Of a stretch of 64,000 nucleotides of DNA, positions 1-64,000 are shown one piece after another (positions within the stretch are counted from its first letter, which is position 1; each line of letters starts with the position of its first letter). The translations under genes and the position numbers were made by a program. The DNA is taken from the IMG/VR virus record IMGVR_UViG_3300022902_000012, positions 1-64,000 of that record. One strand, written 5' to 3'. A model generated the notes under the pieces. The model did not search any database. It had not been told where the DNA came from and worked only from the letters and a program-made list of their open reading frames with translations. This DNA is from an uncultured virus (IMG/VR IMGVR_UViG_3300022902_000012). Taxonomy: Duplodnaviria; Heunggongvirae; Uroviricota; Caudoviricetes.

Positions 1-10
1 CGCCAGGGGG

Positions 11-2872
11 ATGCAGGGGGGTGGAGGGGGGTTCCGGAACATCGCCGGAGCCTTTGTGGGGATGCTCGTCGGTGGCGCTCTGTTCCGGGGCATGGGTGTA
101 TTCGTCAACAAGAGCAAGGAAATGGAGCTGGCCCTGACCCAGATCCGTGCTCTGACCCGGGCCACCAGCATGGAGATGTCCGGATACGAAAAGCAGATCC
201 TGAGGGTAGCCAGCCTGACTCCCTTCGATCCGAAGGAGATCGCTGAGGCAGCTCTGTCCCTGCGGCGCCTGACTGGCTCATCGTCGGCTGCTCTGGCCAC
301 CTTGAGGGAGACGGCCTCGCTGTCTGTGGCATCGTTCGGGAAGTTGTCGTTGCAGCAGTCCGCGGCCTTCATGGGGCGTATGGTTGCAACAGGTGGCAGC
401 GCCAAGGTGGCCAAGGGGCGGGCCGCCCAGCTCTTTGGCCTTGGTCGTGCCCTCGGTGTCGGGATCGAAGACTTCGCCCCGGTGGCTGGTCAGCTGGGGG
501 CCGCTGCCTTCCGCGGGCAGCAGGACTTCTTGACCACAAGCTCCGTCTTTGCCGTGGCTAGCCAGCTCCAGGGGTCGAACCGTCGGGCCGCCACCCAGAC
601 CTTCCGCCTGATGTCCGAGCTGGGCCGCGGCCGAGCTGAAGAGGGTCTAAGACGTATTGGGGTGTCCACCCGTGCCGGTGGGAAGATCCGAGGCATCGAC
701 CAGATTCTCGGTGACATCATGGACCGCATGATGGGAACCGGGAAGTTCGGGGGCAAGGGGAAGCTCGGGACCCAGGCCGTCATGGATGCTCTGTCGTCGA
801 AGACCCCAGCTGGGGTGCCGATTGGGGAGCGGTCGATCCGGCCGCTGGTCATGGCCATCCAGAGGTTCACCCAGGGCGTGAAAATTCAAGGCAAGGGTGT
901 GCTGTACGGACGGGAGGCTCTAGCAGCTCTGAGGGATGAAGCAAAGCAAGCCAAGAACATCATCGACATGATCGCCGAGCAGAGGCTCCAGACTCTGAGT
1001 GGGCAGATCGAACTGATGGCTGAAGAGATGGGTAAGGCGGCCCGTGTCGTCGGCGACATGTTCACGCCGGCCCTCAAGACAGTCGTGACCGGCTTGAAGG
1101 GAATCGCCGCGGGCTTCCAGTCCTTGGCCAACAACTCCGTGTTCGGTGCCCTGTTTGGAATGCTGACGAAGGTAGGTGTTGTTGGGGGTTCTTTGTTTGC
1201 CTCGGTAGCTCTGCTCAAGGGCGCCAAGGGGTTGCTGACGAACGTGTCTCAATACATCGGGGTGAGCAAAGCTGCGGGTTGGGCGGGGGGACTGCTTGCC
1301 GCGGCTCCTATGGTCAATCCTTACGTCGGGACATACGCGAGGCCTAAGAGTATGCGTTCAGGTCTCGGGGGGCAAATTGGGGGATTTGGGCCAGTAGGTC
1401 GTGGTATCGGCAGCGGTGCTGGCGCTGCCGTCTGGGGTGCAACGATGGGCCTCGGGAAATTCGCTGCTGGACTTGGTATTGCCTACGGCGCGATCCTGGC
1501 CTTCGAGGAGGTCTTGTCCCTGGCCACCAAGGGTTGGAAGGAGTACTGGGCGGACAAACGAGGGGGGGCTGCTGTTGAAGCTGCTCGTCGTGGAGGAGGA
1601 ATGGCCTTCGAGGCGTTCGGCGTCAAGGGGGTGAAAGGGTTGGGACGTAAGGATGCAATGGCATTTGCTGATGCCTACCAGGCCAAGTTCGGCCAGAACT
1701 TTGGCACGGAGATGACGAAGTTTCAGAAGGAGTGGGCCGGCTGGCGTCTCAAGTTCCACAAGGAGATCATGGGGAGTGAAGTTGCCAAGACCACCATGCA
1801 GATTCAGAAGCAGATCAACTTGACTGCACGTCAGGTCACACTGCAAAAGGAACTCAACAACACCTTCCAGTACGGCTTTGAAAAGATGAACAAGGTGTTG
1901 CAGGAGACCAAGGCGCTGGCTGCCTATGAGCCCCCTGTCATCAAGTGGGGAACCTACCGTACAGCCACTCGGATGATGCAGAAGGCTGCTGTCGGAGGTC
2001 GGCTCGGGTCGACTGAGCAACGTATGGCCCAGACGGTTGTTGCTTCGTCTCCTGAGGCTGAGATGCTGATGGAGAAGGCGGCCACCGGGATGGCTACTCC
2101 GCGAGAGCATGCTCGGTTAATGAAGCTGCTGCAGGTCCGGCAGGCCGTCCTCACTCATATGGGGACTATGGGTGTCGGCGGGTTCACCAAAGGCTTCGCC
2201 GGCAAGCACGGTAAGGGGGTGTTGGGTCAGGTTGCTGGCATCGGGACCCCACAGAATTTGCAGTATTCCAATCTCCTCACCCTGGCTGCGGGGGGGAAAT
2301 ATCGAGGCGGCCATGGAAGTTTTGTTCCGGGGTACAACCAGAATGTGGCCGGTCTCCCCGGTGGTCCTCAGGAAAAGAGTGGGGACTTCGGTCTGTTCGG
2401 CTCTGTCCTTGGTATGCCCTTCGGCCGCGGAGGGGGGACTCGGATCGGGGGGGACCTTGGACCTGGCCCAAAAGCTGGACTACATTTTGGGGGGGTTGCT
2501 GCATTAGTCAAACAAGCATCGCCCCACCCTGGTCCTGGTCCGAAAGCAGGCATACATTACGGCGGGATTGCGGCAATGACTGCCCAGGCATCATCAGCCA
2601 TTAATGCTCCCCAGAGTCGAAAGGCCGAGATTGAAAAAGGGGTTGAAGCAGATTACACAGCGATGGTTGAGGCGGGGGTCGGCTTTGTTGCGGGCCAGCA
2701 GGCCAAGAGAATGAATCAGGCACTTGAGGCTGCCTTGGCACATGAAAAGTTAGCCTCAGCCATGGCTGAGGGTATCCGCCGGGCGGGGGTGCTCCCTGTC
2801 CGTAATGAAGGTTCGGGGGATCCGTTGACCAACGATGGCCGACGCCCTGACGGGCCCGGAGGAACTCTCTGA
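11..2872 (+). CDS. Phage tail tape measure protein (TP901-like N-terminal domain); may start upstream of the window
   Basis: 953 aa, Ala/Gly-rich and helical; 'ALTQIRALTRAT..EMSGYEKQILRVASLTPFDPKEIAEA' and 'RLQTLSGQIELM' are typical tape-measure segments; frame is open to the window edge; precedes baseplate genes. Confidence 0.85.
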   Translation: MQGGGGGFRNIAGAFVGMLVGGALFRGMGVFVNKSKEMELALTQIRALTRATSMEMSGYEKQILRVASLTPFDPKEIAEAALSLRRLTGSSSAALATLRETASLSVASFGKLSLQQSAAFMGRMVATGGSAKVAKGRAAQLFGLGRALGVGIEDFAPVAGQLGAAAFRGQQDFLTTSSVFAVASQLQGSNRRAATQTFRLMSELGRGRAEEGLRRIGVSTRAGGKIRGIDQILGDIMDRMMGTGKFGGKGKLGTQAVMDALSSKTPAGVPIGERSIRPLVMAIQRFTQGVKIQGKGVLYGREALAALRDEAKQAKNIIDMIAEQRLQTLSGQIELMAEEMGKAARVVGDMFTPALKTVVTGLKGIAAGFQSLANNSVFGALFGMLTKVGVVGGSLFASVALLKGAKGLLTNVSQYIGVSKAAGWAGGLLAAAPMVNPYVGTYARPKSMRSGLGGQIGGFGPVGRGIGSGAGAAVWGATMGLGKFAAGLGIAYGAILAFEEVLSLATKGWKEYWADKRGGAAVEAARRGGGMAFEAFGVKGVKGLGRKDAMAFADAYQAKFGQNFGTEMTKFQKEWAGWRLKFHKEIMGSEVAKTTMQIQKQINLTARQVTLQKELNNTFQYGFEKMNKVLQETKALAAYEPPVIKWGTYRTATRMMQKAAVGGRLGSTEQRMAQTVVASSPEAEMLMEKAATGMATPREHARLMKLLQVRQAVLTHMGTMGVGGFTKGFAGKHGKGVLGQVAGIGTPQNLQYSNLLTLAAGGKYRGGHGSFVPGYNQNVAGLPGGPQEKSGDFGLFGSVLGMPFGRGGGTRIGGDLGPGPKAGLHFGGVAALVKQASPHPGPGPKAGIHYGGIAAMTAQASSAINAPQSRKAEIEKGVEADYTAMVEAGVGFVAGQQAKRMNQALEAALAHEKLASAMAEGIRRAGVLPVRNEGSGDPLTNDGRRPDGPGGTL
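2459..2599 (+). repeat. Tandem 72-nt (24-aa) degenerate repeat in the tape measure C-terminus
   Basis: GPGPKAGLHFGGVAALVKQAS at 2459 and GPGPKAGIHYGGIAAMTAQAS at 2531. Confidence 0.85.
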
Positions 2873-3534
2873 TGTCGGGTAAAGGGACAGAGCCTACTCG
2901 AGCAAGAGCGCGATTGAGGTTTGCCGACCTAATGGACCCGTCGGACTACATCACTGCCTTATACAATCCAACACAGTTGGATCAGAAGATCCAAGCGCGG
3001 ACAGGCAGCCCCAAGCCGATTGGGGGGGCGGCGGTCCCCCAATATGAGGGGACGGATGGATTCGAAACCTTCTCCATTGTGCTCCAGCATTCTGAGCGCA
3101 GGATGCTCGACAAGATGCGGCACGGAGGGAAAAAGTCGAAGGACCGATGGACAGATCGGGACGAAGCTGAGCTCCCGATGGCCGAACGGTGGCTCATCTC
3201 GAAGCTGCATCCACGGGGGTACGGCCTGGCCCCGTCTCGGCTGATGCTTCTGTGGCCTAATACCTGCACCATGTTGATTTCTGTAGATGCTGTGCAGCGG
3301 TCCATCGTTCGATGGGACGAAGACCTGGTCCCGCGACAGGGTACGTTAATAGTAACTGTCACTGAGCATGTCGAGGGCCTCCGCACAGCGGGGTATGTGA
3401 TGGCCCAGGGCATGTCAGGGATTGGCCTCGGGGGTATCTATAATGCACTCAACAGTCTCGGTGTCGACGGAGGAGTCGGGGCTGTGGGTCTTGGTATAGG
3501 GAGTGGGGGACAGGGAGGGACCAGTGGCCAATAG
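2872..3534 (+). CDS. Contractile-tail tube initiator / CIS_tube-like protein
   Basis: 'ALYNPTQL' N-terminal motif, 'PSRLMLLWP', 'RWDEDLVPRQGTLIVTVTE'; directly after tape measure with stop/start overlap. Confidence 0.65.
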   Translation: MSGKGTEPTRARARLRFADLMDPSDYITALYNPTQLDQKIQARTGSPKPIGGAAVPQYEGTDGFETFSIVLQHSERRMLDKMRHGGKKSKDRWTDRDEAELPMAERWLISKLHPRGYGLAPSRLMLLWPNTCTMLISVDAVQRSIVRWDEDLVPRQGTLIVTVTEHVEGLRTAGYVMAQGMSGIGLGGIYNALNSLGVDGGVGAVGLGIGSGGQGGTSGQ

Positions 3535-3910
3535 TGCATCCAGGAGTGATCTGGCGGCCTATGATGTTGGGGGCCTTGGTCGGCACGGCTATATTTATGA
3601 AGGAACAGATGGTCGTATGGTGTTGTCCGTCCCGGAGAGACTGCCCAACCTGGAGATGGTCGGCGAGGCGTTTCCCGAGGCGTATGAGTGCAAGGGGTGG
3701 GAGCTGCCGATGTCTTTGCCGGGAATGTTCTACCGGGGGATCCTCGGTAGGCCTATCGACGCCTGGGAGATCATTGCTCAGTTCCAGGAGGACCCGATTG
3801 AGGACCCGTTTGAACCGCTGGCCCGGGGGAGGATTATCATGATCCCACCCATCGAGTACTTCTCAATCGCCTATGGGTCATCTTTGTCCGAGCAACCCGA
3901 GTTGGGGTAA
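3524..3910 (+). CDS. LysM-like / tail X baseplate protein
   Basis: C-terminal 'AWEIIAQFQEDPIEDPFEPLARGRIIMIPP' is LysM/gpX-like; GTG at 3524 follows a GGAGG. Confidence 0.6.
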   Translation: MANSASRSDLAAYDVGGLGRHGYIYEGTDGRMVLSVPERLPNLEMVGEAFPEAYECKGWELPMSLPGMFYRGILGRPIDAWEIIAQFQEDPIEDPFEPLARGRIIMIPPIEYFSIAYGSSLSEQPELG

Positions 3911-3913
3911 GAC

Positions 3914-5386
3914 ATGCCGGCCACTGATTTCCAGACCTGGAATCCTGTCTTCAATGTACAGGTGCTGCAGGGCAAGATTGGCCCCCGGGCCTTTCTGGAG
4001 AGAGTGCTGCGTGTCAAGTATGTGGACCGAATCAAAGAGTATGATCAGCTTGAGATGGATGTCCTGAACCACGACGGGCTCTTCTCTGACCATAGGTCAT
4101 TGTCCGCCGGGATGATCATCGCTATCAAGTTGGGGTACATCGACGGCACATTTCCGTGGAAGGTATTTGTTTTAAACCGACAGCGAGGGGGAGTCGGAGT
4201 TCGTGCTCATGGCGAGGGGCGCCATACGGTTGGGCAGAATGAGAGTGTGGCTACTCTGTTCGGCCGGAACAGGAATGCCAAGGGCGGCAAGATGCCGCAA
4301 GGATGGAAGCTGAATCGTCGGAACCCACCTGGTGTCCAGATTGTTCGAACGGATAGCAAGGGTCAAATTCGAAAGTCCCGACGAGCCTTCGCCGCCACGA
4401 GCGACCTAATGGGGATGGAGATGCAACTTGGCGAGTCCGGGACAAAGGGCCCCCGGATCATCGTCGCCAAGTCCTCCTCTGCAGCTGTGCAAGAGATCGC
4501 CCGCCGGGCCGGCTTCAACCCTAGTGGTATCTTGGTCCAGACCACCTCGGACCATCTGGAGCGTATCGAAATTCCCGCTGGTCGGGCCGATGCGGACCAC
4601 CTGCAGATCATGGCGGACCAGTTCGGCTTCCAGTTCAAGATCGACGACGAGGGAGTACTCCACTGGCATTCCCCAACCTGGGAAGGAGACCGGGAGAAGG
4701 GGGAACCTGTTGAAAGTTCAGTCTATGGGGCAGGGCAAGATTTACTCAAGCTCTCCATCGATTCGGACTTCCGGCTCCCTATGCCCAAGAAGGTTAAGCG
4801 CACCGGTGTGGACCCGAAGACCCGCAAGGTGATCGTGCGGGACGCTGAGATGGAACAGGTCACCCGGTCCATTAATATGGGGACTGGCTATGTTCAGGAC
4901 CTTGGGCTTGTGCCTGGAGGGGGGGCCGGGACGTCACTGCCGGCTGCGCATCGGGATGCCATCATGAGGAACTATGTGTATCCGGCGTTGGCCAACTCCC
5001 CTATTCAGGTATCTGACCAGGCCAAGAGGGACTTCATCCATAAACTCTCCCAGGGCTTCATGCTCTCTGCAGAAGATGTTGGCAACCCCCGTTTGCAAGC
5101 AGGTAAGACTCGTCGAATTGGAGGGACTGGCTCCATTTTCTGTGATGGTGTCTGGCTCATCGGGGAGGCCCATCATACGCTCCAGCCGGGTCAACCAGGC
5201 GGGGGGGGTGGGATTGTCTACGGGACCAACACCCGCCTGAAACTTCCCCCCGAGGACAAAAGGAGAAAAGACATAGAGGTTGTCAAGACGGGGGGGCAAA
5301 AGTGGTGGCAGGTGACGCGTAACATCCAGATTGGAACTGGGTACGTTACGGGCCGCAAACGGATGAGAGCTGGGGGAGGAACCTGA
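3914..5386 (+). CDS. Baseplate hub / late control gpD-like protein
   Basis: 'IAIKLGYIDG', 'RADADHLQIMADQFGFQFKIDDEGVLHWH', 'GNPRLQAGK..IGGTGSIFCDGVWLIGEAHH'; synteny. Confidence 0.75.
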   Translation: MPATDFQTWNPVFNVQVLQGKIGPRAFLERVLRVKYVDRIKEYDQLEMDVLNHDGLFSDHRSLSAGMIIAIKLGYIDGTFPWKVFVLNRQRGGVGVRAHGEGRHTVGQNESVATLFGRNRNAKGGKMPQGWKLNRRNPPGVQIVRTDSKGQIRKSRRAFAATSDLMGMEMQLGESGTKGPRIIVAKSSSAAVQEIARRAGFNPSGILVQTTSDHLERIEIPAGRADADHLQIMADQFGFQFKIDDEGVLHWHSPTWEGDREKGEPVESSVYGAGQDLLKLSIDSDFRLPMPKKVKRTGVDPKTRKVIVRDAEMEQVTRSINMGTGYVQDLGLVPGGGAGTSLPAAHRDAIMRNYVYPALANSPIQVSDQAKRDFIHKLSQGFMLSAEDVGNPRLQAGKTRRIGGTGSIFCDGVWLIGEAHHTLQPGQPGGGGGIVYGTNTRLKLPPEDKRRKDIEVVKTGGQKWWQVTRNIQIGTGYVTGRKRMRAGGGT

Positions 5387-5390
5387 GACG

Positions 5391-6038
5391 ATGGGCGAAC
5401 GCATCAGTGGCTTTATACCTGGAATTGTAACCGATCGGGCTGATCCTGATGGACTGCACAGGGTACGGGCTCGCCTTCCTGGATACTATGAAGAAGCCAC
5501 TCCATTCTGGATCTGGCCGGGCAATGTGCCAGGGTCAAGCATCAGCGAGGACGGCAAAGTTCAGGGGTCGTGTTATCCACCCCCCAGGGTTGGGTCGATG
5601 ATTGATGTGACCTTTGCCTGGGGGGAATGGGATCGTCCTGATGCCTACGCCAAGTACTTTCCCTCCCACTTCACTCTTGGCGAGGACGGGTCAGTGCAGG
5701 GGCCACCTTCCGTGTTCAACCCTGACGTAGATGTTGCGAAGCGGCGAGAGCGGGTGTGTATCTGGGAGGATGATAAGTTTGTATTCTCTGTTCAAGAGGA
5801 AGGTGTTGAGGGAGTGGATGGAGAACACACCATGACCATGGCATCAAAGAGTGGCCTGACCAAAGTCCAGATTGTGAGGGGTGGTGGTCAGACAGGGACC
5901 GGAGAGATCCTGAGGATTGAGGGTCGAGCTGGGATCAAGATCTTCGCCATGGGGTCCATCAACATCGATGCGAAGTTGGGGGTTGAAATTCAGGGACGCA
6001 AGGTCACCAAGGGTGGCCTGAACAATGGAACTATCTGA
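5391..6038 (+). CDS. Baseplate spike (gpV / Gp5 N-terminal OB-fold)
   Basis: 'GIVTDRADPDGLHRVRARLP', 'PPRVGSMIDVTF'; follows hub gene. Confidence 0.8.
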   Translation: MGERISGFIPGIVTDRADPDGLHRVRARLPGYYEEATPFWIWPGNVPGSSISEDGKVQGSCYPPPRVGSMIDVTFAWGEWDRPDAYAKYFPSHFTLGEDGSVQGPPSVFNPDVDVAKRRERVCIWEDDKFVFSVQEEGVEGVDGEHTMTMASKSGLTKVQIVRGGGQTGTGEILRIEGRAGIKIFAMGSINIDAKLGVEIQGRKVTKGGLNNGTI

Positions 6039-7054
6039 TGGCTGATGATCCCTCCCTGGAAGCACTCGACGTAATCTGCCGGCCGCTTCCTGTCCCGGAG
6101 ACCCTACCAGAGTTGGAGCTTCCGAACTTTGGTGCCCTGCGTAAGGCCTGGGGGTCTTTAGCTCAGGTGCCCGACACAGGGGACCTACTGTGTGAGTTCC
6201 AGGACATGATCGCCCCGGCCATGGCATCGATTCGTCGATGGATGGTTCTGCAGAAGCTCGCCCAGCAGATTTCCAAGTGCTTCCAAGTAATCCCCGATTC
6301 GATCATGACTCTGTCGCCAGATCCTATCTTCGACTGCATCGAGAACCTGACCAAGTATGTGCTTGAGATTGTCAAGTCTCTTCCCCCCCTGGCTTACGTT
6401 CAATACGGAATGACGATTGCTCGGTACTGCATCCTGTTCATTGACGAGATCTTTCTCCTGTTACAGGCCATGAATCAGATCATTGCAGACTACCAGTCGA
6501 TCGCCTCGGATGCTCTACTCCTTATGGACAAGGAACTTCAGGGTCAGATTCCGTGTGCGGCAACCGACATGCTTGCACCTGTCGCAACAATCTCTGACCA
6601 GATGCTTTTTATTGGACCCGCCATGTCCGTCCTTCTAGAGCCCTTCCTTCTGCTACCTGGAGGCCAACTCCTCAAGCCCATGATCGATCAGTTCAAGGAC
6701 ATGGAAGACTTCATGAAGGACATCAAGGATCAGATTCAGCAGGGGGGTGCGCCAACTCCGTTCCCCCCGCCCCCATCCTTCATAAGTATCATCGCTGGTG
6801 GTCCAACCGGGGAATCCCCGCCCTTCCTCCCAATCCCCCCGTTAGGACCTATGGTGTCGGTCATCGGATTTAATCGGTATCTCTTGGTCGAGATCTACAA
6901 CTTCCTAAAACCCCTGGCCTCTGGAGTAATTGTCAAGCCCATTTTCATTGATGGAGTCCCGCGGCCCATGCTTATCGATGTCCAGTCTGGTGCTGTGATC
7001 GGCCCTCCGTTCATGGACATCCTGGATAACCTCCCCACCTTCGAGTATTTCTAG
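6038..7054 (+). CDS. Hypothetical helical, Pro-rich virion-module protein
   Basis: 338-aa ORF translationally coupled between spike and gp25. Confidence 0.6.
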   Translation: MADDPSLEALDVICRPLPVPETLPELELPNFGALRKAWGSLAQVPDTGDLLCEFQDMIAPAMASIRRWMVLQKLAQQISKCFQVIPDSIMTLSPDPIFDCIENLTKYVLEIVKSLPPLAYVQYGMTIARYCILFIDEIFLLLQAMNQIIADYQSIASDALLLMDKELQGQIPCAATDMLAPVATISDQMLFIGPAMSVLLEPFLLLPGGQLLKPMIDQFKDMEDFMKDIKDQIQQGGAPTPFPPPPSFISIIAGGPTGESPPFLPIPPLGPMVSVIGFNRYLLVEIYNFLKPLASGVIVKPIFIDGVPRPMLIDVQSGAVIGPPFMDILDNLPTFEYF

Positions 7055-7082
7055 GGGATAAATGAGGTAGAATAGGGAGATC

Positions 7083-7562
7083 ATGAACGGAGCTGGCCAA
7101 AATCCATCACAGAATATTGCAAGGATGCCTCCAGGGTTGCGCGCCCAGGCATTGTCGTGGCCACTGACCTTCGTTGGGCCTCAGATGCTCACGACGCAGG
7201 GAGTGGGACGTGTACGGCAAGCCCTCGAGCATCTTGTCAGGACACCAATGGGGGCCTACTGGATTGACCTGGAGTATGGGACCATCTTTGATGCGGTCCG
7301 GACGCAGCACATGACCCAGTCCTCTTCTGATGGGGGAGTCTTGTCTGGGGGGCTGGTAGATAGCGCTGTGGCCCACTTCCAGCGCCAGGTGAGCATCTAC
7401 TGTCCAGGTATTGTGCTACACTCAGTCCATATGTTCAGGCAGTCGGGTGCTCGACTGCGAGTGGATATTGTCTGGACGGTCAAGTCCCTCCGAGGTCAGG
7501 GAGCTCTCGGGGCACTGCCTGATGGCGGAGGGCTGGGTAGCTCCTTGTCAGTGGTGCTCTAA
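7083..7562 (+). CDS. Baseplate wedge gp25/GPW-like protein
   Basis: 'RVRQALEHLVRTPMGAYWIDLEYGT' matches the gp25 pattern. Confidence 0.8.
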   Translation: MNGAGQNPSQNIARMPPGLRAQALSWPLTFVGPQMLTTQGVGRVRQALEHLVRTPMGAYWIDLEYGTIFDAVRTQHMTQSSSDGGVLSGGLVDSAVAHFQRQVSIYCPGIVLHSVHMFRQSGARLRVDIVWTVKSLRGQGALGALPDGGGLGSSLSVVL

Positions 7563-9155
7563 ATGTACAGACCTCTCGTCCCGGAAGATGACCTGATTCT
7601 GGTCCAGCAGGATCGTGAGTCCATTCGTGCTCGCCAGGCTTGGATGGCAGCTCGGGCACATGACGGTTGGGTTGACCAGTCGTTGGCCAGTGCGGAAAAC
7701 GTCCTGTTAGAAGGCCAGGCCCTTGTCGGGGGGGCGGCTTTCTCCCTGATCAATGAGCGTGCACGCCAGCTTACCTTCGCCCAGGTCACCGATCGGTTAA
7801 TGTGCATCCGGAAGATCCGACCGAGTGGGTTGTCTATGTCCGGAGCAAAGGCTGCCATCGTTCCGGGCTACTTCTCGACGGCCGGCGCCGCTGCAGCCCC
7901 GAAGCGCATTTTTCTCCCCGGGGCAGGGGAGGTGCAGCCGATTCGTCTGCAGTCCGGACAGGGGATTTGGCAACTGGCTTCCACAGGGGTTTCCGAGATC
8001 ACTGGTGGCTCCATCCAGTCCCCCTCTCTGACACTGGAGCAATCAGACTCACACGAAGCCATCGAACAGGCATCAGGATTTCCGGGGCAGATTATTGTCC
8101 TCGGGCACTGGCCTGTGATTCCAGCCTCCATTGTCGTGTCCGATCCAAACGGGCCCTTTGACCGGGTCCGCCCTGACACTGGTCTCCCTTGGATCAGTCC
8201 TTTGGAGATGGGGAATAGCGACCGGGGATACATCATCCTCATCGACAACTACGGCAAGGCGTACCTGCAATTCGGGGATGGTATTCATGGTGTAATGGGC
8301 GAAGGGGACATCGAGATTCTGTACAAGACTGGAGGTGGGAAAGACAACGCCGTGGTCGCCGGTGCCCGATGGACCATCTTGGATGCCGTGTACAACGAGG
8401 ACGGTGATAAGGTCACTGTTCAGTTCACCAATTCGGCACCATCCTCCGGGGGTCTCGACCAGATGTCTGTTGAGGAGGCCCGGGTACGGATGCCTGCCCA
8501 GATTCGTGCTTGGGAGCGGACTGTTAACGAAGTTGACGCCGAGGCTATGGCGGAGACGGTCGGGGGGGTAGGTCAATCGGCCCTGATTACCTCAAACCAT
8601 GTCGCAGGTGTCCCCGAGGATGTAGGACGTTTATACATCGTGGCCCTCGGATCACAATACTCTGATTCGCTGTATTACCCCCCTGCTGCTCCTACAGATT
8701 CCCAACGAGATGCCATCGGGGCCATCTTTGCACCTGGGGGGGCGGCGCCGGGTTTGATGGGGACCCGAATAGATGTCTTTGATGCTGTCTTCAAGACAGT
8801 CAACATCGTAGTTCAGGTCTATAAGGCTGCAGGGGTTTCCCAGACCGCGGCGAGGAGTGCCATCGTTCGTGCATTGCAGATGCACTTCGCCATTGCCGAT
8901 AGCGAGCGTGCCCCCCTGTACACCGTAGACTTCGGATTCCGCTTGACAGATTCCGGTGGGACCATCACCTCCCAGATGGCCTGGTCTGGCATCTTCGAGG
9001 TGATCGCCGGGACATCTGCTGTAGCGAGCATTCCCCCCGACGACGAGAACCTGGTCTTGAATGGAACCCGCGGCTCGGTTGTTTTGGGTTATGAGGAGTT
9101 CCCAGTGCTCGGAACGGTCACCATCTGGGACATGGATGAGGGTGTGGAGATCTAA
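7563..9155 (+). CDS. Baseplate J-like assembly protein
   Basis: 'LQFGDGIHG', 'YKTGGGKDN', 'SSGGLDQMSVEEARVRMPAQIRAWERTVNEVDAE'. Confidence 0.85.
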   Translation: MYRPLVPEDDLILVQQDRESIRARQAWMAARAHDGWVDQSLASAENVLLEGQALVGGAAFSLINERARQLTFAQVTDRLMCIRKIRPSGLSMSGAKAAIVPGYFSTAGAAAAPKRIFLPGAGEVQPIRLQSGQGIWQLASTGVSEITGGSIQSPSLTLEQSDSHEAIEQASGFPGQIIVLGHWPVIPASIVVSDPNGPFDRVRPDTGLPWISPLEMGNSDRGYIILIDNYGKAYLQFGDGIHGVMGEGDIEILYKTGGGKDNAVVAGARWTILDAVYNEDGDKVTVQFTNSAPSSGGLDQMSVEEARVRMPAQIRAWERTVNEVDAEAMAETVGGVGQSALITSNHVAGVPEDVGRLYIVALGSQYSDSLYYPPAAPTDSQRDAIGAIFAPGGAAPGLMGTRIDVFDAVFKTVNIVVQVYKAAGVSQTAARSAIVRALQMHFAIADSERAPLYTVDFGFRLTDSGGTITSQMAWSGIFEVIAGTSAVASIPPDDENLVLNGTRGSVVLGYEEFPVLGTVTIWDMDEGVEI

Positions 9156-9160
9156 TCGGG

Positions 9161-10081
9161 ATGACCGCAGACGTCAAAAATCCCTCTTTCGAGATCGCCG
9201 GCCCAGGCTGGGGGCAAGCCCAAGATTGGATCGAAGAGCAGACCGGTGTGGCCGAGGATGTAGCTACTTTCGTGGATGGGGGGCGGCGAGTTCCGTTTGA
9301 GAGATATTGTGCTGGGTGGGGGTCAAACCAACTAGCTCAGGTAGCTTTTGGGGTTGGGGACCTGGTGGTTGCTATGTTTGAGAACAACAGCGAGCCCCAG
9401 GAGACCTACTGCACCTCCTGGGTCGAGCCACAGACACTGGTTGATCCCCTCAATCCCAGGTATAACCATGATGCCCAGTCCCAGTTTGGTGTATCCGATC
9501 TGGTTGAGGCTATGTTCAATGCCCTAACAGATGACTATGAGGGATACCAGGAAGGGTGGGAGGACAACGAGGACTCCAGCTACATGTTCCCTGGTGGAGT
9601 CCTGTGGTCCAAGTTCACCGAAGCATTGTCGCTGAGCATCCTGATGGGGGAGACGGTAGTTGTAGAAATCGATGGGGGCGCACCTGCTGTCTTGGTTTTC
9701 ACCAGGGACTTGAATGGAGCTGTAGACATTGCTCTGGACCTGACTACCCTTCTCGGCGCCGCCGGGTTTGGGGTGGCGCCAGATGATGACCATCTCGGTC
9801 TGCAATCAGCTACAGATGAGACCGGAACGGTAAAAGTGACCGGAGGGACCGCCCGGCTCGGATTCCCCTTGGATGCGGATATTGGAGTATCCACGCCGGC
9901 CACCTTCACCTTCGGGATCCCCAGGGATTGGGAGCACTACAGTACCGATTGGGAAAACAACGAGGACGCCGAAGATGGTTTCCCACCCCTCGGCGCCGGG
10001 GTGCTATCGGCGGCAATGTTTGATGGGGCTGCAAAGAGCTACGAGAATTACGGGGGGGCGTGGACTGAGACCTTGCCATAA
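9161..10081 (+). CDS. Acidic structural protein with internal repeats
   Basis: 'NPSFEIAG' start; several copies of an 'AMF.....E.Y...W' motif; inside baseplate operon. Confidence 0.6.
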   Translation: MTADVKNPSFEIAGPGWGQAQDWIEEQTGVAEDVATFVDGGRRVPFERYCAGWGSNQLAQVAFGVGDLVVAMFENNSEPQETYCTSWVEPQTLVDPLNPRYNHDAQSQFGVSDLVEAMFNALTDDYEGYQEGWEDNEDSSYMFPGGVLWSKFTEALSLSILMGETVVVEIDGGAPAVLVFTRDLNGAVDIALDLTTLLGAAGFGVAPDDDHLGLQSATDETGTVKVTGGTARLGFPLDADIGVSTPATFTFGIPRDWEHYSTDWENNEDAEDGFPPLGAGVLSAAMFDGAAKSYENYGGAWTETLP

Positions 10082-10123
10082 GGTAGGGGCTGGCCTGTAG
10101 AAGACGGGCCCTGGAGGTGTATC

Positions 10124-10846
10124 ATCGCTCAAGCTGACTGGACTGACTGTGACGGAAGTTCCCTCGATACCGCGTCGATCCTGAGAGGTGTATCGAATGC
10201 GTTCACCCCGCCGGCCGGACCGGACACCTTTGTCTACGGCTTTCGGGCGATCAAGTCCGCAACTGGGGCTGGTGGGAAACGGGTGGCGCTGGCCAACTTC
10301 CAACCGTTCACTGGGTCCCGAAAGGCAGGAAGCCTATCGTGGCCGATGAAGCGGTTCTCCTCGGGAATCAAGTTCGCTCCGTTCTTTGCCCTGCTCAATG
10401 ACACTGACCTGTCGGTGGCCCAGGGGTACATGGTAGCTCTGACCCAGGAGGCCAGTTACAAGATCGGTCTGTTTAAGGGGAGTCCCCTGAGTGGGTTTTC
10501 CTCTTCGGCATCCCACTGCCTTGCCAAGTCCTCGGCTGCCTTCGATGATGTCGGGGATGTGGCCGCGGCCTGGAAGCACTTGAAGCTCGATGTGCTAGTC
10601 AATCCCCACGGAGAAGCTGTCCTGAATGTGTGGGAAAACGATCTGGCGTCCAATGATGTGGACAGTCCGTCCTGGGCGGCCATCCCTGGCTTGTCTCAGT
10701 TCATCGACGACTCACTCGGGCATTTCTCCGGAGGGGTCCCGGTCCTTGATGGATTCTATGGGATCAAGGGGATGTACACCAATGGGCAGTCCGGTGACAT
10801 GGTCTTGTTTGGCCGGGCCACCGTCCACCGTCAGACTAGCCCCTAA
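10124..10846 (+). CDS. Structural protein, probably initiating at a non-canonical ATC (ORF track starts it at 10283)
   Basis: GGAGGT at 10113-10118, then ATC at 10124 giving (M)AQADWTDCDGSSLDTASILRGVS..., open and in frame to 10846; no in-frame ATG/GTG/TTG before 10283. Confidence 0.6.
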   Translation: MAQADWTDCDGSSLDTASILRGVSNAFTPPAGPDTFVYGFRAIKSATGAGGKRVALANFQPFTGSRKAGSLSWPMKRFSSGIKFAPFFALLNDTDLSVAQGYMVALTQEASYKIGLFKGSPLSGFSSSASHCLAKSSAAFDDVGDVAAAWKHLKLDVLVNPHGEAVLNVWENDLASNDVDSPSWAAIPGLSQFIDDSLGHFSGGVPVLDGFYGIKGMYTNGQSGDMVLFGRATVHRQTSP

Positions 10847-10868
10847 AACAGGCTGAAGGAGAGAGTAC

Positions 10869-11723
10869 GTGGCAGGGCCGCTTTGGGCATACCCGGGAGT
10901 CAAGGAAGGGAGGATCACTCCGGTCTTTTCCCAGGCCGGAGGCTCGGGTGGTTACGGGTATTCCCCTTACGTGGGCTACTACTCCCCCTACCCAAATTAC
11001 TACTACGGGTTCTCCAGCGACAAGGTTTTCTGCCTCGGTAGGGATTCAGTCCCGCACTCGCTTCGGAAGCTCCAAATCGGGGCCACGGCCAGTGTCCGGC
11101 AGTCAACTGTTGTCAGCGGAGCTGACAAGTTCTGGCTCTTCATGTTCCACATGCGGGTACCTGAAGGGCTGCCCGAGTTGGCACCAATCTGTTTGGGTGA
11201 GGAGGTCTCTTTTGTTGCTGGTGCCGGTGGGTCCCCCCCAGGGAGCCGGGGCCTCATCGATCCCGCTGATGGTCTGTCGGGGGTGATCCTGGATCCTGCC
11301 AGTGCCTCAGTATTCCCAGATGGATTAGATGGCCTGCAGCAGTGGTGCCAGATCTCTGGGGCAACCGACGGGGATAACAATGGCATCCACAGGCTGGTAT
11401 GCGTCCCGGAAGGTCAAAGAAGTAAGGTTGCTGTCATCGAGAATCAGAAAACGTTGCTCAGTGCCCCCCTCCCAGATACTGGGGCCATGATGCAGACCCT
11501 CAACGACAACGGCCTGCTCGGGGCTGGAGTTGACATCTCCCTACTTGGCGCCCGATGGGTTGGCCGGGCATATGCTGATTGGGGTACCGGCTACCAGGAG
11601 CGTGTGGCCCTCATCGAGTATAAGGGTGGGAATATAGTACGGGGTGCAATGTCCTTGCACCTGTCTCAGTACGTCGGGCCCTTAACTGTCAAGTTTGAGG
11701 TGAAGCTGGAGCAGGTGTCCTGA
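10869..11723 (+). CDS. Hypothetical tail/baseplate protein with a Tyr-rich insert
   Basis: 284 aa, AAGGAGAG RBS, 'GYGYSPYVGYYSPYPNYYYG'. Confidence 0.6.
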   Translation: MAGPLWAYPGVKEGRITPVFSQAGGSGGYGYSPYVGYYSPYPNYYYGFSSDKVFCLGRDSVPHSLRKLQIGATASVRQSTVVSGADKFWLFMFHMRVPEGLPELAPICLGEEVSFVAGAGGSPPGSRGLIDPADGLSGVILDPASASVFPDGLDGLQQWCQISGATDGDNNGIHRLVCVPEGQRSKVAVIENQKTLLSAPLPDTGAMMQTLNDNGLLGAGVDISLLGARWVGRAYADWGTGYQERVALIEYKGGNIVRGAMSLHLSQYVGPLTVKFEVKLEQVS

Positions 11724-13498
11724 TGGCGACTCCTATCCTTATCAAGACTCCAGCCCTGTACATCGACGAGATCCGGGGGTACAGCCCTGTAGGATCTCTG
11801 CATCTGGTCAATTGCGTTCCTGGGGGCCAAGAAGTAGATGTCCCGATCTCAGCATTGGTGTCGCTCCAGCTCGTCGGGACGGTAGGGATAGCTCTCGAGC
11901 CGGACACTATCATCGAGATCGTCCGGGGAACATCGGGCACCAGTGAGGTGGTGGTGGACATGGGAGCTGGCGGTGTGCAAGCCGGCTGGGCCGGCTCTGC
12001 AACCCTTCGGCAGAGTATTGGTTCTGCAGTCCTCGATGAATTGGTAGTAGCTGTGACACCAACGCTACCTTTCAAATCCCTGGAGGAGATCACCATTCGG
12101 GTGAGGGGCCAGCTGGTTGGCGGAGCTGCTGTCCTCGACGAACACTACCAGTTTACCTGTGAGGATCAGACATCTCCCACCATCTCCAAGGTCTTGTGGA
12201 TGACACCCGTCAAGGCAATGGTGGTCTTCGACGAAGTTGTCAGCCTTGATACTCTGTTTTCGGTATATGGAAAAGGCAACGTTGAGGTGGTCACCGGGCA
12301 TGTACGGCTGCGAGGGGAGAGCGAGCAGGCCCTCTCCATTGATGCTGGGATGGTCCTTGGGGTACGGGGATCCATCGAGAGCCTTAATAATTGGGACGAC
12401 CTGATCACCTCGACGGCAGGTTATGGGGTAGATTCCGGGGGGTACCTGGACATCACCCCGAACCGAGCATCCCTCCTTGTTGCCGACGATGGGATCGACA
12501 GGGACGAGTTGGGGCAAAAGACGTTCCAGCGGCAGATTCGTGCGGTGGTGAGTCATGTCGAAATTACGCACAGGATCGATGATGAAGGAGCTGGTGGGGG
12601 GGCAGGTTCCCCGGAGACCATTCAGGTAGCCTACGTCCCCCTGGTCAAAGACCTCCAGTTCGTTGTGGAGGAGGACCTACCAGAGGGGGTTGCCGCGGGC
12701 CAAGCCGTGTGGCTTGAAGTAGACGAACCTATGTCCCTCGGCCGGTTATACGCCATCAACTGGAATTGCTCCGATGCCAATGGGAACTGGGGAACAACCT
12801 CAATCAGTTTCGAGATGCCGAGTTTCCAGGTCAACCTGCAGGGGCTCGATTTCACCACCCCGGGTATCCAAAGCCCCAAGGACTTACGACAGGATATCGA
12901 GGAGGGAGAAGGGTCCCTCTACAAGATCTGCAGGATCCTGAACGATCCGATTCTCTTGGTCAGGTACTATGCCGAACGGATGAAGTACCTGGAAGACCCG
13001 TTTGGGTGCCCTGACGAGTTTCTCCCCTTCCTCCTGTACGATCTTGGAAATCCTTTTCGGTTCGCCCTGCGTACCTTGCGATTGGGTCGGTTGGCCGCTC
13101 TGTACTTTCCGGATCTGATGAGGAGGAGGCCCACGCCTGGGTCTATCGAAGACTTCATCTTCGGGGTATTTGGTATCCCCTGCAGGGTAGTCCCCTTCTG
13201 GACAGCACAGCACTGGCAACTGGATGACCCTGTGTACAGCCGCCTTGGGCACACAACCTCTCTGGCGCCCAGTTCTTCCTGGGAAAAAAACTGCTGGGTC
13301 CTGGAGCTACAACTGAACGTGGATGCGCAAACCGAGCTGGACATCATCGAGACCTGTGAGTGGTCTGATGGTTGGAACATGCACTTCATCGGCGTCATCG
13401 AGCCTGAAGATATCGCGGCCGGTGCCTTGCTCCCGGGTGGGGGATACTGGACACTAAACACATCAGCCCTTGGCTCCGGAACGATCTTGAGTCCGTAG
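11723..13498 (+). CDS. Tail protein with Ig-like N-terminal domains and a P2 gpI-like C-terminal domain
   Basis: 'DPFGCPDEFLPFLLYDLGNPF...LMRRRPTPGSIEDFIFGVFG' is gpI-like; 'YQFTCEDQTSPTI' is an Ig-like linker. Confidence 0.7.
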   Translation: MATPILIKTPALYIDEIRGYSPVGSLHLVNCVPGGQEVDVPISALVSLQLVGTVGIALEPDTIIEIVRGTSGTSEVVVDMGAGGVQAGWAGSATLRQSIGSAVLDELVVAVTPTLPFKSLEEITIRVRGQLVGGAAVLDEHYQFTCEDQTSPTISKVLWMTPVKAMVVFDEVVSLDTLFSVYGKGNVEVVTGHVRLRGESEQALSIDAGMVLGVRGSIESLNNWDDLITSTAGYGVDSGGYLDITPNRASLLVADDGIDRDELGQKTFQRQIRAVVSHVEITHRIDDEGAGGGAGSPETIQVAYVPLVKDLQFVVEEDLPEGVAAGQAVWLEVDEPMSLGRLYAINWNCSDANGNWGTTSISFEMPSFQVNLQGLDFTTPGIQSPKDLRQDIEEGEGSLYKICRILNDPILLVRYYAERMKYLEDPFGCPDEFLPFLLYDLGNPFRFALRTLRLGRLAALYFPDLMRRRPTPGSIEDFIFGVFGIPCRVVPFWTAQHWQLDDPVYSRLGHTTSLAPSSSWEKNCWVLELQLNVDAQTELDIIETCEWSDGWNMHFIGVIEPEDIAAGALLPGGGYWTLNTSALGSGTILSP

Positions 13499-13519
13499 GC
13501 CCAAAGAGAGGAAGCAGCC

Positions 13520-15322
13520 ATGCAGCAAAAATACAACGACTACGCAGGTCAGATTGTCACTCAGGGTCACATGGACGACAGGACCGATGCAGTCGAAGAT
13601 GCCGAACGAGATCTAGCCTTCGAGGCTGGGCTCTTGCAGGCCAAGGCATCGGCCACACCTGGTGCCGAAATTTTTGGGGGCATCCGCAACGGACTGGTCG
13701 TCACCAAAAACTCCAGTACCAAGGTCGATGTGACTCCCGGCAACTGCCGAGACGATGCCAGGGTTCGTGTCGAGCTTCCCCTCGCGGCCACTGTCTTAAT
13801 GACCAAAGCAGGCGCCACTGATGCGGCAGATTACACCGACGCTATCAGTGCCTCTGGTGTGGACATCCTGACCGCCTGCCCGGTTGGCAGGTACATCGTG
13901 GCCTCCCTGTTCCTGGTCAAGGACGAGGTCCTGTCAGACCTGCAGCAGGATGAGACCCTCGTCTGGGTCTACCATTCAATCCAGGAGAGCTTCCACTTCT
14001 CCATCGAGCTGGGGACTTCCTTCAATCCGGCAGCCGTCCCTGTGGTCCCGAACAGGGCTTCCCTCTCCGATGGTAAGGTGCTCCTGTCTGACGTCCTGAT
14101 CTTGAACGTGGCGGGCAACTTGGTCATCCAGGCATGCTGTGCTTCCTCTGCCGACTGGGACGCCCTCGCCGGCAACTTCATGGACTGGTCCGGCCGGCGA
14201 AGCGACTGGTTCGCAGCCGAGATCGACGACACCAACCTGGACTATCAGATTGAGCAGATTCGTGGAGGTTCAGCCCGTGAGGTCCTCTATGACGTACTGC
14301 AGCTGCTGCAGCGGAATACAGCTGCCCTGAACTCCGGCGCCAGCACCATCGGCGCGCCGGGCAGAACCGTGTCCTTGTCAGAGCTGCCGGCTGTAGCCAC
14401 GGTTCTGACCCAAGGCACTATTGAAACCCAGTTGGCAGTACTACTCTCCTACGCTGCGAACACCCTGGTCAGGGGGGGGAACAACACCCTCAAACCCTAC
14501 GGGAGCGTGGATGGGATCACTGCAGTCCCAACAATGCTCAATGCTACTAAGGCCATGTATGTAATCCAGGCCCTGCAAGATGCTGGCGCCGCGGATGTCT
14601 TCCGGCTCGGGAAGCTTCGGGGGCACATCAGCCTCCCAGATGTCTTCTATGAGAACTGGCTCAGCACCCCAGCCGCTGCGTCCGGACTACGCTCCGTACC
14701 CGACTTCACCCACAAGACGTGGCAGACAATTCTCGGGGGGACCGGGGCAGTGTACCTCCGCAACAGCAACGACGGCGCCCCGAACCATCGAGGAATTCTG
14801 GAGCTCCAGAATACAGCTGGAGGGGATTCCGCCCAGGTGTATTCCCATATAGACAAGGGAGGGGTGAGGGTACATGGGGGCTGGACCTTAGGAAGTTCCC
14901 CATGGGGGGTCTTCGTCGTCCGGGTCAGAGTCAGCTCCGTGGCGGCCGGCTTTGAGTTTCAGGTCGGAATGATGACCCAGGGTGGGATTTCCTTTGTCCG
15001 CTTTAGGGTGGACCGCACCTTATATGGCAATAGCAATTGGCACCTGGATGTGACCGACGGGGCAGCAAACAACATCGCAACGGATACAGGGGAGGCTTGT
15101 GCGGCGGACACCTGGTACACCCTCCGTTTGGCCATGCTTTCTACTACCCAGATTGCCTACCAAATTAACAACGGATCGGAGGGAGTACATACAGCAGCCA
15201 ATGCCATGGCCACCAATCCTTATGTACTCGAAAGCTACACCACCTCCAACGTCGGTGGCACTTATGGACTCATCCAAGAGATCATGGCCCACAACGGCCT
15301 ACTTCAGGCCGACAAGTATTAA
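13520..15322 (+). CDS. Putative tail fibre / receptor-binding protein
   Basis: 600 aa; N-terminal baseplate-attachment-like region 'GGIRNGLVVT..VDVTPG'; beta-rich lectin-like C-terminus; follows gpI-like gene. Confidence 0.6.
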   Translation: MQQKYNDYAGQIVTQGHMDDRTDAVEDAERDLAFEAGLLQAKASATPGAEIFGGIRNGLVVTKNSSTKVDVTPGNCRDDARVRVELPLAATVLMTKAGATDAADYTDAISASGVDILTACPVGRYIVASLFLVKDEVLSDLQQDETLVWVYHSIQESFHFSIELGTSFNPAAVPVVPNRASLSDGKVLLSDVLILNVAGNLVIQACCASSADWDALAGNFMDWSGRRSDWFAAEIDDTNLDYQIEQIRGGSAREVLYDVLQLLQRNTAALNSGASTIGAPGRTVSLSELPAVATVLTQGTIETQLAVLLSYAANTLVRGGNNTLKPYGSVDGITAVPTMLNATKAMYVIQALQDAGAADVFRLGKLRGHISLPDVFYENWLSTPAAASGLRSVPDFTHKTWQTILGGTGAVYLRNSNDGAPNHRGILELQNTAGGDSAQVYSHIDKGGVRVHGGWTLGSSPWGVFVVRVRVSSVAAGFEFQVGMMTQGGISFVRFRVDRTLYGNSNWHLDVTDGAANNIATDTGEACAADTWYTLRLAMLSTTQIAYQINNGSEGVHTAANAMATNPYVLESYTTSNVGGTYGLIQEIMAHNGLLQADKY

Positions 15323-15340
15323 CCCCCGAGGAGGAACACC

Positions 15341-15625
15341 ATGCCACTTTTGAATGGGCGAGTCGAGGTACGGATTAGGAGGCTGACCCGAATTAAGGGG
15401 GGCCCAAAGACTGCGAAGAATCAGGATCGTTATCAGGTGGAGATCGATAACCAGCCAGCACTGGGTTTCAACATCGGGGCGGACCTGCCCTCGGAGCTGC
15501 TTCGCAAGGCCAAGGCAGAGGCAAAGGAGAGGTTCAAGGGAGCCTTTTCTATCTACGCACTGAACCTGACGGCCAGGGACAAGGCTCTGCTCACCTTAGC
15601 CCCCATCGAGCCTCGGGCAGTATAG
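15341..15625 (+). CDS. Hypothetical protein
   Basis: 94 aa, GAGGAGG RBS. Confidence 0.6.
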   Translation: MPLLNGRVEVRIRRLTRIKGGPKTAKNQDRYQVEIDNQPALGFNIGADLPSELLRKAKAEAKERFKGAFSIYALNLTARDKALLTLAPIEPRAV

Positions 15626-15638
15626 CCACCCAACCCTT

Positions 15639-16169
15639 ATGGCCTACACCTACCCTACTCTCAAAGGGATCATCCAGCTTGCAGCTGACCTGCTTGCTGA
15701 TCTTGGCACCAAGGTCGCACTAGGGAGCACTACTGGTGACCCCGTCCTTATGCCCGCCGCAGCCAAGAAAGGGCGGAGGAGCTGGGCGAGGGGGACCTTA
15801 TGGTTGTCGGGAACGTCTCCGCCGGATGTAGTGCTTCAGGAGATCGGTGCCCACCTCGATAAATTCTGGGCCCCCTGGGCAGAGATATCAACCAGCGGAG
15901 CTGGTGTCGCCCCGGCCATCACAACACAAGAAGGGATCGCCTCTGCTACCAAGAGTGAGATTCTAGATATGCTCTACATCAACTTCTCACCAGAGTTCCT
16001 GTCGGCCAACTACGTAGCCCATGCGAGCCTGGGGGTAGTCCCCTCTTGCGCGGCCTACTACAGGTTTTCCAAGTCCCAGCTAGGCGTCCGCTTCTCCGAC
16101 CCCGGCACCGGCGCCATCATCAACATCAATAACCAAACCGTTCTGGTCTCCGCTACGGGAAGAGTCTAG
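15639..16169 (+). CDS. Hypothetical (tail-fibre-associated) protein
   Basis: 176 aa; last gene of the + strand structural operon. Confidence 0.55.
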   Translation: MAYTYPTLKGIIQLAADLLADLGTKVALGSTTGDPVLMPAAAKKGRRSWARGTLWLSGTSPPDVVLQEIGAHLDKFWAPWAEISTSGAGVAPAITTQEGIASATKSEILDMLYINFSPEFLSANYVAHASLGVVPSCAAYYRFSKSQLGVRFSDPGTGAIININNQTVLVSATGRV

Positions 16170-16778
16170 CTTCGTCCCGACAACCATAGCGATAGGGGCA
16201 GCCTCCTTGGGCTTGTAGCCCTTAATGTGCCACCCCAGGTCGAACTGTGCTTGCCCTTTGCCAGGGTCTACTCCGAGAACCTGGATGGGAGCCATCAGGA
16301 CTCGACGGAAATCAAGGACCACCACAACCTCATGCGGCATACCCCGCACACCAATCCGTGCATTGAACGGGAGGCTGTCGCTCAGCCCTTGGCTCAACAG
16401 CTGTGGCAGTAGAGGGGGACTGGTATACAGGGCAAGGTCTGGAGATAGCTGGGCGTAGAGGGCCAGTCGCCTCCATAGGACGTTCGCCCAGCTGGTGCCG
16501 GAACGAAGACCGAGAGGGACCTCGTGGCGACAGACAGCAGCATCGCACCCGTCGATCAGCAAGTCAAGCTGCGCACGCCTCAGAGACTCATCGAGAGAAT
16601 CTTCGAGGGGGAGAGTAACTTGCCTGCGGCAAAGGACATCCGAGGGCTTATGGATCTCCTTGCATTCGAAGGGGAGTAGGTCCTGGGCCTGTGCGACCTC
16701 TCGCTTGATCAACTCCCGCTCTTCGGGGAATTCCTTCAAGGCATTAGGCAACTGACCTGGTTTCTTGGGCTTGGGCAT
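16080..16778 (-). CDS. Hypothetical protein (weak HK97-fold-like C-terminal pattern)
   Basis: 232 aa, GAGG RBS; overlaps the previous gene tail-to-tail by 90 nt. Confidence 0.5.
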   Translation of the reverse strand: MPKPKKPGQLPNALKEFPEERELIKREVAQAQDLLPFECKEIHKPSDVLCRRQVTLPLEDSLDESLRRAQLDLLIDGCDAAVCRHEVPLGLRSGTSWANVLWRRLALYAQLSPDLALYTSPPLLPQLLSQGLSDSLPFNARIGVRGMPHEVVVVLDFRRVLMAPIQVLGVDPGKGQAQFDLGWHIKGYKPKEAAPIAMVVGTKLDSSRSGDQNGLVIDVDDGAGAGVGEADA

Positions 16779-16797
16779 GTGATATCCTCAGCGAATT

Positions 16798-17040
16798 ATG
16801 CAGCTAACGAAAGGGAAAAAGAGGATTCTGCTCGAGGCCTTGGATGCACCTGAGACCGGACTGAGCATCGATACCCCCGGGACCGCGGTGTCCTGCAAGT
16901 CGATGCAGGCCGCTGGATGGGGAACCTACAAACCAGTGTATCTGAAGGGATCAACGCGGTCAGCGGGGGGTGTCTTCGTTCTGTCTCCCGAGGGCCGGCG
17001 TGTAGCTCTGGGCCTACGGACCAAGGCTCGGGGCAGGTAG
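16798..17040 (+). CDS. Small putative winged-helix protein
   Basis: 'MQLTKGKKRILLEAL...FVLSPEGRRVA' pattern. Confidence 0.4.
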   Translation: MQLTKGKKRILLEALDAPETGLSIDTPGTAVSCKSMQAAGWGTYKPVYLKGSTRSAGGVFVLSPEGRRVALGLRTKARGR

Positions 17041-17046
17041 GGAGCA

Positions 17047-17484
17047 TCAGGGGCCGTCGACAGCCTGTGCCAGCTCTCCGAGGCGCCCCCAGAGCCAGCG
17101 GGCGTACCGGCCCACCAAAGAGGTCAGGGGCTCTTCTAGAGGCTCCTGATGGTCCACCAAGAGCTCCTCCGGGTACCGCAAGGTCTTACAGATTTGGGGG
17201 CCGTTCCGATTCCCTATCAAGGACATCAGAACTTTCTGAGGATCCACCCCGGCCGAGAGGGCCAAATTAGCCATCGCTAACACAGTTTGACATCCATGCA
17301 GAGGGCTGTGGTTCCCGATGTGGCCGCGGGCGTTGAGCATCTCGCTGCGACACATCAGAGTCTTCGGTCGCCCCCCTCCTGGATCCGGCTCGATGATCAC
17401 GTAGATGCGCCAGATGCGTTGGTCCTCATCCGTTATTGTGAAGGAGCCAAAGGGTGACTGAGTCGTCTGGGGTGGCTGAGGCAT
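17047..17484 (-). CDS. Stand-alone TSCPD-like domain (class II RNR C-terminal-like)
   Basis: 'RIYVII', 'MANLALSAGVDPQKVLMSLIG', 'TSLVGRYARWL' resemble TSCPD-domain motifs. Confidence 0.5.
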   Translation of the reverse strand: MPQPPQTTQSPFGSFTITDEDQRIWRIYVIIEPDPGGGRPKTLMCRSEMLNARGHIGNHSPLHGCQTVLAMANLALSAGVDPQKVLMSLIGNRNGPQICKTLRYPEELLVDHQEPLEEPLTSLVGRYARWLWGRLGELAQAVDGP

Positions 17485-17524
17485 AGGGGGTAATTGTGGC
17501 CTTGGAGGCGTAGGTTAGTCCAGC

Positions 17525-17788
17525 CTACTTACCTCTTCGAAGGCCTGTTAGTCGTATCACCAGGCGATCATAGTATTTTTGGAAGCGCAAAGGGACTTGT
17601 TCGCGAATGGCGCCAGGGATGTTGTCGACTGTCACCTCCAGGTGTGTGTTTTTGGTCCGGCCGGGATGACCTGTGGTAGACGTCTCCATCTCTAAATGGA
17701 ATTTGCCGTGAACGAGGATCTCCAGTCGCTGCATTGGGGTTAGGGAGATATCCAGGTCGGTGAAGATGCAGTCTTTGTATGTGGGCAT
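17525..17788 (-). CDS. Hypothetical protein
   Basis: ATG at 17788 after GGAGG; MPTYKDCIFT... Confidence 0.5.
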   Translation of the reverse strand: MPTYKDCIFTDLDISLTPMQRLEILVHGKFHLEMETSTTGHPGRTKNTHLEVTVDNIPGAIREQVPLRFQKYYDRLVIRLTGLRRGK

Positions 17789-17790
17789 GG

Positions 17791-18045
17791 TTATTCCGCC
17801 TCCTGTGCCTTCAAGACTCTTTTTCCTTTGGCAGTGATGTACCAAAGCAGGGCACCTCGGGTCTCCCCCTTTTTTACTGTCTTTCGGGACCTAACTAAAC
17901 CCTTGCCTCGGAGGCGGCGGAGGCGGCCAGCGACAGTGTTGTGTTGGGTTGGCCACAAGGCGGAAGAGATACAGTCCGTGGTGAGGCCGGAACGATAAGA
18001 CCCGAATGCCTTGAGTGTTCTAATCTGGGGGGCTTTGAGGATCAT
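17791..18045 (-). CDS. Winged-helix DNA-binding protein
   Basis: 'VAGRLRRLRGKGLVRSR...LWYITAKGKRVL'. Confidence 0.55.
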   Translation of the reverse strand: MILKAPQIRTLKAFGSYRSGLTTDCISSALWPTQHNTVAGRLRRLRGKGLVRSRKTVKKGETRGALLWYITAKGKRVLKAQEAE

Positions 18046-20279
18046 TTACAGTCCTTGATATTGGATGCGATCGAGGGTTCCATGGTGAGGTAGATGGGGC
18101 CGAAGTCAGACTGCATCTCGACCTTGCCGAGGTGTTTCTTGTAGATGGCAGCAGCTTCCTCAGCGTGATTGTTGCGGACCAGAGAGGCCCCCTGGTCGTG
18201 CAGGTGCAGGAGCATGCCGAACTCGTGGGGGAACTTCTTCGTCCCCTCCTCCATGATACGCCAGAGCCGGGAGTTGAACTGGTCGCCGCATTCGGTCTGG
18301 GTGTCCCAGTTTGCCAGTTCGGTGGCAGGGAGGGGACGCAAGGGGCAGTAGCGACGACGGCGGAAGGGTTTAATCTCCATGTAGCCATCCCGCTCTACCT
18401 TCTTCAGGTTCTCCTCGTGGTAAACGTAGACCTCGGACAGGGCGCCGTGGAACAGGCGGGTGTGAACCTCCTTGACCATGTCGAGGGTGAGCATGCGCCG
18501 GGTCTCCATGTCCACCCACTTGGAGTTGCGGGCGGTGGACTGAATCTTGAAGGGCCCCCCGAGGTACATGCCATTGAAGAACACGTTCTTCTCAACCTTA
18601 CGCAGGCGCCCGCGGTAGACGTTGTCCCAGCGTTCCCAGTTGTCTGGACCGAACACCTGCACGGCGCAGTAGGTGTGGGGGTCCACCTTGTCAGCAAAGT
18701 AGGAGCCCGGCTCGATTTTCCCCTGAAGTACCTCGATGAGGCGGCGGCAACCAGACCGGGCGGCCAGGCGTCGGAGCTCCTGTTGGTCCACGTCCCCACC
18801 CACCATGCACCAGCCCTCAGGGGCCTCGAAGATGTCGCGGTCGATGGCCCTCATGTTCTGCAAGTTCGGCGACGAGGTGAACCTGATTCCCTTCTGGTCG
18901 TAGGACTTCCACTTGGTGTGCATGTAGCCGCCGGTGATCGCCGCGGCGTAGCTCCCGCACTTCTTGTTCTTGATGATGTCCAGGAGCCCTTCCTCGAGGT
19001 CAGTCTCCGTGAACTCCACCTCGTCCATCACGTTGCCCTGCTTGTCCAGGATGGAGAAGACATCACAGTCGATCAGACTCCCGCCGGCCTCTTTGATCTT
19101 GGCACGTTCCTCGTCGGGGGTGTCTTGGTAGATGGTGGCATAGGCAGTGGACTCTTCAATGAGGGTGACGAGCAAGGACACGAAGGGGTGCTCGATGTGG
19201 TCGATGATGGCCTTATAGGAGGTGGAGGGTTCACCCAGTTCCTTGGTTGTCTCCGTCGGGACCAGTCCCAGGTTGTAAGGGGCCTGGGCGTACTTGGCGC
19301 CAAAGAGAGCCTCGGCCTTGTGGGCCGTGGACCTGTGGTTGAAGTCCGGCCAGCTGAGCCAGTCGCGAATTCTCTTACGGATGGCCATCATCTGCTTGAG
19401 ACGGTCGACTGCTCTGGCCCGACGCTTCGCCATGTTGACCGGGATGCCCCAGTTCTGCATGTTGGCTGCCAGCTCAGCGTATCGGGATTGCCACTGAATC
19501 AACTCCTGGGACATGCCGAGCTGCTGGATATGGGCACTGATCTCTGGTACCAGCTGGATGGTATAAAGAGCATCCTTGGCGTTGTAGATGAGGAGCTTCC
19601 AGGGATTCTTTATCTTGACGCCGTAGCCCTCGTTGGTCTTGTACTCCATCTTCCAGGCGCCCACCTGCAAGTAGGAGTGCCCGACGTAGCCGAGGTCGTG
19701 GTAGATGTCCGGCTGGACCAGATGGTGCAGGCCGATGGTGTCTCGGATCTCCCCTCGGACAGGCAGCCCCTTGCGTTCACAGACCGCGATGTCGTAGGGA
19801 GCGTTGTGGAAGACCTTGACGATCTCCGGGTCTGCCAGGATCTGCATGGTCAGCCCAACCAGGCACTGCTCCCAGGCCTCGGGCAGGAGCGACAGGTCCA
19901 TTAGCGGGAAGGCGACCGCCACGTTGTTGGGGGCCGCCTCAGCTATGGAGATCGAGTGGAGCCGGCACTTGGCGTAATCAAGGGAGGTGGACTCCACATC
20001 GATGGCCAGGGCCGGCTTGGCGATGAGCCAGTACTCGAGCCACCGTTTGGCATGCTCGAAGTACTCCACCGCGTTGACAGGCCCCCGCGGCAGCACACAG
20101 ATTAGGGTCTCCTCGTGGGTGATTCCCCCCCGAGAAATCTGGTGGGCCTTCTCGAAGTCCTGGGCAACCACCCCGGTGATCGGCTTGATCCCCTTGGTGT
20201 CCAGGCCCCGCTTGCCCCTTCCCTTCTTCGCTTGGTGGAAGATGGAGGCAAGGTGGTTCGTTGGAATCACATGGGCCAC
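18042..20279 (-). CDS. polA: Family A DNA polymerase with 3'-5' exonuclease; N-terminus carries the C-terminal part of a UDG domain
   Basis: ExoI 'AIDVEST', ExoII 'FHNAPYD', ExoIII 'YNAKDA'; 'SSPNLQN'; motif A 'DVDQQELR', motif B 'RKVEKNVFFNGMY', motif C 'LHDQ'. Confidence 0.92.
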   Translation of the reverse strand: MAHVIPTNHLASIFHQAKKGRGKRGLDTKGIKPITGVVAQDFEKAHQISRGGITHEETLICVLPRGPVNAVEYFEHAKRWLEYWLIAKPALAIDVESTSLDYAKCRLHSISIAEAAPNNVAVAFPLMDLSLLPEAWEQCLVGLTMQILADPEIVKVFHNAPYDIAVCERKGLPVRGEIRDTIGLHHLVQPDIYHDLGYVGHSYLQVGAWKMEYKTNEGYGVKIKNPWKLLIYNAKDALYTIQLVPEISAHIQQLGMSQELIQWQSRYAELAANMQNWGIPVNMAKRRARAVDRLKQMMAIRKRIRDWLSWPDFNHRSTAHKAEALFGAKYAQAPYNLGLVPTETTKELGEPSTSYKAIIDHIEHPFVSLLVTLIEESTAYATIYQDTPDEERAKIKEAGGSLIDCDVFSILDKQGNVMDEVEFTETDLEEGLLDIIKNKKCGSYAAAITGGYMHTKWKSYDQKGIRFTSSPNLQNMRAIDRDIFEAPEGWCMVGGDVDQQELRRLAARSGCRRLIEVLQGKIEPGSYFADKVDPHTYCAVQVFGPDNWERWDNVYRGRLRKVEKNVFFNGMYLGGPFKIQSTARNSKWVDMETRRMLTLDMVKEVHTRLFHGALSEVYVYHEENLKKVERDGYMEIKPFRRRRYCPLRPLPATELANWDTQTECGDQFNSRLWRIMEEGTKKFPHEFGMLLHLHDQGASLVRNNHAEEAAAIYKKHLGKVEMQSDFGPIYLTMEPSIASNIKDCK

Positions 20280-20509
20280 TATGGTTCTTTCCTCGGGACA
20301 TTGGCTTTGTTGGGGGTGGAGGCGAACCGGGTGCCCTTCTGGTTATACGGTTTCCAGGCGGGGCACTCAGGGGCTAACGCTTCGAGTTCATCAGCCCTAT
20401 AGGCTGCTATGAGCAGACCTTTAGCTAACTGACGGGCATCCTCTGCATCGATGACTTCCATCGATCCAGCATTGTAGTGGGAGGGATGGTCGACGGTTTC
20501 TTTACTCAT
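20279..20509 (-). CDS. Small protein with a DUF3310-like N-terminal fragment
   Basis: 'ETVDHPSHYNAGSMEVIDA' only; remainder does not continue the family; ATGA overlap with upstream gene. Confidence 0.5.
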   Translation of the reverse strand: MSKETVDHPSHYNAGSMEVIDAEDARQLAKGLLIAAYRADELEALAPECPAWKPYNQKGTRFASTPNKANVPRKEP

Positions 20510-20871
20510 GGTCTCCATGGTCTCCCGTTCTCGTCGGTGAGGGTGGCACCCTCAAAGGTAGACATTTCCCAACCTGAGAAGTCCTTCCCCTCGGTCTGCC
20601 CGAGTCGCTCAAGCCCTTTCCATACGTACAGGTGGTAGGCAAGACATTGCTCCTCGCTGACCACGATCTTGTCGGGCTTGCCCTGGCGCTCCCAGGCCTC
20701 CCTGATATCCCACTCAGGCAGTCGGTCGATGAACGTCAAAGCCTTGGAGTAGGAGGTGAACTTTCGCTGCTCATGACCCTCGGCGAGGATAGCCCCATGG
20801 GGTGTCCTCTGGTACAGACGCCAGCGACGATCCCTATCCTGCTGAGTGAAGATGTATCCCACGTCAGGCAT
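20506..20871 (-). CDS. Hypothetical protein
   Basis: MPDVGYIF... start overlaps the stop of the upstream gene. Confidence 0.5.
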   Translation of the reverse strand: MPDVGYIFTQQDRDRRWRLYQRTPHGAILAEGHEQRKFTSYSKALTFIDRLPEWDIREAWERQGKPDKIVVSEEQCLAYHLYVWKGLERLGQTEGKDFSGWEMSTFEGATLTDENGRPWRP

Positions 20872-21391
20872 TGTTTTGCTCAATCCGAGTTGAGGTTTGG
20901 AGGAGCCTGTCGTACCAACCATCCCGTTGCATATTGACGACAGGGATGTTGTGGGCACTGGCAATCCTTATAGCCTGCCCGGTGCCCCCTGTTCTGCGGG
21001 ATGTCTGGTGTCCCCGCTCTGCCCCGTCCGGAGTCCAGCAGACGACCAGGTGGGTTGGACTCTTGAGGTTCAACCCGAGGATCTGATAGCCGTTACGGGC
21101 ATGGAGCTTCTGAGCTTGCAGAGGACAGGCCCCCCAAGCTGGGTGATGGTGAGCAGCGAGTCGTAGGGCATATGCACGCTGGTCCTGTGATGCCCCCTCA
21201 AAGGAGTTCGTTGTATAGATGATCTTGTGGTTATCAGCCCCATCAGCAAAGGCTGTGTCAGCCCCTTTGGCCCCTCCGGATCTAAGCCACCACCCCCGGC
21301 CCAGTAGGTATTGTGCCCACTGCCTCATCTGAGCCAGGAACTCTGGGGGGGTCCTCCTTGAACCTATACCTGTATACATAAGGTTTCCCAT
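20864..21391 (-). CDS. SLOG-superfamily / DprA-like phage protein
   Basis: 'YTGIGSRRTP', 'LRSGGAKGADTAF', 'LHARNGYQILG', 'VVCWTPDG', 'GGTGQAIRIA..IPVVN'. Confidence 0.8.
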   Translation of the reverse strand: MGNLMYTGIGSRRTPPEFLAQMRQWAQYLLGRGWWLRSGGAKGADTAFADGADNHKIIYTTNSFEGASQDQRAYALRLAAHHHPAWGACPLQAQKLHARNGYQILGLNLKSPTHLVVCWTPDGAERGHQTSRRTGGTGQAIRIASAHNIPVVNMQRDGWYDRLLQTSTRIEQNNA

Positions 21392-21455
21392 CCGGCTATT
21401 CCTCAGATTTTTTAAGTAGGTGGATCATCATGTCCATGGCTTCCGATGGGGTAGA

Positions 21456-21986
21456 TCATCGGTGGCACTCCTTCCAGAGTTCTTGGAGGTCGATGGGATT
21501 GACGCTGCCGCGGTAGTCCCTGATGGATCCTTTGATGCCGGTCAAGGCTTTCATGGAGTGCTTGCCTACAGCAACGATGACGGTGTCCGGGTGGTCCTCA
21601 CTGACGGCGAGGAGTTCTCCGATGAGGCGCTTACGGCAGTGGTCCATTGCGAGCTTGTGCACCAGGTCGGAGGACAGGGTAGGGCCGCCGCCGGGTGGCT
21701 TGATGGGGCGCTTTCTGCACAACGTTGTGTTGGTTACCCAACAGTCCATCCGGGAGAAACCAGGGTCGCCGTTTTCGGTCAGGTACCACTGGGCTCTACC
21801 GGTTGGGCCGATGAAGAACTTCCGTTCTCTCTTGGGATTGTTCCCTTCCTCCTCAAATCCAGGCCCCTCTCCTACAAGGATAAGTCGGGAGGGGACTTTG
21901 CCGTCGGGATAGACCATGACGGACTTCCCATCATTGAGGGGGCATCCCTGGCAATCCGGCTGGGTTATGAGGCCGTGGTAGTACAT
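21456..21986 (-). CDS. Uracil-DNA glycosylase family 4, N-terminal part only (lacks motif 2)
   Basis: 'CQGCPL', 'LVGEGPGFEE', 'FIGPTG', 'VTNTTLCR', 'HCRKRLIGEL', 'IVAVGKHS', 'IRDYRG', then stop before the PTxHP motif. Confidence 0.85.
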   Translation of the reverse strand: MYYHGLITQPDCQGCPLNDGKSVMVYPDGKVPSRLILVGEGPGFEEEGNNPKRERKFFIGPTGRAQWYLTENGDPGFSRMDCWVTNTTLCRKRPIKPPGGGPTLSSDLVHKLAMDHCRKRLIGELLAVSEDHPDTVIVAVGKHSMKALTGIKGSIRDYRGSVNPIDLQELWKECHR

Positions 21987-21990
21987 TCCA

Positions 21991-22272
21991 TCAGCTCCTG
22001 AATTCTATGTTCTTGTAGCCAACTTCATCAGGGTCAGATACTGCATACCAGAGTCCATCTCTCTGTATCGCCTCGACATGCCATTGCTCAGGGAAAGGTC
22101 CATAGTTGAACTCCAGGACCTGCTGGACAACAACTTTATTTCCGGATGTATCCTTATAGAATTCTGCAGCCCTGACCCGATATATTTCCCCGACGGAGGC
22201 GCTCCAACCCCAGCTTGGCCTGTCAATTCCTTCAGCTGTCTCTAGATTAGGTTGGGTCAGATCGATGGACAT
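21991..22272 (-). CDS. Hypothetical protein
   Basis: 93 aa, AAGGAG RBS. Confidence 0.55.
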   Translation of the reverse strand: MSIDLTQPNLETAEGIDRPSWGWSASVGEIYRVRAAEFYKDTSGNKVVVQQVLEFNYGPFPEQWHVEAIQRDGLWYAVSDPDEVGYKNIEFRS

Positions 22273-22293
22273 GATGCTCCTTATGTTGAAAGA

Positions 22294-22322
22294 CCCCGGG
22301 GGGCATTGTGGACCCCCCGGGG
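22294..22322 (-). terminator. GC-rich hairpin after the SSB gene (probable intrinsic terminator)
   Basis: 10-bp stem ccccgggggg / ccccccgggg with 9-nt loop, followed by TCTTTC on the minus strand. Confidence 0.6.
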
Positions 22323-22356
22323 AGAGGACCGCTTTACCGGCTAAACCGTCTGGCTG

Positions 22357-23064
22357 CTACGGCTTGGGCGGGGGCGGAGGGGGCGGGGGAGCTGCCGCGG
22401 CGGCGCCATCCGCAGGCGGGGTAGGCGGAGGCGGAGCATCGGCGGGGGGAACCGGCGCCGGGGTGGGCGGCGGAGGGGGCGCAGCAGCCTCGGGCGGGGG
22501 GGCCTGGGACGGCTGGGGGGGAGCGGCGGTGGTGGCAGCCTCCTCGCCGGGGGTGTTGTCCACCGCGTACTTCCAGTTGGCATCGTTGAAGGGGATGCGG
22601 GTCCGGATGTAGTTGTTGGTCCCGTCCTTGCTGACGGTGAGGTAGGCGATGTACTTACGCCCGACCAGGACCTCGTTGTCCGCCGCAGAGCCAGCCTCAG
22701 CCAGCTGGGTCAGGTAGTCACGGCAGGCTTCCTCACCGCCCAGGCACGCCTCCCAGATCTGCTTGTAGGCGGCCTTGTCTCGGGCCATGCGCTCCTTCTG
22801 CTTGGGGGTGGCCTTGTCCAGGGTAGCCAGGTCACCGTTGCCGATCATGTCGGAGAACGGACGGTCCTCGCGACTGGTGTCGGCGCCGGGGCCCATCTGG
22901 ATCTCGGTGGCGAAGCGGGTGTAGGAGCCGGGACCATTCTTGTAGCCCCCACCCCCGATCTCAGTGACCTTCAGCAGGTAGAAGCCCTCGGGGTGGGCAA
23001 CGAAACCAGCGGACGAAGTGCCCAGGAATTCGTTGATGTCAAACGGCAGTGCATTCTTGTTCAT
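22357..23064 (-). CDS. Single-stranded DNA-binding protein (DUF669-like) with a Pro/Ala-rich tail
   Basis: 'HPEGFYLLKVTEI...GSYTRFATEI'; adjacent to Sak4-like ATPase; strong AGGAGG RBS. Confidence 0.6.
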   Translation of the reverse strand: MNKNALPFDINEFLGTSSAGFVAHPEGFYLLKVTEIGGGGYKNGPGSYTRFATEIQMGPGADTSREDRPFSDMIGNGDLATLDKATPKQKERMARDKAAYKQIWEACLGGEEACRDYLTQLAEAGSAADNEVLVGRKYIAYLTVSKDGTNNYIRTRIPFNDANWKYAVDNTPGEEAATTAAPPQPSQAPPPEAAAPPPPPTPAPVPPADAPPPPTPPADGAAAAAPPPPPPPPKP

Positions 23065-23112
23065 GGTGGTGTCCTCCTTGTCGACAGTTGGACGGTTTAA
23101 AAAGAAGCTATC

Positions 23113-24180
23113 CTACCCGTTGAGCGACGGGATAGGCAGCGCGATGTGCTCATAGATGCGGTTGTAGACTGCCCGGAAGGTCGGGGTTGTTCCCAGCTCC
23201 GGATCTGTGAGCTTGCCTTCCGGGAAGGCAAAAGCGAATCGATGTCCGACGGAACCGACGGAGTACTTGTCGGGCATCGTATAGAAGACGCGAGAGGTTT
23301 CCATGCGTTTGTCAGCAGAGCTGGCATCAGTACTGGTCTGGTACACCGGGGTAGCCTGGATGACAAGATCGGCCGCCGCGGGGGTGGCCCAAACACTCTG
23401 GCCATCAAGAGCCAGCTTCACCTTGTCCAAAAGTAGATTGCCGCGGCCATCCTCTTTGAGGATCTGCTTCTCGTGGCCGATGATGATCCGGTTGACAGGA
23501 AAAGAGTTCATCTTCTCCATCAGCGCCTGATGAAAATTCTTGAGGAGGCCATAGTCCTGCTTCTGGAACAGCACACCACCCTGGTCTCTCATCTGCTCGG
23601 CCCATCGCTCTCCGGGGCTCTTGCCGTCGCCTCCTCCAGAGGACTTGAGGAGTTTCTTGAGGTCGGCAGGTACAGCAACCTTGTCCTGGACCAGGGCCAG
23701 CCGGTAGGCCTGCAGATCGGTATACCAAAGCCTCTCGAGAAAGCCGATGGAGTCGAGGACCACGGTGGCTACACCCCATGCCCGCCAGTTCTTCTCGATC
23801 ATGTCGAGGGCATCCTGCAGGCAGTGATGAGGCTCGTACTTGGAGATGTTGGCCGAGTCGTTGCTGTGCCCCGAGAAGTAGATGTCGAAGCGGGGGGGAG
23901 CCTCCTGGTTGAACACCGGCGGAATCGACAGGTCCTTGCACCGACTAATCAGGTGAGCAGCCACCTGAGGGTAGGTATCCAGGGCGGCATTACCCCCCTC
24001 GGCCACGATGTTCAGGAAGATAGGCGCCGGCCACATACAGGCCCATGTACTCTTGCCCGACTTCGGGGCACCAAACACCAACGTCGAGGTCTTTTTGGTC
24101 ACTTCGTTCCCTACGCCGACGGTCCGCTGCGGCGCTCGGGCCGAGTAGCTAATGACGGCTGGCTGTTCCTGGTCACTCAT
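23113..24180 (-). CDS. AAA_24 / Sak4-like ATPase (single-strand annealing recombinase)
   Basis: 'LVFGAPKSGKST', 'IFLNIVAEGG', 'TVVLDSIG', 'IIIGHEK'. Confidence 0.8.
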   Translation of the reverse strand: MSDQEQPAVISYSARAPQRTVGVGNEVTKKTSTLVFGAPKSGKSTWACMWPAPIFLNIVAEGGNAALDTYPQVAAHLISRCKDLSIPPVFNQEAPPRFDIYFSGHSNDSANISKYEPHHCLQDALDMIEKNWRAWGVATVVLDSIGFLERLWYTDLQAYRLALVQDKVAVPADLKKLLKSSGGGDGKSPGERWAEQMRDQGGVLFQKQDYGLLKNFHQALMEKMNSFPVNRIIIGHEKQILKEDGRGNLLLDKVKLALDGQSVWATPAAADLVIQATPVYQTSTDASSADKRMETSRVFYTMPDKYSVGSVGHRFAFAFPEGKLTDPELGTTPTFRAVYNRIYEHIALPIPSLNG

Positions 24181-25964
24181 GAGAGTCTCCTTGATGCAAA
24201 GTCGGACCGCTTCAGGATGTTGAGCAGATCGGTGAGCTGCTTGTGCTCCCGGCCGATCAGGTCGCCAGCGATGGCTTCCTCAGGCCCAACCCCGAGGACA
24301 TCCTCAGAGTCCCGCTCTTTGGCCTGGATGCGCTCCAGGATCCGCTCGTCGACGGGATTGTTCTGGAGGAAGAGGTAGATGGCCTCTTTCTCCTTGACGA
24401 AGTCCCCCTCGGCCAGCATACGTCCCTCGACCTGAAGGTTCGGGTCGGGGTTCCAGTCGGGGGTGACGATGAGGCAGCCTGTAGCGACCTGTAGGGAGTG
24501 GTTGGACACCCCGATGCTGGCCCTGGTTGCGACGAGGACAGCCCTGCGGGACTTGTATGTGCCCAGCTCTTCGCACAGTGCCCAGCGTCGGGCTACAGGC
24601 ATGGCACCGGTGACTGGCCCTATAACAGGCATCCCTGGACGGAGCCGCTGCAGCTCCTTACAGATGAGGGCTGCTGATGGACGCCGCTCGGTGAACACGA
24701 CGAAGGTCTTGTGTGTTTTGAGAGCTTGCAGGGTAGCCTCAGCTGCATGCTGGACCTTGATCTCAGCCATCGCAGAGAGTGTATGGGTCAGGGCCACCAA
24801 CTTGGCCGGATAGGTTCGGGCGGCGCGCTTCTGATCGGCGGTGCCGTCGAACTTGATCCGAGGGCCACCGGGTATCTGGAGCCACAGAGCCTTGGGCTGT
24901 TTCGCCTTACGGGCTTTGGCTGCCTTACGGCCGGCGGACAGAATAGCATCCTGCAGGGCGCCTCGCTCTGGGCCAGTCAGTTGAACCCAGTGTCCTGACC
25001 TCTGGACCCGGGTGCCCCCGTGGCTGGCCGCGGTCCCCCGACTCACCTTGAGGACGAAGGGGTCGAGTCGGTGACGTAACTCAGAGGACTTCTGAGGCTT
25101 GCCCATGGTCCAGTAGACCTGACCGCCGCGGGTCTTTTGTTGCTCCATCCCACAGTAGCGGGGGCCGAACATGTCTCCGATCCAGTCGCCCCACTGCCCG
25201 GGCTGCATGATGTCGAGCTGCATCCACAGGTTGTGTCGGCCGGACCGGATGGGAGTGGCTGTCAAGAGCAGGCGCCGGGTCACTGAGGCCATTCCAGATA
25301 GGGCGCGCGTGGCCCCCGACCGGACGGCGGCCGGATTGGCGCAGGCATGAGATTCATCGATGATCAGGTTGACGGGACAGCCTCGACCCTGCCTGCGGAT
25401 GAGAGGACCGACCTGCTCCAGGATATCGTAGTGGGCAAACCTGATGAGCTCATCCTTTTTGATGTCACCCTCTGAGACGTGTGCAACCTTCAGGCCGAAG
25501 TACCGGGCAGGGTCCCCCTTGGGCGAGCACCAGGTCTCGGCCGCTTGTAGGGGGCCCAAGATCAGGGTGGGCTCATCGAGGGCACCCATACGATGGTATG
25601 CCTGTAAGGAGACGGGGGTCTTCCCCAGGCCAGGGGCCGCGGCGTACAGACAGCCGTTGGCATCGAAGCCATAGTTGGCCAAACCGAAGCTAGAGAGAGC
25701 ACGACGGATGAAGGTGACAGCTCGCCGTTGGTAGGACCTGAACTCGAGGCAGCCGCGGGGTGTTGTAGGAGAAGCATCCTCAGGATACTGTAGGATCTTG
25801 TCCGCGCCGGCTGCCCCATCTTGGCTCTGAGGGAGCTGGAGAGCCAGATCGGAGAGGAGGAGCTTGTCGGCCTCTCCTCCATTGTGCGATGCAGCAAGCC
25901 GCCAGGGCCCTGCGATGTTGACTGTGTTTTGCACTGACGGACAAGGTGTCATACGGCAAACCAC
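24177..25964 (-). CDS. SNF2-family helicase (start uncertain)
   Basis: 'FRSYQ', 'APGLGKT', 'IIDESHACAN', 'LLTATPI', 'PDWNPDPNLQVEGR'. Confidence 0.8.
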   Translation of the reverse strand: MVCRMTPCPSVQNTVNIAGPWRLAASHNGGEADKLLLSDLALQLPQSQDGAAGADKILQYPEDASPTTPRGCLEFRSYQRRAVTFIRRALSSFGLANYGFDANGCLYAAAPGLGKTPVSLQAYHRMGALDEPTLILGPLQAAETWCSPKGDPARYFGLKVAHVSEGDIKKDELIRFAHYDILEQVGPLIRRQGRGCPVNLIIDESHACANPAAVRSGATRALSGMASVTRRLLLTATPIRSGRHNLWMQLDIMQPGQWGDWIGDMFGPRYCGMEQQKTRGGQVYWTMGKPQKSSELRHRLDPFVLKVSRGTAASHGGTRVQRSGHWVQLTGPERGALQDAILSAGRKAAKARKAKQPKALWLQIPGGPRIKFDGTADQKRAARTYPAKLVALTHTLSAMAEIKVQHAAEATLQALKTHKTFVVFTERRPSAALICKELQRLRPGMPVIGPVTGAMPVARRWALCEELGTYKSRRAVLVATRASIGVSNHSLQVATGCLIVTPDWNPDPNLQVEGRMLAEGDFVKEKEAIYLFLQNNPVDERILERIQAKERDSEDVLGVGPEEAIAGDLIGREHKQLTDLLNILKRSDFASRRLS

Positions 25965-26043
25965 CTGTCAACACCCTTTCTGAGAAAAGTCTCCGCTAAC
26001 TGTCCGGAATTGTAGGTCCGCTCAGGGGGTACTGGAAATTCCC

Positions 26044-26071
26044 TTGACTTTCTGGGCGTTTGTTCTAACCT
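26044..26071 (+). promoter_or_regulatory. Putative sigma70-type promoter of the RepA-like gene, in a divergent intergenic region
   Basis: TTGACT-16 nt-TAACCT; GGGAGGT RBS before ATG 26108; a TTGACA on the minus strand near 25970 faces the SNF2 gene. Confidence 0.45.
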
Positions 26072-26107
26072 ATGAATCTCAGTAGTGACCGGGAGGTAAT
26101 GTAACAA

Positions 26108-27301
26108 ATGCCAAGGAAAATTGCAGACTTAGAGGTCTATTCAACTATCGAAGCAGTGCAAGCCGAAGAGCCCCCCGAGGGGAGGTGGATAGCCAAGCCC
26201 ATCATCCCTACTGTAGGGAAGTTCCTCGTCTATGGGGACCCCAACGATTACAAGACGTTCACCATGTTTGACTTCCTGTTGGCCTACGCCAGCAACGGGA
26301 CCTACTTTGGGGGGCTCCCCGTCGAGAAGGCAGGGACAGCTCTGTTTATCACGGCCGAAGGGGATATCTACGACACAGGTGCTCGGCTCCGGATGCTCAT
26401 GCGGGGCCACAAGGACAAGGACCCCAACAACGTCGACCTCTACATGATCCATGATTCCATCCACCTCAACACCCCGCGGGGCCTGCAGCAATTCAACGAT
26501 CTGCTCGTGGAGCTGGAGCCTGGTCTGGTCTTGTTCGACCCACTCCGGCATTTCATCCCCGGGGTCGACGAAAATGATGCCACTCAGATGGGGCTCTTTT
26601 GCGAGAACATGAACGGCTTCATTCGCAGCTATCGCTTCAGCCTGGGGTTCATCCACCATGCCAGTAAGAAAGGGAAGCCCCGCGGTTCCTCCGTCCTCGA
26701 GGGGTGGGTCGACTCCATGCTGCAGTTCGTCTGTGAGCGGGGTATTGAGCTCCATGATACAGAGCAGCTGTTCGACGTGATCACTGTGCGGCAGAAGAAA
26801 GCTCGTAATGCCAAATACTCTCCTGACACCCTGCTGGTACCCGTCTTCGATAACTCCGATGAGCCTACCGAGACCGTCTACTACGCCATGCTTGAGGGGA
26901 TGAGGGAAGGTGACAGCCCCGCCACTGTAGAGGCCGCACAGCGGGTCTTGGCCTGGCACAAACGCCGCGGCCTGGCTGAGATGGATATGCCCTTTTCAGT
27001 TAACCAGGCCGTCCAATCCATCAAAGGGGGTCGCCCCAACAAGATCAAGGCTGCCTTGACTTTCCTCCACGAGCGCGGTCTTGCCGAAAAGGCCGATGCA
27101 CTGGTTTCTACTGGTCAAGGAAGAACACGATCAACCCCGGGCTGGCGCCTGCTCACCTCGACAATTGACAACATCCAAGCTATGCTTTCCCTCATGAAGA
27201 AGTATTCCGAGGTGCCGTACAGCAGCGACCCATTTCAGGCCCTCGAGGACGATTTTGGTTATCGTCCTGATGATGTCGAACCCCCAGATCCAGAAGAGTA
27301 G
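26108..27301 (+). CDS. AAA_25 / RepA-like (RecA-fold) replicative helicase
   Basis: Walker A variant 'GDPNDYKT', 'FITAEG', 'VLFDPL', 'DENDATQM', 'IHHASK..RGSSVLEGWVD'. Confidence 0.8.
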   Translation: MPRKIADLEVYSTIEAVQAEEPPEGRWIAKPIIPTVGKFLVYGDPNDYKTFTMFDFLLAYASNGTYFGGLPVEKAGTALFITAEGDIYDTGARLRMLMRGHKDKDPNNVDLYMIHDSIHLNTPRGLQQFNDLLVELEPGLVLFDPLRHFIPGVDENDATQMGLFCENMNGFIRSYRFSLGFIHHASKKGKPRGSSVLEGWVDSMLQFVCERGIELHDTEQLFDVITVRQKKARNAKYSPDTLLVPVFDNSDEPTETVYYAMLEGMREGDSPATVEAAQRVLAWHKRRGLAEMDMPFSVNQAVQSIKGGRPNKIKAALTFLHERGLAEKADALVSTGQGRTRSTPGWRLLTSTIDNIQAMLSLMKKYSEVPYSSDPFQALEDDFGYRPDDVEPPDPEE

Positions 27302-27310
27302 CCCCAACCT

Positions 27311-27580
27311 ATGGCCCTTACAGACAAAAGCGAAGTGGATGCAGCCCTGGCCCTGCTCAAGGTCGAGCCTGCCCTGCGCCAGAAGTTCGACAAGATCATC
27401 ATCGCCCTCGAGCGGAGGGGGTTAGCCCCCGCGGTCCCTTGTCCCGTCCTCGCTGACTGGCTCGCCTACAAGCCGGACCCGAATGCCCATTGTCTAGCCA
27501 ACACCCTCATCGACATCAAGGTCCGCCAGAGCCCCCCCAGCTGGGCCGAGCGAATCAGGACCCTCCACCCCGGCCGCTAG
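27311..27580 (+). CDS. Hypothetical protein
   Basis: 89 aa, directly downstream of the RepA-like gene. Confidence 0.5.
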   Translation: MALTDKSEVDAALALLKVEPALRQKFDKIIIALERRGLAPAVPCPVLADWLAYKPDPNAHCLANTLIDIKVRQSPPSWAERIRTLHPGR

Positions 27581-27771
27581 CTAATGCGGCAGTAATGCGT
27601 CCAGCCAAAGACGAATTCACCGGCCCGCTCGCCCTTGATTTTGTGGTCGCCGGCAACTGGTCTAAGAACCTTCCTGCACTTGATACATCGAGGCCACATC
27701 TCCCTGGGGTAGTCCTCCAGGTAGATGTCTATTGGCCCACGCCGGGTCCAATGATCTGTCCAGTGGCTCAT
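27577..27771 (-). CDS. Hypothetical small Cys-containing protein
   Basis: MSHWTDHW..., ATGA overlap. Confidence 0.4.
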   Translation of the reverse strand: MSHWTDHWTRRGPIDIYLEDYPREMWPRCIKCRKVLRPVAGDHKIKGERAGEFVFGWTHYCRIS

Positions 27772-28058
27772 GGTTTGCCGTCTCCTGTTGCTTTCGACAT
27801 AGCCTGGCGCAAGTCGGCCTCTGTCGTTCCAGGGGGCACCATGACCGCTGGTCTGCCGCAAAAGAGGCAGGCATCGCCGCAGTCACGTTTTAGGATTCGC
27901 CGCGAGATGTGCGCCGCTGGACAACCCCAGGTCGGGTAGTCGTACCAGCGGTCTGGGATGCCTAAAAACACTGCAGATCCCTCGGCCTCTGCTTGCGCTG
28001 ATTCCATATCCCTCCAGATGACAAGCTGCTGGATGTCCGCCGCATCAAACGAAGTCAT
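27768..28058 (-). CDS. Hypothetical Zn-finger-like protein
   Basis: 'WGCPAAHIS...DACLFCG'. Confidence 0.5.
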   Translation of the reverse strand: MTSFDAADIQQLVIWRDMESAQAEAEGSAVFLGIPDRWYDYPTWGCPAAHISRRILKRDCGDACLFCGRPAVMVPPGTTEADLRQAMSKATGDGKP

Positions 28059-28462
28059 GGCGTGTCGCTCTTGGTCGCTTTCGACTCATGGACCCGGCCC
28101 CATTTCCGTGATGCTCTGTATTCATCCATGGCGGAGGGCTGCAGGCGGGCAATTTGCTCTGGCGTATACCCGTTTTCGTGTGCCACAAGAGCGAGCTGCT
28201 CGTGGAAAAACTGCAGCGTCATCTCGGGACTATTGACGCCCCACGACACGCCTTTGGATGGTGCAGCCTCGTCCACCTCTCGTTTGTAATTCTCGATAAT
28301 GTCACGTTTAAAACCACCCGCAAGCCGGGCCACTGCCGCCGCGAGTTGGCGCAGATCGTAGACCATTTGGGGCTCAAGCCCGTGGCTCCAGTGGTCGAGA
28401 CGCCACTGTGCAAGATGACACTTCTTCAGGATTACTGCTGCCGCCTGAATTCCTTCATCCAT
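28055..28462 (-). CDS. Hypothetical protein
   Basis: MDEGIQ..., overlapping stop/start chain. Confidence 0.5.
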   Translation of the reverse strand: MDEGIQAAAVILKKCHLAQWRLDHWSHGLEPQMVYDLRQLAAAVARLAGGFKRDIIENYKREVDEAAPSKGVSWGVNSPEMTLQFFHEQLALVAHENGYTPEQIARLQPSAMDEYRASRKWGRVHESKATKSDTP

Positions 28463-28817
28463 CGACCTGCCCCTTGTCTCGGAGTGTCGATTCCAGCACA
28501 GCCTCACGCCAATCAACAGGGACCTGGTGGCCCTGGCCGGCGTCGTCTATCAGCTGGACCAGCTTGGTCAGGGCTAGGCGGAAGCCCCCCTCAATCAGCT
28601 TGCTGATCCGGAGCCCAGCCTCCATCCGGAGGATATCAAGCTGAAGTGCCCTGGTGGATGAATAGATCCGAACGTCCTCGCAGACCAGCCTCTCTTTCTT
28701 GGGGCCGCCCCAGATCGTCAGGTCCTTATGAGACACTTTTCCGCTCCGGGATGGTGCGATTAAGCAAAAAAGGGAGCCCTCCGTGAGACACTTCTTAGGG
28801 TCTGAGCGTGCCATCAT
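28455..28817 (-). CDS. Hypothetical protein
   Basis: AAGGAG RBS before ATG 28817. Confidence 0.5.
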   Translation of the reverse strand: MMARSDPKKCLTEGSLFCLIAPSRSGKVSHKDLTIWGGPKKERLVCEDVRIYSSTRALQLDILRMEAGLRISKLIEGGFRLALTKLVQLIDDAGQGHQVPVDWREAVLESTLRDKGQVDG

Positions 28818-28888
28818 GTCACTCCTTTTGTGCCAACCTGGCACAGTAGTCTACTGCGATTCCCCCAGGTGCTTCTTATGGGGGGAGG

Positions 28889-28923
28889 GGGTTTCTGTAA
28901 ATGTAACCTTTGTCCACAGGTTT
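28889..28923. repeat. 35-bp inverted repeat, copy 1 (partner at 37803-37837)
   Basis: gggtttctgtaaatgtaacctttgtccacaggttt is the exact reverse complement of 37803-37837; contains TTGTCCACA at 28910-28918. Confidence 0.95.
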
Positions 28924-29002
28924 CTCTTAACAATATCATGGGGTTCTTATATTACAGAAAAGTGAGGTACACCTGTGGCACACGATCTGGAACCCCCCGT
29001 GA

Positions 29003-32000
29003 TTATTCATCAAAGGTTACATTTCGGAGAAAACGCCAAAATGGACTGTCCGGATCAAGGTAACCCGGCTTGGTTCTGGTAACGAACAGGCGGTCCTGGG
29101 CGCGGGTGACTGAGACATATAGGAGCCGGGTCTCTTCCTGAGACAGTTCGGGGTCCATCTTGGACTTGGCGCCGGGGAACCTGCCGTGCACCACATCAGC
29201 CAGGATGACGTTCCGGGCCTCCTTGCCTTTGAAGCCGTGGATGGTGCTCAGGGTGAGCACGTCCCCCTGCGACGGCCCTGCCTGGCCCTGGGCCTGCCTG
29301 TGCATCTCATGCATGCGCCGCAGCAGGTCAACCTGAGCCAGCAGCTCCCCTACGGTGTCGAATTCGGAGGCAAATTCCATGAGCTCTTCGAGCACAATGA
29401 ACGCCCCCTCGGAGCCCTCGGCCTTGGTCAGCCCGAACTTCTCGGCTAGGTACTCCACGTAGCCGATCTCATCGATGACGAACTTCATCATCTCGGCGGG
29501 CCCGCGGCCCTCCCGGCCCATGATCCTCAGCCTGATGATCAGCTCCTTCAAGCTCCTGAGAGCCAGCCTCTGTGGCTTGATGAGCCTGGCCTTGTCTAGG
29601 ATCTTGTCGATGAGGTCTGTCTCCTCAGAGCCCTCTGCCGCTGCGTACTGGGGCCTGCCTACGAACCTCTTGGGGACGTTCATGACAGCCCGCAGGGCGG
29701 TCCCGTCAACATCCAGGCCGGCGCCCACCCGCAAGTAGTTGAGCAGGTCCCGGGCCTCACGCCCATCCAGGATGAAGCCCCCGCACAGCTTGATGTACGG
29801 CACCTCGTTCTTGGTACACCAGATGGAGATCCAGTGCAGTACGGCCGCGGTCCTGGCCAGCACCGTGGTCTCCCCCAAGCCCAGCTCCTGAGCCTTATCC
29901 ACGATCCATTTGACCTCGTCCATCCGGCTCTCGAAGGTCTTGAACTCAATGGGCTCACCACCCTCTGCCCGCCGCGGCCGAATCTGACCTGCCAGGTGCC
30001 AGGGCCTACCCTTCACAACAGCCGAGCCCAGGGTGCAGATCTTGTCGGTGGACCGGTAGTTGTTCGGGAGCTTGAACAGCTTGGCCTTGTCCCTGTCGAT
30101 GAACTGCAGGATAACCCCAGGTTCCGCAGTGCGCCAGGAATACACACTGTTGTGGACAGCGATACCGTTGGCGAAGTAGTTGGTCGTTCCATCGATATCC
30201 AGGTCCCTCAATTCGAGAGGTTCTTCCGATCGGTAACCTGTCTTGGCTACAACCTCGTCGGGTGCTCCGTCGTCCCCCCAGATCCAGGTACCTGGAACGA
30301 GATTGGCCAGTGGCATAGCTGTCATTTTCTCCCCGCAGGGTCCTTTGGCACTGCTCAAGCTGACCCTAAGGACGGCACGAATTTTAGTTGCACCAGCAAC
30401 TATGTCCCCAATCTGCTCGGCAGCAGCATGTGCTTCCGCACCGGATGGGTATCTCCGACGAATCCTGGCTGTCCCGCGACGTCCGTCTCGGACAGAGATA
30501 CCTGTACAGGCTGTTATCGCCTCACGAATCTTTTGGGGCGCCAGTTCCTGTGATTCGCAGGTCAGCTCAGCCGGCCGATTGTTTTTAACACCCAATGTCA
30601 ATGTAATAATGATGCGCTTACCGACCTGACTTTGGGGTAAGTACGTGGGCCAGGCAAAGAGCATATGAAACAACTTGAGGATCTTTGGCCCCCCCTTGCA
30701 TCCGAATTCCTTGAATATGGCTGCAGCTCCGGCTTCCGACAGGCGTAGCTTCCGACCCACTGTCTTGAACGGGAGTGTAGGGACCTTGTAGCGTAAAGAC
30801 AGCTGCAGCTCTTGCAGAGCAGCATCAGCTGCCGTCTCATGACAATCGAGCAGCCACAGGGCATCAGCTCCTTCGTGCAATGCCCGAACGGATACAGAGT
30901 GACGGGCTGCGTTTTTTGCACCTTGGGTAAGTCCTATCCGAAACCCCATGTCTTTGCGCCACATGAGGTAGGTGTAGAAGCGGACATTGGAGTGGGGCAT
31001 GCAGGCAAAGACCAGGTGGTCGGAAGAGCCCTCTAGAATTCTCCCAGATGCTGTCTTGATCTTCGTTATCTCGGTCTTGTCTGTCGCTCCGGCATGTTGG
31101 ACTGTTCTAAACACCTGTTTGCCACCCTGGCATGAACCGACAGAGTCCCCGGCTTCGATATCCCGGAGTAGCACCCTGCCCCGGGTTTTTGTCTGAATCA
31201 TTGTCGTGTGGGGGTTCAGGCACTGGCTCAAGTCTCCGGCCAGCATCAAGTTCTGATCCCGGTCGGACCCACCCACCGTCGGGTAGATTCGGCTGGGCAG
31301 CCCCGCGGCCAGGCGCATCAGATCATGCTGGATGCCACTGCAGTCCTGAGCCTCATCCACGATGACCACGGACCACTGGGACCTCCACCAGGCCAGCAGG
31401 TCAGGACTCCCGATGAGCAGGTGCCAGACGAAGGACTGCACATCGTCGTAGCTGTACTTGGCCATGTCCCAGCGCAGCGCCTCGATCTCCTGATACATGG
31501 TCAAGGCCTGCTGAGAATCGATGGGCATCTTGTCGGCCAACCACGACTCAGCTATCCGCCGTACCAGCTCCCGGCCGTTGTCATTCAGACCAAACCAGTC
31601 CTTACGCCAGGGGACAGGCCCTGTGTTCTTGCACCGAGACATGAAGGTGGACAGCACCTCGTGGTCTACGATCATCTCAGGGATCACCTTCATCTTCTTG
31701 AGACGGTCGACCTGGGCACGCTGGGCGGCCGGCAAAGCACCGTCCTCGTCGTGCGACATGGCATCGAAGAGCCAGGGCGCCATCTTCGGCCCCCTGTCGT
31801 AGCAAAGCCCGTGGATGGTTCTGACCTCACATCCCTCGATACCCATCCCCGAGAGCCGCTCGATCATCTCCCCACAGGCTGCCCGGGTGAATGTGACCAG
31901 CAGTATCCGCCACGAATCCACCCCGGCCTCGACCAGGTCCCTCACCCGCTCCAGCAGGCACCGAGTTTTGCCACTGTTATGGACCAGGAACCCGGAGGCT

Positions 32001-32884
32001 TCGAAGTTATGATGTGGCCCCTTCATCTTGATGTCGTATGTACGCTGCGGCCCAGCCGGGGAGACCGACTTAACGATTCCGACCCGGGTATATTTGATGC
32101 CAAAGTTTTCATCTTTGCCATGAAGTCTGGCATGGGCCTTTTTCGACAGCAGCTGTAGATTCTCAGGGACATCATTGAGGGAGTCCTCATCCTTATGGTG
32201 GACCTCCAACTTAGGGTCCAGATAAGAGAAGATGGAGGGCAAGTCTCCCCGAGTTTTCAAGATTGCAACATAGTCGGAATAAGGAATCCCATTGATGGAG
32301 GCTTCCAGGACCAAACGAGCCCGCGGCACTTCCCAGTATCTGTACTTCTCCTCACGAATACGGAGGGTCCCGGCGGGATGATGGACATGGAGGGTAACAA
32401 CCCGACGTTTAGCATATCGGGTTCTCCCTTCCCCCTTCTTAGGGAGCATATTCCCGAGGAGAAGGACCTCATCGCCGGCGGACAGTTGCCCGGCCGGCTT
32501 TCCATCAATAAGGTCCGAAGGAGTCAGGAAGGGATGGTCCCGGGTACATGTTAATTCCAGGCCGCATCGGGTCGTAACGATGAGACAGTCCTGAACTCCG
32601 GAATCCACGATGGCCTCGATCTCGCGGTAGGCCACAACCCCCCCAGGCTCAATCGACTTGATCCTAGATGTCATGGACAGGTCCCGACCTATCGACCTCC
32701 TGCACGGGAGACCATTGAATTTCCGGTAGGCCTCCTCGATTGTGTAGGGCCGAGATCCGGGTCGTTGTCCCCTGCTAATACCCACGATAGCGTCGGCTGC
32801 GAGGCAACCTGGGTTGCCGGCCACCACCGAGGGGCCCAGGCGATGCACCGCTACTTGCTGCTGATCTTCATCCAGATTAATCAT
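29003..32884 (-). CDS. uvrD: UvrD/PcrA-family SF1 helicase precursor with two inteins (about 658 aa after splicing)
   Basis: GNPG|SGKT, 'VTFTRAA', 'TIHG', 'DEAQD', GDLSQ|SVYSWR, 'NYRST', 'LSTIHGFKGKE', 'EETRLLYVSVTRAQ'. Confidence 0.93.
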   Translation of the reverse strand: MINLDEDQQQVAVHRLGPSVVAGNPGCLAADAIVGISRGQRPGSRPYTIEEAYRKFNGLPCRRSIGRDLSMTSRIKSIEPGGVVAYREIEAIVDSGVQDCLIVTTRCGLELTCTRDHPFLTPSDLIDGKPAGQLSAGDEVLLLGNMLPKKGEGRTRYAKRRVVTLHVHHPAGTLRIREEKYRYWEVPRARLVLEASINGIPYSDYVAILKTRGDLPSIFSYLDPKLEVHHKDEDSLNDVPENLQLLSKKAHARLHGKDENFGIKYTRVGIVKSVSPAGPQRTYDIKMKGPHHNFEASGFLVHNSGKTRCLLERVRDLVEAGVDSWRILLVTFTRAACGEMIERLSGMGIEGCEVRTIHGLCYDRGPKMAPWLFDAMSHDEDGALPAAQRAQVDRLKKMKVIPEMIVDHEVLSTFMSRCKNTGPVPWRKDWFGLNDNGRELVRRIAESWLADKMPIDSQQALTMYQEIEALRWDMAKYSYDDVQSFVWHLLIGSPDLLAWWRSQWSVVIVDEAQDCSGIQHDLMRLAAGLPSRIYPTVGGSDRDQNLMLAGDLSQCLNPHTTMIQTKTRGRVLLRDIEAGDSVGSCQGGKQVFRTVQHAGATDKTEITKIKTASGRILEGSSDHLVFACMPHSNVRFYTYLMWRKDMGFRIGLTQGAKNAARHSVSVRALHEGADALWLLDCHETAADAALQELQLSLRYKVPTLPFKTVGRKLRLSEAGAAAIFKEFGCKGGPKILKLFHMLFAWPTYLPQSQVGKRIIITLTLGVKNNRPAELTCESQELAPQKIREAITACTGISVRDGRRGTARIRRRYPSGAEAHAAAEQIGDIVAGATKIRAVLRVSLSSAKGPCGEKMTAMPLANLVPGTWIWGDDGAPDEVVAKTGYRSEEPLELRDLDIDGTTNYFANGIAVHNSVYSWRTAEPGVILQFIDRDKAKLFKLPNNYRSTDKICTLGSAVVKGRPWHLAGQIRPRRAEGGEPIEFKTFESRMDEVKWIVDKAQELGLGETTVLARTAAVLHWISIWCTKNEVPYIKLCGGFILDGREARDLLNYLRVGAGLDVDGTALRAVMNVPKRFVGRPQYAAAEGSEETDLIDKILDKARLIKPQRLALRSLKELIIRLRIMGREGRGPAEMMKFVIDEIGYVEYLAEKFGLTKAEGSEGAFIVLEELMEFASEFDTVGELLAQVDLLRRMHEMHRQAQGQAGPSQGDVLTLSTIHGFKGKEARNVILADVVHGRFPGAKSKMDPELSQEETRLLYVSVTRAQDRLFVTRTKPGYLDPDSPFWRFLRNVTFDE
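30149..31222 (-). mobile_element. Intein 2 of UvrD (358 aa) with a non-LAGLIDADG, possibly GIY-YIG-like central domain
   Basis: Starts CLNPHT, block B 'GSSDHLVF', ends 'NYFANGIAVHN' before Ser; inserted in the GDxxQ|SxY motif. Confidence 0.9.
31976..32806 (-). mobile_element. Intein 1 of UvrD (277 aa) with an in-frame HNH endonuclease
   Basis: Starts CLAADA, 'TCTRDHPFLT', HNH 'EVHHKDEDSLNDVPENLQLLSKKAHARLH', ends 'HNFEASGFLVHN' before Ser; inserted in Walker A. Confidence 0.92.
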
Positions 32885-32957
32885 TGACGTCTTGTCCTTT
32901 TACCTATAAGATATAGGTAAGGAGAGGTCTATTCACAGGTCTCTTTTAAAGCTTTTC

Positions 32958-33683
32958 TCAACCCTCGTCGTGGCATTCATGGGCCATGTCGAGTCCATCG
33001 ATCGGGACCAGAGGATCAACCTCCCGCAGCTCACCGAGCAGCCGCTTCTCGATGTCCTCATCTGTATCCATGACCGAACGCTTCTTCTCGACGGCCTGGA
33101 ACACCCGCATGATCACCGCGGCATAGTCCTCGATGAGGATCCCATACCCCCGCCGCAGGTACTTGCGCACCCGGAGCAACGACCCCCCAGCATCCTCCTC
33201 CCTGTCCGGCCGGGTGTAGACCAGGCGCTTGGCAGCCACATCCTCATAGAAGCGGTCAGAGCACAAACTCTTCCAGCACTGCCCCCCTGTGCCCTGGGGG
33301 TTGTTATCCCACCACACAGCAGCCTGGACTATGGTGAAGTCGAAGCTCTCCACCAACGACTCAGCATCCGTGTACAGCCACCTGAAGATGTATTGGACGG
33401 CCAGCCGGCCCAGGGACAGGACGGTATAGGCGTTCTGGGTAGCATGGAACTTACCCTCCCGTCCCTTGGTCAACAGCCGGGCCTGTTCCCCCAGGACCAA
33501 CTGGTTCCCCCCGAAGACGTCAATGTCCCCGGGGGTATCACCAGCGACCAGCGCCCGGATGAACCCCCCTCCGACGAACAACCCCCGTCCGACGAACAAC
33601 CCCCGTCCTCTCATCTGAGCCGCCAGGTCCCGGGGAATGTGAGTGACCACCCTGGCCAGGTCTTGTTTATTAAGCTCCCTCAT
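32958..33683 (-). CDS. Nucleotidyltransferase (polyA polymerase / CCA-head-like)
   Basis: 'FVGGGFIRA', 'DIDVF', 'ESFDFTIVQ', 'SLLRVRKYLRRGY'. Confidence 0.75.
   Translation of the reverse strand: MRELNKQDLARVVTHIPRDLAAQMRGRGLFVGRGLFVGGGFIRALVAGDTPGDIDVFGGNQLVLGEQARLLTKGREGKFHATQNAYTVLSLGRLAVQYIFRWLYTDAESLVESFDFTIVQAAVWWDNNPQGTGGQCWKSLCSDRFYEDVAAKRLVYTRPDREEDAGGSLLRVRKYLRRGYGILIEDYAAVIMRVFQAVEKKRSVMDTDEDIEKRLLGELREVDPLVPIDGLDMAHECHDEG
33571..33608. repeat. Perfect 18-nt tandem duplication in the NTase gene
   Basis: ccgacgaacaacccccgt x2, giving RGLFVG-RGLFVG. Confidence 0.9.
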
Positions 33684-33684
33684 C

Positions 33685-36360
33685 TCAGTCCTCCTCCTTT
33701 GTCCCGGCCAGCAGCCTGGCGATCATCTCGGCGACGATCATCTTGCGGGGGATGGCGTACCACTTGGCGCCCTTGAGCAGCTTGGCCTTGGTGGGGCCCC
33801 TGTCGGGCTCAGGCTCCGATTCCCCGGCCAGTGGGCTCTTACCGTCACCAGGCAACAACCAGCTCACGCAGATCTCTCCAGTGGCCTCCTTGGCGCACAA
33901 CAGGGGATCATCCTTGGAGCCTCGGCTGACCCGGTCGACCAGGGACTTGAGCAGTCCATCGCAGGCCTTCTTGATCTGCTTGTCGTCGAGGCCATCAGGG
34001 GTATCCCCGAACAGTTGGCCCAACCAATGCTTGTCGGTGTCGTCGACCCAGTCATGTAGCTGGTCGGGCTCAAGCGCCCCAATGCTCTCAACGCACTCAT
34101 ACTGGTACTTGAAGTACGGAATGATCTGGTCAGCGATACCCGCAGCCCCGCCCTCCTTGACATCCCGAGTGCTGGACAAGCCCTCGGCAACAGGCTTGGC
34201 CGACGGCGCCGAGTACCCGGCGGGGGGCTTTTCGAAGTAGGGCCCTCCACGCTGTAGCACATCGATGACCCGCTCATCGGACTGCACAAACTTGTGATCC
34301 ATCCCGGTCAGCCCGCACAAGCCCATCGAGCACATCTCGAAGAAGTCGCAACGCCCCCACCGGCCGACACAGTTGACCGTGCACTTGGGGAACCAGTTGT
34401 CCACGGTCAAGCCCCTCTTCTTCACCTCCTTTTCCTTGCCCCACAGGACAAGGTGCTGGGCCAGGTCGGTAGCCGCGGGGATCATCTCATGTTCCCAACA
34501 CCGCTCGATGTCCGCAGCCTTGCAGTCAGTAGCCACCCGCACCACATCGTCAGGGGCGATAGCCTGCACACCACCCTCTTCCCGTGGCTTTACCATGATG
34601 GTGACCTGGGTCTGGGCCAGCGGCCCCCACCCATCCGTCTTCTCGTAGTTCCCGTACCGAACCAGGGCGCCGTACCCCGTCAGCTGGAAGTCCAACCCGA
34701 AGGCCTGGTAGAGCTCCAGGGTGAGCATGGAGGCTGTCTTCTCGTCGTGTACCACCACCCCAGCTCGGCCGTCCACGTCCCGAGCGCCCCGGGACACATC
34801 ATCCAGGCGCCCCACAAACCGCAACCGCCGACGACCCAGTCCAGTGATCGATACAGGCTCTTCGCACACCGCCTCCAGCCGACACTCAACAGCCAGGATG
34901 CGACCCCCGTCCTCGACCGACTTGTCCAGGTGCCCGAACTTGGACAACCTCGTCCGCAGGCATGCCCGGGCGATGGCCAGCTCCTCCCCCAGCACCCCAG
35001 CACCAGCCTTGTTCTCGACGAACCGCAGCGGATCCTCCCACCGGTCGAGGCCATAAGACTTGGCGAACTGCAGGCTCGCATGTACCAGCGTCCCGATCTG
35101 GAACTGTTGCTGCGGCAACCTGTGCTTCAGCCCCAACACATGGGCCAGGAACACCCGCCGCTTGCACTGCTGCCAGTCGATCAGGATGTGGATGTTGAAT
35201 CCCCAGTCCAAAGACGACCCACCCGAGTATCCCTTCAGGCCGCCCAACAGCACCCCCACATCAGGCTTACCCAGGGCCAGCCCGATCTCCTCCTCCCTCA
35301 GGATAGAGTCGATCAGCGAGATAGACTCACCACCACCCTCAGGCAGCTCGGGGAGGGGTGCGGACGACGACCCCTCAGGCACCTCAACCTCAGCTCCCAG
35401 GCCCTCACCCAGGTCCTTGCTCTCCTCTTCAGGAACCTCGACCTTCTTGCTCTCCCAGGCCGGCGCCTCCTCCCCTCGAAGAACGAATACATGCTCCAGC
35501 TTCACCCAGCCTGGTTCATCTGTGTATGACCCTTCGAGCTTTGCCCGACAGTAGACCTTGTCACCTGACACCTGCTGGAGCAGGGCGCAATCGAAGGACA
35601 TGTTGTCAGCGACAGGGCCGAAGCCCGTCTCCACGTCCCCCTGCCTGATAGCAACTGCCCCCTCATACCCCACGGCGTCAACAGGGAACGGGACCCACTT
35701 GTCCTGGAACTCCAGCTCCTTGTGGCCCAGGTCAACGCCACACCCATCACACTGGTCCCTCTCGTGCATCTCGTAGGAGAGGCGAGCCTGGCACTTGGGG
35801 CACTTGCCCCGCGGGTCATCCTTTTCCTTCTCGAGCATCGGGTTGCTCTTGACCTTCTTCTTTCTCTTCGTCACAGGCACCCGGATCATCGAGGTAGGCG
35901 TCCAGGTCCCGGGGTCATCATCGGTCTTGCATAACAACAGGAACTCCTGGCCGTCCTCTTCCCGACGGTAGTAGTCCCGCAGCTCCCCCAGCTCAGGGTA
36001 GCCGCCCGACACCCGCAGCAGGCCCTGCATCCCGACCTCCCGCTCACTGGCCGGCAGCCACTCGATCTCCTCAGGCCCAGGCCCCTCGTAAGGCCCCCGC
36101 TCTGCCTCATCCTTGGCCAGGTCCAGGCGTGCCTTCGCAGCATCCGACTCAGCTCGAATCTCCTCGACCGCCTTGGGGCAGATGCGATCCGCCTCGTAGT
36201 ACTTGTCGCAGTAGGCATGGACATCCGGGGTCCGCATCCCGATCTCCCCACCCCAGCAACCCCGCGGCATGGGCCCCGTCGTTACTCCAGCCTCGGCATC
36301 GATAGCCACCACCTGCCCACATCGGCACATCACTGCACTGTTACTCTCCGGCTTACCCAT
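33685..36360 (-). CDS. PD-(D/E)XK Cas4/RecB-like exonuclease with long acidic, Zn-ribbon-containing extensions
   Basis: 'WQQCKRR', 'IGTLVHASL', 'FVGRLDDV', 'VHDEKTAS', 'QLTGYG', 'CVGRWGRCDFFEMC'. Confidence 0.8.
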   Translation of the reverse strand: MGKPESNSAVMCRCGQVVAIDAEAGVTTGPMPRGCWGGEIGMRTPDVHAYCDKYYEADRICPKAVEEIRAESDAAKARLDLAKDEAERGPYEGPGPEEIEWLPASEREVGMQGLLRVSGGYPELGELRDYYRREEDGQEFLLLCKTDDDPGTWTPTSMIRVPVTKRKKKVKSNPMLEKEKDDPRGKCPKCQARLSYEMHERDQCDGCGVDLGHKELEFQDKWVPFPVDAVGYEGAVAIRQGDVETGFGPVADNMSFDCALLQQVSGDKVYCRAKLEGSYTDEPGWVKLEHVFVLRGEEAPAWESKKVEVPEEESKDLGEGLGAEVEVPEGSSSAPLPELPEGGGESISLIDSILREEEIGLALGKPDVGVLLGGLKGYSGGSSLDWGFNIHILIDWQQCKRRVFLAHVLGLKHRLPQQQFQIGTLVHASLQFAKSYGLDRWEDPLRFVENKAGAGVLGEELAIARACLRTRLSKFGHLDKSVEDGGRILAVECRLEAVCEEPVSITGLGRRRLRFVGRLDDVSRGARDVDGRAGVVVHDEKTASMLTLELYQAFGLDFQLTGYGALVRYGNYEKTDGWGPLAQTQVTIMVKPREEGGVQAIAPDDVVRVATDCKAADIERCWEHEMIPAATDLAQHLVLWGKEKEVKKRGLTVDNWFPKCTVNCVGRWGRCDFFEMCSMGLCGLTGMDHKFVQSDERVIDVLQRGGPYFEKPPAGYSAPSAKPVAEGLSSTRDVKEGGAAGIADQIIPYFKYQYECVESIGALEPDQLHDWVDDTDKHWLGQLFGDTPDGLDDKQIKKACDGLLKSLVDRVSRGSKDDPLLCAKEATGEICVSWLLPGDGKSPLAGESEPEPDRGPTKAKLLKGAKWYAIPRKMIVAEMIARLLAGTKEED

Positions 36361-36385
36361 CAGTTTTGTCTCCTTATCGAGTTAT

Positions 36386-36769
36386 CTATCCGACCCGGTG
36401 GAACAACCGGATCTGGTCAGCTTGTTCAGGTGTCAGCAGTAGGACAGTACGGCCCCCTGTCTCCATAGACTTTCCCCGTCCAGGTTCAGGGAGCACACAC
36501 TCCCGCTCCATCTCCAGGATCTTCTGGCGGCTCACCCCCAATTCCTCGCCCAGTTGCACCCTGGTAATCCGCTCGCCCTTGGCGCCCCGCATCCACTTGA
36601 TCTTCAGGCGGTAGCATTGCTGGTGCAGGGCCTTCTTCGTCACCCCCAACCGACGAGCACCCACCTCCATGGAAACCTTCCCAGCCAGGTGCAGCAGTCC
36701 CTCTCGGCGGGTCATCCTCTCCCCCCCGATCCGAACACCCTCATTCCAGATTCCTCTCTTGCCAGCCAT
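36386..36769 (-). CDS. Tandem HTH DNA-binding protein
   Basis: 'SMEVGARRLGVTKKAL' and 'TRVQLGEELGVSRQKILEME'. Confidence 0.65.
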   Translation of the reverse strand: MAGKRGIWNEGVRIGGERMTRREGLLHLAGKVSMEVGARRLGVTKKALHQQCYRLKIKWMRGAKGERITRVQLGEELGVSRQKILEMERECVLPEPGRGKSMETGGRTVLLLTPEQADQIRLFHRVG

Positions 36770-36779
36770 CAGTCTCTCC

Positions 36780-37682
36780 TCACAACCAGAGCCACATACC
36801 AAGAAGCGTCAGCCCCGCCCCAACGGCAACCCCGAACAATACTCCCCAGACGGGACCAGGCACCCAGCTCTCCTGTATAGGTTCTCTCGGCGCCACCTTC
36901 TCGACGGTATCAGCGAGGCTCAATCCCCCTCCCTGAATTCCCTTATGCAGCTCTCTCTTGAAGTCCTCCACCATGGGGCCAATGATCCTTTTCACTTGTT
37001 CTCTTTGTTCAGGACTCGGTGGGAGTATCACCAGCTGGGTGTTATCAGGTGGGGGGATAACTCCCTTCCCCCCTTCGTAGCCTGCAGCAGCCAAAGCATC
37101 CAACTGCCTCTGCCTGTGCGGCCCATCCCCCACGAAGATACGGAAGTCAGGCCCTCCACCGATGCGGCTTCCCCTGCCCCCGGCCTGGATTACAGTATCT
37201 GGCGCCCCCACCCCAGGATCCAGGGCCACCCACTGAACGTTCGGGATGTCAATCCCTGTCCCCCACACTCGAGTCGCTACGGCTACCCAGGCATCCCCGT
37301 CATCCAGACGCTGCCGCATCCCCTCTCGCAGCACCTTGCTCTTGACCCGGGCATCACTCACTTCGATGACCCGGTCCCCCCGGAACCCCTCGATCCCGAG
37401 CAGCCCCAACCGTATCTTCAGCCACTGGGCTATCAGGTCCCCTGTCGGCAGGTCCCCCACCAACACCAAACCTGGCCAGCTCCCCTCGCTCAAAGCCACC
37501 AGCACATCCTTCAGGATGCCCTCCCAGGCGACATCCAGCCGGCCCTGCTCCCCCCACAGGCTCGACCCACTCGCCCCCTTCTCACCACCGGGCTCAATCC
37601 CACCGTCGTGCCAGTTAACAACAGCTCCACCACCCGCCAGCTGGATCTCCCTGTCCCGGGGGTTACCTTTGCACGGACCCAT
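36780..37682 (-). CDS. SF2 helicase C-terminal (RecA2) half with a hydrophobic C-terminal helix
   Basis: Motif V 'VATRVWGTGIDIPNV', motif VI 'IQAGGRGSR'; ends 'VWGVLFGVAVGAGLTLLGMWLWL'. Confidence 0.7.
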   Translation of the reverse strand: MGPCKGNPRDREIQLAGGGAVVNWHDGGIEPGGEKGASGSSLWGEQGRLDVAWEGILKDVLVALSEGSWPGLVLVGDLPTGDLIAQWLKIRLGLLGIEGFRGDRVIEVSDARVKSKVLREGMRQRLDDGDAWVAVATRVWGTGIDIPNVQWVALDPGVGAPDTVIQAGGRGSRIGGGPDFRIFVGDGPHRQRQLDALAAAGYEGGKGVIPPPDNTQLVILPPSPEQREQVKRIIGPMVEDFKRELHKGIQGGGLSLADTVEKVAPREPIQESWVPGPVWGVLFGVAVGAGLTLLGMWLWL

Positions 37683-37802
37683 CAGATTCCCAGCTTTCCT
37701 GTAATGTAACCTTCTCCCAACAATATCGTCACCTTACACGCCATCTTATACTCCCTTGCCCGAAAATCCCCAAATATAACAGCTATCCGATATCATTGTG
37801 GA

Positions 37803-37837
37803 AAACCTGTGGACAAAGGTTACATTTACAGAAACCC
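37803..37837. repeat. 35-bp inverted repeat, copy 2, with tandem DnaA-box-like 9-mers
   Basis: aaacctgtggacaaaggttacatttacagaaaccc; minus strand TTTTCCACA (37797-37805) and TTGTCCACA (37808-37816). Confidence 0.95.
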
Positions 37838-37870
37838 ACGTCACACCTTATGCGCATGTGCGCGATCCCC

Positions 37871-37918
37871 GGGACTACTACCTGCGGTAGCAGCCCCAGT
37901 AGTAGTACCAGTACTACT
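37871..37918. other. Two adjacent hairpins downstream of the 37914-38171 gene
   Basis: agtagtac-ca-gtactact (37901-37918) and ctacc-tgc-ggtag within 37871-37897. Confidence 0.45.
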
Positions 37919-38171
37919 CATCGGAGGAATCCTCTTTGCGCTCAGCCGGGACCCAGAGGTGGAATGTCATGTAGCTCGGGAGGCATCCTCCATTACTGAT
38001 GGCCCTGGCTGCCTTTTCGATAGGTGTTGTGTCTTTGTCGGACGGGGACTGGCGGAGCAACACAGTGGCTTTTCCTTCCTCGCTCAGCCCCAGTCGGTCT
38101 TCAACAAAGGTCTGCTCAAGCAGGTTCTCGCACTCCAAGCACAGGCCATCTTCATCAAAGGTAACTTTCAT
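37914..38171 (-). CDS. Hypothetical protein between the two helicase halves
   Basis: 85 aa; ATGA overlap with the stop of the helicase N-half. Confidence 0.55.
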   Translation of the reverse strand: MKVTFDEDGLCLECENLLEQTFVEDRLGLSEEGKATVLLRQSPSDKDTTPIEKAARAISNGGCLPSYMTFHLWVPAERKEDSSDE

Positions 38172-40222
38172 GTCCTCACAACCTCCCCGCGGGCTAGGTA
38201 CCCACCCCGCTCCAAGTCAGCAATCTCGGCCACCCGTACAATAGGCCCCAGCGCGCACAGCATCAGGCAGTTCCGACCGTCTTGTCTCCCATCAGGAGTA
38301 GCTGTCAGGCCAATACGGCAGCGGGCCCTGAGGCGCCCCAGGACGGGCAAACGTGTATTACTCATGGCTGCATGGCAGTTATGGACTACAAATCCGTTAG
38401 CGGTGTAGGTGTGCAGCCCCTCAACCTCGAGATTGTAGACAAGACCGTCTGGGCACACCCTCTCGTATTCTTCAAAACTTCCTTGTTGGAAAACCTGAAT
38501 ACGATCCACCCGAGTCCAGCGAGGAACTTGTCTTTCTTCCGGTCCTGACCTCGCCTCTCTGAACTGTTGTGACTCTGGCCGTCTACCTCGATGGCTACCA
38601 TCAGATCCGGTTGGGCAATGTCGATCTTGTAATGGGTGGGATATCCCCTGGATTTCGGGCCCACCCCTTCTGGAAGGCCTAGTCTCGTCGGGACAATGTG
38701 CTCCATTCCCCAACCGAGTAAACCTGCCAGCATTCGTTGGGGGACTGTAGGTTCTCGTCCGTTGCCCCCCCTCTCGACCCCTTCCGGCCAGCCCCTCTCC
38801 CTCACCTTGGCGGTCACCAGGGCGCGAACCTTGGGATCCTTCATCGGGTTGTTCTTCCGCATTCGCTCGGATGACTTCTTTGACCACTCCTCGCGATGCT
38901 CCTCCCGGGTTCTGGCCCACACCTTCACTCGGTATTCCTTGACACATTGAACCGAGCAGTAACCCCCCTTTCCTCGGGAAAGTTGGTAGAGGGCAGACGG
39001 GCCCCGACTCCCCTGACAGATAATCCCCTTCCCGCAGTTTATGCAGTTCGTCTTGACTCTCTTCCTTCGTTCTTCCCTCCTCGTCAATTTGCATGTTTGG
39101 CAGAACAGGGATGCTCCGTTGTGATGTCTTTTCTTCCCTGTCTCCTGTCCGCATCTGTCGCAGGTGCCGTCTATCGATCTCTTCTGATGACCTTTTACTG
39201 TTTGATTCTCCATGCTTTCTGTACCCCTCTGGTTTGTGGTAGGGTACAGTGTATAGCACTCTGTCGTTGCGAGCAATCGTCTTGGCTGGTATCCAGCCTC
39301 GTTGGGTGAAAACGGGGTGTTCCTCGGTGCAGATGAATGAACCATCCTGCGTGGTAATCTGGATCAGAGATGATGGGGCTTTTCTCACGAAAGTTCCTGT
39401 GACGGTCCTCCTCTCAAGATTCCCAGATGTCTCATTGTAGGCACTGACTTGGTCCCCGATCTCAATGTCCTCAATGGGCTTTCCGTCAACCAAGGTCCCT
39501 GCTGGGAAGCACTCATCAATCACAACGCCGTCCAGGGCCCCCACAGCCTCCCCAGCAGTCCCTACGGACATGCACTGAGGCACCCCCTGCCCAACATCCC
39601 CACCAACCACATCCCTCATCTCAGGGATCACCCTGTCAAACACCTTCTGGGTCTGCCGAGCCAGCTCCTGGTTCACCACCAGGTACCCGACCTTCTCTAG
39701 TCCAAGCAGCTCCTGCATGCACATAAGCAGCCCCGCGGCCATCACAGTTTTGCCACTGCCGGTCGCAGCTTGGATCACACACCTCCCCCACGGTGCACAC
39801 AACCCCTCCACGATCCCCTCAGCTTGGTAATCACGCAGCGGCATCAGCAGCCCTTCATCCCGCAACGTCAGGACAGCTGACTCAATCCGCAGCTGAATCA
39901 GCTCGGGCAACCAGGGATTAACAACAGCCCCCCCAACACCCCGGAGCCGGAGCAGCATAGGCTCAGTCTCATGCACTATATGCAGCCAGCTCATCATGCC
40001 CACGGGTACCTGCCCACTCGACAGAGAGCCCGCCCTCAGCACCTCAAGGGCCCCCTGGACTTCCATAACCAATTCTTCAGTACTGACGCGCCCATCCCGC
40101 ATCTCCCGGGACCGATACCCCAAGGTCGTTCGCTCGTAGGCCGCCAACATGCTGACGAGGTTTGCCCTCCTACATCCCCCATGCCCCCAGGTATCCCCCA
40201 TCCCGTCGACCAGAACGATCAT
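38168..40222 (-). CDS. SF2 (DExH) helicase N-terminal (RecA1) half, intein-containing
   Basis: 'LRDYQ', 'AATGSGKT', 'VIDE|CH', 'IGLTATPDGRQDG'; ends at the interdomain linker 'GYLARGEVVRT'. Confidence 0.85.
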   Translation of the reverse strand: MIVLVDGMGDTWGHGGCRRANLVSMLAAYERTTLGYRSREMRDGRVSTEELVMEVQGALEVLRAGSLSSGQVPVGMMSWLHIVHETEPMLLRLRGVGGAVVNPWLPELIQLRIESAVLTLRDEGLLMPLRDYQAEGIVEGLCAPWGRCVIQAATGSGKTVMAAGLLMCMQELLGLEKVGYLVVNQELARQTQKVFDRVIPEMRDVVGGDVGQGVPQCMSVGTAGEAVGALDGVVIDECFPAGTLVDGKPIEDIEIGDQVSAYNETSGNLERRTVTGTFVRKAPSSLIQITTQDGSFICTEEHPVFTQRGWIPAKTIARNDRVLYTVPYHKPEGYRKHGESNSKRSSEEIDRRHLRQMRTGDREEKTSQRSIPVLPNMQIDEEGRTKEESQDELHKLREGDYLSGESGPVCPLPTFPRKGGLLLGSMCQGIPSEGVGQNPGGASRGVVKEVIRANAEEQPDEGSQGSRPGDRQGEGEGLAGRGREGGQRTRTYSPPTNAGRFTRLGNGAHCPDETRPSRRGGPEIQGISHPLQDRHCPTGSDGSHRGRRPESQQFREARSGPEERQVPRWTRVDRIQVFQQGSFEEYERVCPDGLVYNLEVEGLHTYTANGFVVHNCHAAMSNTRLPVLGRLRARCRIGLTATPDGRQDGRNCLMLCALGPIVRVAEIADLERGGYLARGEVVRT
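38386..39213 (-). CDS. Nested out-of-frame DUF559/Vsr-like endonuclease with Zn-finger and NUMOD-like regions, inside the intein
   Basis: 275 aa: CxxC motifs, 'GYCSVQC', 'RMRKNNPMKDP', 'YKIDIAQPDLMVAIEVDGQSH...DRKKDKFLAGLGWIVFRFSNKEV'; GAGGGG RBS. Confidence 0.85.
   Translation of the reverse strand: MENQTVKGHQKRSIDGTCDRCGQETGKKRHHNGASLFCQTCKLTRREERRKRVKTNCINCGKGIICQGSRGPSALYQLSRGKGGYCSVQCVKEYRVKVWARTREEHREEWSKKSSERMRKNNPMKDPKVRALVTAKVRERGWPEGVERGGNGREPTVPQRMLAGLLGWGMEHIVPTRLGLPEGVGPKSRGYPTHYKIDIAQPDLMVAIEVDGQSHNSSERRGQDRKKDKFLAGLGWIVFRFSNKEVLKNTRGCAQTVLSTISRLRGCTPTPLTDL
39248..39276 (-). promoter_or_regulatory. Putative internal promoter for the nested endonuclease
   Basis: TTGCTC (39276-39271), 17 nt, TACACT (39253-39248); 34 nt upstream of ATG 39213. 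Confidence 0.5.
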
Positions 40223-40503
40223 TCTGAGTCCTTAGTGATGGGATCAGGTTCAACGAACAGCATGCATCCGCAGTAACTCTTGCGAATCTTTTGCGGGTGA
40301 TACCCCGTCCCTTTGTCCTTCTTAGCGGGTGCAGCACCGGAGATGCACATCCCTTTGGGAAGTGTTGTCCAACCTCGATCACTCTGCGGCGGCTCGCCCT
40401 TGCGAGAAGGCTGGTCCAGGTGGCTATCCCGAGGATGCCCACAGCGAGCACAGATATTTTCGGGAGTTCGGTACTTATCTGACCAATGCGGCATCACTCC
40501 CAC
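40219..40503 (-). CDS. Small Zn-binding protein
   Basis: 'CARCGHPRDSH...YCGCMLF'. Confidence 0.5.
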   Translation of the reverse strand: MGVMPHWSDKYRTPENICARCGHPRDSHLDQPSRKGEPPQSDRGWTTLPKGMCISGAAPAKKDKGTGYHPQKIRKSYCGCMLFVEPDPITKDSE

Positions 40504-40886
40504 CTCCTCTTGGCGTCCCGCTTGTTAAAGCGTTTATCGAACCAGTCTATTTTGCGCCAACTCATGATTGCTCCTTAGCGGTGCCTTTTGCTTTATCCAT
40601 CTCTTGCCGCGCCCACCTGGCCCCGTCGAATTGGCCGTTGAATTTCCCAATGCAGTATCCGGCCCAGTAGCCCAGTCCGCCCACCGCAAAAAGGCTGATC
40701 AAAATAATCTCGCCCATGGCTACTCCTCCTGCTCCTTTGGGGTGGTTACCATTCCGAGGATCACCCTCAGAGCCTTCAGTCGGGCCTGTGGCCCACCGCG
40801 CTTCATGTGGCTATTCCAAGGTGACCGGAGGAACTTTTCGGTATCCTCGATCTCCTCGAGCAACCATTCGATGGCCTCGGGTTCCG

Positions 40887-41324
40887 TCACTGGCTCGGCT
40901 CTTTTTGGGTCGTTTGTGCATCCATCAAGCCCAGCCGGTTAGCCGCCTCCCGCACCTGGTCCATGTCCTTGCCGTACCCCCACGGATCGCCGTTGCTGTA
41001 CCAGAGGGGGAAGGGGCCAAGGTGGCTTGCGGTGAACGTCGCGCCGTCTGCGACATACCTGGTGAGGTAACGACAGAGCGCCAGGAGGGTGCCGCCCTCA
41101 GAGAATCCACGGGGGGACCATCGCCACCAGTAGCGGGTGAAGCAGGCGATGTGCTTTTTGGTGAACTTATCCACGAACCAAACGCGGCCCCGATCATCCA
41201 CGATGAAGCAGGACACTGATTGTTCATGGTGAAAGAACCGGCGGCCGCAGTTGGCGATAATGCGGATGAACTCATTCGCAATGATCGCCCTCGACTCCCT
41301 GCCTTCAATCTTTTTTTGACGCAC
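40887..41324 (-). CDS. Hypothetical phage protein
   Basis: GTG at 41324 after AAGGAG; 'IANCGRRFF', 'GRVWFVDKFT', 'GFSEGGTL', 'DPWGYG'. Confidence 0.6.
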   Translation of the reverse strand: MRQKKIEGRESRAIIANEFIRIIANCGRRFFHHEQSVSCFIVDDRGRVWFVDKFTKKHIACFTRYWWRWSPRGFSEGGTLLALCRYLTRYVADGATFTASHLGPFPLWYSNGDPWGYGKDMDQVREAANRLGLMDAQTTQKEPSQ

Positions 41325-42111
41325 TGGCCAGCTCCTTTGGGGTGGTTGGGGGCAAAGACTCTGAGGATACCCAGATGTCTCCCACCGAGCACCACCCACT
41401 GTGGTCTCCGCTCTCATCGTAGCCCCCAGCCTCGGACCACCCCCTCAGGAAGTAAGCAGGTCCCCCATCCCCTACACCAGGACACTCAGCCATGAACGAT
41501 TGGAGCAGCGCCACACCCCCGATCACAGGGGAGTACACCCCTGTCTGGAGATCCACAGCGGACCCATCGGCCGGCGGATTCACATAATCAGGAGGCACCC
41601 CTTCAGGCGGTTGTACAGCAAGTTGCTCCCGATCCATCTCAGATCCCTCTTCGTCTCCATCCCCCAAAAGAGGCTCACGGAAGCCATCAGGTCCAACCAG
41701 AACGGCTTGTTTAGCTAGCCCCAGTGCCCCGACACACATATCCACAAAAGCTTCGCCACTGTCCTTAGTCAGTTCCCCTCCTGCGTCAAGCTCAGGTTGC
41801 TCAGCAGGTTTGTCGCCGGTGAAGTAGGGCACCACTCGCTCGAGCCCAGTGTAACCTCCCTTCTTCTGGCAGGTGGCCAGCTCCTCAAGAGCATCTCCCA
41901 ACCCAGGCCCTGCGCCAATAAACGGGGAGGTCCTTGAGCTCTGAGCTCCCTTGGTCCCCAGGGCTCGAATGTTCCAGCACTTGTGGCCCTGCATCCAGTC
42001 TACAGAGATCGAGTCTCCACCGTTGCAGTCCACCAGATAGGCACCCACCCGGTTCAGCAGCTCCACCTCGGCCGCCCCAAGTACCAGTTCCTGCTCTTGC
42101 TGATCACTCAT
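41305..42111 (-). CDS. Hypothetical acidic protein
   Basis: MSDQQEQEL... with GGAGG upstream. Confidence 0.55.
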   Translation of the reverse strand: MSDQQEQELVLGAAEVELLNRVGAYLVDCNGGDSISVDWMQGHKCWNIRALGTKGAQSSRTSPFIGAGPGLGDALEELATCQKKGGYTGLERVVPYFTGDKPAEQPELDAGGELTKDSGEAFVDMCVGALGLAKQAVLVGPDGFREPLLGDGDEEGSEMDREQLAVQPPEGVPPDYVNPPADGSAVDLQTGVYSPVIGGVALLQSFMAECPGVGDGGPAYFLRGWSEAGGYDESGDHSGWCSVGDIWVSSESLPPTTPKELASASKKD

Positions 42112-42160
42112 GATTCCGTTATCCTCCACAGGGAATACTAATTTCCACAGGTGCATTGAA

Positions 42161-43606
42161 ATGAGTCTGTCTGGACCCGATAAACCCAACCCCCTCCTCG
42201 ACCATCCCCCCCAACCCCCCCGTCAGGAACCGGATGCCCCGGTCGATCCGGTGGCCATGGAGAATTACGTCCAGGCCCTGCTCGGCCACGACGGCTCTCT
42301 CCCCTCCACCAAGGACTTCAAGGCCTGCGTTCCCACCCACAAGCGCAGGGACGCCCGCATCTCCTGGGGCACCATGTGGGAGCGTACCTTCCCGAAGATC
42401 ACCAACGTCACCAAGACCATCCTCAGGACAGCTCCGCACCGCTGCACCCACAAACACTGGACCGCTGTCCTCGGTGCCGCCCTGTACCTCGATAACCAAG
42501 GCAAGCCTGTCACCACAGCCGCGGTCAACCATCACGCCCGGGAGCTGTACCCCGAGGACTGGCGCCCCCCCAGGACCAAAGCATCCTGGACCAACAAGGC
42601 AGCTCTCATCCTCGAAGAGGGTTTGTGGCATCTCGGCCTCCCACCTGTCAGGGTCATCCTTCATCAGTATCCGGCTGCCATGATCCCAGCCAACGAGATT
42701 GCCAAGAGCGCATCGAAGCTTCTCGACGACGCACTGAGGCTCACCAAGTCGACTGGCCTTGGCATACCGCCCGAACCATCCGAGCCAGGAGATGGTGCCA
42801 CAAGTGGCACACAAGTCAACCATAAACTCACACAAGATACCCAAGAACTCACCCCCCCAGAGGACCCGGCGCAGGCCATCGCCCATCAAGCCCGGACCAT
42901 GTCCTTGCTCCCTCGAGAACACTTTCTCAAGATGGCCACCGGCGCCGCGGCCGACTCCAAGGCCCGGCAGCTCGCCGCCTCTGAGACCACCCTCGAAATC
43001 GTCTCCAAGCTTGGGGACCTCTTGACCGGCCACCTGCTCACCATCTACCAGAAGGCCATCACGGAACCTGACTACTTTGAGGTCCCCGAGAAGATGACCA
43101 CCGGGCACATGGAGAAGCTCGCCAAGACGGCTGCCGCCCTCCAGTCGGCTACTGCCAGCGCGGTCCAGACTTCCCGTCAGATTGCTGGCGAGCCTACCAA
43201 GTCCATCCTGCATGGGCTCATCTACATCGCATCCTCGATGACCCCGGCCGAGAAGGTCTACTACCGAGAGACAGGCGACCTCCCTGCCCGTCTCCTCACA
43301 GGTGGCTCTCCCGACACCCACCCCGGCGCCGAGGACTTCGACCCGGGCGTCACCCAGCTTCCCAGCGGCGCACCTACCATCGTCGACATCCCCAACACCC
43401 CATCCCCGGAGGACGACCCCAGCTTCACGGCCAGGCCCACCGACCCAGACTATGTTACCCAGCTCGCTGCCCATGCCCTCCGAACACCGGAGGACCAAGA
43501 CCCAGTGCATCAGGCCGCACTGGCCGCGTCCCCCATCGTGCCCCAGACACCAGAGGAGGAAGAGATCCTGACCTCCCCGTCGGTCCTCGACCGATTCAAG
43601 AAGTAG
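42161..43606 (+). CDS. Large protein upstream of TerL, candidate terminase small subunit (start 42161 or 42110)
   Basis: Directly precedes TerL; helical core ending 'SRQIAGEPTKS'; Pro/acidic termini. Confidence 0.5.
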   Translation: MSLSGPDKPNPLLDHPPQPPRQEPDAPVDPVAMENYVQALLGHDGSLPSTKDFKACVPTHKRRDARISWGTMWERTFPKITNVTKTILRTAPHRCTHKHWTAVLGAALYLDNQGKPVTTAAVNHHARELYPEDWRPPRTKASWTNKAALILEEGLWHLGLPPVRVILHQYPAAMIPANEIAKSASKLLDDALRLTKSTGLGIPPEPSEPGDGATSGTQVNHKLTQDTQELTPPEDPAQAIAHQARTMSLLPREHFLKMATGAAADSKARQLAASETTLEIVSKLGDLLTGHLLTIYQKAITEPDYFEVPEKMTTGHMEKLAKTAAALQSATASAVQTSRQIAGEPTKSILHGLIYIASSMTPAEKVYYRETGDLPARLLTGGSPDTHPGAEDFDPGVTQLPSGAPTIVDIPNTPSPEDDPSFTARPTDPDYVTQLAAHALRTPEDQDPVHQAALAASPIVPQTPEEEEILTSPSVLDRFKK

Positions 43607-43613
43607 GCCCACC

Positions 43614-45629
43614 ATGGAAACTACTACAATCCTGGAAGCCGCCCCGGACCTCGGCACCTTCACGCCCCTACCAGATCCCAACGATATCCCTTGGTCACAG
43701 CGTGCACATGATCCTACAGCTGGCGGCCGGCTCCCCCACCCCAGTGCGGCACTCAAAGAGAGCATCGCCCAGGACCCCGACGCTGAGCTCATCCTCAAGG
43801 CAGCCCTCGACCTGCAGCACCGAATCGAGCTGGCTCGTCGCTCCCCCCTCCATCTCCTCATGCTTTGCTTCAGGCAGCCCAACGGAGCCGAGCTCTTCGT
43901 CCCCTCCTTCTATCTGGAATGGGATAAAGCCACCAGGACAGAGGGCCGCATCCTCTTTGAGGCCCCCCGTGGCGTAGGAAAGTCCGCCTTCATGATCGCC
44001 GCGGCCTTGTGGGCCATCGGTAACAATCAGAACATCCGCATCAAGTGGATCGGCCCCTCCGACGGTAACGCCCAGAAGAGGCTCGCCGTCATCCACGAGG
44101 TCTTGGATAACCCCAACCACATCTACCACCTGATCTTCCCCGGCATCGAGAAGACACCCAAGTCCTCCAAGCGGAAGAACAACCAGTCCCAGCTCAACCT
44201 GAAACGTACCCTCGACTCCCCCGACCCGACCATCGAAGCTCTCGGCGTCATGTCCTCCGGCGTCGGTGGCCGCTCCGAGATCCAGATCTGGGATGACTAT
44301 GTCTCGGAATCGAACACTATCCTCAACCCAGCCATGCGCCCCAAGGTCCTGTCCAAGATGCAGAAGGACCACCTGGGTACCCTCCTCCCAAAAGGCGTCG
44401 TCTGGAACGTCTTTACGCCCTGGTCGCAGGATGACGCCAATGCCTACTTCAAGGAAAACACCTCCTGGAAGCTCCTCCGCCACCCTCACGGGATAGACGG
44501 GGACCCGTACCATTCCATCTTCCCGCAGCTCTGGCCTTCCCACAGGCTCAGGGAACGTCGTGCCGACATGGGCGAGCATGGTTATGCTGCAGCCTACCTG
44601 CTCCGTCCCAGCGCCGCGGGCGTCATTCCCATCCTCCCGCAGCACCTCCGCCTGTTCGACAGAGCCATCCTCAACCAGGCCAAGATTCTGGCCGGCGACA
44701 CCCGCGTCATCATCACCATCGACCCGGCCCGTGGAGAAGAACTGGACAAGGGCGCCCTGTGCCCTGTCGGTATCAGCATCCAGATGTATGTACCGAGAAC
44801 ACTGCCGGGGGACTCCCCTTCGGGGAGCACCCCGCGGGTAGTAGACCCTACCTCGGACAATCCCGACAACGACGAGGAGCTTTCCTTCAAGGGACTCCCC
44901 TTCGAGATCTTCCAGATCGATGCCTTCGAGTGCTACCTGTCGACCGCCGACCAGCCGAACCTCATCTGGCACCTGGCTAACCTCTACGGCGCCCACTACA
45001 TCCTGGTCGAACGGGAAGCCTTAGCCGACCTGCACACCTGGCTCGAGCAGCGGCGTCACACCCTACTCAGACAAGCAGGAATAGACCCGGCCAAGCTCCC
45101 TGTCAAGAAAGGCATCGGCGCAGAGGTCGTCCCGGTCAGCTCAGACAACCTATCCAAAGGGCAGCGGCTCCTCTCGATCACCCCATACCTCCACCTCCCT
45201 GAGGCAAGCCCAGGTGTCCCGGCCCCCCCGGTCATGTACTTCCACCCTCGGTGCATCAGGCCCCGCCCCGAGATGGAGCTCCTCCATGTCCCCAACTACA
45301 GGTCCATCGAGGTCAAACGAGATCTCCGGGAACAGACACTCTCTTTCCCCGCCAAGTACAAGGACATCATCGATGCCGTCGTCCATGGCGTACGTTGGAT
45401 AGTTCGTTCCCTCGTCGGCCGAGACCCTTACGGACTGTTCGTCGAGAAGGATCAAGAGCAGGGCCCCCTCCAAGTGATTTCTTTGTCTCTTCGAGACAAA
45501 GAACGAGACGAACCAGGGTCAGGCGCCAGGGCCAAGCTCAAGCCAGGCTCGTCCGACAACCCAGACCCCGAACCCAATCCCTTCAAGAAGCGACACCGCC
45601 GCAAGGTCAAACCACCCGGCTTCCGCTAG
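43614..45629 (+). CDS. terL: Terminase large subunit
   Basis: Walker A 'APRGVGKS', Walker B 'IWDD', 'TPWSQDD', 'FPQLWP', nuclease 'ITIDPA', 'ILVERE', 'KDIIDA'. Confidence 0.88.
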   Translation: METTTILEAAPDLGTFTPLPDPNDIPWSQRAHDPTAGGRLPHPSAALKESIAQDPDAELILKAALDLQHRIELARRSPLHLLMLCFRQPNGAELFVPSFYLEWDKATRTEGRILFEAPRGVGKSAFMIAAALWAIGNNQNIRIKWIGPSDGNAQKRLAVIHEVLDNPNHIYHLIFPGIEKTPKSSKRKNNQSQLNLKRTLDSPDPTIEALGVMSSGVGGRSEIQIWDDYVSESNTILNPAMRPKVLSKMQKDHLGTLLPKGVVWNVFTPWSQDDANAYFKENTSWKLLRHPHGIDGDPYHSIFPQLWPSHRLRERRADMGEHGYAAAYLLRPSAAGVIPILPQHLRLFDRAILNQAKILAGDTRVIITIDPARGEELDKGALCPVGISIQMYVPRTLPGDSPSGSTPRVVDPTSDNPDNDEELSFKGLPFEIFQIDAFECYLSTADQPNLIWHLANLYGAHYILVEREALADLHTWLEQRRHTLLRQAGIDPAKLPVKKGIGAEVVPVSSDNLSKGQRLLSITPYLHLPEASPGVPAPPVMYFHPRCIRPRPEMELLHVPNYRSIEVKRDLREQTLSFPAKYKDIIDAVVHGVRWIVRSLVGRDPYGLFVEKDQEQGPLQVISLSLRDKERDEPGSGARAKLKPGSSDNPDPEPNPFKKRHRRKVKPPGFR

Positions 45630-45650
45630 CTCAAGTAATGGCTTGAAGCA

Positions 45651-46094
45651 TCACCCAACATTCTTCAGCAATCGAGCAAGCTCAATGACCTCTCCATCTT
45701 GTCCGTAGGCATAGATGGTGAACGACAACACCATCTCCCCGCCGAGGAGGGCGGTGTCGTCGTTTTCATACCTCACTACCATCCATTCGGGAGGGTTACC
45801 AGGATCGGGGGGGCTACCTGATCCAAGTTTCAGTTCAGTCGGACCGTGCCCAAGAGACATCAGGTACTCGGCGCACTCCTCTGGCGTGTCGAAATGTTTC
45901 CACCCCCAGGTCTGGGCCTGATTCCGGTCGGCTTCGTCATCCCTATCCCCAATGTGGCTCCAGAGGACATAGAGCTTCGAGGCTGAAAAGTCACCCCCCT
46001 TTGGGGGTGGATCAGCCAGTCCCTCTTCGGAGATGTCTGCAAGGGCTTGCAGGCGTTCTTCCTCCAGACCTTCGTAGTAGATATGAATCAGCAT
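45651..46094 (-). CDS. Hypothetical protein
   Basis: 147 aa, acidic. Confidence 0.55.
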   Translation of the reverse strand: MLIHIYYEGLEEERLQALADISEEGLADPPPKGGDFSASKLYVLWSHIGDRDDEADRNQAQTWGWKHFDTPEECAEYLMSLGHGPTELKLGSGSPPDPGNPPEWMVVRYENDDTALLGGEMVLSFTIYAYGQDGEVIELARLLKNVG

Positions 46095-46162
46095 GGGTAC
46101 CCCTTGCTAAAGGTTGAGTGGTGGATGGTCACATCAGGCAGACCCGGCACGTTGTTTTCCCG

Positions 46163-47203
46163 CTACTGATCTCGGAAGTTCCATCCCAACTTATTTGATA
46201 GAAACTCCCGACGCTTGTTTTTTCCCCCAGGTGAGGCATCGGGACGCCAGCTCCCTTGTAGTTTAGCCCCCAAACCCATAGCTGCCGTTACCTCATAAAG
46301 TCCTAATTTATCCATACCGTAATGGTATTGTGATGGATGTGTCTGTTCCAGAATCTGGAAACGACCCCCGGACCCACAAGGTTTTTCGAGGTGGGCTCCG
46401 AAGCAGCACCACATGCATCCAGTTCTTCTCACCCCCATTTCCCCTTCATAGCAATCTGCTATCTGCAGCCGCTCTCGCCGAATATAATTCCAGATGTCTT
46501 GTTCAGTCCAGAAGGATAGAGGTCGGCCGACGGGGCCACCACGAACTGTCCCTTCATACATGTTGCAACCAAAACGAACCATCGAAGATCGTCGGGCTCG
46601 GGAATCTCCAACCATTGTCCCGACCATGGGGCGGAGATTTCCGAGCTTCTTCTGTGCCCGTTGCATAGGTTCAACCTTGAGTATGTAGCAACACTTTTCA
46701 CTAACCTTAAATGGGGCGGATGCCAATCCCCAGAACTTGCGAGGGACACCGTATTGTTTGGCTCTCCCCTCGGCCAGGGGTTTGCCACCATTGAGAATTA
46801 CTTTCGCCCGTTCGGTTCGTCCAGCAATCCAGTGTCTACTGGCATAACGGATCTTCTCGGCATGTTGTTTACTCACAACAGGATACCCTTCATCAATGAG
46901 AACACGACGGAATGGTTTCGAGGGACGAACGGTAAAGATGTTGTCAGTCTGCTCGACTTGTCTCACCACCTCAGGGAACTCAACTCCGGTATCCCCGAAG
47001 ATGCCCAACACACTCGGGTACGTCTTTCGGACAATATCCAGCAAAACCGTGGAGTCTTTTCCCCCACTGTACGAAACGCAGATTTTGTCCCCCCAATGCC
47101 TATGCCACAACCAGATTCGTTCCATGGTGGCTGCAACCTTTTGTGACAAAGGGAGATCAATCATCTCTTTGAGCAGCCACCGACGATCATCCTCGCGACT
47201 CAT
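46163..47203 (-). CDS. PAPS-reductase-family (PP-loop) protein
   Basis: 'VSYSGGKDSTVLL', 'DTGVEFPE', 'KCCYILK', 'RTGCMWC'; visibly lower GC than flanks. Confidence 0.88.
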   Translation of the reverse strand: MSREDDRRWLLKEMIDLPLSQKVAATMERIWLWHRHWGDKICVSYSGGKDSTVLLDIVRKTYPSVLGIFGDTGVEFPEVVRQVEQTDNIFTVRPSKPFRRVLIDEGYPVVSKQHAEKIRYASRHWIAGRTERAKVILNGGKPLAEGRAKQYGVPRKFWGLASAPFKVSEKCCYILKVEPMQRAQKKLGNLRPMVGTMVGDSRARRSSMVRFGCNMYEGTVRGGPVGRPLSFWTEQDIWNYIRRERLQIADCYEGEMGVRRTGCMWCCFGAHLEKPCGSGGRFQILEQTHPSQYHYGMDKLGLYEVTAAMGLGAKLQGSWRPDASPGGKNKRREFLSNKLGWNFRDQ

Positions 47204-47428
47204 CTACTTAGACCTACCAACAGGCTGCAGCGCAACCACCCGGCCCTGACTCATCGATACCTCCACCCGATTCAAAGCCCCAAACATAGGTCCATCAGGA
47301 TCCACGGGCTGGTAGGACAAGAACTCCAAGGCCCGATTCAGGACGGCTTCAACAGCATCCATGTCGGCACCCTCCGGCACAGACACCTCCAAGTTGATCG
47401 TCGCCAGGTACTCATCTCGAAGTTCCAT
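47204..47428 (-). CDS. Hypothetical protein
   Basis: 74 aa, GAGGAG RBS. Confidence 0.5.
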   Translation of the reverse strand: MELRDEYLATINLEVSVPEGADMDAVEAVLNRALEFLSYQPVDPDGPMFGALNRVEVSMSQGRVVALQPVGRSK

Positions 47429-47431
47429 CAG

Positions 47432-47878
47432 CTACTCCTCCTCGAATCCAATCAACAAGATAGACAACACGCTCCGCCCCATCGCGGACAAGGTATCCCC
47501 GTCGAGTAACCCCATGTGCAGGAGCTTCGTCTGGGTCCCTATAGAAGGCTGGCTTAGGTGTGTCGGCCGATGCCACCACAGCACAGCCTTACGCTGAGCA
47601 TCCGTCAGATTCCAGGCTACCCGACCCTCTTTGTTGTAGTTCAAGAGCCAGCACCCCTCCCCAGCTCTACTAACCTGAATCCCAATAGTCTCCAGCTGCC
47701 GAAGCATGTCAGGCAACTTCATCTTTACCTGGACATCCTCTCTGAACCGGGGATGTAGCTCGAGGATAGGTTGGTTGCCCCCCTTCATAGGATTACCCCG
47801 GACAACAAACACCCCCGAGTCAGCAAGCCCCAACTTCTTCAGGATGAACCGTAGCTTCCCAGCAGTAAGTTCTTTCAT
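47432..47878 (-). CDS. Hypothetical protein
   Basis: 148 aa in a coupled gene chain. Confidence 0.5.
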   Translation of the reverse strand: MKELTAGKLRFILKKLGLADSGVFVVRGNPMKGGNQPILELHPRFREDVQVKMKLPDMLRQLETIGIQVSRAGEGCWLLNYNKEGRVAWNLTDAQRKAVLWWHRPTHLSQPSIGTQTKLLHMGLLDGDTLSAMGRSVLSILLIGFEEE

Positions 47879-48075
47879 CAGCGCATCAACCTATACGTCC
47901 GGATCTTGTCGGTCAGTTCCCCAAGAGGGACATCCGGAGCCTGCCCAACGGAGCCGGCCGCGGCAGCCACAAATAATGCTGTCTCGATCATAGTAGCAAT
48001 CAACAATCTCCATACATACACCAGGTCCTTGACCCGATCGATCTCTGCGACCTTCAACCTAAAATCTCTATCCAC
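47878..48075 (-). CDS. Hypothetical small membrane protein
   Basis: Hydrophobic segment 'LLIATMIETALFVAAAAG'. Confidence 0.4.
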   Translation of the reverse strand: MDRDFRLKVAEIDRVKDLVYVWRLLIATMIETALFVAAAAGSVGQAPDVPLGELTDKIRTYRLMR

Positions 48076-48343
48076 GATTCAGTTTCTCCAAGAACTCCAA
48101 CCCGCAGGCTGCAGTGGCTTCAGTGATTCCTACCCTTGTGGTAGCCAAATGGAGTCCATCAGGAAACTCTGGACATACAGGTACCGAGATTTCGCACCTC
48201 CAGGTCTTGTCTTCTCCATCAGCAGACCCCCCGAGGATCCTCACACACCCCCCATACTGAATCCGGATCTGATTCAGAACATCTTCCCCCACGGGCATGA
48301 CTGTATCTACTTCTCTAGGGATAGGTGGTCTTTCCCTAACCAT
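48068..48343 (-). CDS. Hypothetical protein
   Basis: 91 aa, overlapping start/stop chain. Confidence 0.45.
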   Translation of the reverse strand: MVRERPPIPREVDTVMPVGEDVLNQIRIQYGGCVRILGGSADGEDKTWRCEISVPVCPEFPDGLHLATTRVGITEATAACGLEFLEKLNRG

Positions 48344-48662
48344 CCTGGTTCTCTCTTTCCAGGAGTCTCAGACCTGCAGCTGTAGGCCTAAACAGGCGGC
48401 CATCTGGAGTGCCACGTTCCAGATTCCCTGCAGCTTCGGCGGCCATTGCCTCCTCAAAGAGCCATGCAGCATCACAGATGATTCCTCTCAGGCAGTGACG
48501 CACAATGCCCGAGTAGTCTCGATCCCTCTTTCGGGGGTGGTCGAAACAGATGTAAGAACCGTTGGCACGTTGGCGCATGTAACCTTGAATAGCCTCGTTG
48601 TGATACCTCTCCCCACAGATATCACAATCTTCGCGGCGACTGTTGCTATCGTCGAGGTCCAT
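48336..48662 (-). CDS. Hypothetical protein
   Basis: 108 aa, 'CDICG'. Confidence 0.45.
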   Translation of the reverse strand: MDLDDSNSRREDCDICGERYHNEAIQGYMRQRANGSYICFDHPRKRDRDYSGIVRHCLRGIICDAAWLFEEAMAAEAAGNLERGTPDGRLFRPTAAGLRLLERENQDG

Positions 48663-50236
48663 TATTTGCTACCGTCGTCCGTGGCCACCCTCCAGGTCTT
48701 GAAGCCGGCCTTAACCATCCGGCGGGCAAGTTCATCCCCACCAGCACCACGCCCGATCAGGTCGACGAACTGCTTCGGGCTGACCGTCAGGATGGTCGAA
48801 GGCGCTTCGGCCTCTCGGCCAGCGATGACCTGGATGTCAGGCCGATCAGCATCCAGCCCCACCTCGTAGGTGTCCTCATCCAGGAAGTGCTTCTGGAACC
48901 AGTCGGCCAGGTCGCCGTTCAACACCACCTTCTTCGGCTCGGCAGGACTCCCCTTGCCCTTGACTGCATTGAACAAAAAGCCCTTGTGCTCTTCGGAGTC
49001 GGACACCTGAGCCAGCAGCTTCTCATCCTTGATGGCCTTGAAGTTCCCCTCAGCCGAGTGCGCCGGCACAGTCACCGTCACCGCCCGCAACACACCCGTC
49101 TCGGCCACCCCGCCGAGCAACTTGATCTTGCTCGACTTGAACCCCAAGAAGTCGGCCAGCGTGAGATCCTTGAAGGCCCCCTGACGAACCCCGTCGAGCA
49201 CCTTCCACACCCGCTCCTGCACCTGCTCCAGCTTCACCCCCTCCACCATCTGGGCCTCAGCCACTTCCCCCTCAGCCTCGATGAGGTCGTCCACCGCTGC
49301 GGCCACATCCCCATCCTTAATTGAGAGAAGTTGTTTACGCCGATCGATTAAATGCTCCATTTTTATTCCTCCTCCTTTTGCAGTTGTTTGCCAGTCTGGC
49401 CAGAAAACCTGACCGTTCCGATTAGGATAAGCTCTCCGTTCTGGACCTCCGTTGAGGAGGAGATCTTCCTGATGAGTTTTTCCATGTATGAAGTTCTCAA
49501 GAGTAGGCCTCTTCAGTCCGTGCTTCTCGCACATCTCCTGTTTGTAATCGGAAAACACCCACCAGTCTCTTCTCGGGACACTGGGGCCAAGAAGCCCTCT
49601 CTCTTGGATAGGAGCACAGCCCGCCCGGATCTCTCTGACAACACCCAAAGGTATGCCTGATTTTCTTCCCCCCCTCCCATCCTCCGCCATTTGCTTCGAG
49701 TTCGCCTGGTAGGTCCCTAAATAAAGATGGCTGGGTCGACAACACTTTCTGTTGTTGCATAAGTGACATACAAGGAATTTTGGTCTGACTGGTCCATAAG
49801 AAAGAACCCAGACCATTCGGGATGCAGCAGTGGCTAGACTCTGAGATTTTCCAGCTTGGCTCCCGGGATAACGGACACCTACTGTAAAGCTCCCATACCC
49901 TTGCCTCTGGATAAGACTTCCCGTCCATTCCCAGCAAGAGGTGTCTATCCGTTCTGAGTGGGGCTCTCGCTCCGTACATGATACTCGACTCCAGAGGCGG
50001 TTCTCTAGCCGGTATGGGAAGAGGAGATGTTCACGAAGATTGGCTACCCCCTCTTCCGATTCCAGTACGGACTGCCGCACTTGGCGCATCGTACGGGTGT
50101 CTCCGGTTTCCGTGGGAACCATGAGTGGCCGCACCGCTCGCATGTGCATGAGGGCAGTACGATCTGCTCGCCTGGCTTCGGATTCTGATGGGATGACTTT
50201 TTGGACTTGTCCGCTTTCATCTTTGATTTTCTCCAT
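48662..50236 (-). CDS. HNH endonuclease fused in frame to a downstream acidic protein that has its own start at 49360
   Basis: 'CWEWTG', 'GYGSF', 'VCHLCNNRKCCRPSHLYLGT'; AGGAGGAGG RBS before internal ATG 49360 (MEHLIDRRKQ). Confidence 0.75.
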   Translation of the reverse strand: MEKIKDESGQVQKVIPSESEARRADRTALMHMRAVRPLMVPTETGDTRTMRQVRQSVLESEEGVANLREHLLFPYRLENRLWSRVSCTEREPHSERIDTSCWEWTGSLIQRQGYGSFTVGVRYPGSQAGKSQSLATAASRMVWVLSYGPVRPKFLVCHLCNNRKCCRPSHLYLGTYQANSKQMAEDGRGGRKSGIPLGVVREIRAGCAPIQERGLLGPSVPRRDWWVFSDYKQEMCEKHGLKRPTLENFIHGKTHQEDLLLNGGPERRAYPNRNGQVFWPDWQTTAKGGGIKMEHLIDRRKQLLSIKDGDVAAAVDDLIEAEGEVAEAQMVEGVKLEQVQERVWKVLDGVRQGAFKDLTLADFLGFKSSKIKLLGGVAETGVLRAVTVTVPAHSAEGNFKAIKDEKLLAQVSDSEEHKGFLFNAVKGKGSPAEPKKVVLNGDLADWFQKHFLDEDTYEVGLDADRPDIQVIAGREAEAPSTILTVSPKQFVDLIGRGAGGDELARRMVKAGFKTWRVATDDGSK

Positions 50237-50243
50237 GCACCCT

Positions 50244-50273
50244 ACTGTGCAGTAGACTGTAACAGTTTGTCAA
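50244..50273 (-). promoter_or_regulatory. Putative promoter with two palindromes, HNH cassette 1
   Basis: TTGACA (50273-50268), 18 nt, CACAGT; palindromes ctactg-tg-cagtag and actgt-a-acagt; ATG 7 nt after the -10. Confidence 0.45.
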
Positions 50274-50285
50274 TTCAATTTCCCT

Positions 50286-50993
50286 TTAGTGGCGAAGGAA
50301 TGCCACCCGCAACGGTAGGTCAGTCCCCTCACTCTTGACCAAGGAATTCATATGGAAACACCTCCTGCAACCATGGCACCCCCGCTCGGGGGGGACGTTC
50401 CGTTGGTTCGGTACATGCAGGATCTGCTTGAGGCAGTTGTTCATCTCATCCCCGACACCAGGTGTCACTCCGCAGATGTCGGCGCACAGAGGCCACCCTA
50501 CCTTCTCCCAAGGGTCTCCAGTCTCAGCATCAGTCGACGCCCAGATCCACAGGCCTCCGTCCCCTATCTCGACAGCCTCCACCCAGGCATCTATCCACTT
50601 CCGGCCCAGGCGCCAGGTCCTCGAGTAGGCATAGCAAACTAGGTCAACCCCAAAGTCTTCCCTTATTGCCCGAATAGCTAATGCCAAAGCGAGGAGATAC
50701 TCTATACAGAAGAAATCTCCCGAGGAGTGTATTCGCACAGGTCCAGCTCCAGCCATAAGGAGCTCCCTGGTCAGACGTCGTGCCAACCCGTCAGTTCCTC
50801 CCGCATCAAGTTCTTCCTGGAGTTCCCTCAAGTTCCTGACGTGCGCTTTCCTAACGTGCTCGTAGCGAAAATTCCCTTTGCAACCATAACAAATGGATCT
50901 ACAAGACTCCGTCGAGCCGGGGCAAGAAAGGATAGCAGGGAGGTTCAGGGTCCAGATCCCACCAAGTGACTTATTGATCGTAAGAAGGCTCAT
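50286..50993 (-). CDS. Phage Gp88-like protein (Cys-cluster, radical-SAM-related)
   Basis: 'NLPAILSCPGSTESCRSICYGCKG', 'VRIHSSGDFF', 'YAYSRTW', 'CHGCRRC'. Confidence 0.75.
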   Translation of the reverse strand: MSLLTINKSLGGIWTLNLPAILSCPGSTESCRSICYGCKGNFRYEHVRKAHVRNLRELQEELDAGGTDGLARRLTRELLMAGAGPVRIHSSGDFFCIEYLLALALAIRAIREDFGVDLVCYAYSRTWRLGRKWIDAWVEAVEIGDGGLWIWASTDAETGDPWEKVGWPLCADICGVTPGVGDEMNNCLKQILHVPNQRNVPPERGCHGCRRCFHMNSLVKSEGTDLPLRVAFLRH

Positions 50994-51802
50994 TATCTGG
51001 TCTTCTTCCGAACAGGCCAGCCAATTGCCCCATACCGACCTGGGTATGCACTACGGCTAGGGGGCCCACCGGCCACCAGGTCATGCTGATAGGTGTTACC
51101 CCTGATGATATTGGTGACAGACATCCTTGATGCCCCCGTCTCCTGCATGACTTGCAGAATTAATTCTAACTCTGGGCTAGATCGTAAAGGTGCTCCGGGG
51201 CCAAGGAGACCCCTTTTGTAGAGACCATCTGCTCTCTTTCGGATGTTTCGTACCTGGGCACGACTGAACAGGTACCGAGCTTCAAACATCGGGAATCTTC
51301 CGTCCCTTACTGCATGCAGATTATTCACCCTGGCGGAACCGGCATAGATGTGGCTTGGACGGACACAGGGTTTGTTGTTGCATTCATGGCAGATGAAAAG
51401 CCCTTTTGGGATGGGGCCAAAAGATAGCGCCCAAGACATCCTATGAGCCAATACAGACTTAACCTTCGTCAGTGAAAAGTGGCCGTAGCCCGTTGCCATC
51501 AGTGCACCTGTCCAATGCCAACAACCCCCTTTACTCCGCTGAGGTTGCACCCTGGCCCAGAAACGAACCTCGAGTCTGTAGGGATGGAGGAGGTGTTCTC
51601 GGATGGCATCTAACCCCTCTTCCGATTCCAGTACGGGCTTTTGCATTTTGCGCAGCGCAGAGGGACTCCCTCTTTCCTGGGGTGCCAACGGTGGCCGCAC
51701 ACTTTGCATGTGAACGATGGCAGCTTGATCTGCGGCTTCCGCTTCGTTTTTGGTTGGCCTGACTTCTTCGATTTGTCCGCTTCCATTTGCTTTCCTTATC
51801 AT
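50993..51802 (-). CDS. HNH endonuclease, paralog of 48662-50236
   Basis: 'GCWHWTG', 'GYGHF', 'AHRMSW', 'ICHECNNKPCVRPSHIYAG'. Confidence 0.8.
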   Translation of the reverse strand: MIRKANGSGQIEEVRPTKNEAEAADQAAIVHMQSVRPPLAPQERGSPSALRKMQKPVLESEEGLDAIREHLLHPYRLEVRFWARVQPQRSKGGCWHWTGALMATGYGHFSLTKVKSVLAHRMSWALSFGPIPKGLFICHECNNKPCVRPSHIYAGSARVNNLHAVRDGRFPMFEARYLFSRAQVRNIRKRADGLYKRGLLGPGAPLRSSPELELILQVMQETGASRMSVTNIIRGNTYQHDLVAGGPPSRSAYPGRYGAIGWPVRKKTR

Positions 51803-51804
51803 TC

Positions 51805-51837
51805 CTCTGGTGTACACCAGAGTGTACACTCTGTCAA
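51805..51837 (-). promoter_or_regulatory. Promoter with two overlapping perfect palindromes, HNH cassette 2
   Basis: TTGACA (51837-51832), 17 nt, TACACC (51814-51809); palindromes ctctggtgtacaccagag (51805-51822) and cagagtgtacactctg (51818-51833). Confidence 0.65.
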
Positions 51838-52067
51838 GAGGTTTATGCCCCTGGTTCCCATCTGTTGCACGTCCTCCCCAAGCTCGGCAGAGTCCAGAAC
51901 AATTTGCCCGGGGGTGGATTGAACCCTGAGCAGTTGAGGGTGTACGCCTCGGGATGAATAGGATGAGGGTGAGGGGGTTGGGTGGTCAAACGACAGGTCC
52001 CACAACACCGCAAGCTCTTCCACCCCTTCGGGGGGCGGTAGGGTTGATCCTGGCCCTGGCTCATAAT

Positions 52068-52424
52068 TCACCCCCGAGGGACAGGCCCCAACACCCGCTC
52101 GAGCACAGCAAACCCGCACGCCAGAGGATCTTCCCCTCCGGTCCTCTGCATCTCAGCAACGATCATGTCCTCGAGGCACAGCTCACCCGTTCCGATCTGA
52201 CCGAGCAACCGACGGTACTCAAGTCCCTGACAGGCCGCCTCAAAGGAAGCCCCCACCGTCCTCAGGTAGGTCCCTATGTCCAGTCCCCCGGTTCGTGCCA
52301 CCATCGCAGTAGCAGTCCCACCAACGGTCACAGCTTCTTGCGGAGAAAGGTCAAGGGCATCCCCCCGCAACAGGTTCGTCAGCACATTGATCGCCACTCC
52401 AATTCTTTCCTCATCGGTCATCAA
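52068..52424 (-). CDS. Hypothetical protein
   Basis: 118 aa in a coupled chain. Confidence 0.45.
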   Translation of the reverse strand: MMTDEERIGVAINVLTNLLRGDALDLSPQEAVTVGGTATAMVARTGGLDIGTYLRTVGASFEAACQGLEYRRLLGQIGTGELCLEDMIVAEMQRTGGEDPLACGFAVLERVLGPVPRG

Positions 52425-52572
52425 GACTCCATCAGCTCCTCGGCGATCACAGCGACCGCCTCCTCGGGATTCAATTCCCCCCGCCAGCTACGACAGGCAT
52501 GCAGAATGTTGCACCCAACCAGCAACTGTTCGGGTCGAACAACCAACTTCACCACGATCCTCACATAGAACA

Positions 52573-53598
52573 TTAAACATCCCCTCTCAAGGTGAGGCTG
52601 GACAATGGGATGGAACACTCCGTCCGAAGATCCTCGTTGCCTGGATTGCAAGGCAGCACGATCCCCACGGGCACACGACCCACCTCAGAACTCGGGCTCA
52701 TCACCACCAACCGATCAGACATCCCCCCGGCCGGTGCCCACAATTCGAAGCCGAATGCCTCGAGTGCCAGACACACAGGTAGAGCAATCCAATTCCATCC
52801 AACCCGCAAGAAGACCTCAGTCCCCCTCAACTCCGATGCTCCTATCTCCTTGCGAAGACGGGCTGCACCTATCCCCCGACCATCGGTACCTACAACCTCG
52901 AGACTCATGGACTGACGGTCCCACCAACCAACATCATCTGCCAGGTCGTCAACCCCTTTTCTTACCTGCAGTTCACAGCTGGCTGGCCTCGGGACGTCAT
53001 CCTCCCATCCCAGATCAAACAGACAGCGAGTTACCAATCCGCCGCCCACTATGACTCTCCACTGTCGTACTAACCAGCCCGACTTCGGCAACAGAGCATC
53101 GGCGAGAGTCCCGCTTGCAAACATCCCCTCCCGTTCGATGTCGCCTACCAAGCCCCCATCTTGACGTGACCAGAGCCAGTCCACAGGAGTATCGCCTTCC
53201 TCCCCAACGGACCGAGGCATTCCCGCCATCTTACAAGCCACCCCCATCAACCGGGCCATCCTCCGATGTGGCTTGTACCCCAGTAGAGTCTTGTCCTGAT
53301 TGTGCACCCCGATTCCACGCAGGCTCGGATGCCACAGGGCCCACCAGTTACTTACCAGCACAGGCCATGGTGCCCACTCGCATACTCCATATCCTAACTT
53401 GGACAGCTGACCCCCAACACCACCCCCCTCCAGCAATGCCTCCGGTCGGTACACCTTGACACCCGGCCCCAAGTCTCCACGGCCGTATCCTGACCCATGA
53501 AATGGATTGATTGTAGGAGTGATTGTGGGAATGGCTTTGCCATCCCCACACGAGTTAGATTTATTCATCGTCAGAATTCTCCTTGATACGTAACCCAA
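52573..53598 (-). CDS. Hypothetical protein (start probably about 53571)
   Basis: Long ORF on the gene-dense strand; Trp-rich. Confidence 0.5.
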   Translation of the reverse strand: MGYVSRRILTMNKSNSCGDGKAIPTITPTINPFHGSGYGRGDLGPGVKVYRPEALLEGGGVGGQLSKLGYGVCEWAPWPVLVSNWWALWHPSLRGIGVHNQDKTLLGYKPHRRMARLMGVACKMAGMPRSVGEEGDTPVDWLWSRQDGGLVGDIEREGMFASGTLADALLPKSGWLVRQWRVIVGGGLVTRCLFDLGWEDDVPRPASCELQVRKGVDDLADDVGWWDRQSMSLEVVGTDGRGIGAARLRKEIGASELRGTEVFLRVGWNWIALPVCLALEAFGFELWAPAGGMSDRLVVMSPSSEVGRVPVGIVLPCNPGNEDLRTECSIPLSSLTLRGDV

Positions 53599-54007
53599 GC
53601 CCCTTGGCGCTTACCGCATACCCCCCAACCGAGAAGGTGCATAATCCTGGAAGAGAGATTTGTTCAGTTCGGATTACAGAGTAAACGGGAGGTGCTGCCC
53701 GCCTTGCGAAAGGCAGCAGTCCGACCAAACGGTCCATCAGGGATCCCCCAAACTCCGCTCTGGCGTCCACCAAATGGGTGATTGATACAAGAGTGCCCTG
53801 GGCTGTTGCATAACGGTAGTGCTTCCTTGACGACGCCACGTACTCCCCGGGTCCACTACGAGGGTAGAAGCTCACCGACACAGGCATCGCGGCGCGCAAA
53901 GGCACCTCAGCCGCACAAAAGAAGCTCTTCGCAGCCCGAACGAACCCCATAGCAGCAGGGGCGGCCCCCCTCAACGCAGCAGCCATCTCCCGATCCAACC
54001 TGTTCAT
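53561..54007 (-). CDS. Hypothetical protein
   Basis: 148 aa, ATGA overlap. Confidence 0.5.
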   Translation of the reverse strand: MNRLDREMAAALRGAAPAAMGFVRAAKSFFCAAEVPLRAAMPVSVSFYPRSGPGEYVASSRKHYRYATAQGTLVSITHLVDARAEFGGSLMDRLVGLLPFARRAAPPVYSVIRTEQISLPGLCTFSVGGYAVSAKGLGLRIKENSDDE

Positions 54008-54456
54008 CTCTTCGGCCCACCCTCTTTCCCCTTAGGGACAGGCAGCAGATCAGAGTCAGGAGTTGGCAGGGGGAAAGGATACTGAGCAGTTACTTCACTT
54101 GCCGCCATCTTCCCCACCATCAGATCGATCAGCGCGCAGGTGATAGTGCCACGGACTTTCATGTCATCCAGATACTGGACCCATGGTTTGCCTTGGATCA
54201 ATTTCCGCATAACATCTTGGACGTCCATCCCTACCTTGGTTATTACCCCTTCAGCAGAAGTCAATCCGATGACTGCAACGAATGCGTCCAGGCAGGCCTC
54301 GAGCACATGAATATTGTAGATCCACTTAGGATCAGTCGCTGACCACTTCCCAATCAGCTCACGAAGGCAGTTAACATTTGAATCCTGTAGTTCGTACCAA
54401 CCCTTCGAGTACAAGATAATGTGCTGGGACAAAGTTCCCCTATCAGGATTACTCAT
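54004..54456 (-). CDS. Hypothetical protein
   Basis: 150 aa, GGAGG RBS; TTGACT and an imperfect palindrome tgccacgtgtggca upstream. Confidence 0.55.
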   Translation of the reverse strand: MSNPDRGTLSQHIILYSKGWYELQDSNVNCLRELIGKWSATDPKWIYNIHVLEACLDAFVAVIGLTSAEGVITKVGMDVQDVMRKLIQGKPWVQYLDDMKVRGTITCALIDLMVGKMAASEVTAQYPFPLPTPDSDLLPVPKGKEGGPKR

Positions 54457-54516
54457 CGCAGTGGTTCCCTCCGGAGATCAGGTTATGCCACGTGTGGCAC
54501 ACAAAGTCAAGGAGAC

Positions 54517-56089
54517 TCAACAACCCCAATAGTCCCTCACTTGCTCATGAAGATCATACAGGGCGATGTTGAAAACATTGGGGCTCCAAAGTCCTGCCAG
54601 TCCAGCCTTCAGGTTATCCCCAAAGAACCTCCCGAAGATCCCCTCGAGTTTTCTCAAGGACGCCCAGTCAGTTTCCCCGAACGAGCGGTCCCGGAACAAC
54701 CCCCCCACAGATTTATATATCGAGGACCAAGAGTCCTCGAGCATCCTACAGAACATCCCTACCTGGCTGTCCCTCCAAGCATAAGATGGCTCGAGATACT
54801 CTTTCCCTCCAGGGAAAGCAAGGCGCCCCTCCCTCGACAACCGATCACACAGCTTGGTCCCCGGGAACACACGCAGGTGCATGTCGGGATGCCGGAACAC
54901 CTGTTGCAATGCCATCATTCTCCCCCAGGAAGCCCAGCGACTCCTCGAGCTCCTCCCACGTGGTGTCAGGACCAAACAAGATCCGACCGAGGTTCACCCG
55001 TATCCCTGCCCTACGCAGCCCGAGCACAGCAGTTCTCACATCCCTGGACTTCACTCCCTTCCCCAAGTACCCAAGCATCCGATCCGACCCACTCTCGGCC
55101 CCGAGGAACACGGTCTTCATCCCTGACCTATTCAGTTGCTTCAACAGGTCCATGTCCAGTTGCCCACCCCAGTTCAGGGAGTCGGCCCGAAGCTCCACCT
55201 TGTACTCGATATCCAACTCACGTTCCAGGATCTCGTGGGCAATCTCAGTGGCATGGTCCCATCCATCCATCCCCTTTGGCAGGAACAGGTCATCATTGAA
55301 GTAGAACCGACGGATCCCCCTCTGCTTAACCATCACTTCGATCTCATCGACGACATCCCCAGCATCCCGACCAATCCAAGAAGGCTGTCCACAAAGCTTG
55401 CGGACGGCCGGCGTGGTGCAGAAGCTGCAGTTGTGGGGGCACCCGCGGCTCGCCAGGATCCGGGCACACTGTTGTCCATCACCCATCTCATCGAGCACAG
55501 CTCGGTCAGGCTGCAGCCCTTTCCATACCTCCGAGTCACTCACCTTCTCAGTAGCCGGGCCTGTAAAAATGGGGGCAGGACATCCGGCCCGAGGTCGGAA
55601 ACCGATACCCATGACACCAGTCATATAGGTTGTTGGGGGCTCCCCCAGTCTATTAGCCAGACAGACGGCAGAGGCAACCTCGGGGGCAGTCAGTTCCCCG
55701 TCCCCCAGTACAACCACATCACAGGCTGTTGTCTCCCAGTCCTCGAGGATCGCACGGGCGCACAGACTAGCATGGTGTCCGCCCCAACAAACCACAGGGG
55801 ACTCGAGCCTCCACATAGCCCGGACATCCCGGCTGACCCGACTTACCACCTCCGCATTCGAACAGTCCACCGTGAACCCAACCATACCAGCCATAGGAAT
55901 CCGGGACAGAGTTGTCACTACTTTGGCGACACCACCCATCACCCCGCTATCCAGGATCCTCACCTCATGCCCACACCCCCGCAAAGAGGCAGACACATAG
56001 GCCAGGCCCAGGTGTTCGTCGGCATGAACCCGTTGTCTAACCAGGTCGCCCCCAGCCTCGGTCAGTAATCTCACCAGATAGATCAACAT
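54517..56089 (-). pseudogene. B12-binding radical SAM enzyme broken by a +1 frameshift near a G5 run (54922-54926)
   Basis: 'HLGLAYVSASLR', 'WGGHHASL', 'SRGCPHNCSFC', 'FNDDLF', 'LGAESGSDRML' in 54845-56089; C-terminal 'LRVFPGTKL..RLSREGRL' lies in the next frame. Confidence 0.75.
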
Positions 56090-57045
56090 CAGCCTGGCTC
56101 CCTCATGTACGTGCAGTCATCGTTGCCGCAGTGCATGCAGCCAGGCTCTCCTGTCTTGCACTGATGGAGGTCCGCCCCACACTCCGGACACTTCTCAACA
56201 TCGTCGTCAGCCTCACCTTTGCTTCCGCAATGAGCGCACTCAAAATGCTCCGGGCTGGCTTTTTTCAGGTTTTCAGCCAGGCACCTGTCCCTATCGACAA
56301 CGGCTGTAATATTGAAAAGCGGGTCTCCACCTTCCTCAGTCCTGCTCTCACACTCGGGATTACTGCAACGAATCAATTCCATAGTCTCCAGGGCGTACAT
56401 GGCGTCACGCACCTCGACCAGCTCATGCACGGCTGTGTCCATCATTCTGGCAGCCTCCGCTGCTGCTTCGGCCACAGAGACGGCCTCGAGGCAGGCATCG
56501 CCGATCTCAATGCAGATGAATCGCGCCAGGCCATCCCCTTCAGAGTTCTCTCGGATAAGGTCCCCCCCATCTGGGTACGCCTGGCGGGCAGATGTGAGCA
56601 GCACTTCTCTGATGTCCCTTGTCATCTCTGCGACAACTCTGTCTCTAATGTTTTCCGTCTCCACGTCGACAGGTAGCACATCCCCTCGTCGGCTGGCAGT
56701 GAACATGGCCTTGGCCGTCTCGATGTGGACATCGTGGTCCTCGCTCACCCACAGTGGATCCTTGATACTCAGGGTAAGCCATGCGGTGTCAACGTCAGCC
56801 TGTACCACAGAAGGATGCACCTCGATACGAGGTACCTTCTCGCCAGGAAACGTGCTGCCGATGACGAGGCGGGCATCCCACCGAACGCGCTGCCAGAGCA
56901 TCTCACGCAATGGAGTCAACTGCCCCAGACAGCCAATCAGGTCCATGCCTCCGTTGGCGTGCTCGACAACCTCGATCCCGCGGTGCTTGCACAGCCGCCG
57001 GATGATGGTTCCCCTCTTCATATTTTCATCCACCCCTCGCGGCAT
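56089..57045 (-). CDS. Hypothetical multi-module protein with C-terminal Zn ribbons
   Basis: 'GDGLARFICIEI', 'CSNPEC', 'CAHCG', 'CPECG', 'CMHCG'. Confidence 0.55.
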   Translation of the reverse strand: MPRGVDENMKRGTIIRRLCKHRGIEVVEHANGGMDLIGCLGQLTPLREMLWQRVRWDARLVIGSTFPGEKVPRIEVHPSVVQADVDTAWLTLSIKDPLWVSEDHDVHIETAKAMFTASRRGDVLPVDVETENIRDRVVAEMTRDIREVLLTSARQAYPDGGDLIRENSEGDGLARFICIEIGDACLEAVSVAEAAAEAARMMDTAVHELVEVRDAMYALETMELIRCSNPECESRTEEGGDPLFNITAVVDRDRCLAENLKKASPEHFECAHCGSKGEADDDVEKCPECGADLHQCKTGEPGCMHCGNDDCTYMREPG

Positions 57046-57356
57046 CAGGCGTCTTCGATGGCATCGGAGAAGTGGTCCTCGAGGACATCCACGTCATCGT
57101 TGTGCTCCAACCAGGCCCTGGCTTCCGCAGGTGTCAGGGGGGCGATACCCTCACCACTGCCACGTCCATGCTGCATATCCCCCTCACCCCAGCGGGTCAT
57201 AGGCCCTCCCATTCCGTGGAGGAACCAGGTTCCCTTCTTCGTCAAGTACAGGTCTTCGGAGTACTGATCGAAGTCTCCGGCGTAGCCGCGGCTGAACGAC
57301 GCCACACACTCAGCCGTGGCTGTGTTGTACCGCTTCCCATCAATGATCTTGATCAT
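57045..57356 (-). CDS. Conserved phage hypothetical protein
   Basis: 'KIIDGKRYNTATA...EDLYLTKKGTWFLHGMGG...PLTPAEARAWLE'. Confidence 0.7.
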   Translation of the reverse strand: MIKIIDGKRYNTATAECVASFSRGYAGDFDQYSEDLYLTKKGTWFLHGMGGPMTRWGEGDMQHGRGSGEGIAPLTPAEARAWLEHNDDVDVLEDHFSDAIEDA

Positions 57357-57757
57357 GTCCCTTCCTCCTCGTCTATCGGATAAGGCCAGTCCTCACCCGT
57401 CTGATGTTCGAAGTCCCCCTTATCCACCCACACCCAGGCTTGCACGTAGGCCCCACCCCCATCCGCTCCGACCGACACATAAGCGTCGTCATCGATCTCC
57501 AACTCACCCTCGATGTAGTGCCGACGCTTGGTATACTCCACCACAGCATCATGCTCGGCTGTGTCAGCAGATAGCTTGAGACGGGTCAGCGCAGTAACCA
57601 GCAGGTCCTTAGCCTTGGTAGACGTTGCCCACCCATGTTTGTGCAGGCACACCTTGAGCCAGTTCACGGCCTCATGGACCACGGGCGGGGCGTGCCCTGG
57701 CTCTTCGTTCTTTGTCGCGAACTCAGCCGGCCGACTCTTCACTCTGTCACTACTCAC
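57353..57757 (-). CDS. Hypothetical protein
   Basis: 'GELEIDDDAYVS..GGAYVQAWVWV'. Confidence 0.6.
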   Translation of the reverse strand: MSSDRVKSRPAEFATKNEEPGHAPPVVHEAVNWLKVCLHKHGWATSTKAKDLLVTALTRLKLSADTAEHDAVVEYTKRRHYIEGELEIDDDAYVSVGADGGGAYVQAWVWVDKGDFEHQTGEDWPYPIDEEEGT

Positions 57758-58038
57758 GGAAGGTAGCCCTCACAATCAGGATCTTCGACCAGGCCCAAGG
57801 CATTCTTAACTACCCTGAACCCGCTACAATCCTTTTGCAGTTTCCTCTTCAGTTCTTCGACAGGGGAGACATCAAGCCAGATATTAAAAGATGGGTAGTC
57901 TGCTGGATTGTAGGTAGCAAATAAGGTCGGACCATGGGGAGCTTTAACTATTAGGACAGCAGCACCATCATCGTTGAGCAACAAGGTATTACCTCTCTCG
58001 CAAACCCCCCCGTTGGCAAACAACTCATGTGCGTTCAT
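57754..58038 (-). CDS. Hypothetical protein
   Basis: 94 aa, overlap chain. Confidence 0.45.
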   Translation of the reverse strand: MNAHELFANGGVCERGNTLLLNDDGAAVLIVKAPHGPTLFATYNPADYPSFNIWLDVSPVEELKRKLQKDCSGFRVVKNALGLVEDPDCEGYLP

Positions 58039-58472
58039 CGGGACGCCCCTGCAATCTTAGCCTTCCTACATTGGCGGTCTTCAATGTTGGTCCACCATGC
58101 CTGCTCAGGGGGGCGGAGGCCAAAGCCCTTCTCGAGCATCTCAACACGGCAGGCCAGCAGCAGCCACCGGGCCTGGAGGAAATTCATGTACGCGGCGGCG
58201 CGTTCACCTCCATCATCATCCTTGAATCTTGGATCCTCTCTAAAGGTGAAGTCACCAACAGTTCCTTGGAAATCACACTCAGGGCACTCACAGTAACTTT
58301 GATTGCCCCAGATGGTATCTCCAGAAGGTGCTTCATTTCCATCATCATAGATGTCTAGTACCTCGGTGCATGTCATCTCGATCCGCAGGGAATCCTGGTG
58401 CCCACAACAGGGACAGCACATCCCCCTAAGGGCGTTGACGTTCATGTCCTCAGCCGTTAACTGTTTATGCAT
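58035..58472 (-). CDS. Hypothetical Zn-ribbon protein
   Basis: 'LRGMCCPCCG', 'CECPECDFQGTVGDF'. Confidence 0.55.
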   Translation of the reverse strand: MHKQLTAEDMNVNALRGMCCPCCGHQDSLRIEMTCTEVLDIYDDGNEAPSGDTIWGNQSYCECPECDFQGTVGDFTFREDPRFKDDDGGERAAAYMNFLQARWLLLACRVEMLEKGFGLRPPEQAWWTNIEDRQCRKAKIAGASR

Positions 58473-59194
58473 CAGACCGTCTCCCCATCAAACACAGGAT
58501 CGTTGCCAGCTTCCCCAAGGTCAGGCTCACTCCCGCCAAGAGTCCGGCCCCCCGCGGCACCATACATCTTGAGCATCAGGTTGGACGCCGGACAATCAGG
58601 GGCACGCTCCCCATCCTGCACATCCCCAGCGTACCGACGCAGCCCGGCCAGGCAATCCCCACCCATGAAGTCCCGAGCCGACGAACCAATCCTATTCACA
58701 GGCCTATCAAGCAAGTCCTCCATCAATCTCTCATCGGCCAGGATCTCTTCGGCCCGCTTGACCCCCCGACTTACAGCCCACCCGAACCGCGGCGCCGAGT
58801 CATCATCCAGCGGCGCCCTCGTACCGTGCGTCCGCAAGGCATCAGCCAACAGAGGAAACAGTTTCCCCAGTTTCTCACCGTCGTCCAGTTCCTCATCGGC
58901 AACCATCTCGGCGTAGTAGTCTTGTTGTCCACAGTAATCCAAGGCGCTATTCCAGACAGAGGCATCAACCCCCAGTACATCAACGAGCTGCACCTCCCAC
59001 ACAAACTGATCCCCTCCGCCACCACGCCAGTCATCCCCGCAGGCATCTTGCATGTCCGTCACTTCAACGAACAGGTACCGATGCGCAACCTTCCCAGCCT
59101 CGCCAGTCAACGACTTGCAGTAGACCGCGTGGGTATCCTCGTACCAGACTTCCCACCCTCGGGCCTCAGCCCACTTGCCCAGCTCACTCATCAA
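58472..59194 (-). CDS. Hypothetical acidic protein
   Basis: 240 aa, overlap chain. Confidence 0.6.
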   Translation of the reverse strand: MMSELGKWAEARGWEVWYEDTHAVYCKSLTGEAGKVAHRYLFVEVTDMQDACGDDWRGGGGDQFVWEVQLVDVLGVDASVWNSALDYCGQQDYYAEMVADEELDDGEKLGKLFPLLADALRTHGTRAPLDDDSAPRFGWAVSRGVKRAEEILADERLMEDLLDRPVNRIGSSARDFMGGDCLAGLRRYAGDVQDGERAPDCPASNLMLKMYGAAGGRTLGGSEPDLGEAGNDPVFDGETV

Positions 59195-59763
59195 GTTGTC
59201 TCCCCATACCAGGGCAGATAGCCGCAGGCATCAATCTCGAACGGGTCCTGTCCCTCGTCACCGTCGTAACCATTCAGCTCCAGGTTGAGATTGTCGATGT
59301 CCATGCCGTTGTCCTCATGGCTATCAGTCCAGGCCACCCCATGGCCTACGATAGGCATCACCTGGTAGTGCCCCCAACCATCCAGGTCATCGAGGGCGTC
59401 AGCCTTACCAGCCCACTGCCACCAGCCACCCTCAGTCTGTGCCCGCTCGATCTTGCATGCCAGCTGTTCGGCATACCAGTCAGCTTGCTTGAACCCCAAC
59501 TCATAGCGGGCATCAGCATCCCCCTTGTCTGGGGCAATATCCATGAGGTCTACCCCCATCAAGCTCCGACCCCCAAAGGCCCGAGCACTATCAGGCATGC
59601 CAGCATATTCCTCGTCGGTCAGATCATCGTTGTCCGACAGCCACGACTCACCACCAGGCTTGTCCTCCTCGCAGGAGATCCAGGCCAGCACGAAGATGGT
59701 CCGAGCCATCGACTCGACAACCTCGGCACGCACTTCGCTCACTTCCATCTCAGTCTTCGGCAT
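59191..59763 (-). CDS. Hypothetical acidic protein
   Basis: 'WGHYQVMPIVGHGVAWTDSH'; GAGGAGG RBS. Confidence 0.6.
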   Translation of the reverse strand: MPKTEMEVSEVRAEVVESMARTIFVLAWISCEEDKPGGESWLSDNDDLTDEEYAGMPDSARAFGGRSLMGVDLMDIAPDKGDADARYELGFKQADWYAEQLACKIERAQTEGGWWQWAGKADALDDLDGWGHYQVMPIVGHGVAWTDSHEDNGMDIDNLNLELNGYDGDEGQDPFEIDACGYLPWYGETT

Positions 59764-59765
59764 TA

Positions 59766-60905
59766 CTATGCTCCTCCTCGCCTGAACATCTCGGTCAGGA
59801 CATCAGCAATCTCGCAGGTAGCAAGGGTTCGATTAGTCGCCTGATTCAGGTCGACCTTGATCTCCTCGGCCAGCCACTGCAGGTCTTCACCCTCCACATG
59901 TAGGGCCCGCAGTGGCGCCCCCCACAGGCCCAGCCAGAACTCAACCCGATCCGATTCCGGCTCGACATCAGACAGGTGAACAAGCAGGTCCTCTCGGATC
60001 CCTTCAGCATTCGGCTTGAATGCTTTGTTGTCCTTGATCTCCTCTTGCACATAATGCACGGCATCGCACAAGGCTCCATCCCAGGTCTCATCCGGCTCAA
60101 GCGGATCAAGCAGGTGCCCACGAATGGCATCGGCGAGCTGGCCATCATCGAAGTAATCATCCTCCTCGTCAGACTTGATCTGCTCTCGCTGGATCTCCAG
60201 GTCAGCCTCGTCCTCCGAGGTCAGTGTCTCGAAGCAGTCGATGCACACAGAGCCACCATGGTACTCATCGCCGGGCTTGGGGAAACTCTGCCCGAGGTCG
60301 TATGTATCGCCGCCGCCGAACTTCCCTTCGCCAACCCCGCGCAGGAGTATGGCATCTACACACTCCGGGCACATCTCAGCGCAGTCCCGGCACAGGGCAA
60401 CCTCCCCCCCGTTACCCGCGACGAAGGTGAAGGGGGGCTGCTCATCACCGGCATCATCCTGGTCCTGCGTGTAGACGCCGCGGAGAGCCCGGTCCCATTG
60501 CATGAAGTACTTGTAGTCATCGGGCGTACCCTTGCCCGTCGTCAGCCGGCGGAAGATCTCTTCACTGGCGTCGTCCCCGATCATCATCCGGCCCCCACAG
60601 GCAGCGCAGACCCACAGGATTCCCTGGTCCTCCGGCCGAGCCCAGTCAACAGGCTCAGTCGATTGGTCCTCGGTAGCATGCAGCCGCTCGAACCTGTCCG
60701 GGTCCTCGTCGTTCATCACGACCGACCGCAGGTGCGCAAGCTCGGCTTCCTCAGCATCGATCCCGTCGGGCAGTACACCCTGACAGCAAGGGCAGCCCTT
60801 GCTCGCCCGAAACAGAGTGGCCTCCCACCAGGTCATGTCCCCAGTAGCCACCCCATACCCATCCCAGGGCTCGTTGCACACTCCACATAGAATGTCTTGG
60901 CTCAC
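59766..60905 (-). CDS. Hypothetical acidic, Cys-rich protein
   Basis: GTG at 60905 overlaps the upstream stop; 'DILCGVCNEPWD...KGCPCC'. Confidence 0.6.
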   Translation of the reverse strand: MSQDILCGVCNEPWDGYGVATGDMTWWEATLFRASKGCPCCQGVLPDGIDAEEAELAHLRSVVMNDEDPDRFERLHATEDQSTEPVDWARPEDQGILWVCAACGGRMMIGDDASEEIFRRLTTGKGTPDDYKYFMQWDRALRGVYTQDQDDAGDEQPPFTFVAGNGGEVALCRDCAEMCPECVDAILLRGVGEGKFGGGDTYDLGQSFPKPGDEYHGGSVCIDCFETLTSEDEADLEIQREQIKSDEEDDYFDDGQLADAIRGHLLDPLEPDETWDGALCDAVHYVQEEIKDNKAFKPNAEGIREDLLVHLSDVEPESDRVEFWLGLWGAPLRALHVEGEDLQWLAEEIKVDLNQATNRTLATCEIADVLTEMFRRGGA

Positions 60906-61120
60906 GTCAATTGTCTCCCAATGAAGGCAGCAACATCTGCCGGCTCGAAGCCGTACTCCGCAAGTAGATAATCGAGTTGGCCAGCAGCCCCTGAGTTGTT
61001 GATGTTGCTTGCCTCGCAGGACTTGCATTCATGAACGAGGTCATCCAGCCATTCAGCGGCATCTTCCATGCTGCCGTACTCCTCGGCGAGAATCCTCTCG
61101 AGCTTCTGTCTATCGGTCAT
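60902..61120 (-). CDS. Hypothetical protein
   Basis: 'LDDLVHECKSCEASNINNSGAAGQLDYL'. Confidence 0.55.
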   Translation of the reverse strand: MTDRQKLERILAEEYGSMEDAAEWLDDLVHECKSCEASNINNSGAAGQLDYLLAEYGFEPADVAAFIGRQLT

Positions 61121-61440
61121 ACCGCGTTGCCTTCTTTGTCTACCGACGTTATGTACGTAGGCCAGCCCAGGAAATTGAGTAATTGACCGCCCCCCACCTC
61201 CTTATCAGCCTGGAGTTTGAACTCATGGCTCAGATCATGTGGCCACTCAGCCGTCGTATGATCTCGATCGTTGAGCCATTGAGCGAGTGCCGGATTAAAC
61301 TCGGCCTTTGGGTTGAACCAGATGCCGCACTCCGGGCAATCAACCAGACCCTCGAAGTCAGGCTTGGCTTCAAACTCAGCGCCGCACCCAATGATGTCCC
61401 CATCGGAATGCCTGCTTGTCGGACAGATGTACTTGGCCAT
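61117..61440 (-). CDS. Hypothetical Zn-ribbon protein
   Basis: 'IIGCG...EGLVDCPECGIWF'. Confidence 0.55.
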   Translation of the reverse strand: MAKYICPTSRHSDGDIIGCGAEFEAKPDFEGLVDCPECGIWFNPKAEFNPALAQWLNDRDHTTAEWPHDLSHEFKLQADKEVGGGQLLNFLGWPTYITSVDKEGNAV

Positions 61441-61799
61441 TAGTAGGCCTCGTACATCCCGGCCTCATCTTCTCCGTCGACAGCATCGAGCAGGCCCAAG
61501 GCCATCTCCCCGGTCATGCCCGGTTCCATGGCGCACAGCAACTTGTCCAGGCTTTCGCGGCGCCCACCCATCCGGGCAGCGCAGGATGCCTCAAACTCGT
61601 CGCGCAGGGCCTGGGCCTCTCGGTGGCTCAGGCCAGAGCCAGGCGCCGCATAGTAGGTCATGCACCCCCCATCTCCGGCCTGCGATGCTTGCAACACAGG
61701 GGCATCATCAACATGCACCACACAGGTCCAGGCATACCCCTTCCCTGTGTCATGCCCCTTCAACCCACTGATCGTGATCATCCGAAGTTCAATGCTCAT
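61440..61799 (-). CDS. Hypothetical protein
   Basis: MSIELRM..., 'SQAGDGGCM'. Confidence 0.5.
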   Translation of the reverse strand: MSIELRMITISGLKGHDTGKGYAWTCVVHVDDAPVLQASQAGDGGCMTYYAAPGSGLSHREAQALRDEFEASCAARMGGRRESLDKLLCAMEPGMTGEMALGLLDAVDGEDEAGMYEAY

Positions 61800-61804
61800 G
61801 ATCT

Positions 61805-62140
61805 CTATCTCTCCATCTTCCAGAGGTTGTAGTTGCTCGGGTAGCATCTTTGCAGCATCTTCTCAGCCAGAGCCAAGTCGACCCCAGGGAATAGCTCAGG
61901 CCAGGTCAAGATGATGGCGTAGGTTGCGCAGTCCTCTTCGAACCACAGCCCAGCCCCGCCGTTGCCAGGGTTTTCCCAGTCGGTATCGCCGATGGCAGAT
62001 AGAGCCGGCGGCATCGAGCCAATCAGTTGCGATGCCACGTAGACACCCCCATGCGACGGCGTCTGGTACTCAATGACCCCAGGCATCAGAACCTTGACAT
62101 GGTCGGGCCTGCCCCATGGTGTGTTAGTTGGCTTCAACAT
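61805..62140 (-). CDS. DUF7007-like conserved hypothetical protein
   Basis: 'TPWG', 'TPSHGG', 'WFEEDC'. Confidence 0.6.
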   Translation of the reverse strand: MLKPTNTPWGRPDHVKVLMPGVIEYQTPSHGGVYVASQLIGSMPPALSAIGDTDWENPGNGGAGLWFEEDCATYAIILTWPELFPGVDLALAEKMLQRCYPSNYNLWKMER

Positions 62141-62145
62141 GATCC

Positions 62146-62364
62146 CTATCCCTCCTCGCTCGCGTTCAACCAGTCGGCTACTTCGCAGGCCAAGTCAGCT
62201 CGCCAGCCACCAAAGTGCCAGTAGTCATGAGATCGATCCGTGTCGGACGTCGATCCACTGTAATGCACCTCGCCGTTCTTCTTGACCCTCACCCGTCGGC
62301 TACCTACCCCATGCCCGAGGTACTCTCGGATCTGCGCGTCGGTAACATCTGTGTACTTGATCAT
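62146..62364 (-). CDS. Hypothetical protein
   Basis: GAGGAGGT RBS; 'RRVRVKKNGEVHYSG'. Confidence 0.5.
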   Translation of the reverse strand: MIKYTDVTDAQIREYLGHGVGSRRVRVKKNGEVHYSGSTSDTDRSHDYWHFGGWRADLACEVADWLNASEEG

Positions 62365-62368
62365 CAAA

Positions 62369-63283
62369 CTACCTCCTCGGCATGTTGGCGCATGCTGATA
62401 CGAAGTCACGGTATCGCTTGCTTCGCTTCTCTCTCATCGGGATGGTGTGGGCTGCCTCATGCTCGAACTCCTTGGCTATCCAACAACGGAGCTCATGGCC
62501 ATCCCACCCGGCAGGCAGGTCACCTTCCTCGATGTGCCGGATGAACATGGCCTGCATGTCCTCCATGAATCGGTTGACCAGGCGCAACTTGCCCAAACGG
62601 TGGTGAATATCCTCTGTGCGTGTCTCAGACCAGTTCGGGGTCCAGTCCGCCTCAGAAGAAACAAAGTGAGACAGGGCGCCACAGTCAGGACACTCGCCGG
62701 CCGGCATCAGCTCTCCTGGCTCGACTCGGCCAAGCAAGTCAAAATACTCCACCAGGTCACCGCCATTGACATCCTTGTCCAAGTCCATGCCCCCTGCGTC
62801 TGCATCGAAGTACATGAAGTGGACCAAATCGGCGACCAATGCCTTGGCCGCCACAGCCGCACCGACCGGCGCATCTTCGCCGGGGTCATATGTTAGTATC
62901 GGCGGTCCTTGTGTCTCAGCATCGAGAGGCATCGCATCCTGCCTTTTGCTGAGCTTGAGCGCGTATGCCTCCTGCTCATGCAGATGCTTGGACAAAAAGG
63001 TGGCGAAGGCATAGCCCCAGGAGCGAGAGGCTACGTAGTCAGCCACATTCTCCCACGAAAGCTCAGGCCCCTCTTCCCAGCCCCGGCTGAGCCGCTCATC
63101 CAGGATCTCCAGTGCCTGCTCCAGGTGGCTCTGTTTGAGCACTCGACGAGATGCCACAGGCCCCTCACCGCGCAGGTGCTCGGCCACACCCCACAGGGCA
63201 CGCTCAAGTAGCTCTTCCCAACGGCTGCCCCTCGGCACTTCATGTTTGTCACACAGTTTGCGGATGCTGGTCCAGGTATCCAT
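62369..63283 (-). CDS. Hypothetical modular protein
   Basis: AAGGAGG RBS; 'RVEPGELMPAGECPDCGAL', 'LPAGWDGHELRCWIA'. Confidence 0.6.
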   Translation of the reverse strand: MDTWTSIRKLCDKHEVPRGSRWEELLERALWGVAEHLRGEGPVASRRVLKQSHLEQALEILDERLSRGWEEGPELSWENVADYVASRSWGYAFATFLSKHLHEQEAYALKLSKRQDAMPLDAETQGPPILTYDPGEDAPVGAAVAAKALVADLVHFMYFDADAGGMDLDKDVNGGDLVEYFDLLGRVEPGELMPAGECPDCGALSHFVSSEADWTPNWSETRTEDIHHRLGKLRLVNRFMEDMQAMFIRHIEEGDLPAGWDGHELRCWIAKEFEHEAAHTIPMREKRSKRYRDFVSACANMPRR

Positions 63284-63537
63284 CAGGTTACGTCCTCCTT
63301 GATCGTTTTCCACTTGTTGGTCTCGTCATCCCACTGCTGCACAGCCAGGACTTTGTCTCCATGCTCGGCCAACCACCGCACCTTCGATCGAATCCAATCC
63401 AAGCTATCAGACAGGTAGTAGGCCACACCCATCCCGCTCGGGTCGGGCCTACCAATCCAGTGTTTATAACGATACTTAATCCGGTAGTCGTGCAGGAACA
63501 CGGCTCGCCCCCCAATCTCCTCCCGATGTAGGGTCAT
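63283..63537 (-). CDS. Hypothetical protein
   Basis: About 84 aa, coupled to the next gene. Confidence 0.45.
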   Translation of the reverse strand: MTLHREEIGGRAVFLHDYRIKYRYKHWIGRPDPSGMGVAYYLSDSLDWIRSKVRWLAEHGDKVLAVQQWDDETNKWKTIKEDVT

Positions 63538-63674
63538 CGACTCAGAACTGGCGGCCAAACTGGACGCAGACATTCATTGGCTTGTAGTGACGGCGGGCCG
63601 TCTTCACGATCCGGCGCCATGTTGCCCCCCGCCACAGCGCAACTTACCTAGTCGGGTGTTGATCTCAGGCTGGC

Positions 63675-64000
63675 TCATGATTCATCCTCCTCAACGATCT
63701 GAGGTTCATCGCCAATGGCTGCGCATGCCCTCATGTATGCCTCTCCCAGGTCAACCCAGTCAGAGTCGCAATTTGGCGCACAGGTGCCATCCGCAGAGAT
63801 TCGGATGCCGCCTGTCTCATTGACCGTTGTTATTAAGTCGATGAGGCATCCGATGAGCTCCTTCTCTGAATAGATATTTTTCAACTCGGAGACCTTGCCG
63901 GTCCAGTCACACTCGCAGATAACTAGGGCGTCGTTATCGACAGGAAACTCCGTGGCGGCGAGTGCCCCCGGCCCCACAGCCTGGAGCCTGCCACACCAGC
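63675..64000 (-). CDS. Hypothetical protein, probably truncated at the window edge
   Basis: 'ICECDWTGKVSEL', 'DWVDLGEAYMRAC'. Confidence 0.5.
   Translation of the reverse strand, partial: WCGRLQAVGPGALAATEFPVDNDALVICECDWTGKVSELKNIYSEKELIGCLIDLITTVNETGGIRISADGTCAPNCDSDWVDLGEAYMRACAAIGDEPQIVEEDES

Follow-up and report, generated by a model that had tools for sequence, protein, structure and literature searches.

A family-4 UDG and DNA polymerase machine apparently assembled from the products of two phage genes that share one active site

What does a phage gain from a glycosylase gene that ends before its active site is complete? In the 64,000-nt stretch of DNA analysed here (the window), an uncultured marine phage encodes a family-4 UDG and a family-A DNA polymerase as two separate ORFs with three smaller genes in between. 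A sequence-only reading of the locus had proposed that the missing end of the UDG lies at the start of the polymerase and that the fold is rebuilt in trans. We favor a UDG-PolA made of two subunits that jointly form the active site, an explanation to which we assign a probability of roughly 0.68. Coordinates refer to the window, and all features lie on its minus strand.

The first gene, here called UDG-N (21456..21986, 176 aa), is identified as a family-4 UDG by Pfam, the PDB, a structure model and 24 orthologues. As first read, it carries the family motifs up to IRDYRG and then stops, 17 residues past the R. Its Pfam UDG match covers only positions 4-102 of 141, and a PDB search aligned it with residues 17-149 of the T. 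maritima UDG 1L9G. The RG strand and a terminal helix are present; the last strand, motif B (HPAAVL type) and the C-terminal helix are missing from this chain. The structure model (pLDDT 91.7) superposes on residues 3-148 of the 192 of 1UI0 (Z 13.5, rmsd 2.8, 143 aligned), and Foldseek also paired it with 9QHS, the phiLo chain (E 0.002). Motif A, defined for the family as GE(A/G)PG in passages of PMC4787834, reads GEGPG (residues 39-43; 21858..21872), an assignment made from the sequence and the orthologue columns: E40, P42 and G43 are found in 24/24 orthologues, and position 41 is E in 11 and G in 10 of them. The uracil-binding Asn, whose role is described in part of PMC10359453, is present as N86 in 24/24, and F58 would be a further pocket residue. 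Four cysteines kept in 24/24 orthologues (C12, C15, C90 and C117) are candidate 4Fe-4S ligands, judging from residue roles given in sections of PMC10359453 and PMC4787834.

The missing end of the UDG is found at the start of the polymerase. This ORF (20279-18042, 745 aa) opens with a GTG, the first start codon following an in-frame stop, and a Shine-Dalgarno-like GAGGA, putatively a ribosome-binding signal, stands 10 nt before it (20290..20294). Residues 1-51 (20127..20279) comprise the last UDG strand and motif B, whose His9 is encoded at 20255-20253; a basic insert of 14 residues and the C-terminal helix of the UDG come next. The remainder (18042..20126) contains exonuclease and polymerase domains by Pfam and fold match; in the model, residues 55-745 superpose on the large fragment of Bacillus Pol I (552 aligned, Z 31.9, rmsd 3.1), and the catalytic residues D94, E96, D163, D236, D496, R560, K564, Y572, H694 and D695 are kept in 20/20. 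The UDG segment becomes detectable only with a clade profile, not with single sequences: residues 1-42 of the window polymerase alone had no Pfam match, nor did those of four relatives, so searched, show a UDG. A profile of 27 polymerase N-termini ranked residues 156-186 of 1L9G first among 177,635 PDB sequences (E 0.0032), with 24 of its 26 PDB matches being family-4 UDG or UdgX chains, and in fused UDG-PolAs it aligned with motif B (hhalign 95%, E 3.4e-8). The coverages of UDG-N and of the polymerase N-terminus abut with zero overlap, so that the alignments to both family-4 UDG and fused-polymerase profiles bear out the proposed complementarity of the two halves.

Complementary halves need not meet. 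UDG-N could be a free Fe-S protein and the polymerase N-terminus a remnant packing on the exonuclease domain, as the confident model of UDG-N alone and the ordered helix 35-51 in the model of the lone polymerase might suggest. In that same lone model, however, residues 1-30 are poorly placed (block pLDDT 40-46), and yet the motif-B His is kept in 27/27 N-termini and Pro6 in 26/27. Both halves of one pocket are thus conserved, and gene order and strand are fixed in 25/25 loci that hold both halves. We consider an absence of interaction very unlikely.

The same split was sought in related phages and is widespread there. In the tree, motif B is where 42/42 polymerases of the core clade begin (support 1.0), and in 25/25 loci with both halves these are separate ORFs on the same strand and in the same order, never a single-chain UDG. 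Beyond the core clade, the same cut was seen in four further distinct loci. All classifiable polymerase matches better than E 1e-120 are of the split type, whereas the motif-B segment is internal in the 100 nearest fused enzymes. The cut falls in a loop that measures 4-154 residues between the two profile matches in fused relatives (median 26, n=81). A search for longer proteins, which is weak evidence, gave two strong matches, both of them an intein-bearing UDG-N ending after the RG strand. At L023, L031, L035 and L043, which have a core-clade polymerase start, no UDG-N was present in the 58-1,812 nt available upstream. Pairwise distances of UDG-N and polymerase correlate (Mantel rho 0.79, p 0.0002, 23 loci), as shared descent alone would make those of neighboring genes do. 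The L012/L034 pair gave similar rates for UDG-N (dN 0.056, dS 0.356) and polymerase (dN 0.053, dS 0.304); it is the only usable one, dS being saturated or nearly so in 7 of the 8 closest pairs. No close cultured member was found: of 50,697 phage records, none exceeded 60% identity or 80% coverage. A pattern search of 185,579 species genomes for prophage or cellular copies gave 64 matches, none of them a relative.

Could a single chain nevertheless be restored, by RNA splicing, ribosomal bypass, frameshift or read-through, or protein trans-splicing? The 1,176 nt between UDG-N and the polymerase in the window are a multiple of three, and the halves are in frame at L046 (gap 0) and L029 (gap 6), where read-through could yield a fusion. 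Against this, gaps in the 25 loci range from -4 to 3,833 nt in all three phases, which excludes a single shared splicing or recoding signal. Seven loci have tight junctions (-4, -1, -1, 0, 6, 13 and 13 nt), themselves in all three phases and without room for an intron, and the long gaps contain unrelated ordinary genes. A group I or II intron was rejected on these junctions of 13 nt or less and on Rfam, in which no family reached its gathering score in the window (four chance-level matches fell in 19500-22500). A split intein was rejected likewise: neither ORF had a Pfam intein match, and split-intein halves would not fit into the UDG-N tails, which measure 17-33 residues and end without conservation, or into the 3-8 residues that precede motif B in the polymerases. 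The early impression of a break free of intein ends and intron structure is upheld by Pfam and Rfam searches that gave no intein or intron match and by the tight junctions of relatives. No splice joints appeared in four sequencing runs, of which contigs only were available, a weak test for RNA. Taken together, restoration of a single chain seems to us the most improbable of the explanations considered.

An assembly error was also rejected, because three other DNA runs showed no differing letters and one contig (20156-21701) spans both breakpoints. The RNA run X19 yielded contigs of 151-188 nt (18070-18220, 20199-20386 and 21708-21858), one of them colinear across the polymerase start; with a share of 0.09 these may be DNA, and X19 is not counted as evidence.

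Inteins do occur in UDG-N of some relatives, directly after motif A in L049/L050 and P0070 and apparently at a second site in P0071. Inteins usually occupy conserved working sites, and their presence here speaks for the two-subunit explanation.

The three genes between the halves do not form one insertion. Next to UDG-N lies a SLOG/DprA-like gene (20864..21391, 175 aa), an identity that proved solid (PHROG 768, E 1.3e-47; Pfam DNA_processg_A, E 0.0016). It is followed by a conserved small gene (20506..20871, 121 aa, ATG at 20871), recognized by profile, and by a small ORF with a DUF3310-like start (20279..20518, 79 aa, or 76 from an overlapping ATG at 20509). The DUF3310 label has a Pfam match behind it, but a weak one (E 0.028, below the cut-off, 20 of 60 positions). 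The middle gene is present in 13/25 loci, whereas the other two were seen in the gap of the window genome only; among the gap contents listed, no other gap has the SLOG/DprA-like gene. The start/stop overlaps said to link these genes hold at three of the four junctions, including the one-base overlap of the last stop with the polymerase GTG; between UDG-N and the SLOG/DprA-like gene there is instead a 64-nt gap.

The middle gene belongs to a family of about 65-120 aa with the pattern W...F.SY..A..AI, whose occurrence in UDG-N/polymerase gaps is described here for the first time. It occupies 13 of the 18 gaps over 100 nt, alone in 7, and is spread over the whole core-clade tree. A profile built without the window ORF recovered the window gene (E 0.011 among 7,090 ORFs); all matches under E 0.02 lie directly upstream of a core-clade polymerase, and none under E 0.1 fell outside core-clade loci among 30,880 further ORFs. 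The gene was probably ancestral to the core-clade gap. Pfam, PHROGs, the PDB and the ESM Atlas gave nothing above threshold. These observations leave some room for the gene product as an optional third subunit, a small protein of three strands plus a helix that would bind DNA or cap the split fold, and its model bears a loose resemblance, with a TM of about 0.5 that falls below the tool's threshold, to DUF1508/YegP and to integrase N-terminal domains. Such a subunit would be compatible with the two-chain explanation. We nevertheless find it doubtful: the gene is missing from 12/25 loci, requires at least five changes on the tree, is absent from the four basal split loci and shows no homology to the linkers of fused enzymes (best domain E 0.6), and its position may reflect plain operon history.

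Is the divided enzyme active? The sequence-only reading took a change from HP to HL in motif B as a sign of altered or lost activity. The window motif B reads HLASIF, where 25/27 N-termini have HP, and departs from the family-4 consensus at two positions, Pro10 to Leu and Arg15 to His. The residue after the His varies in fused enzymes too, and among 52 split-type polymerases it gives 47 HP, 4 HL and 1 HT, with the change to HL local to the window sub-lineage. Loss of activity is not supported, because the Fe-S cysteines, the motif-A Glu, the Asn and the motif-B His are invariant. Altered kinetics relative to consensus enzymes are possible in view of the two departures and the basic insert; a passage of PMC10359453 reports that in UdgX an Arg-to-Ala change at the position matching Arg15 lowers kcat/Km about four-fold. 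A variant of our explanation goes further and proposes that the halves complement each other while in one sub-lineage (the window, P0002, P0003 and possibly P0012) the rebuilt domain has weak or altered catalysis and its main task is template binding, processivity or strand displacement, in line with the proposal for N4-like UDG domains. Parts of PMC3201878 and PMC10201439 do propose a processivity role for UDG domains. However, N4-like enzymes lose or delete catalytic residues, according to portions of PMC10201439, whereas Glu40, Asn86, His9 and the cysteines are kept here, and a His at the +6 position also occurs in 5/81 fused and 10/52 split-type enzymes. We regard this variant as unlikely, if still worth weighing.

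Rebuilding of the UDG fold in trans is thus well supported at the level of sequence, because the halves are exactly complementary, the arrangement is conserved across the clade, and splicing and recoding are excluded; binding of the halves is what we infer from it. In the two-subunit explanation, an ancestral single-chain gene for a family-4 UDG, exonuclease and polymerase would have been cut in a variable surface loop that joined the RG strand to the motif-B strand. Judging from the start sites and from the overlaps of stop with start codons, the halves would have remained in one operon, each translated on its own. The first ~50 residues of the polymerase would bring in the strand that UDG-N lacks, together with the motif-B loop and the C-terminal helix, docking into the Fe-S protein by fragment complementation. 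The UDG would probably be whole only when docked, with Glu40, Phe58 and Asn86 of the small chain and His9 of the polymerase forming a composite uracil pocket, and the free small chain would be inactive. By analogy with the solved single-chain enzyme of phiLo, the rebuilt domain may be placed on the template strand in front of the fork, where it would excise dU during replication. No thymidine-modification or dUTP-pool genes were recognized in the ORFs scanned (about 64 of 114 kb), so that genomic context does not explain a need for uracil surveillance. The gap would act as a slot that gains and loses unrelated genes, with one small gene resident since the base of the core clade but losable.

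One clade of fused enzymes lies within the split lineages in the tree, a hint that either re-fusion or more than one fission took place. A single origin of all split forms was rejected by an AU test in which 12 core and 6 basal split rows were constrained to one group (p 0.013), although this group was chosen after seeing the first tree. A more speculative joint reading, which we rate as unlikely, combines a polymerase-gated glycosylase with an exchangeable subunit and a loop that serves as a reversible point of fission and fusion. If the former were true, the catalytic His on the replicase would turn excision on only once the Fe-S chain docks, with tuning by subunit ratio or by an optional third protein from the gap. 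If the latter were true, a single split at the base of a large phage group would have been followed by re-fusion in one or more of the descendant clades, providing natural fused and split versions of one replicase as well as a strand-complementation tag.

Coupling of uracil excision to replication was recently shown for a UDG-PolA in one chain. With two chains, omission of a natural subunit would make the contribution of the UDG domain to excision, processivity and strand displacement directly testable. A cut inside a folded domain here persists across a deep phage lineage and becomes a slot for gene insertion; it is also a warning that the annotations of these UDG genes and polymerase starts are wrong. 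A natural complementation tag of ~40 residues with an enzymatic read-out could also serve protein engineering.

We found no description of a two-gene UDG-PolA with a divided active site in the literature searched. Single-chain UDG-PolAs are known from SPO1/SP-10-like phages, SP15-like phages (phiLo, YerA41; PMC13697223) and, from passages of PMC10201439, N4-like cluster 17. They share the domain order of family-4 UDG, 3'-5' exonuclease and family-A polymerase, but here two genes are used, the cut lies within the UDG fold and the catalytic His is on the polymerase. Like the active SP15-like enzymes, the split ones keep the motif-A Glu and motif-B His (phiLo E53, H178). Unlike them, split polymerases measure 660-760 aa without inteins and therefore lack large SP15-type inserts; the window protein, with 745 aa against 1,306 aa in YerA41, has neither inserts 1 and 2 nor the C-terminal extension, and no T-modification context was seen. 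In contrast to the N4-like enzymes as portrayed in part of PMC10201439, the split clade has kept its catalytic residues.

Other divided genes offer partial precedents. In Aeromonas phage Aeh1, as PMC3045599 describes, NrdA is cut by mobE into NrdA-a and NrdA-b, with coding DNA between the halves, which regain function by assembling non-covalently, neither RNA nor protein being spliced; for the UDG halves, conservation suggests the same. Aeh1 concerns a different enzyme, with a homing endonuclease in the gap and new tails that are needed, whereas the UDG gaps scanned had no recognized nuclease, vary in content and are lacking in seven loci, and the UDG-N tail resembles the linker of fused sister enzymes. 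The S-SBP1-like T7-like PolA, split between exonuclease and polymerase, is likewise a fission of a family-A polymerase with subunits thought to associate (PMC10201439, in part); its cut falls between domains and its genes are adjacent, while here the cut falls within a domain and divides the active site. Poxvirus D4/E4 places a UDG in trans at the polymerase ahead of the fork (PMC13697223 and passages of PMC3201878), as may happen here, but as a complete enzyme on a family-B polymerase, whereas UDG-N is incomplete and would need the polymerase-borne segment. Fractured genes with split inteins, from what portions of PMC2677866 set out, also have halves parted by free-standing genes in phage-like metagenomic DNA, but the UDG break lacks flanking intein halves. 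This clade appears to make a UDG-PolA out of two gene products, each of which contributes part of the active site.

The two halves of the UDG lie in separate minus-strand ORFs of the window. The upstream ORF, UDG-N (21986-21456, 176 aa), matches the Pfam UDG family over only positions 4-102 of the 141-position model and T. maritima UDG (1L9G) over residues 17-149; its predicted model (pLDDT 91.7) superposes on residues 3-148 of 192 of 1UI0 (Z 13.5, rmsd 2.8, 143 aligned). The polymerase (20279-18042, 745 aa) is modelled as a Pol I large fragment fold from residue 55 on (Z 31.9), with low prediction quality over residues 1-30 when the polymerase is modelled by itself, and a Pfam scan of its first 42 residues alone matched no family. 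A profile of 27 polymerase N-termini nevertheless had 1L9G residues 156-186 as its top PDB match (E 0.0032), and 24 of its 26 PDB matches up to E 10 were family-4 UDG or UdgX. The same profile also aligned with motif B in nine fused UDG-PolAs (95%, E 3.4e-8), the UDG-N profile matched the part of these enzymes ahead of it, and the two coverages abutted with zero overlap. The 1L9G, Pfam and fused-enzyme comparisons thus bear out the sequence-only reading that the UDG is split inside its domain, with the missing end on the polymerase. The sequence recurs letter for letter in three other DNA runs, and one contig bridges both breakpoints. Separately, the polymerase O-helix residue 568 (window 18578-18576 region), between K564 and Y572, is Phe where 17 of 20 aligned relatives have Tyr; this position influences ddNTP discrimination in family A.

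The split is real and conserved across a clade. We classified 174 proteins (P0001-P0033, with 34 distant matches left out, plus 141 new ones): 52 begin at motif B, 100 are fused, 3 partial and 19 truncated or unclear. The tree of 150 proteins (50 split and 100 fused, tag columns removed) contains one clade of 42 split-type proteins with support 1.0 and no fused members, here the core clade. The same split, which had been proposed as something to look for in related phages, is present in all 25 distinct core-clade loci with both halves, always as separate genes on one strand with UDG-N first and gaps of -4 to 3,833 nt. Four further core-clade loci have a polymerase start and no UDG-N in the available 58-1,812 nt upstream; nine loci were without a polymerase start.

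Could the halves be rejoined by splicing or recoding? Seven junctions are tight (-4, -1, -1, 0, 6, 13 and 13 nt), with all three phases represented and too little length for an intron, and an Rfam search found none. Long gaps carry unrelated genes (DUF1848, DHH phosphoesterase, peptidase, major-vault-protein homologue, Dam-type methylase), and the break has no space for split-intein halves. Together these observations exclude a shared splicing or recoding route, in keeping with the earlier remark that no intein ends or obvious intron structure were visible; read-through is possible in loci L046 and L029 only. The vault protein homologue (905 aa, L006:6558-9275, plus strand; MVP_shoulder E 1.4e-15, Vault_3 E 8.2e-10) lies in a phage contig, and DHH-family genes occupy gaps of two distant loci (L005:7651-8631, L037:8789-9667).

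At a probability of roughly two in three, the most likely arrangement is a two-subunit UDG-PolA with a shared active site. The two ORFs are exactly complementary, and both pocket halves are conserved. UDG-N and polymerase would be translated separately, polymerase residues 1-51 would dock into an otherwise inactive UDG-N, and the uracil pocket would be a composite of both chains; by analogy with phiLo and YerA41, template dU would then be excised ahead of the fork. Four cysteines, Glu40, Pro42, Gly43, Glu46 and Asn86 are invariant in 24 UDG-N proteins (Phe58 in 22/24), as are His9 and Asp41 across the 27 polymerase N-termini. In the accessible text of the sources, the uracil-binding pair is the matching Asn and His, with Glu conserved in family 4 (PMC10359453), and E53 and H178 are catalytic in the active phiLo enzyme (PMC13697223). 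The HP-to-HL change had been read as a sign of altered or lost glycosylase activity. Loss is not indicated, since the catalytic residues are kept and HL occurs in 4/52 split-type proteins. At +6 the window carries His in place of Arg, as do 10/52 split and 5/81 fused enzymes; the corresponding Arg-to-Ala change in UdgX costs about four-fold (accessible text of PMC10359453). Given the conserved pocket and this variation, activity in the window's sub-lineage may be retuned. The halves evolve similarly (dN/dS about 0.16 for UDG-N and 0.17 for polymerase, from one usable pair), and their distances correlate (Mantel rho 0.79, 23 loci), as shared descent alone would also give. Inteins occur in UDG-N after motif A: intein-sized inserts directly follow it in L049:3-1052 and L050:8347-9987 (LAGLIDADG and weak Hint matches) and in protein P0070. 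In P0071 the insert apparently just precedes the third Fe-S cysteine, and the UDG-N ORF at L069:8295-9956 is also 553 aa.

Within the window's gap, the overlaps said to link the genes hold except at the first junction, from UDG-N to SLOG, which has a 64-nt gap; a 15-codon mini-ORF (21459-21412, minus strand), whose start codon overlaps the stop of UDG-N as ATGA, occupies most of it and may be chance. The DUF3310 label is weak, its match being below cut-off. The middle gene (20871-20506, minus strand), with its start corrected to 20871, belongs to a small gene family. A profile of genes from seven other gaps matches it (E 0.011, 7,090 ORFs), and every match below E 0.02 in that set sits directly upstream of a core-clade polymerase. 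Leaving out each seed recovered 6/7 (E up to 7e-4; L022, E 0.53). This gene is present in 13/25 loci, or 13/18 gaps over 100 nt, and is the sole occupant in seven; it is scattered over the core-clade tree, requiring at least five changes, and the profile search found it in none of 70 fused loci or the basal split loci. Library searches gave the family no name; modelling suggests a small DUF1508-like or integrase-N-terminal-like fold, with Atlas likeness under the bar. In the ancestor of the core clade the gap gene probably already stood between UDG-N and polymerase, with the SLOG gene and DUF3310-like ORF later additions in the window's genome. The gap gene may encode an accessory subunit, though with low probability.

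The loop that carries the cut varies among fused relatives, where 4-154 residues separate the profile matches (median 26, n=81). The core clade's sister group comprises 12 fused enzymes, and in several of them the linker looks like the tail of a UDG-N running into the beginning of a polymerase; six additional split-type polymerases branch below both. For four distinct loci beyond the core clade (L069/L161, L070, L158, L159/L160), DNA context confirms that the UDG is divided at the same place. The AU test rejects placing the split rows in one clade (p 0.013), a grouping defined once the first tree had been seen, and SH-aLRT support for the key branch is 87. The history is either a single old split with later re-fusion, at about three changes, or repeated cutting of the loop, at four or five. 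At the distant polymerase locus L143, a UDG ORF without motif B (8843-9352) and a separate polymerase ORF (9719-11743) that aligns to the profile from position 6 onward may represent a further, independent cut at this loop. P0160 and P0204, sequences without DNA context that are distant from the clade, also begin at motif B, and L031:477-929 is a stand-alone fingers-region fragment about 900 nt upstream of a full polymerase gene, through either duplication or mis-assembly.

The window is part of the genome of a tailed phage, with genes for tape measure, baseplate J and terminase, and is found in seawater metagenome runs; its polymerase region is identical to a 114 kb viral contig, and no close cultured relative was found among 50,697 phage records. 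The split lies in a minus-strand replication block with a SNF2-type helicase, an AAA_24 ATPase, the UDG-like ORF and the polymerase. Inteins interrupt both a UvrD-type and a DEAD/ResIII-type helicase (29003-32884 and 38168-40222, minus strand); one of these inteins includes an HNH domain, and two additional HNH ORFs lie at 48662-50236 and 50993-51829. A PAPS-reductase-family gene and a B12-binding radical SAM gene (46163-47203 and 54845-56089, minus strand) have possible DNA- or host-modification roles.

Fused UDG-PolAs are described in the accessible text of PMC10201439, PMC13697223 (where the word 'split' occurs 0 times) and PMC3201878; that of PMC4889955 and PMC7824862 holds nothing on a UDG split. 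No account of a split within the UDG domain turned up in the literature searched, which covered few subscription papers and no supplements. Known splits, from likewise partial texts, are the exo/pol split of T7-like phages (PMC10201439), Aeh1 NrdA (PMC3045599) and fractured genes with split inteins (PMC2677866). The window's enzyme falls outside the single-chain UDG-PolA subfamilies and is apparently a previously undescribed split variant of UDG-PolA.

Follow-up and report, generated by a model that had tools for sequence, protein, structure and literature searches.

A putative homing endonuclease gene nested in the +1 frame of a phage helicase intein

Inteins with an out-of-frame endonuclease have been described before, by Gorbalenya in 1998 (as cited by others) and, in the portions available, in Gogarten-lab preprints from 2025-26. 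The concept is already in the literature, as the original prediction for this locus had cautioned that it might be. In the accessible part of one of these preprints, Gosselin, Arsenault & Gogarten (bioRxiv 10.1101/2025.01.02.630785) suggest that the arrangement arose when an intein was invaded by a free-standing endonuclease gene. A second point of reference is I-Bth0305I (Taylor et al., 2011, PMC3239194; PDB 3r3p), presented in the available sections of that paper as the prototype of the EDxHD homing endonucleases and as cutting the uninterrupted allele. Our literature searches found no description of a same-strand, +1-frame Vsr-like endonuclease in helicase inteins. Here we describe such an arrangement, which we consider very probably to be a mobile intein whose homing endonuclease is a separate +1-frame gene lying over the intein linker rather than a domain of the intein.

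The sequence comes from an uncultured Caudoviricetes virus (IMGVR_UViG_3300022902_000012, positions 1 to 64,000; this whole 64,000-nt stretch is the window), and the element and all features below are on its minus strand. The intein-interrupted ORF (38168..40222, 684 aa) encodes the N-terminal half of an SF2 helicase, with a ResIII match of 37.8 bits, Walker A and B motifs and motif III, and it can be aligned to the L010 helicase through residue 647. The C-terminal (RecA2) lobe lies in a separate ORF (36780..37682; Helicase_C, 27.6 bits) that aligned to L010 residues 707-842. Judged by its sequence, the host helicase of this phage is split into two ORFs, so the full function of this copy is not certain. 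Searching 36500-40600 against Rfam, with E values up to 1 allowed, gave no match and hence no sign of an intron between the helicase halves.

The 378-aa intein proposed at the DE|CH site is present at 38378..39511, between the E and the C of the DECH (Walker-B) motif. It belongs to class 1, running from Cys1 to a terminal His-Asn followed by Cys+1 (CFPAGT...VVHN|C), and with TEEH in block B it carries the splicing residues of that class. Pfam Intein_splicing scored 36.3 bits on the whole ORF (cut-off 35.8) and 38.8 bits on the intein alone, and the PT-HINT profile scored 39-40.7 bits on the intein or ORF. Residues C1, T62, H65, H377 and N378 are invariant in an alignment of 52 inteins, and a regular-expression search found identical junctions in 69 of the best 80 IMG/VR loci. 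The AF2 model has two well-defined parts, both built entirely of beta strands: a Hint N-terminal subdomain (intein residues 1-90, 39242..39511; blocks A and B including TEEH; pLDDT 95-98) and a Hint C-terminal subdomain (residues 330-378, 38378..38524; blocks F/G and VVHN; pLDDT 89-98), in which V358, Y359, N360, Y369, V376, H377 and N378 are conserved. The linker between them (residues 91-329, 38525..39241) is free of stops, has pLDDT values of 41-67 and was modelled without secondary structure, in line with the disordered-looking centre noted earlier; it is predicted to be a disordered shadow of the nuclease gene. From the conserved catalytic residues, and from a host gene that forms one open frame across the element here and in 79/80 loci (L090 alone is broken), we infer that the intein undergoes protein splicing.

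In the +1 frame the same DNA encodes a coherent protein of 275 aa plus stop (38386..39213), as had been proposed. This frame is open from 39345, the ATG occupies 39213-39211, and the stop ends 8 nt short of the intein end, exactly where the original prediction placed it. Profile searches of both frames, one of the checks suggested at the outset, gave the Intein_splicing and PT-HINT matches in one frame and nuclease matches in the other: DUF559 (PF04480) reached 42.2 bits (cut-off 20.6) in the +1 frame only, and REase_MTES_1575 reached 38.8 bits (cut-off 38.2) on the +1 product. The predicted Cys-pair zinc fingers are seen as two CxxC...C..C modules in nuclease residues 17-92 (38938..39165), with C57, C60, C86 and C90 conserved in the nuclease alignment; this part matched zf-FCS weakly, and YacG, MYM and L33 zinc ribbons were among its fold or sequence matches. 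The catalytic core, residues 157-264 (38422..38745), contains YKID, IEVDGQSH, QDRKKD, GWIVFRFSN and a terminal helix.

The AF2 model of the nuclease has a mean pLDDT of 81.2, and most blocks of the core exceed 90. Across 34 nuclease sequences D198, E209, H215, D224 and GGNG never vary, and at least 90% keep D211, a pattern of alignment conservation that we do not equate one-to-one with the published E-D-x-H-D positions. The 'AIEVDG' of the nested nucleases aligns to 'AIEVNG' in I-Bth0305I. A sequence-profile search matched the DUF559 protein 3hrl (E=2.4e-10), and the sequence match to 3r3p, the I-Bth0305I catalytic domain, was borderline (E=0.024). Foldseek returned 3r3p with a probability of 0.99 and a TMt of 0.66, and the Vsr structures 1cw0 and 1vsr were also among the matches. 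No Foldseek match to the nuclease model had an E of 0.001 or below, so the fold assignment leans on probability and TM-score together with the sequence-profile match. By sequence and model, we regard the nested product as a putative nuclease of the DUF559, Vsr-like, EDxHD type.

We found that both reading frames are maintained. Over the nested gene the host frame contains 0 stops, where permutation of synonymous codons predicts 10.3 (0 of 20000 permutations were stop-free) and extein codon usage predicts 18.6, and none of the 83 codons ahead of a codon starting with AA, AG or GA ends in T. Ten loci gave the same picture: each has 0 stops, where permutation predicts 4.7-15.5 and codon usage predicts 5.8-27. 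The stop-codon depletion that was to be sought in homologous inteins is pronounced: among 57 distinct IMG/VR loci, left after 12 of 69 were dropped where the tblastn match overran the start or end of the nested ORF, the host frame has 0 stops versus 519.7 expected, and the third frame has 811. L008, a distant free-standing homologue, has 37 stops in the corresponding frame. The pattern of substitutions among relatives also shifts. Counted as minimum substitutions at positions 1/2/3 of the host codons, the exteins have 349/227/1127, Hint-N has 54/31/146 and the nuclease/linker overlap has 310/98/85; in that overlap, host codon position 1 is the third codon position of the nuclease. Stop depletion and this codon-position shift together indicate that selection maintains both frames. 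At each of the three codon positions, substitution is slowest (0.084/0.033/0.10) in the roughly 100 nt at 38422..38524, which encode confidently predicted parts of both proteins (intein residues 330-363 and nuclease residues 231-264).

The same arrangement is widespread. The nuclease is nested in the +1 frame in all seven of the helicase loci examined in isolate phages (Pseudomonas MR14, Vibrio CP-T1, Corynebacterium phi673 and four other Vibrio phages) and in 79 of the best 80 IMG/VR loci, the 80th being cut where its contig ends; in none of these 80 is the third frame open for more than 93 aa. In total, 382 IMG/VR stretches encode a relative. One cluster bears an NCBI name from Synergistes jonesii.

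These comparisons bear on two other explanations. The original prediction had itself raised an assembly artefact, in which two compensating indels make an in-frame endonuclease intein look out of frame. We found nothing in its favor; a single relative, P0049, has a nuclease core that is truly in frame. The frame relation is identical in complete isolate genomes from three host genera and in the 79 metagenomic loci, a host frame would not remain stop-free by chance, and contigs from four other seawater runs align across the region without a differing letter or a gap; we therefore dismiss the artefact, giving it practically no credence. Dual coding is real, neither chance nor artefact. It is also very unlikely that the nuclease ORF is a decaying remnant, which would make the element little more than a mini-intein whose long linker is junk. 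Mini-inteins do occur at the identical site in related Vibrio phages, and frame-switched or truncated variants exist (P0112, P0079 and L090), as a relic would lead one to expect, but other evidence points the other way: substitutions concentrate at the third codon position of the nuclease, its core residues are invariant, the ORF is intact in 79/80 of the best loci, and its start codon is retained.

We next consider how the nested gene might be expressed. A GAGGGG motif resembling a Shine-Dalgarno sequence lies at 39224..39229, 10 nt upstream of the nested ATG, as originally noted. Of 68 distinct relatives, 33 have such a 4-mer ahead of a candidate start, and 19 of the 48 long ORFs in the window have one, versus a background of 0.16. 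The start itself is well kept: 64 of the 68 distinct nested ORFs have an ATG a few codons ahead of their first CxxC, and this ATG falls at intein residue 83-100 in all ten loci inspected in detail. An alternative to internal initiation is that ribosomes translating the helicase slip into the +1 frame and produce a fusion of N-extein, Hint-N and nuclease. The nested ORF does lie inside a translated ORF, its frame is already open before the ATG is reached, a Shine-Dalgarno-like motif is absent from about half of the relatives, and natural one-frame fusions of N-extein, Hint-N and nuclease are known (L090 and P0079). Against this, the position of the ATG is conserved, and in relatives the +1 frame opens just ahead of it, 148-289 nt into the intein. 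We thus view frameshifting as unlikely, and favor initiation at the internal ATG.

All the sequence features named in the original prediction are present, but its proposal of a promoter for the nested gene fared less well. The sequence TTGCTC-17-TACACT is indeed present at 39248..39276, but it matches 8/12 consensus positions, was not reported by a promoter scan that found 2 promoter-like sites in the region against 1.3 expected by chance, and is weak and not supported as a promoter. The sequencing runs matching the region were 20 seawater DNA runs and no RNA run. The broader claim, a separate nested gene within an intein whose own frame stays open just as a carrier to be spliced out, is strongly supported by the comparisons, whereas transcriptional uncoupling is not; with the promoter unsupported, any uncoupling of the nuclease from the host protein would be confined to the start of translation and would not extend to transcription.

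Evidence for mobility comes from Vibrio phages. Their helicases, which share 92-94% nucleotide identity, differ at DE^CH: the site is empty in phage 234P10 ('FQDECHHV'), holds a 150-aa mini-intein in phages K389, K453 and PS65A, and holds the full dual-coding intein in phage K391 and the 1.194.O group. For the phage studied here, no intein-less allele of the helicase was seen in the four runs, as judged from contigs, which drop rare variants. We infer a cycle of internal initiation, splicing, cleavage and homing. The helicase frame would be read through N-extein, Hint-N, a disordered linker of about 240 residues, Hint-C and C-extein, and the intein would then excise itself, the discarded linker having to satisfy only the demand that it contain no stops. 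Ribosomes starting after GAGGGG at the internal ATG (39213) would produce the 275-aa nuclease, with the zinc-finger and NUMOD-like modules binding DNA and the DUF559/Vsr-like core being catalytic. The nuclease presumably cuts intein-less helicase alleles at the site coding for DE^CH, and repair after cleavage would copy the whole element into the empty allele.

A further possibility, compatible with this scheme, is that the phages retain the nested protein for some function unrelated to homing, for example to exclude competing phages or to process DNA, with the intein serving merely as its housing. The persistence of the nuclease family in many lineages (the 382 stretches above) would agree with such domestication, as would the scarcity of very recent transfer between distant hosts: a nuclease identity of at least 0.60 with an extein identity below 0.35 was seen in 2 of 1081 pairs. 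But near-identical helicases that differ in whether one site is occupied or empty are the classic signature of homing, and the closest characterized structural relative, I-Bth0305I, is a homing endonuclease. We consider a non-homing role quite unlikely and retain the mobile intein with a nested homing endonuclease as our reading. Pairwise identities of nuclease and Hint were weakly correlated (Spearman 0.22 over 1081 non-independent pairs from 47 loci, 33 of 80 having been set aside because their junctions were undefined, they were duplicates or their exteins were short), a correlation from which joint inheritance of the two does not follow.

A few relatives depart from the nested layout. In L090 and P0079 the N-extein, Hint-N and nuclease are fused in one frame. 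P0049 fell inside the nested clade with 80-84% SH-aLRT, in a tree of 74 nuclease cores and 89 columns made by a quick method and with a very long outgroup branch, so that this position is suggestive only. Taken together, the data allow a more speculative reading, which we put forward tentatively and think somewhat less likely to be right than wrong. The sense-strand +1 zinc-finger/DUF559 endonuclease and its Hint domain may be one old and abundant mobile unit, largely missed by annotation, that has spread to Walker-B (DE^C) sites in five or more kinds of P-loop NTPase (ResIII/DEAD-type, SNF2, XPD-like and XPB-like helicases and a clamp loader). The two proteins would be locked together by the roughly 100 nt that code for folded parts of each. 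Such a unit would stand one stop codon or indel away both from fractured-gene split inteins, with L090 and P0079 in between, and from a canonical in-frame bifunctional intein, as in P0049, and could be the hub from which both arise.

Elements of this kind are annotated as 'helicase', 'coil containing protein' or 'hypothetical protein', and the nuclease gene is missed. As a result, active homing endonucleases in phage genomes are probably undercounted, and such inteins may be mistaken for decaying or mini-inteins. The cultured Vibrio phages with empty, mini and full alleles, along with the Pseudomonas and Corynebacterium phages with full alleles, offer a tractable system for asking how a free-standing endonuclease gene enters an intein, how one stretch of DNA encodes two folded proteins, and how split and in-frame inteins originate.

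Among the known systems close to this locus are the non-canonical actinobacteriophage inteins, which in the accessible part of the preprint (10.1101/2025.01.02.630785) are likewise contiguous, with a linker of no recognizable fold and the endonuclease in a separate overlapping ORF. Their endonucleases, as described there, are endonuclease VII-like in frame 3, or LAGLIDADG or VSR-like in antisense, and they interrupt the genes for DNA polymerase, minor capsid, terminase and thymidylate synthase; here the hosts are helicases, the VSR-like nuclease is in the sense-strand +1 frame, and about 100 nt code for structured parts of both proteins. The intein of bacterial chromosomal dnaX likewise has its overlapping ORF on the same strand, an in-frame linker that is disordered and a Shine-Dalgarno sequence ahead of the nested start; selection there also depends on the frame, and empty, mini and full alleles coexist. 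It differs in having a LAGLIDADG enzyme in a +2 ORF in place of the zinc-finger/DUF559 protein in the +1 frame of phage helicases. I-Bth0305I, in the sections available (PMC3239194), similarly joins a Vsr-like catalytic core to N-terminal DNA-binding modules; these are of the NUMOD2/HTH type, where the nested nuclease has zinc fingers, and the I-Bth0305I gene lies in a recA group I intron. The 'hidden HNH' of ShiLan in phage methylases (Arsenault et al., 2025, PMC11855218) is, in the parts of the report available, also an out-of-frame endonuclease in an insertion that is open in the host frame, but it is an HNH-family nuclease and the insertion is without intein splicing domains.

Finally, the fractured genes with split inteins (Dassa et al., 2009, PMC2677866) have, in the accessible text, Vsr-like nucleases with NUMOD-type N-terminal parts, hosts that are phage DNA replication and repair genes, and, at 15 loci, an endonuclease 3' end that overlaps the Int-C coding region by 6-69 bp. 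In those loci, as presented there, the host frame is broken, giving two genes and a split intein. A fractured gene is ruled out for our locus by the single open host frame, found here and in 79/80 loci; with the frame open throughout the endonuclease gene, the sequence predicts one precursor and splicing in cis. The L090 and P0079 sequences look like forms between the nested inteins and the fractured genes.

The N-terminal half of an SF2 helicase is encoded by a 684-aa ORF (38168–40222, minus strand; ResIII, 37.8 bits) that carries a 378-aa intein, CFPAGT...VVHN (38378–39511, minus strand), after ‘VVIDE’ and before ‘CHAAMS’. The original prediction had placed an intein in this DE/CH box, and the ORF matched two Pfam families, Intein_splicing at 36.3 bits (cut-off 35.8) and PT-HINT (39 bits). 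The intein DNA also contains, in its +1 frame, a 275-aa ORF on the minus strand (P0004; frame open from 39345, ATG at 39213), with GAGGGG 10 nt 5’ of its ATG and a stop 8 nt short of the last intein codon. Its proposed identity as a DUF559/Vsr-like nuclease was borne out by matches to DUF559 (42.2 bits, cut-off 20.6) and REase_MTES_1575 (38.8 bits, cut-off 38.2). The sequence statements of the prediction were thus all correct.

In an alignment of 34 sequences, the nuclease family has one to several CxxC...C..C zinc modules and a helix ‘TNRKYAS.RMK..NPM’, and both GGNG and the core residues D198, E209, H215 and D224 are invariant. The family profile matched 3hrl, a DUF559 structure, at E=2.4e-10 and 3r3p at a borderline E=0.024. 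Foldseek with the nuclease model gave no match at E ≤0.001; the top rows, all above that value, include 3r3p, which is the catalytic domain of I-Bth0305I (prob 0.99, TMt 0.66), 3hrl, and Vsr (1cw0, 1vsr). I-Bth0305I is presented in PMC3239194 as the characterised prototype of ‘EDxHD’ Vsr-like homing endonucleases.

A tblastn search of 50,697 phage records with the +1 product matched 41, in 40 of which the match lies under a CDS labelled helicase, ‘coil containing protein’ or hypothetical protein. All seven loci fetched (Pseudomonas phage MR14; Vibrio phages CP-T1, 104E43.1, K391, 159E43-1b and 1.194.O; Corynebacterium phage phi673) show a +1 offset from an annotated CDS that is open across the match, and their intein junctions, DEC/F...VHN/CH, fall at the same site. 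Scanning IMG/VR with the alignment of 34 nucleases yielded 382 stretches encoding a relative. Among the best 80 of these 382, which include the window’s own contig, the host (helicase) frame is open across the whole nuclease match in 79, the 80th being truncated by the contig end; the longest opening in the third frame is at most 93 aa, and a regex found the DE/C N-junction in 69. Helicase-family Pfam domains (ResIII, Helicase_C, DEAD, SNF2-related, Helicase_C_2 or ERCC3) are present in 47 of the 49 non-redundant host ORFs from this set; one other (L087) is a clamp-loader-type AAA protein (DNA_pol3_delta2), and one has Hint domains only.

Double coding of this kind could stem from chance or from compensating indels. 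With the nuclease protein held fixed and its synonymous codons permuted, 10.3 host-frame stops are expected across the window’s nuclease (18.6 from extein codon usage) versus none observed, and none of 20,000 permutations was stop-free. Not one of the 83 window codons preceding a codon that starts with AA, AG or GA ends in T. Over 57 distinct IMG/VR loci, the host frame has 0 stops versus 519.7 expected, and the third frame has 811; this count leaves out 12 of the 69 distinct loci, in which the tblastn match overran the nested ORF. The corresponding frame of a distant free-standing homologue from a Leptolyngbya phage (L008) contains 37 stops. Contigs of four other seawater runs show no differing letters and no gaps on 37500–40700. 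The loci survey, the stop counts and the gap-free contigs together exclude both chance and compensating indels.

Eight clusters of closely related sequences, of which five were informative, were used to compare minimum substitutions per host codon position. Counts at host positions 1/2/3 were 349/227/1127 in the exteins, 54/31/146 in Hint-N, 310/98/85 in the nuclease/linker region and 27/11/33 in Hint-C, where the per-site rates are all low (0.084/0.033/0.10). In the nuclease/linker region the excess thus shifts to host position 1, the nuclease’s third position, which indicates that the central intein DNA evolves as nuclease-coding sequence and that its helicase-frame reading needs only to stay open. 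AlphaFold models agree with this reading. The intein frame (52 aligned inteins) is predicted confidently only at residues 1–90 (pLDDT 95–98) and 330–378 (89–98), with residues 91–329 at pLDDT 41–67 and devoid of secondary structure, and the +1 product (34 aligned sequences) averages pLDDT 81.2, its core, 157–264, being mostly above 90. Mapping both models on the DNA, we found that structured segments of the two proteins coincide in 38422–38524 (intein residues 330–363, nuclease residues 231–264); the shared bases specify the last strand and terminal helix of the nuclease (‘GWIVFRFSN...CAQTVLSTISRL’) and Hint-C (‘WTRVDRIQVF...CPDGLVYNLEVEG’). In an alignment with 3hrl, a free DUF559 protein, the terminal helix pairs with that protein's C-terminal helix and is therefore part of the fold, not mere read-through.

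A +1-frame ATG lies just past Hint-N, at intein residue 83–100, in all ten loci examined closely, and an ATG precedes the first CxxC in 64 of 68 distinct IMG/VR nested ORFs. An SD-like 4-mer stands 4–16 nt 5’ of a candidate start in 33 of these 68, and in several phages the helicase-frame codons of a conserved ‘DEV’, with which Hint-N ends, make up the GAGG. SD motifs accompany 19 of the 48 window ORFs of at least 200 aa, versus a background of 0.16; the window’s phage does use them. The original prediction had also proposed an internal promoter, TTGCTC-17-TACACT. This element agrees with the consensus at 8 of 12 positions and was absent from the calls of a promoter scan, which found 2 promoter-like sites versus 1.3 in shuffles. 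Because promoter signal is at chance level, we infer that ribosomes would start internally on the helicase mRNA to make the nuclease. The earlier interpretation holds for the nested gene and its carrier frame, except for the promoter.

Allele states in Vibrio phages bear on mobility. Searching phages by megablast with the K391 helicase gene gave 61 records, and K391 relatives with exteins 92–94% identical show three states at one and the same site. Phage 234P10 reads ‘FQDECHHVLRD’ and lacks precisely the 1068-nt intein, an empty site; K389, K453 and PS65A have a 150-aa mini-intein at DE/CH and no nested ORF; K391 and the 1.194.O group have the full dual-coding intein of 356 aa. By visual comparison of the printed sequences, the Hint part of the mini-intein is clearly unlike that of the full intein, so the mini-intein is not a recent deletion product of it. 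PS65A has a further putative intein (~360 aa) at Walker A, following GGGK.

Other layouts also occur. The metagenomic protein P0049 (818 aa), the sole in-frame relative found among the longer proteins, has the nuclease core, without zinc fingers, in frame within a UvrD-type helicase intein (VVVDE/C...LVHN/C); a quick tree places it within the nested clade with weak support. In L090 (2377–4610) and P0079, N-extein, Hint-N and nuclease are fused in one frame and the host frame is broken; the nuclease lacks its own start and first CxxC, and linker, Hint-C and C-extein are encoded in a second ORF that overlaps the first, a layout reminiscent of a fractured gene. In P0112 the frame changes midway through the nuclease. 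Such broken variants are rare. Second inteins were seen in five IMG/VR host helicases, with Hom_end_hint matches in L031, L032 and L055 (L032 also Hom_end) and two Intein_splicing stretches each in L084 and L092.

The window’s host helicase is itself split. Its RecA2 lobe is a separate 300-aa ORF (36780–37682, minus strand; Helicase_C, 27.6 bits), and the gap, which has no Rfam match, holds an 85-aa ORF without Pfam match (37914–38171, minus strand) and a spacer of ~230 nt; relative to the L010 helicase, which is uninterrupted, the break lies somewhere between residue 647 and residue 707. Several run-X5 contigs branch or stop within this gap at 37803–37837 (35 nt), with loose ends that differ in sequence on both sides, which hints at a population variant or repeat. 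A neighbouring 1293-aa UvrD-type helicase (29003–32884, minus strand) contains two more inteins: one of 277 aa at Walker A (31976–32806, minus strand; GNPG/C...VHN/S) with an in-frame HNH_3 domain, and a probable one of 358 aa (30149–31222, minus strand; LSQ/C...VHN/S) with Intein_splicing at only 21.1 bits and no Pfam match in its in-frame middle or in three overlying antisense ORFs. Flanked by the two helicase genes is an 891-aa ORF with a PD-(D/E)XK nuclease domain (33685–36360, minus strand; PDDEXK_1, 40.5 bits), which gives this stretch the look of a replication/recombination module from a seawater phage. It belongs to a record of 71,992 bases, with a CheckV completeness estimate of 46%.

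An intein endonuclease in a separate frame was reportedly noted by Gorbalenya in 1998, as cited by later works. Actinophage inteins of polymerase, capsid, terminase and thymidylate synthase are described with an endonuclease VII-like ORF in frame 3 and with antisense LAGLIDADG and VSR-like ORFs, in a preprint that also predicts under-annotation of such elements (Gosselin, Arsenault & Gogarten, bioRxiv 10.1101/2025.01.02.630785). Further reports describe a LAGLIDADG ORF in +2 in a dnaX intein (Phillips, DeSimone & Gogarten, bioRxiv 2026), a Vsr-like family located between split-intein halves (Dassa et al., 2009, PMC2677866) and a hidden out-of-frame HNH without an intein (Arsenault et al., 2025, PMC11855218). 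Full-text searches of open-access papers and of preprint main texts yielded no account of contiguous helicase inteins with a Vsr-like/DUF559 endonuclease in the +1 frame of the same strand. The window’s element is one more variant, large and apparently undescribed, of the non-canonical inteins with a separate-frame endonuclease, which as such are already in the literature.
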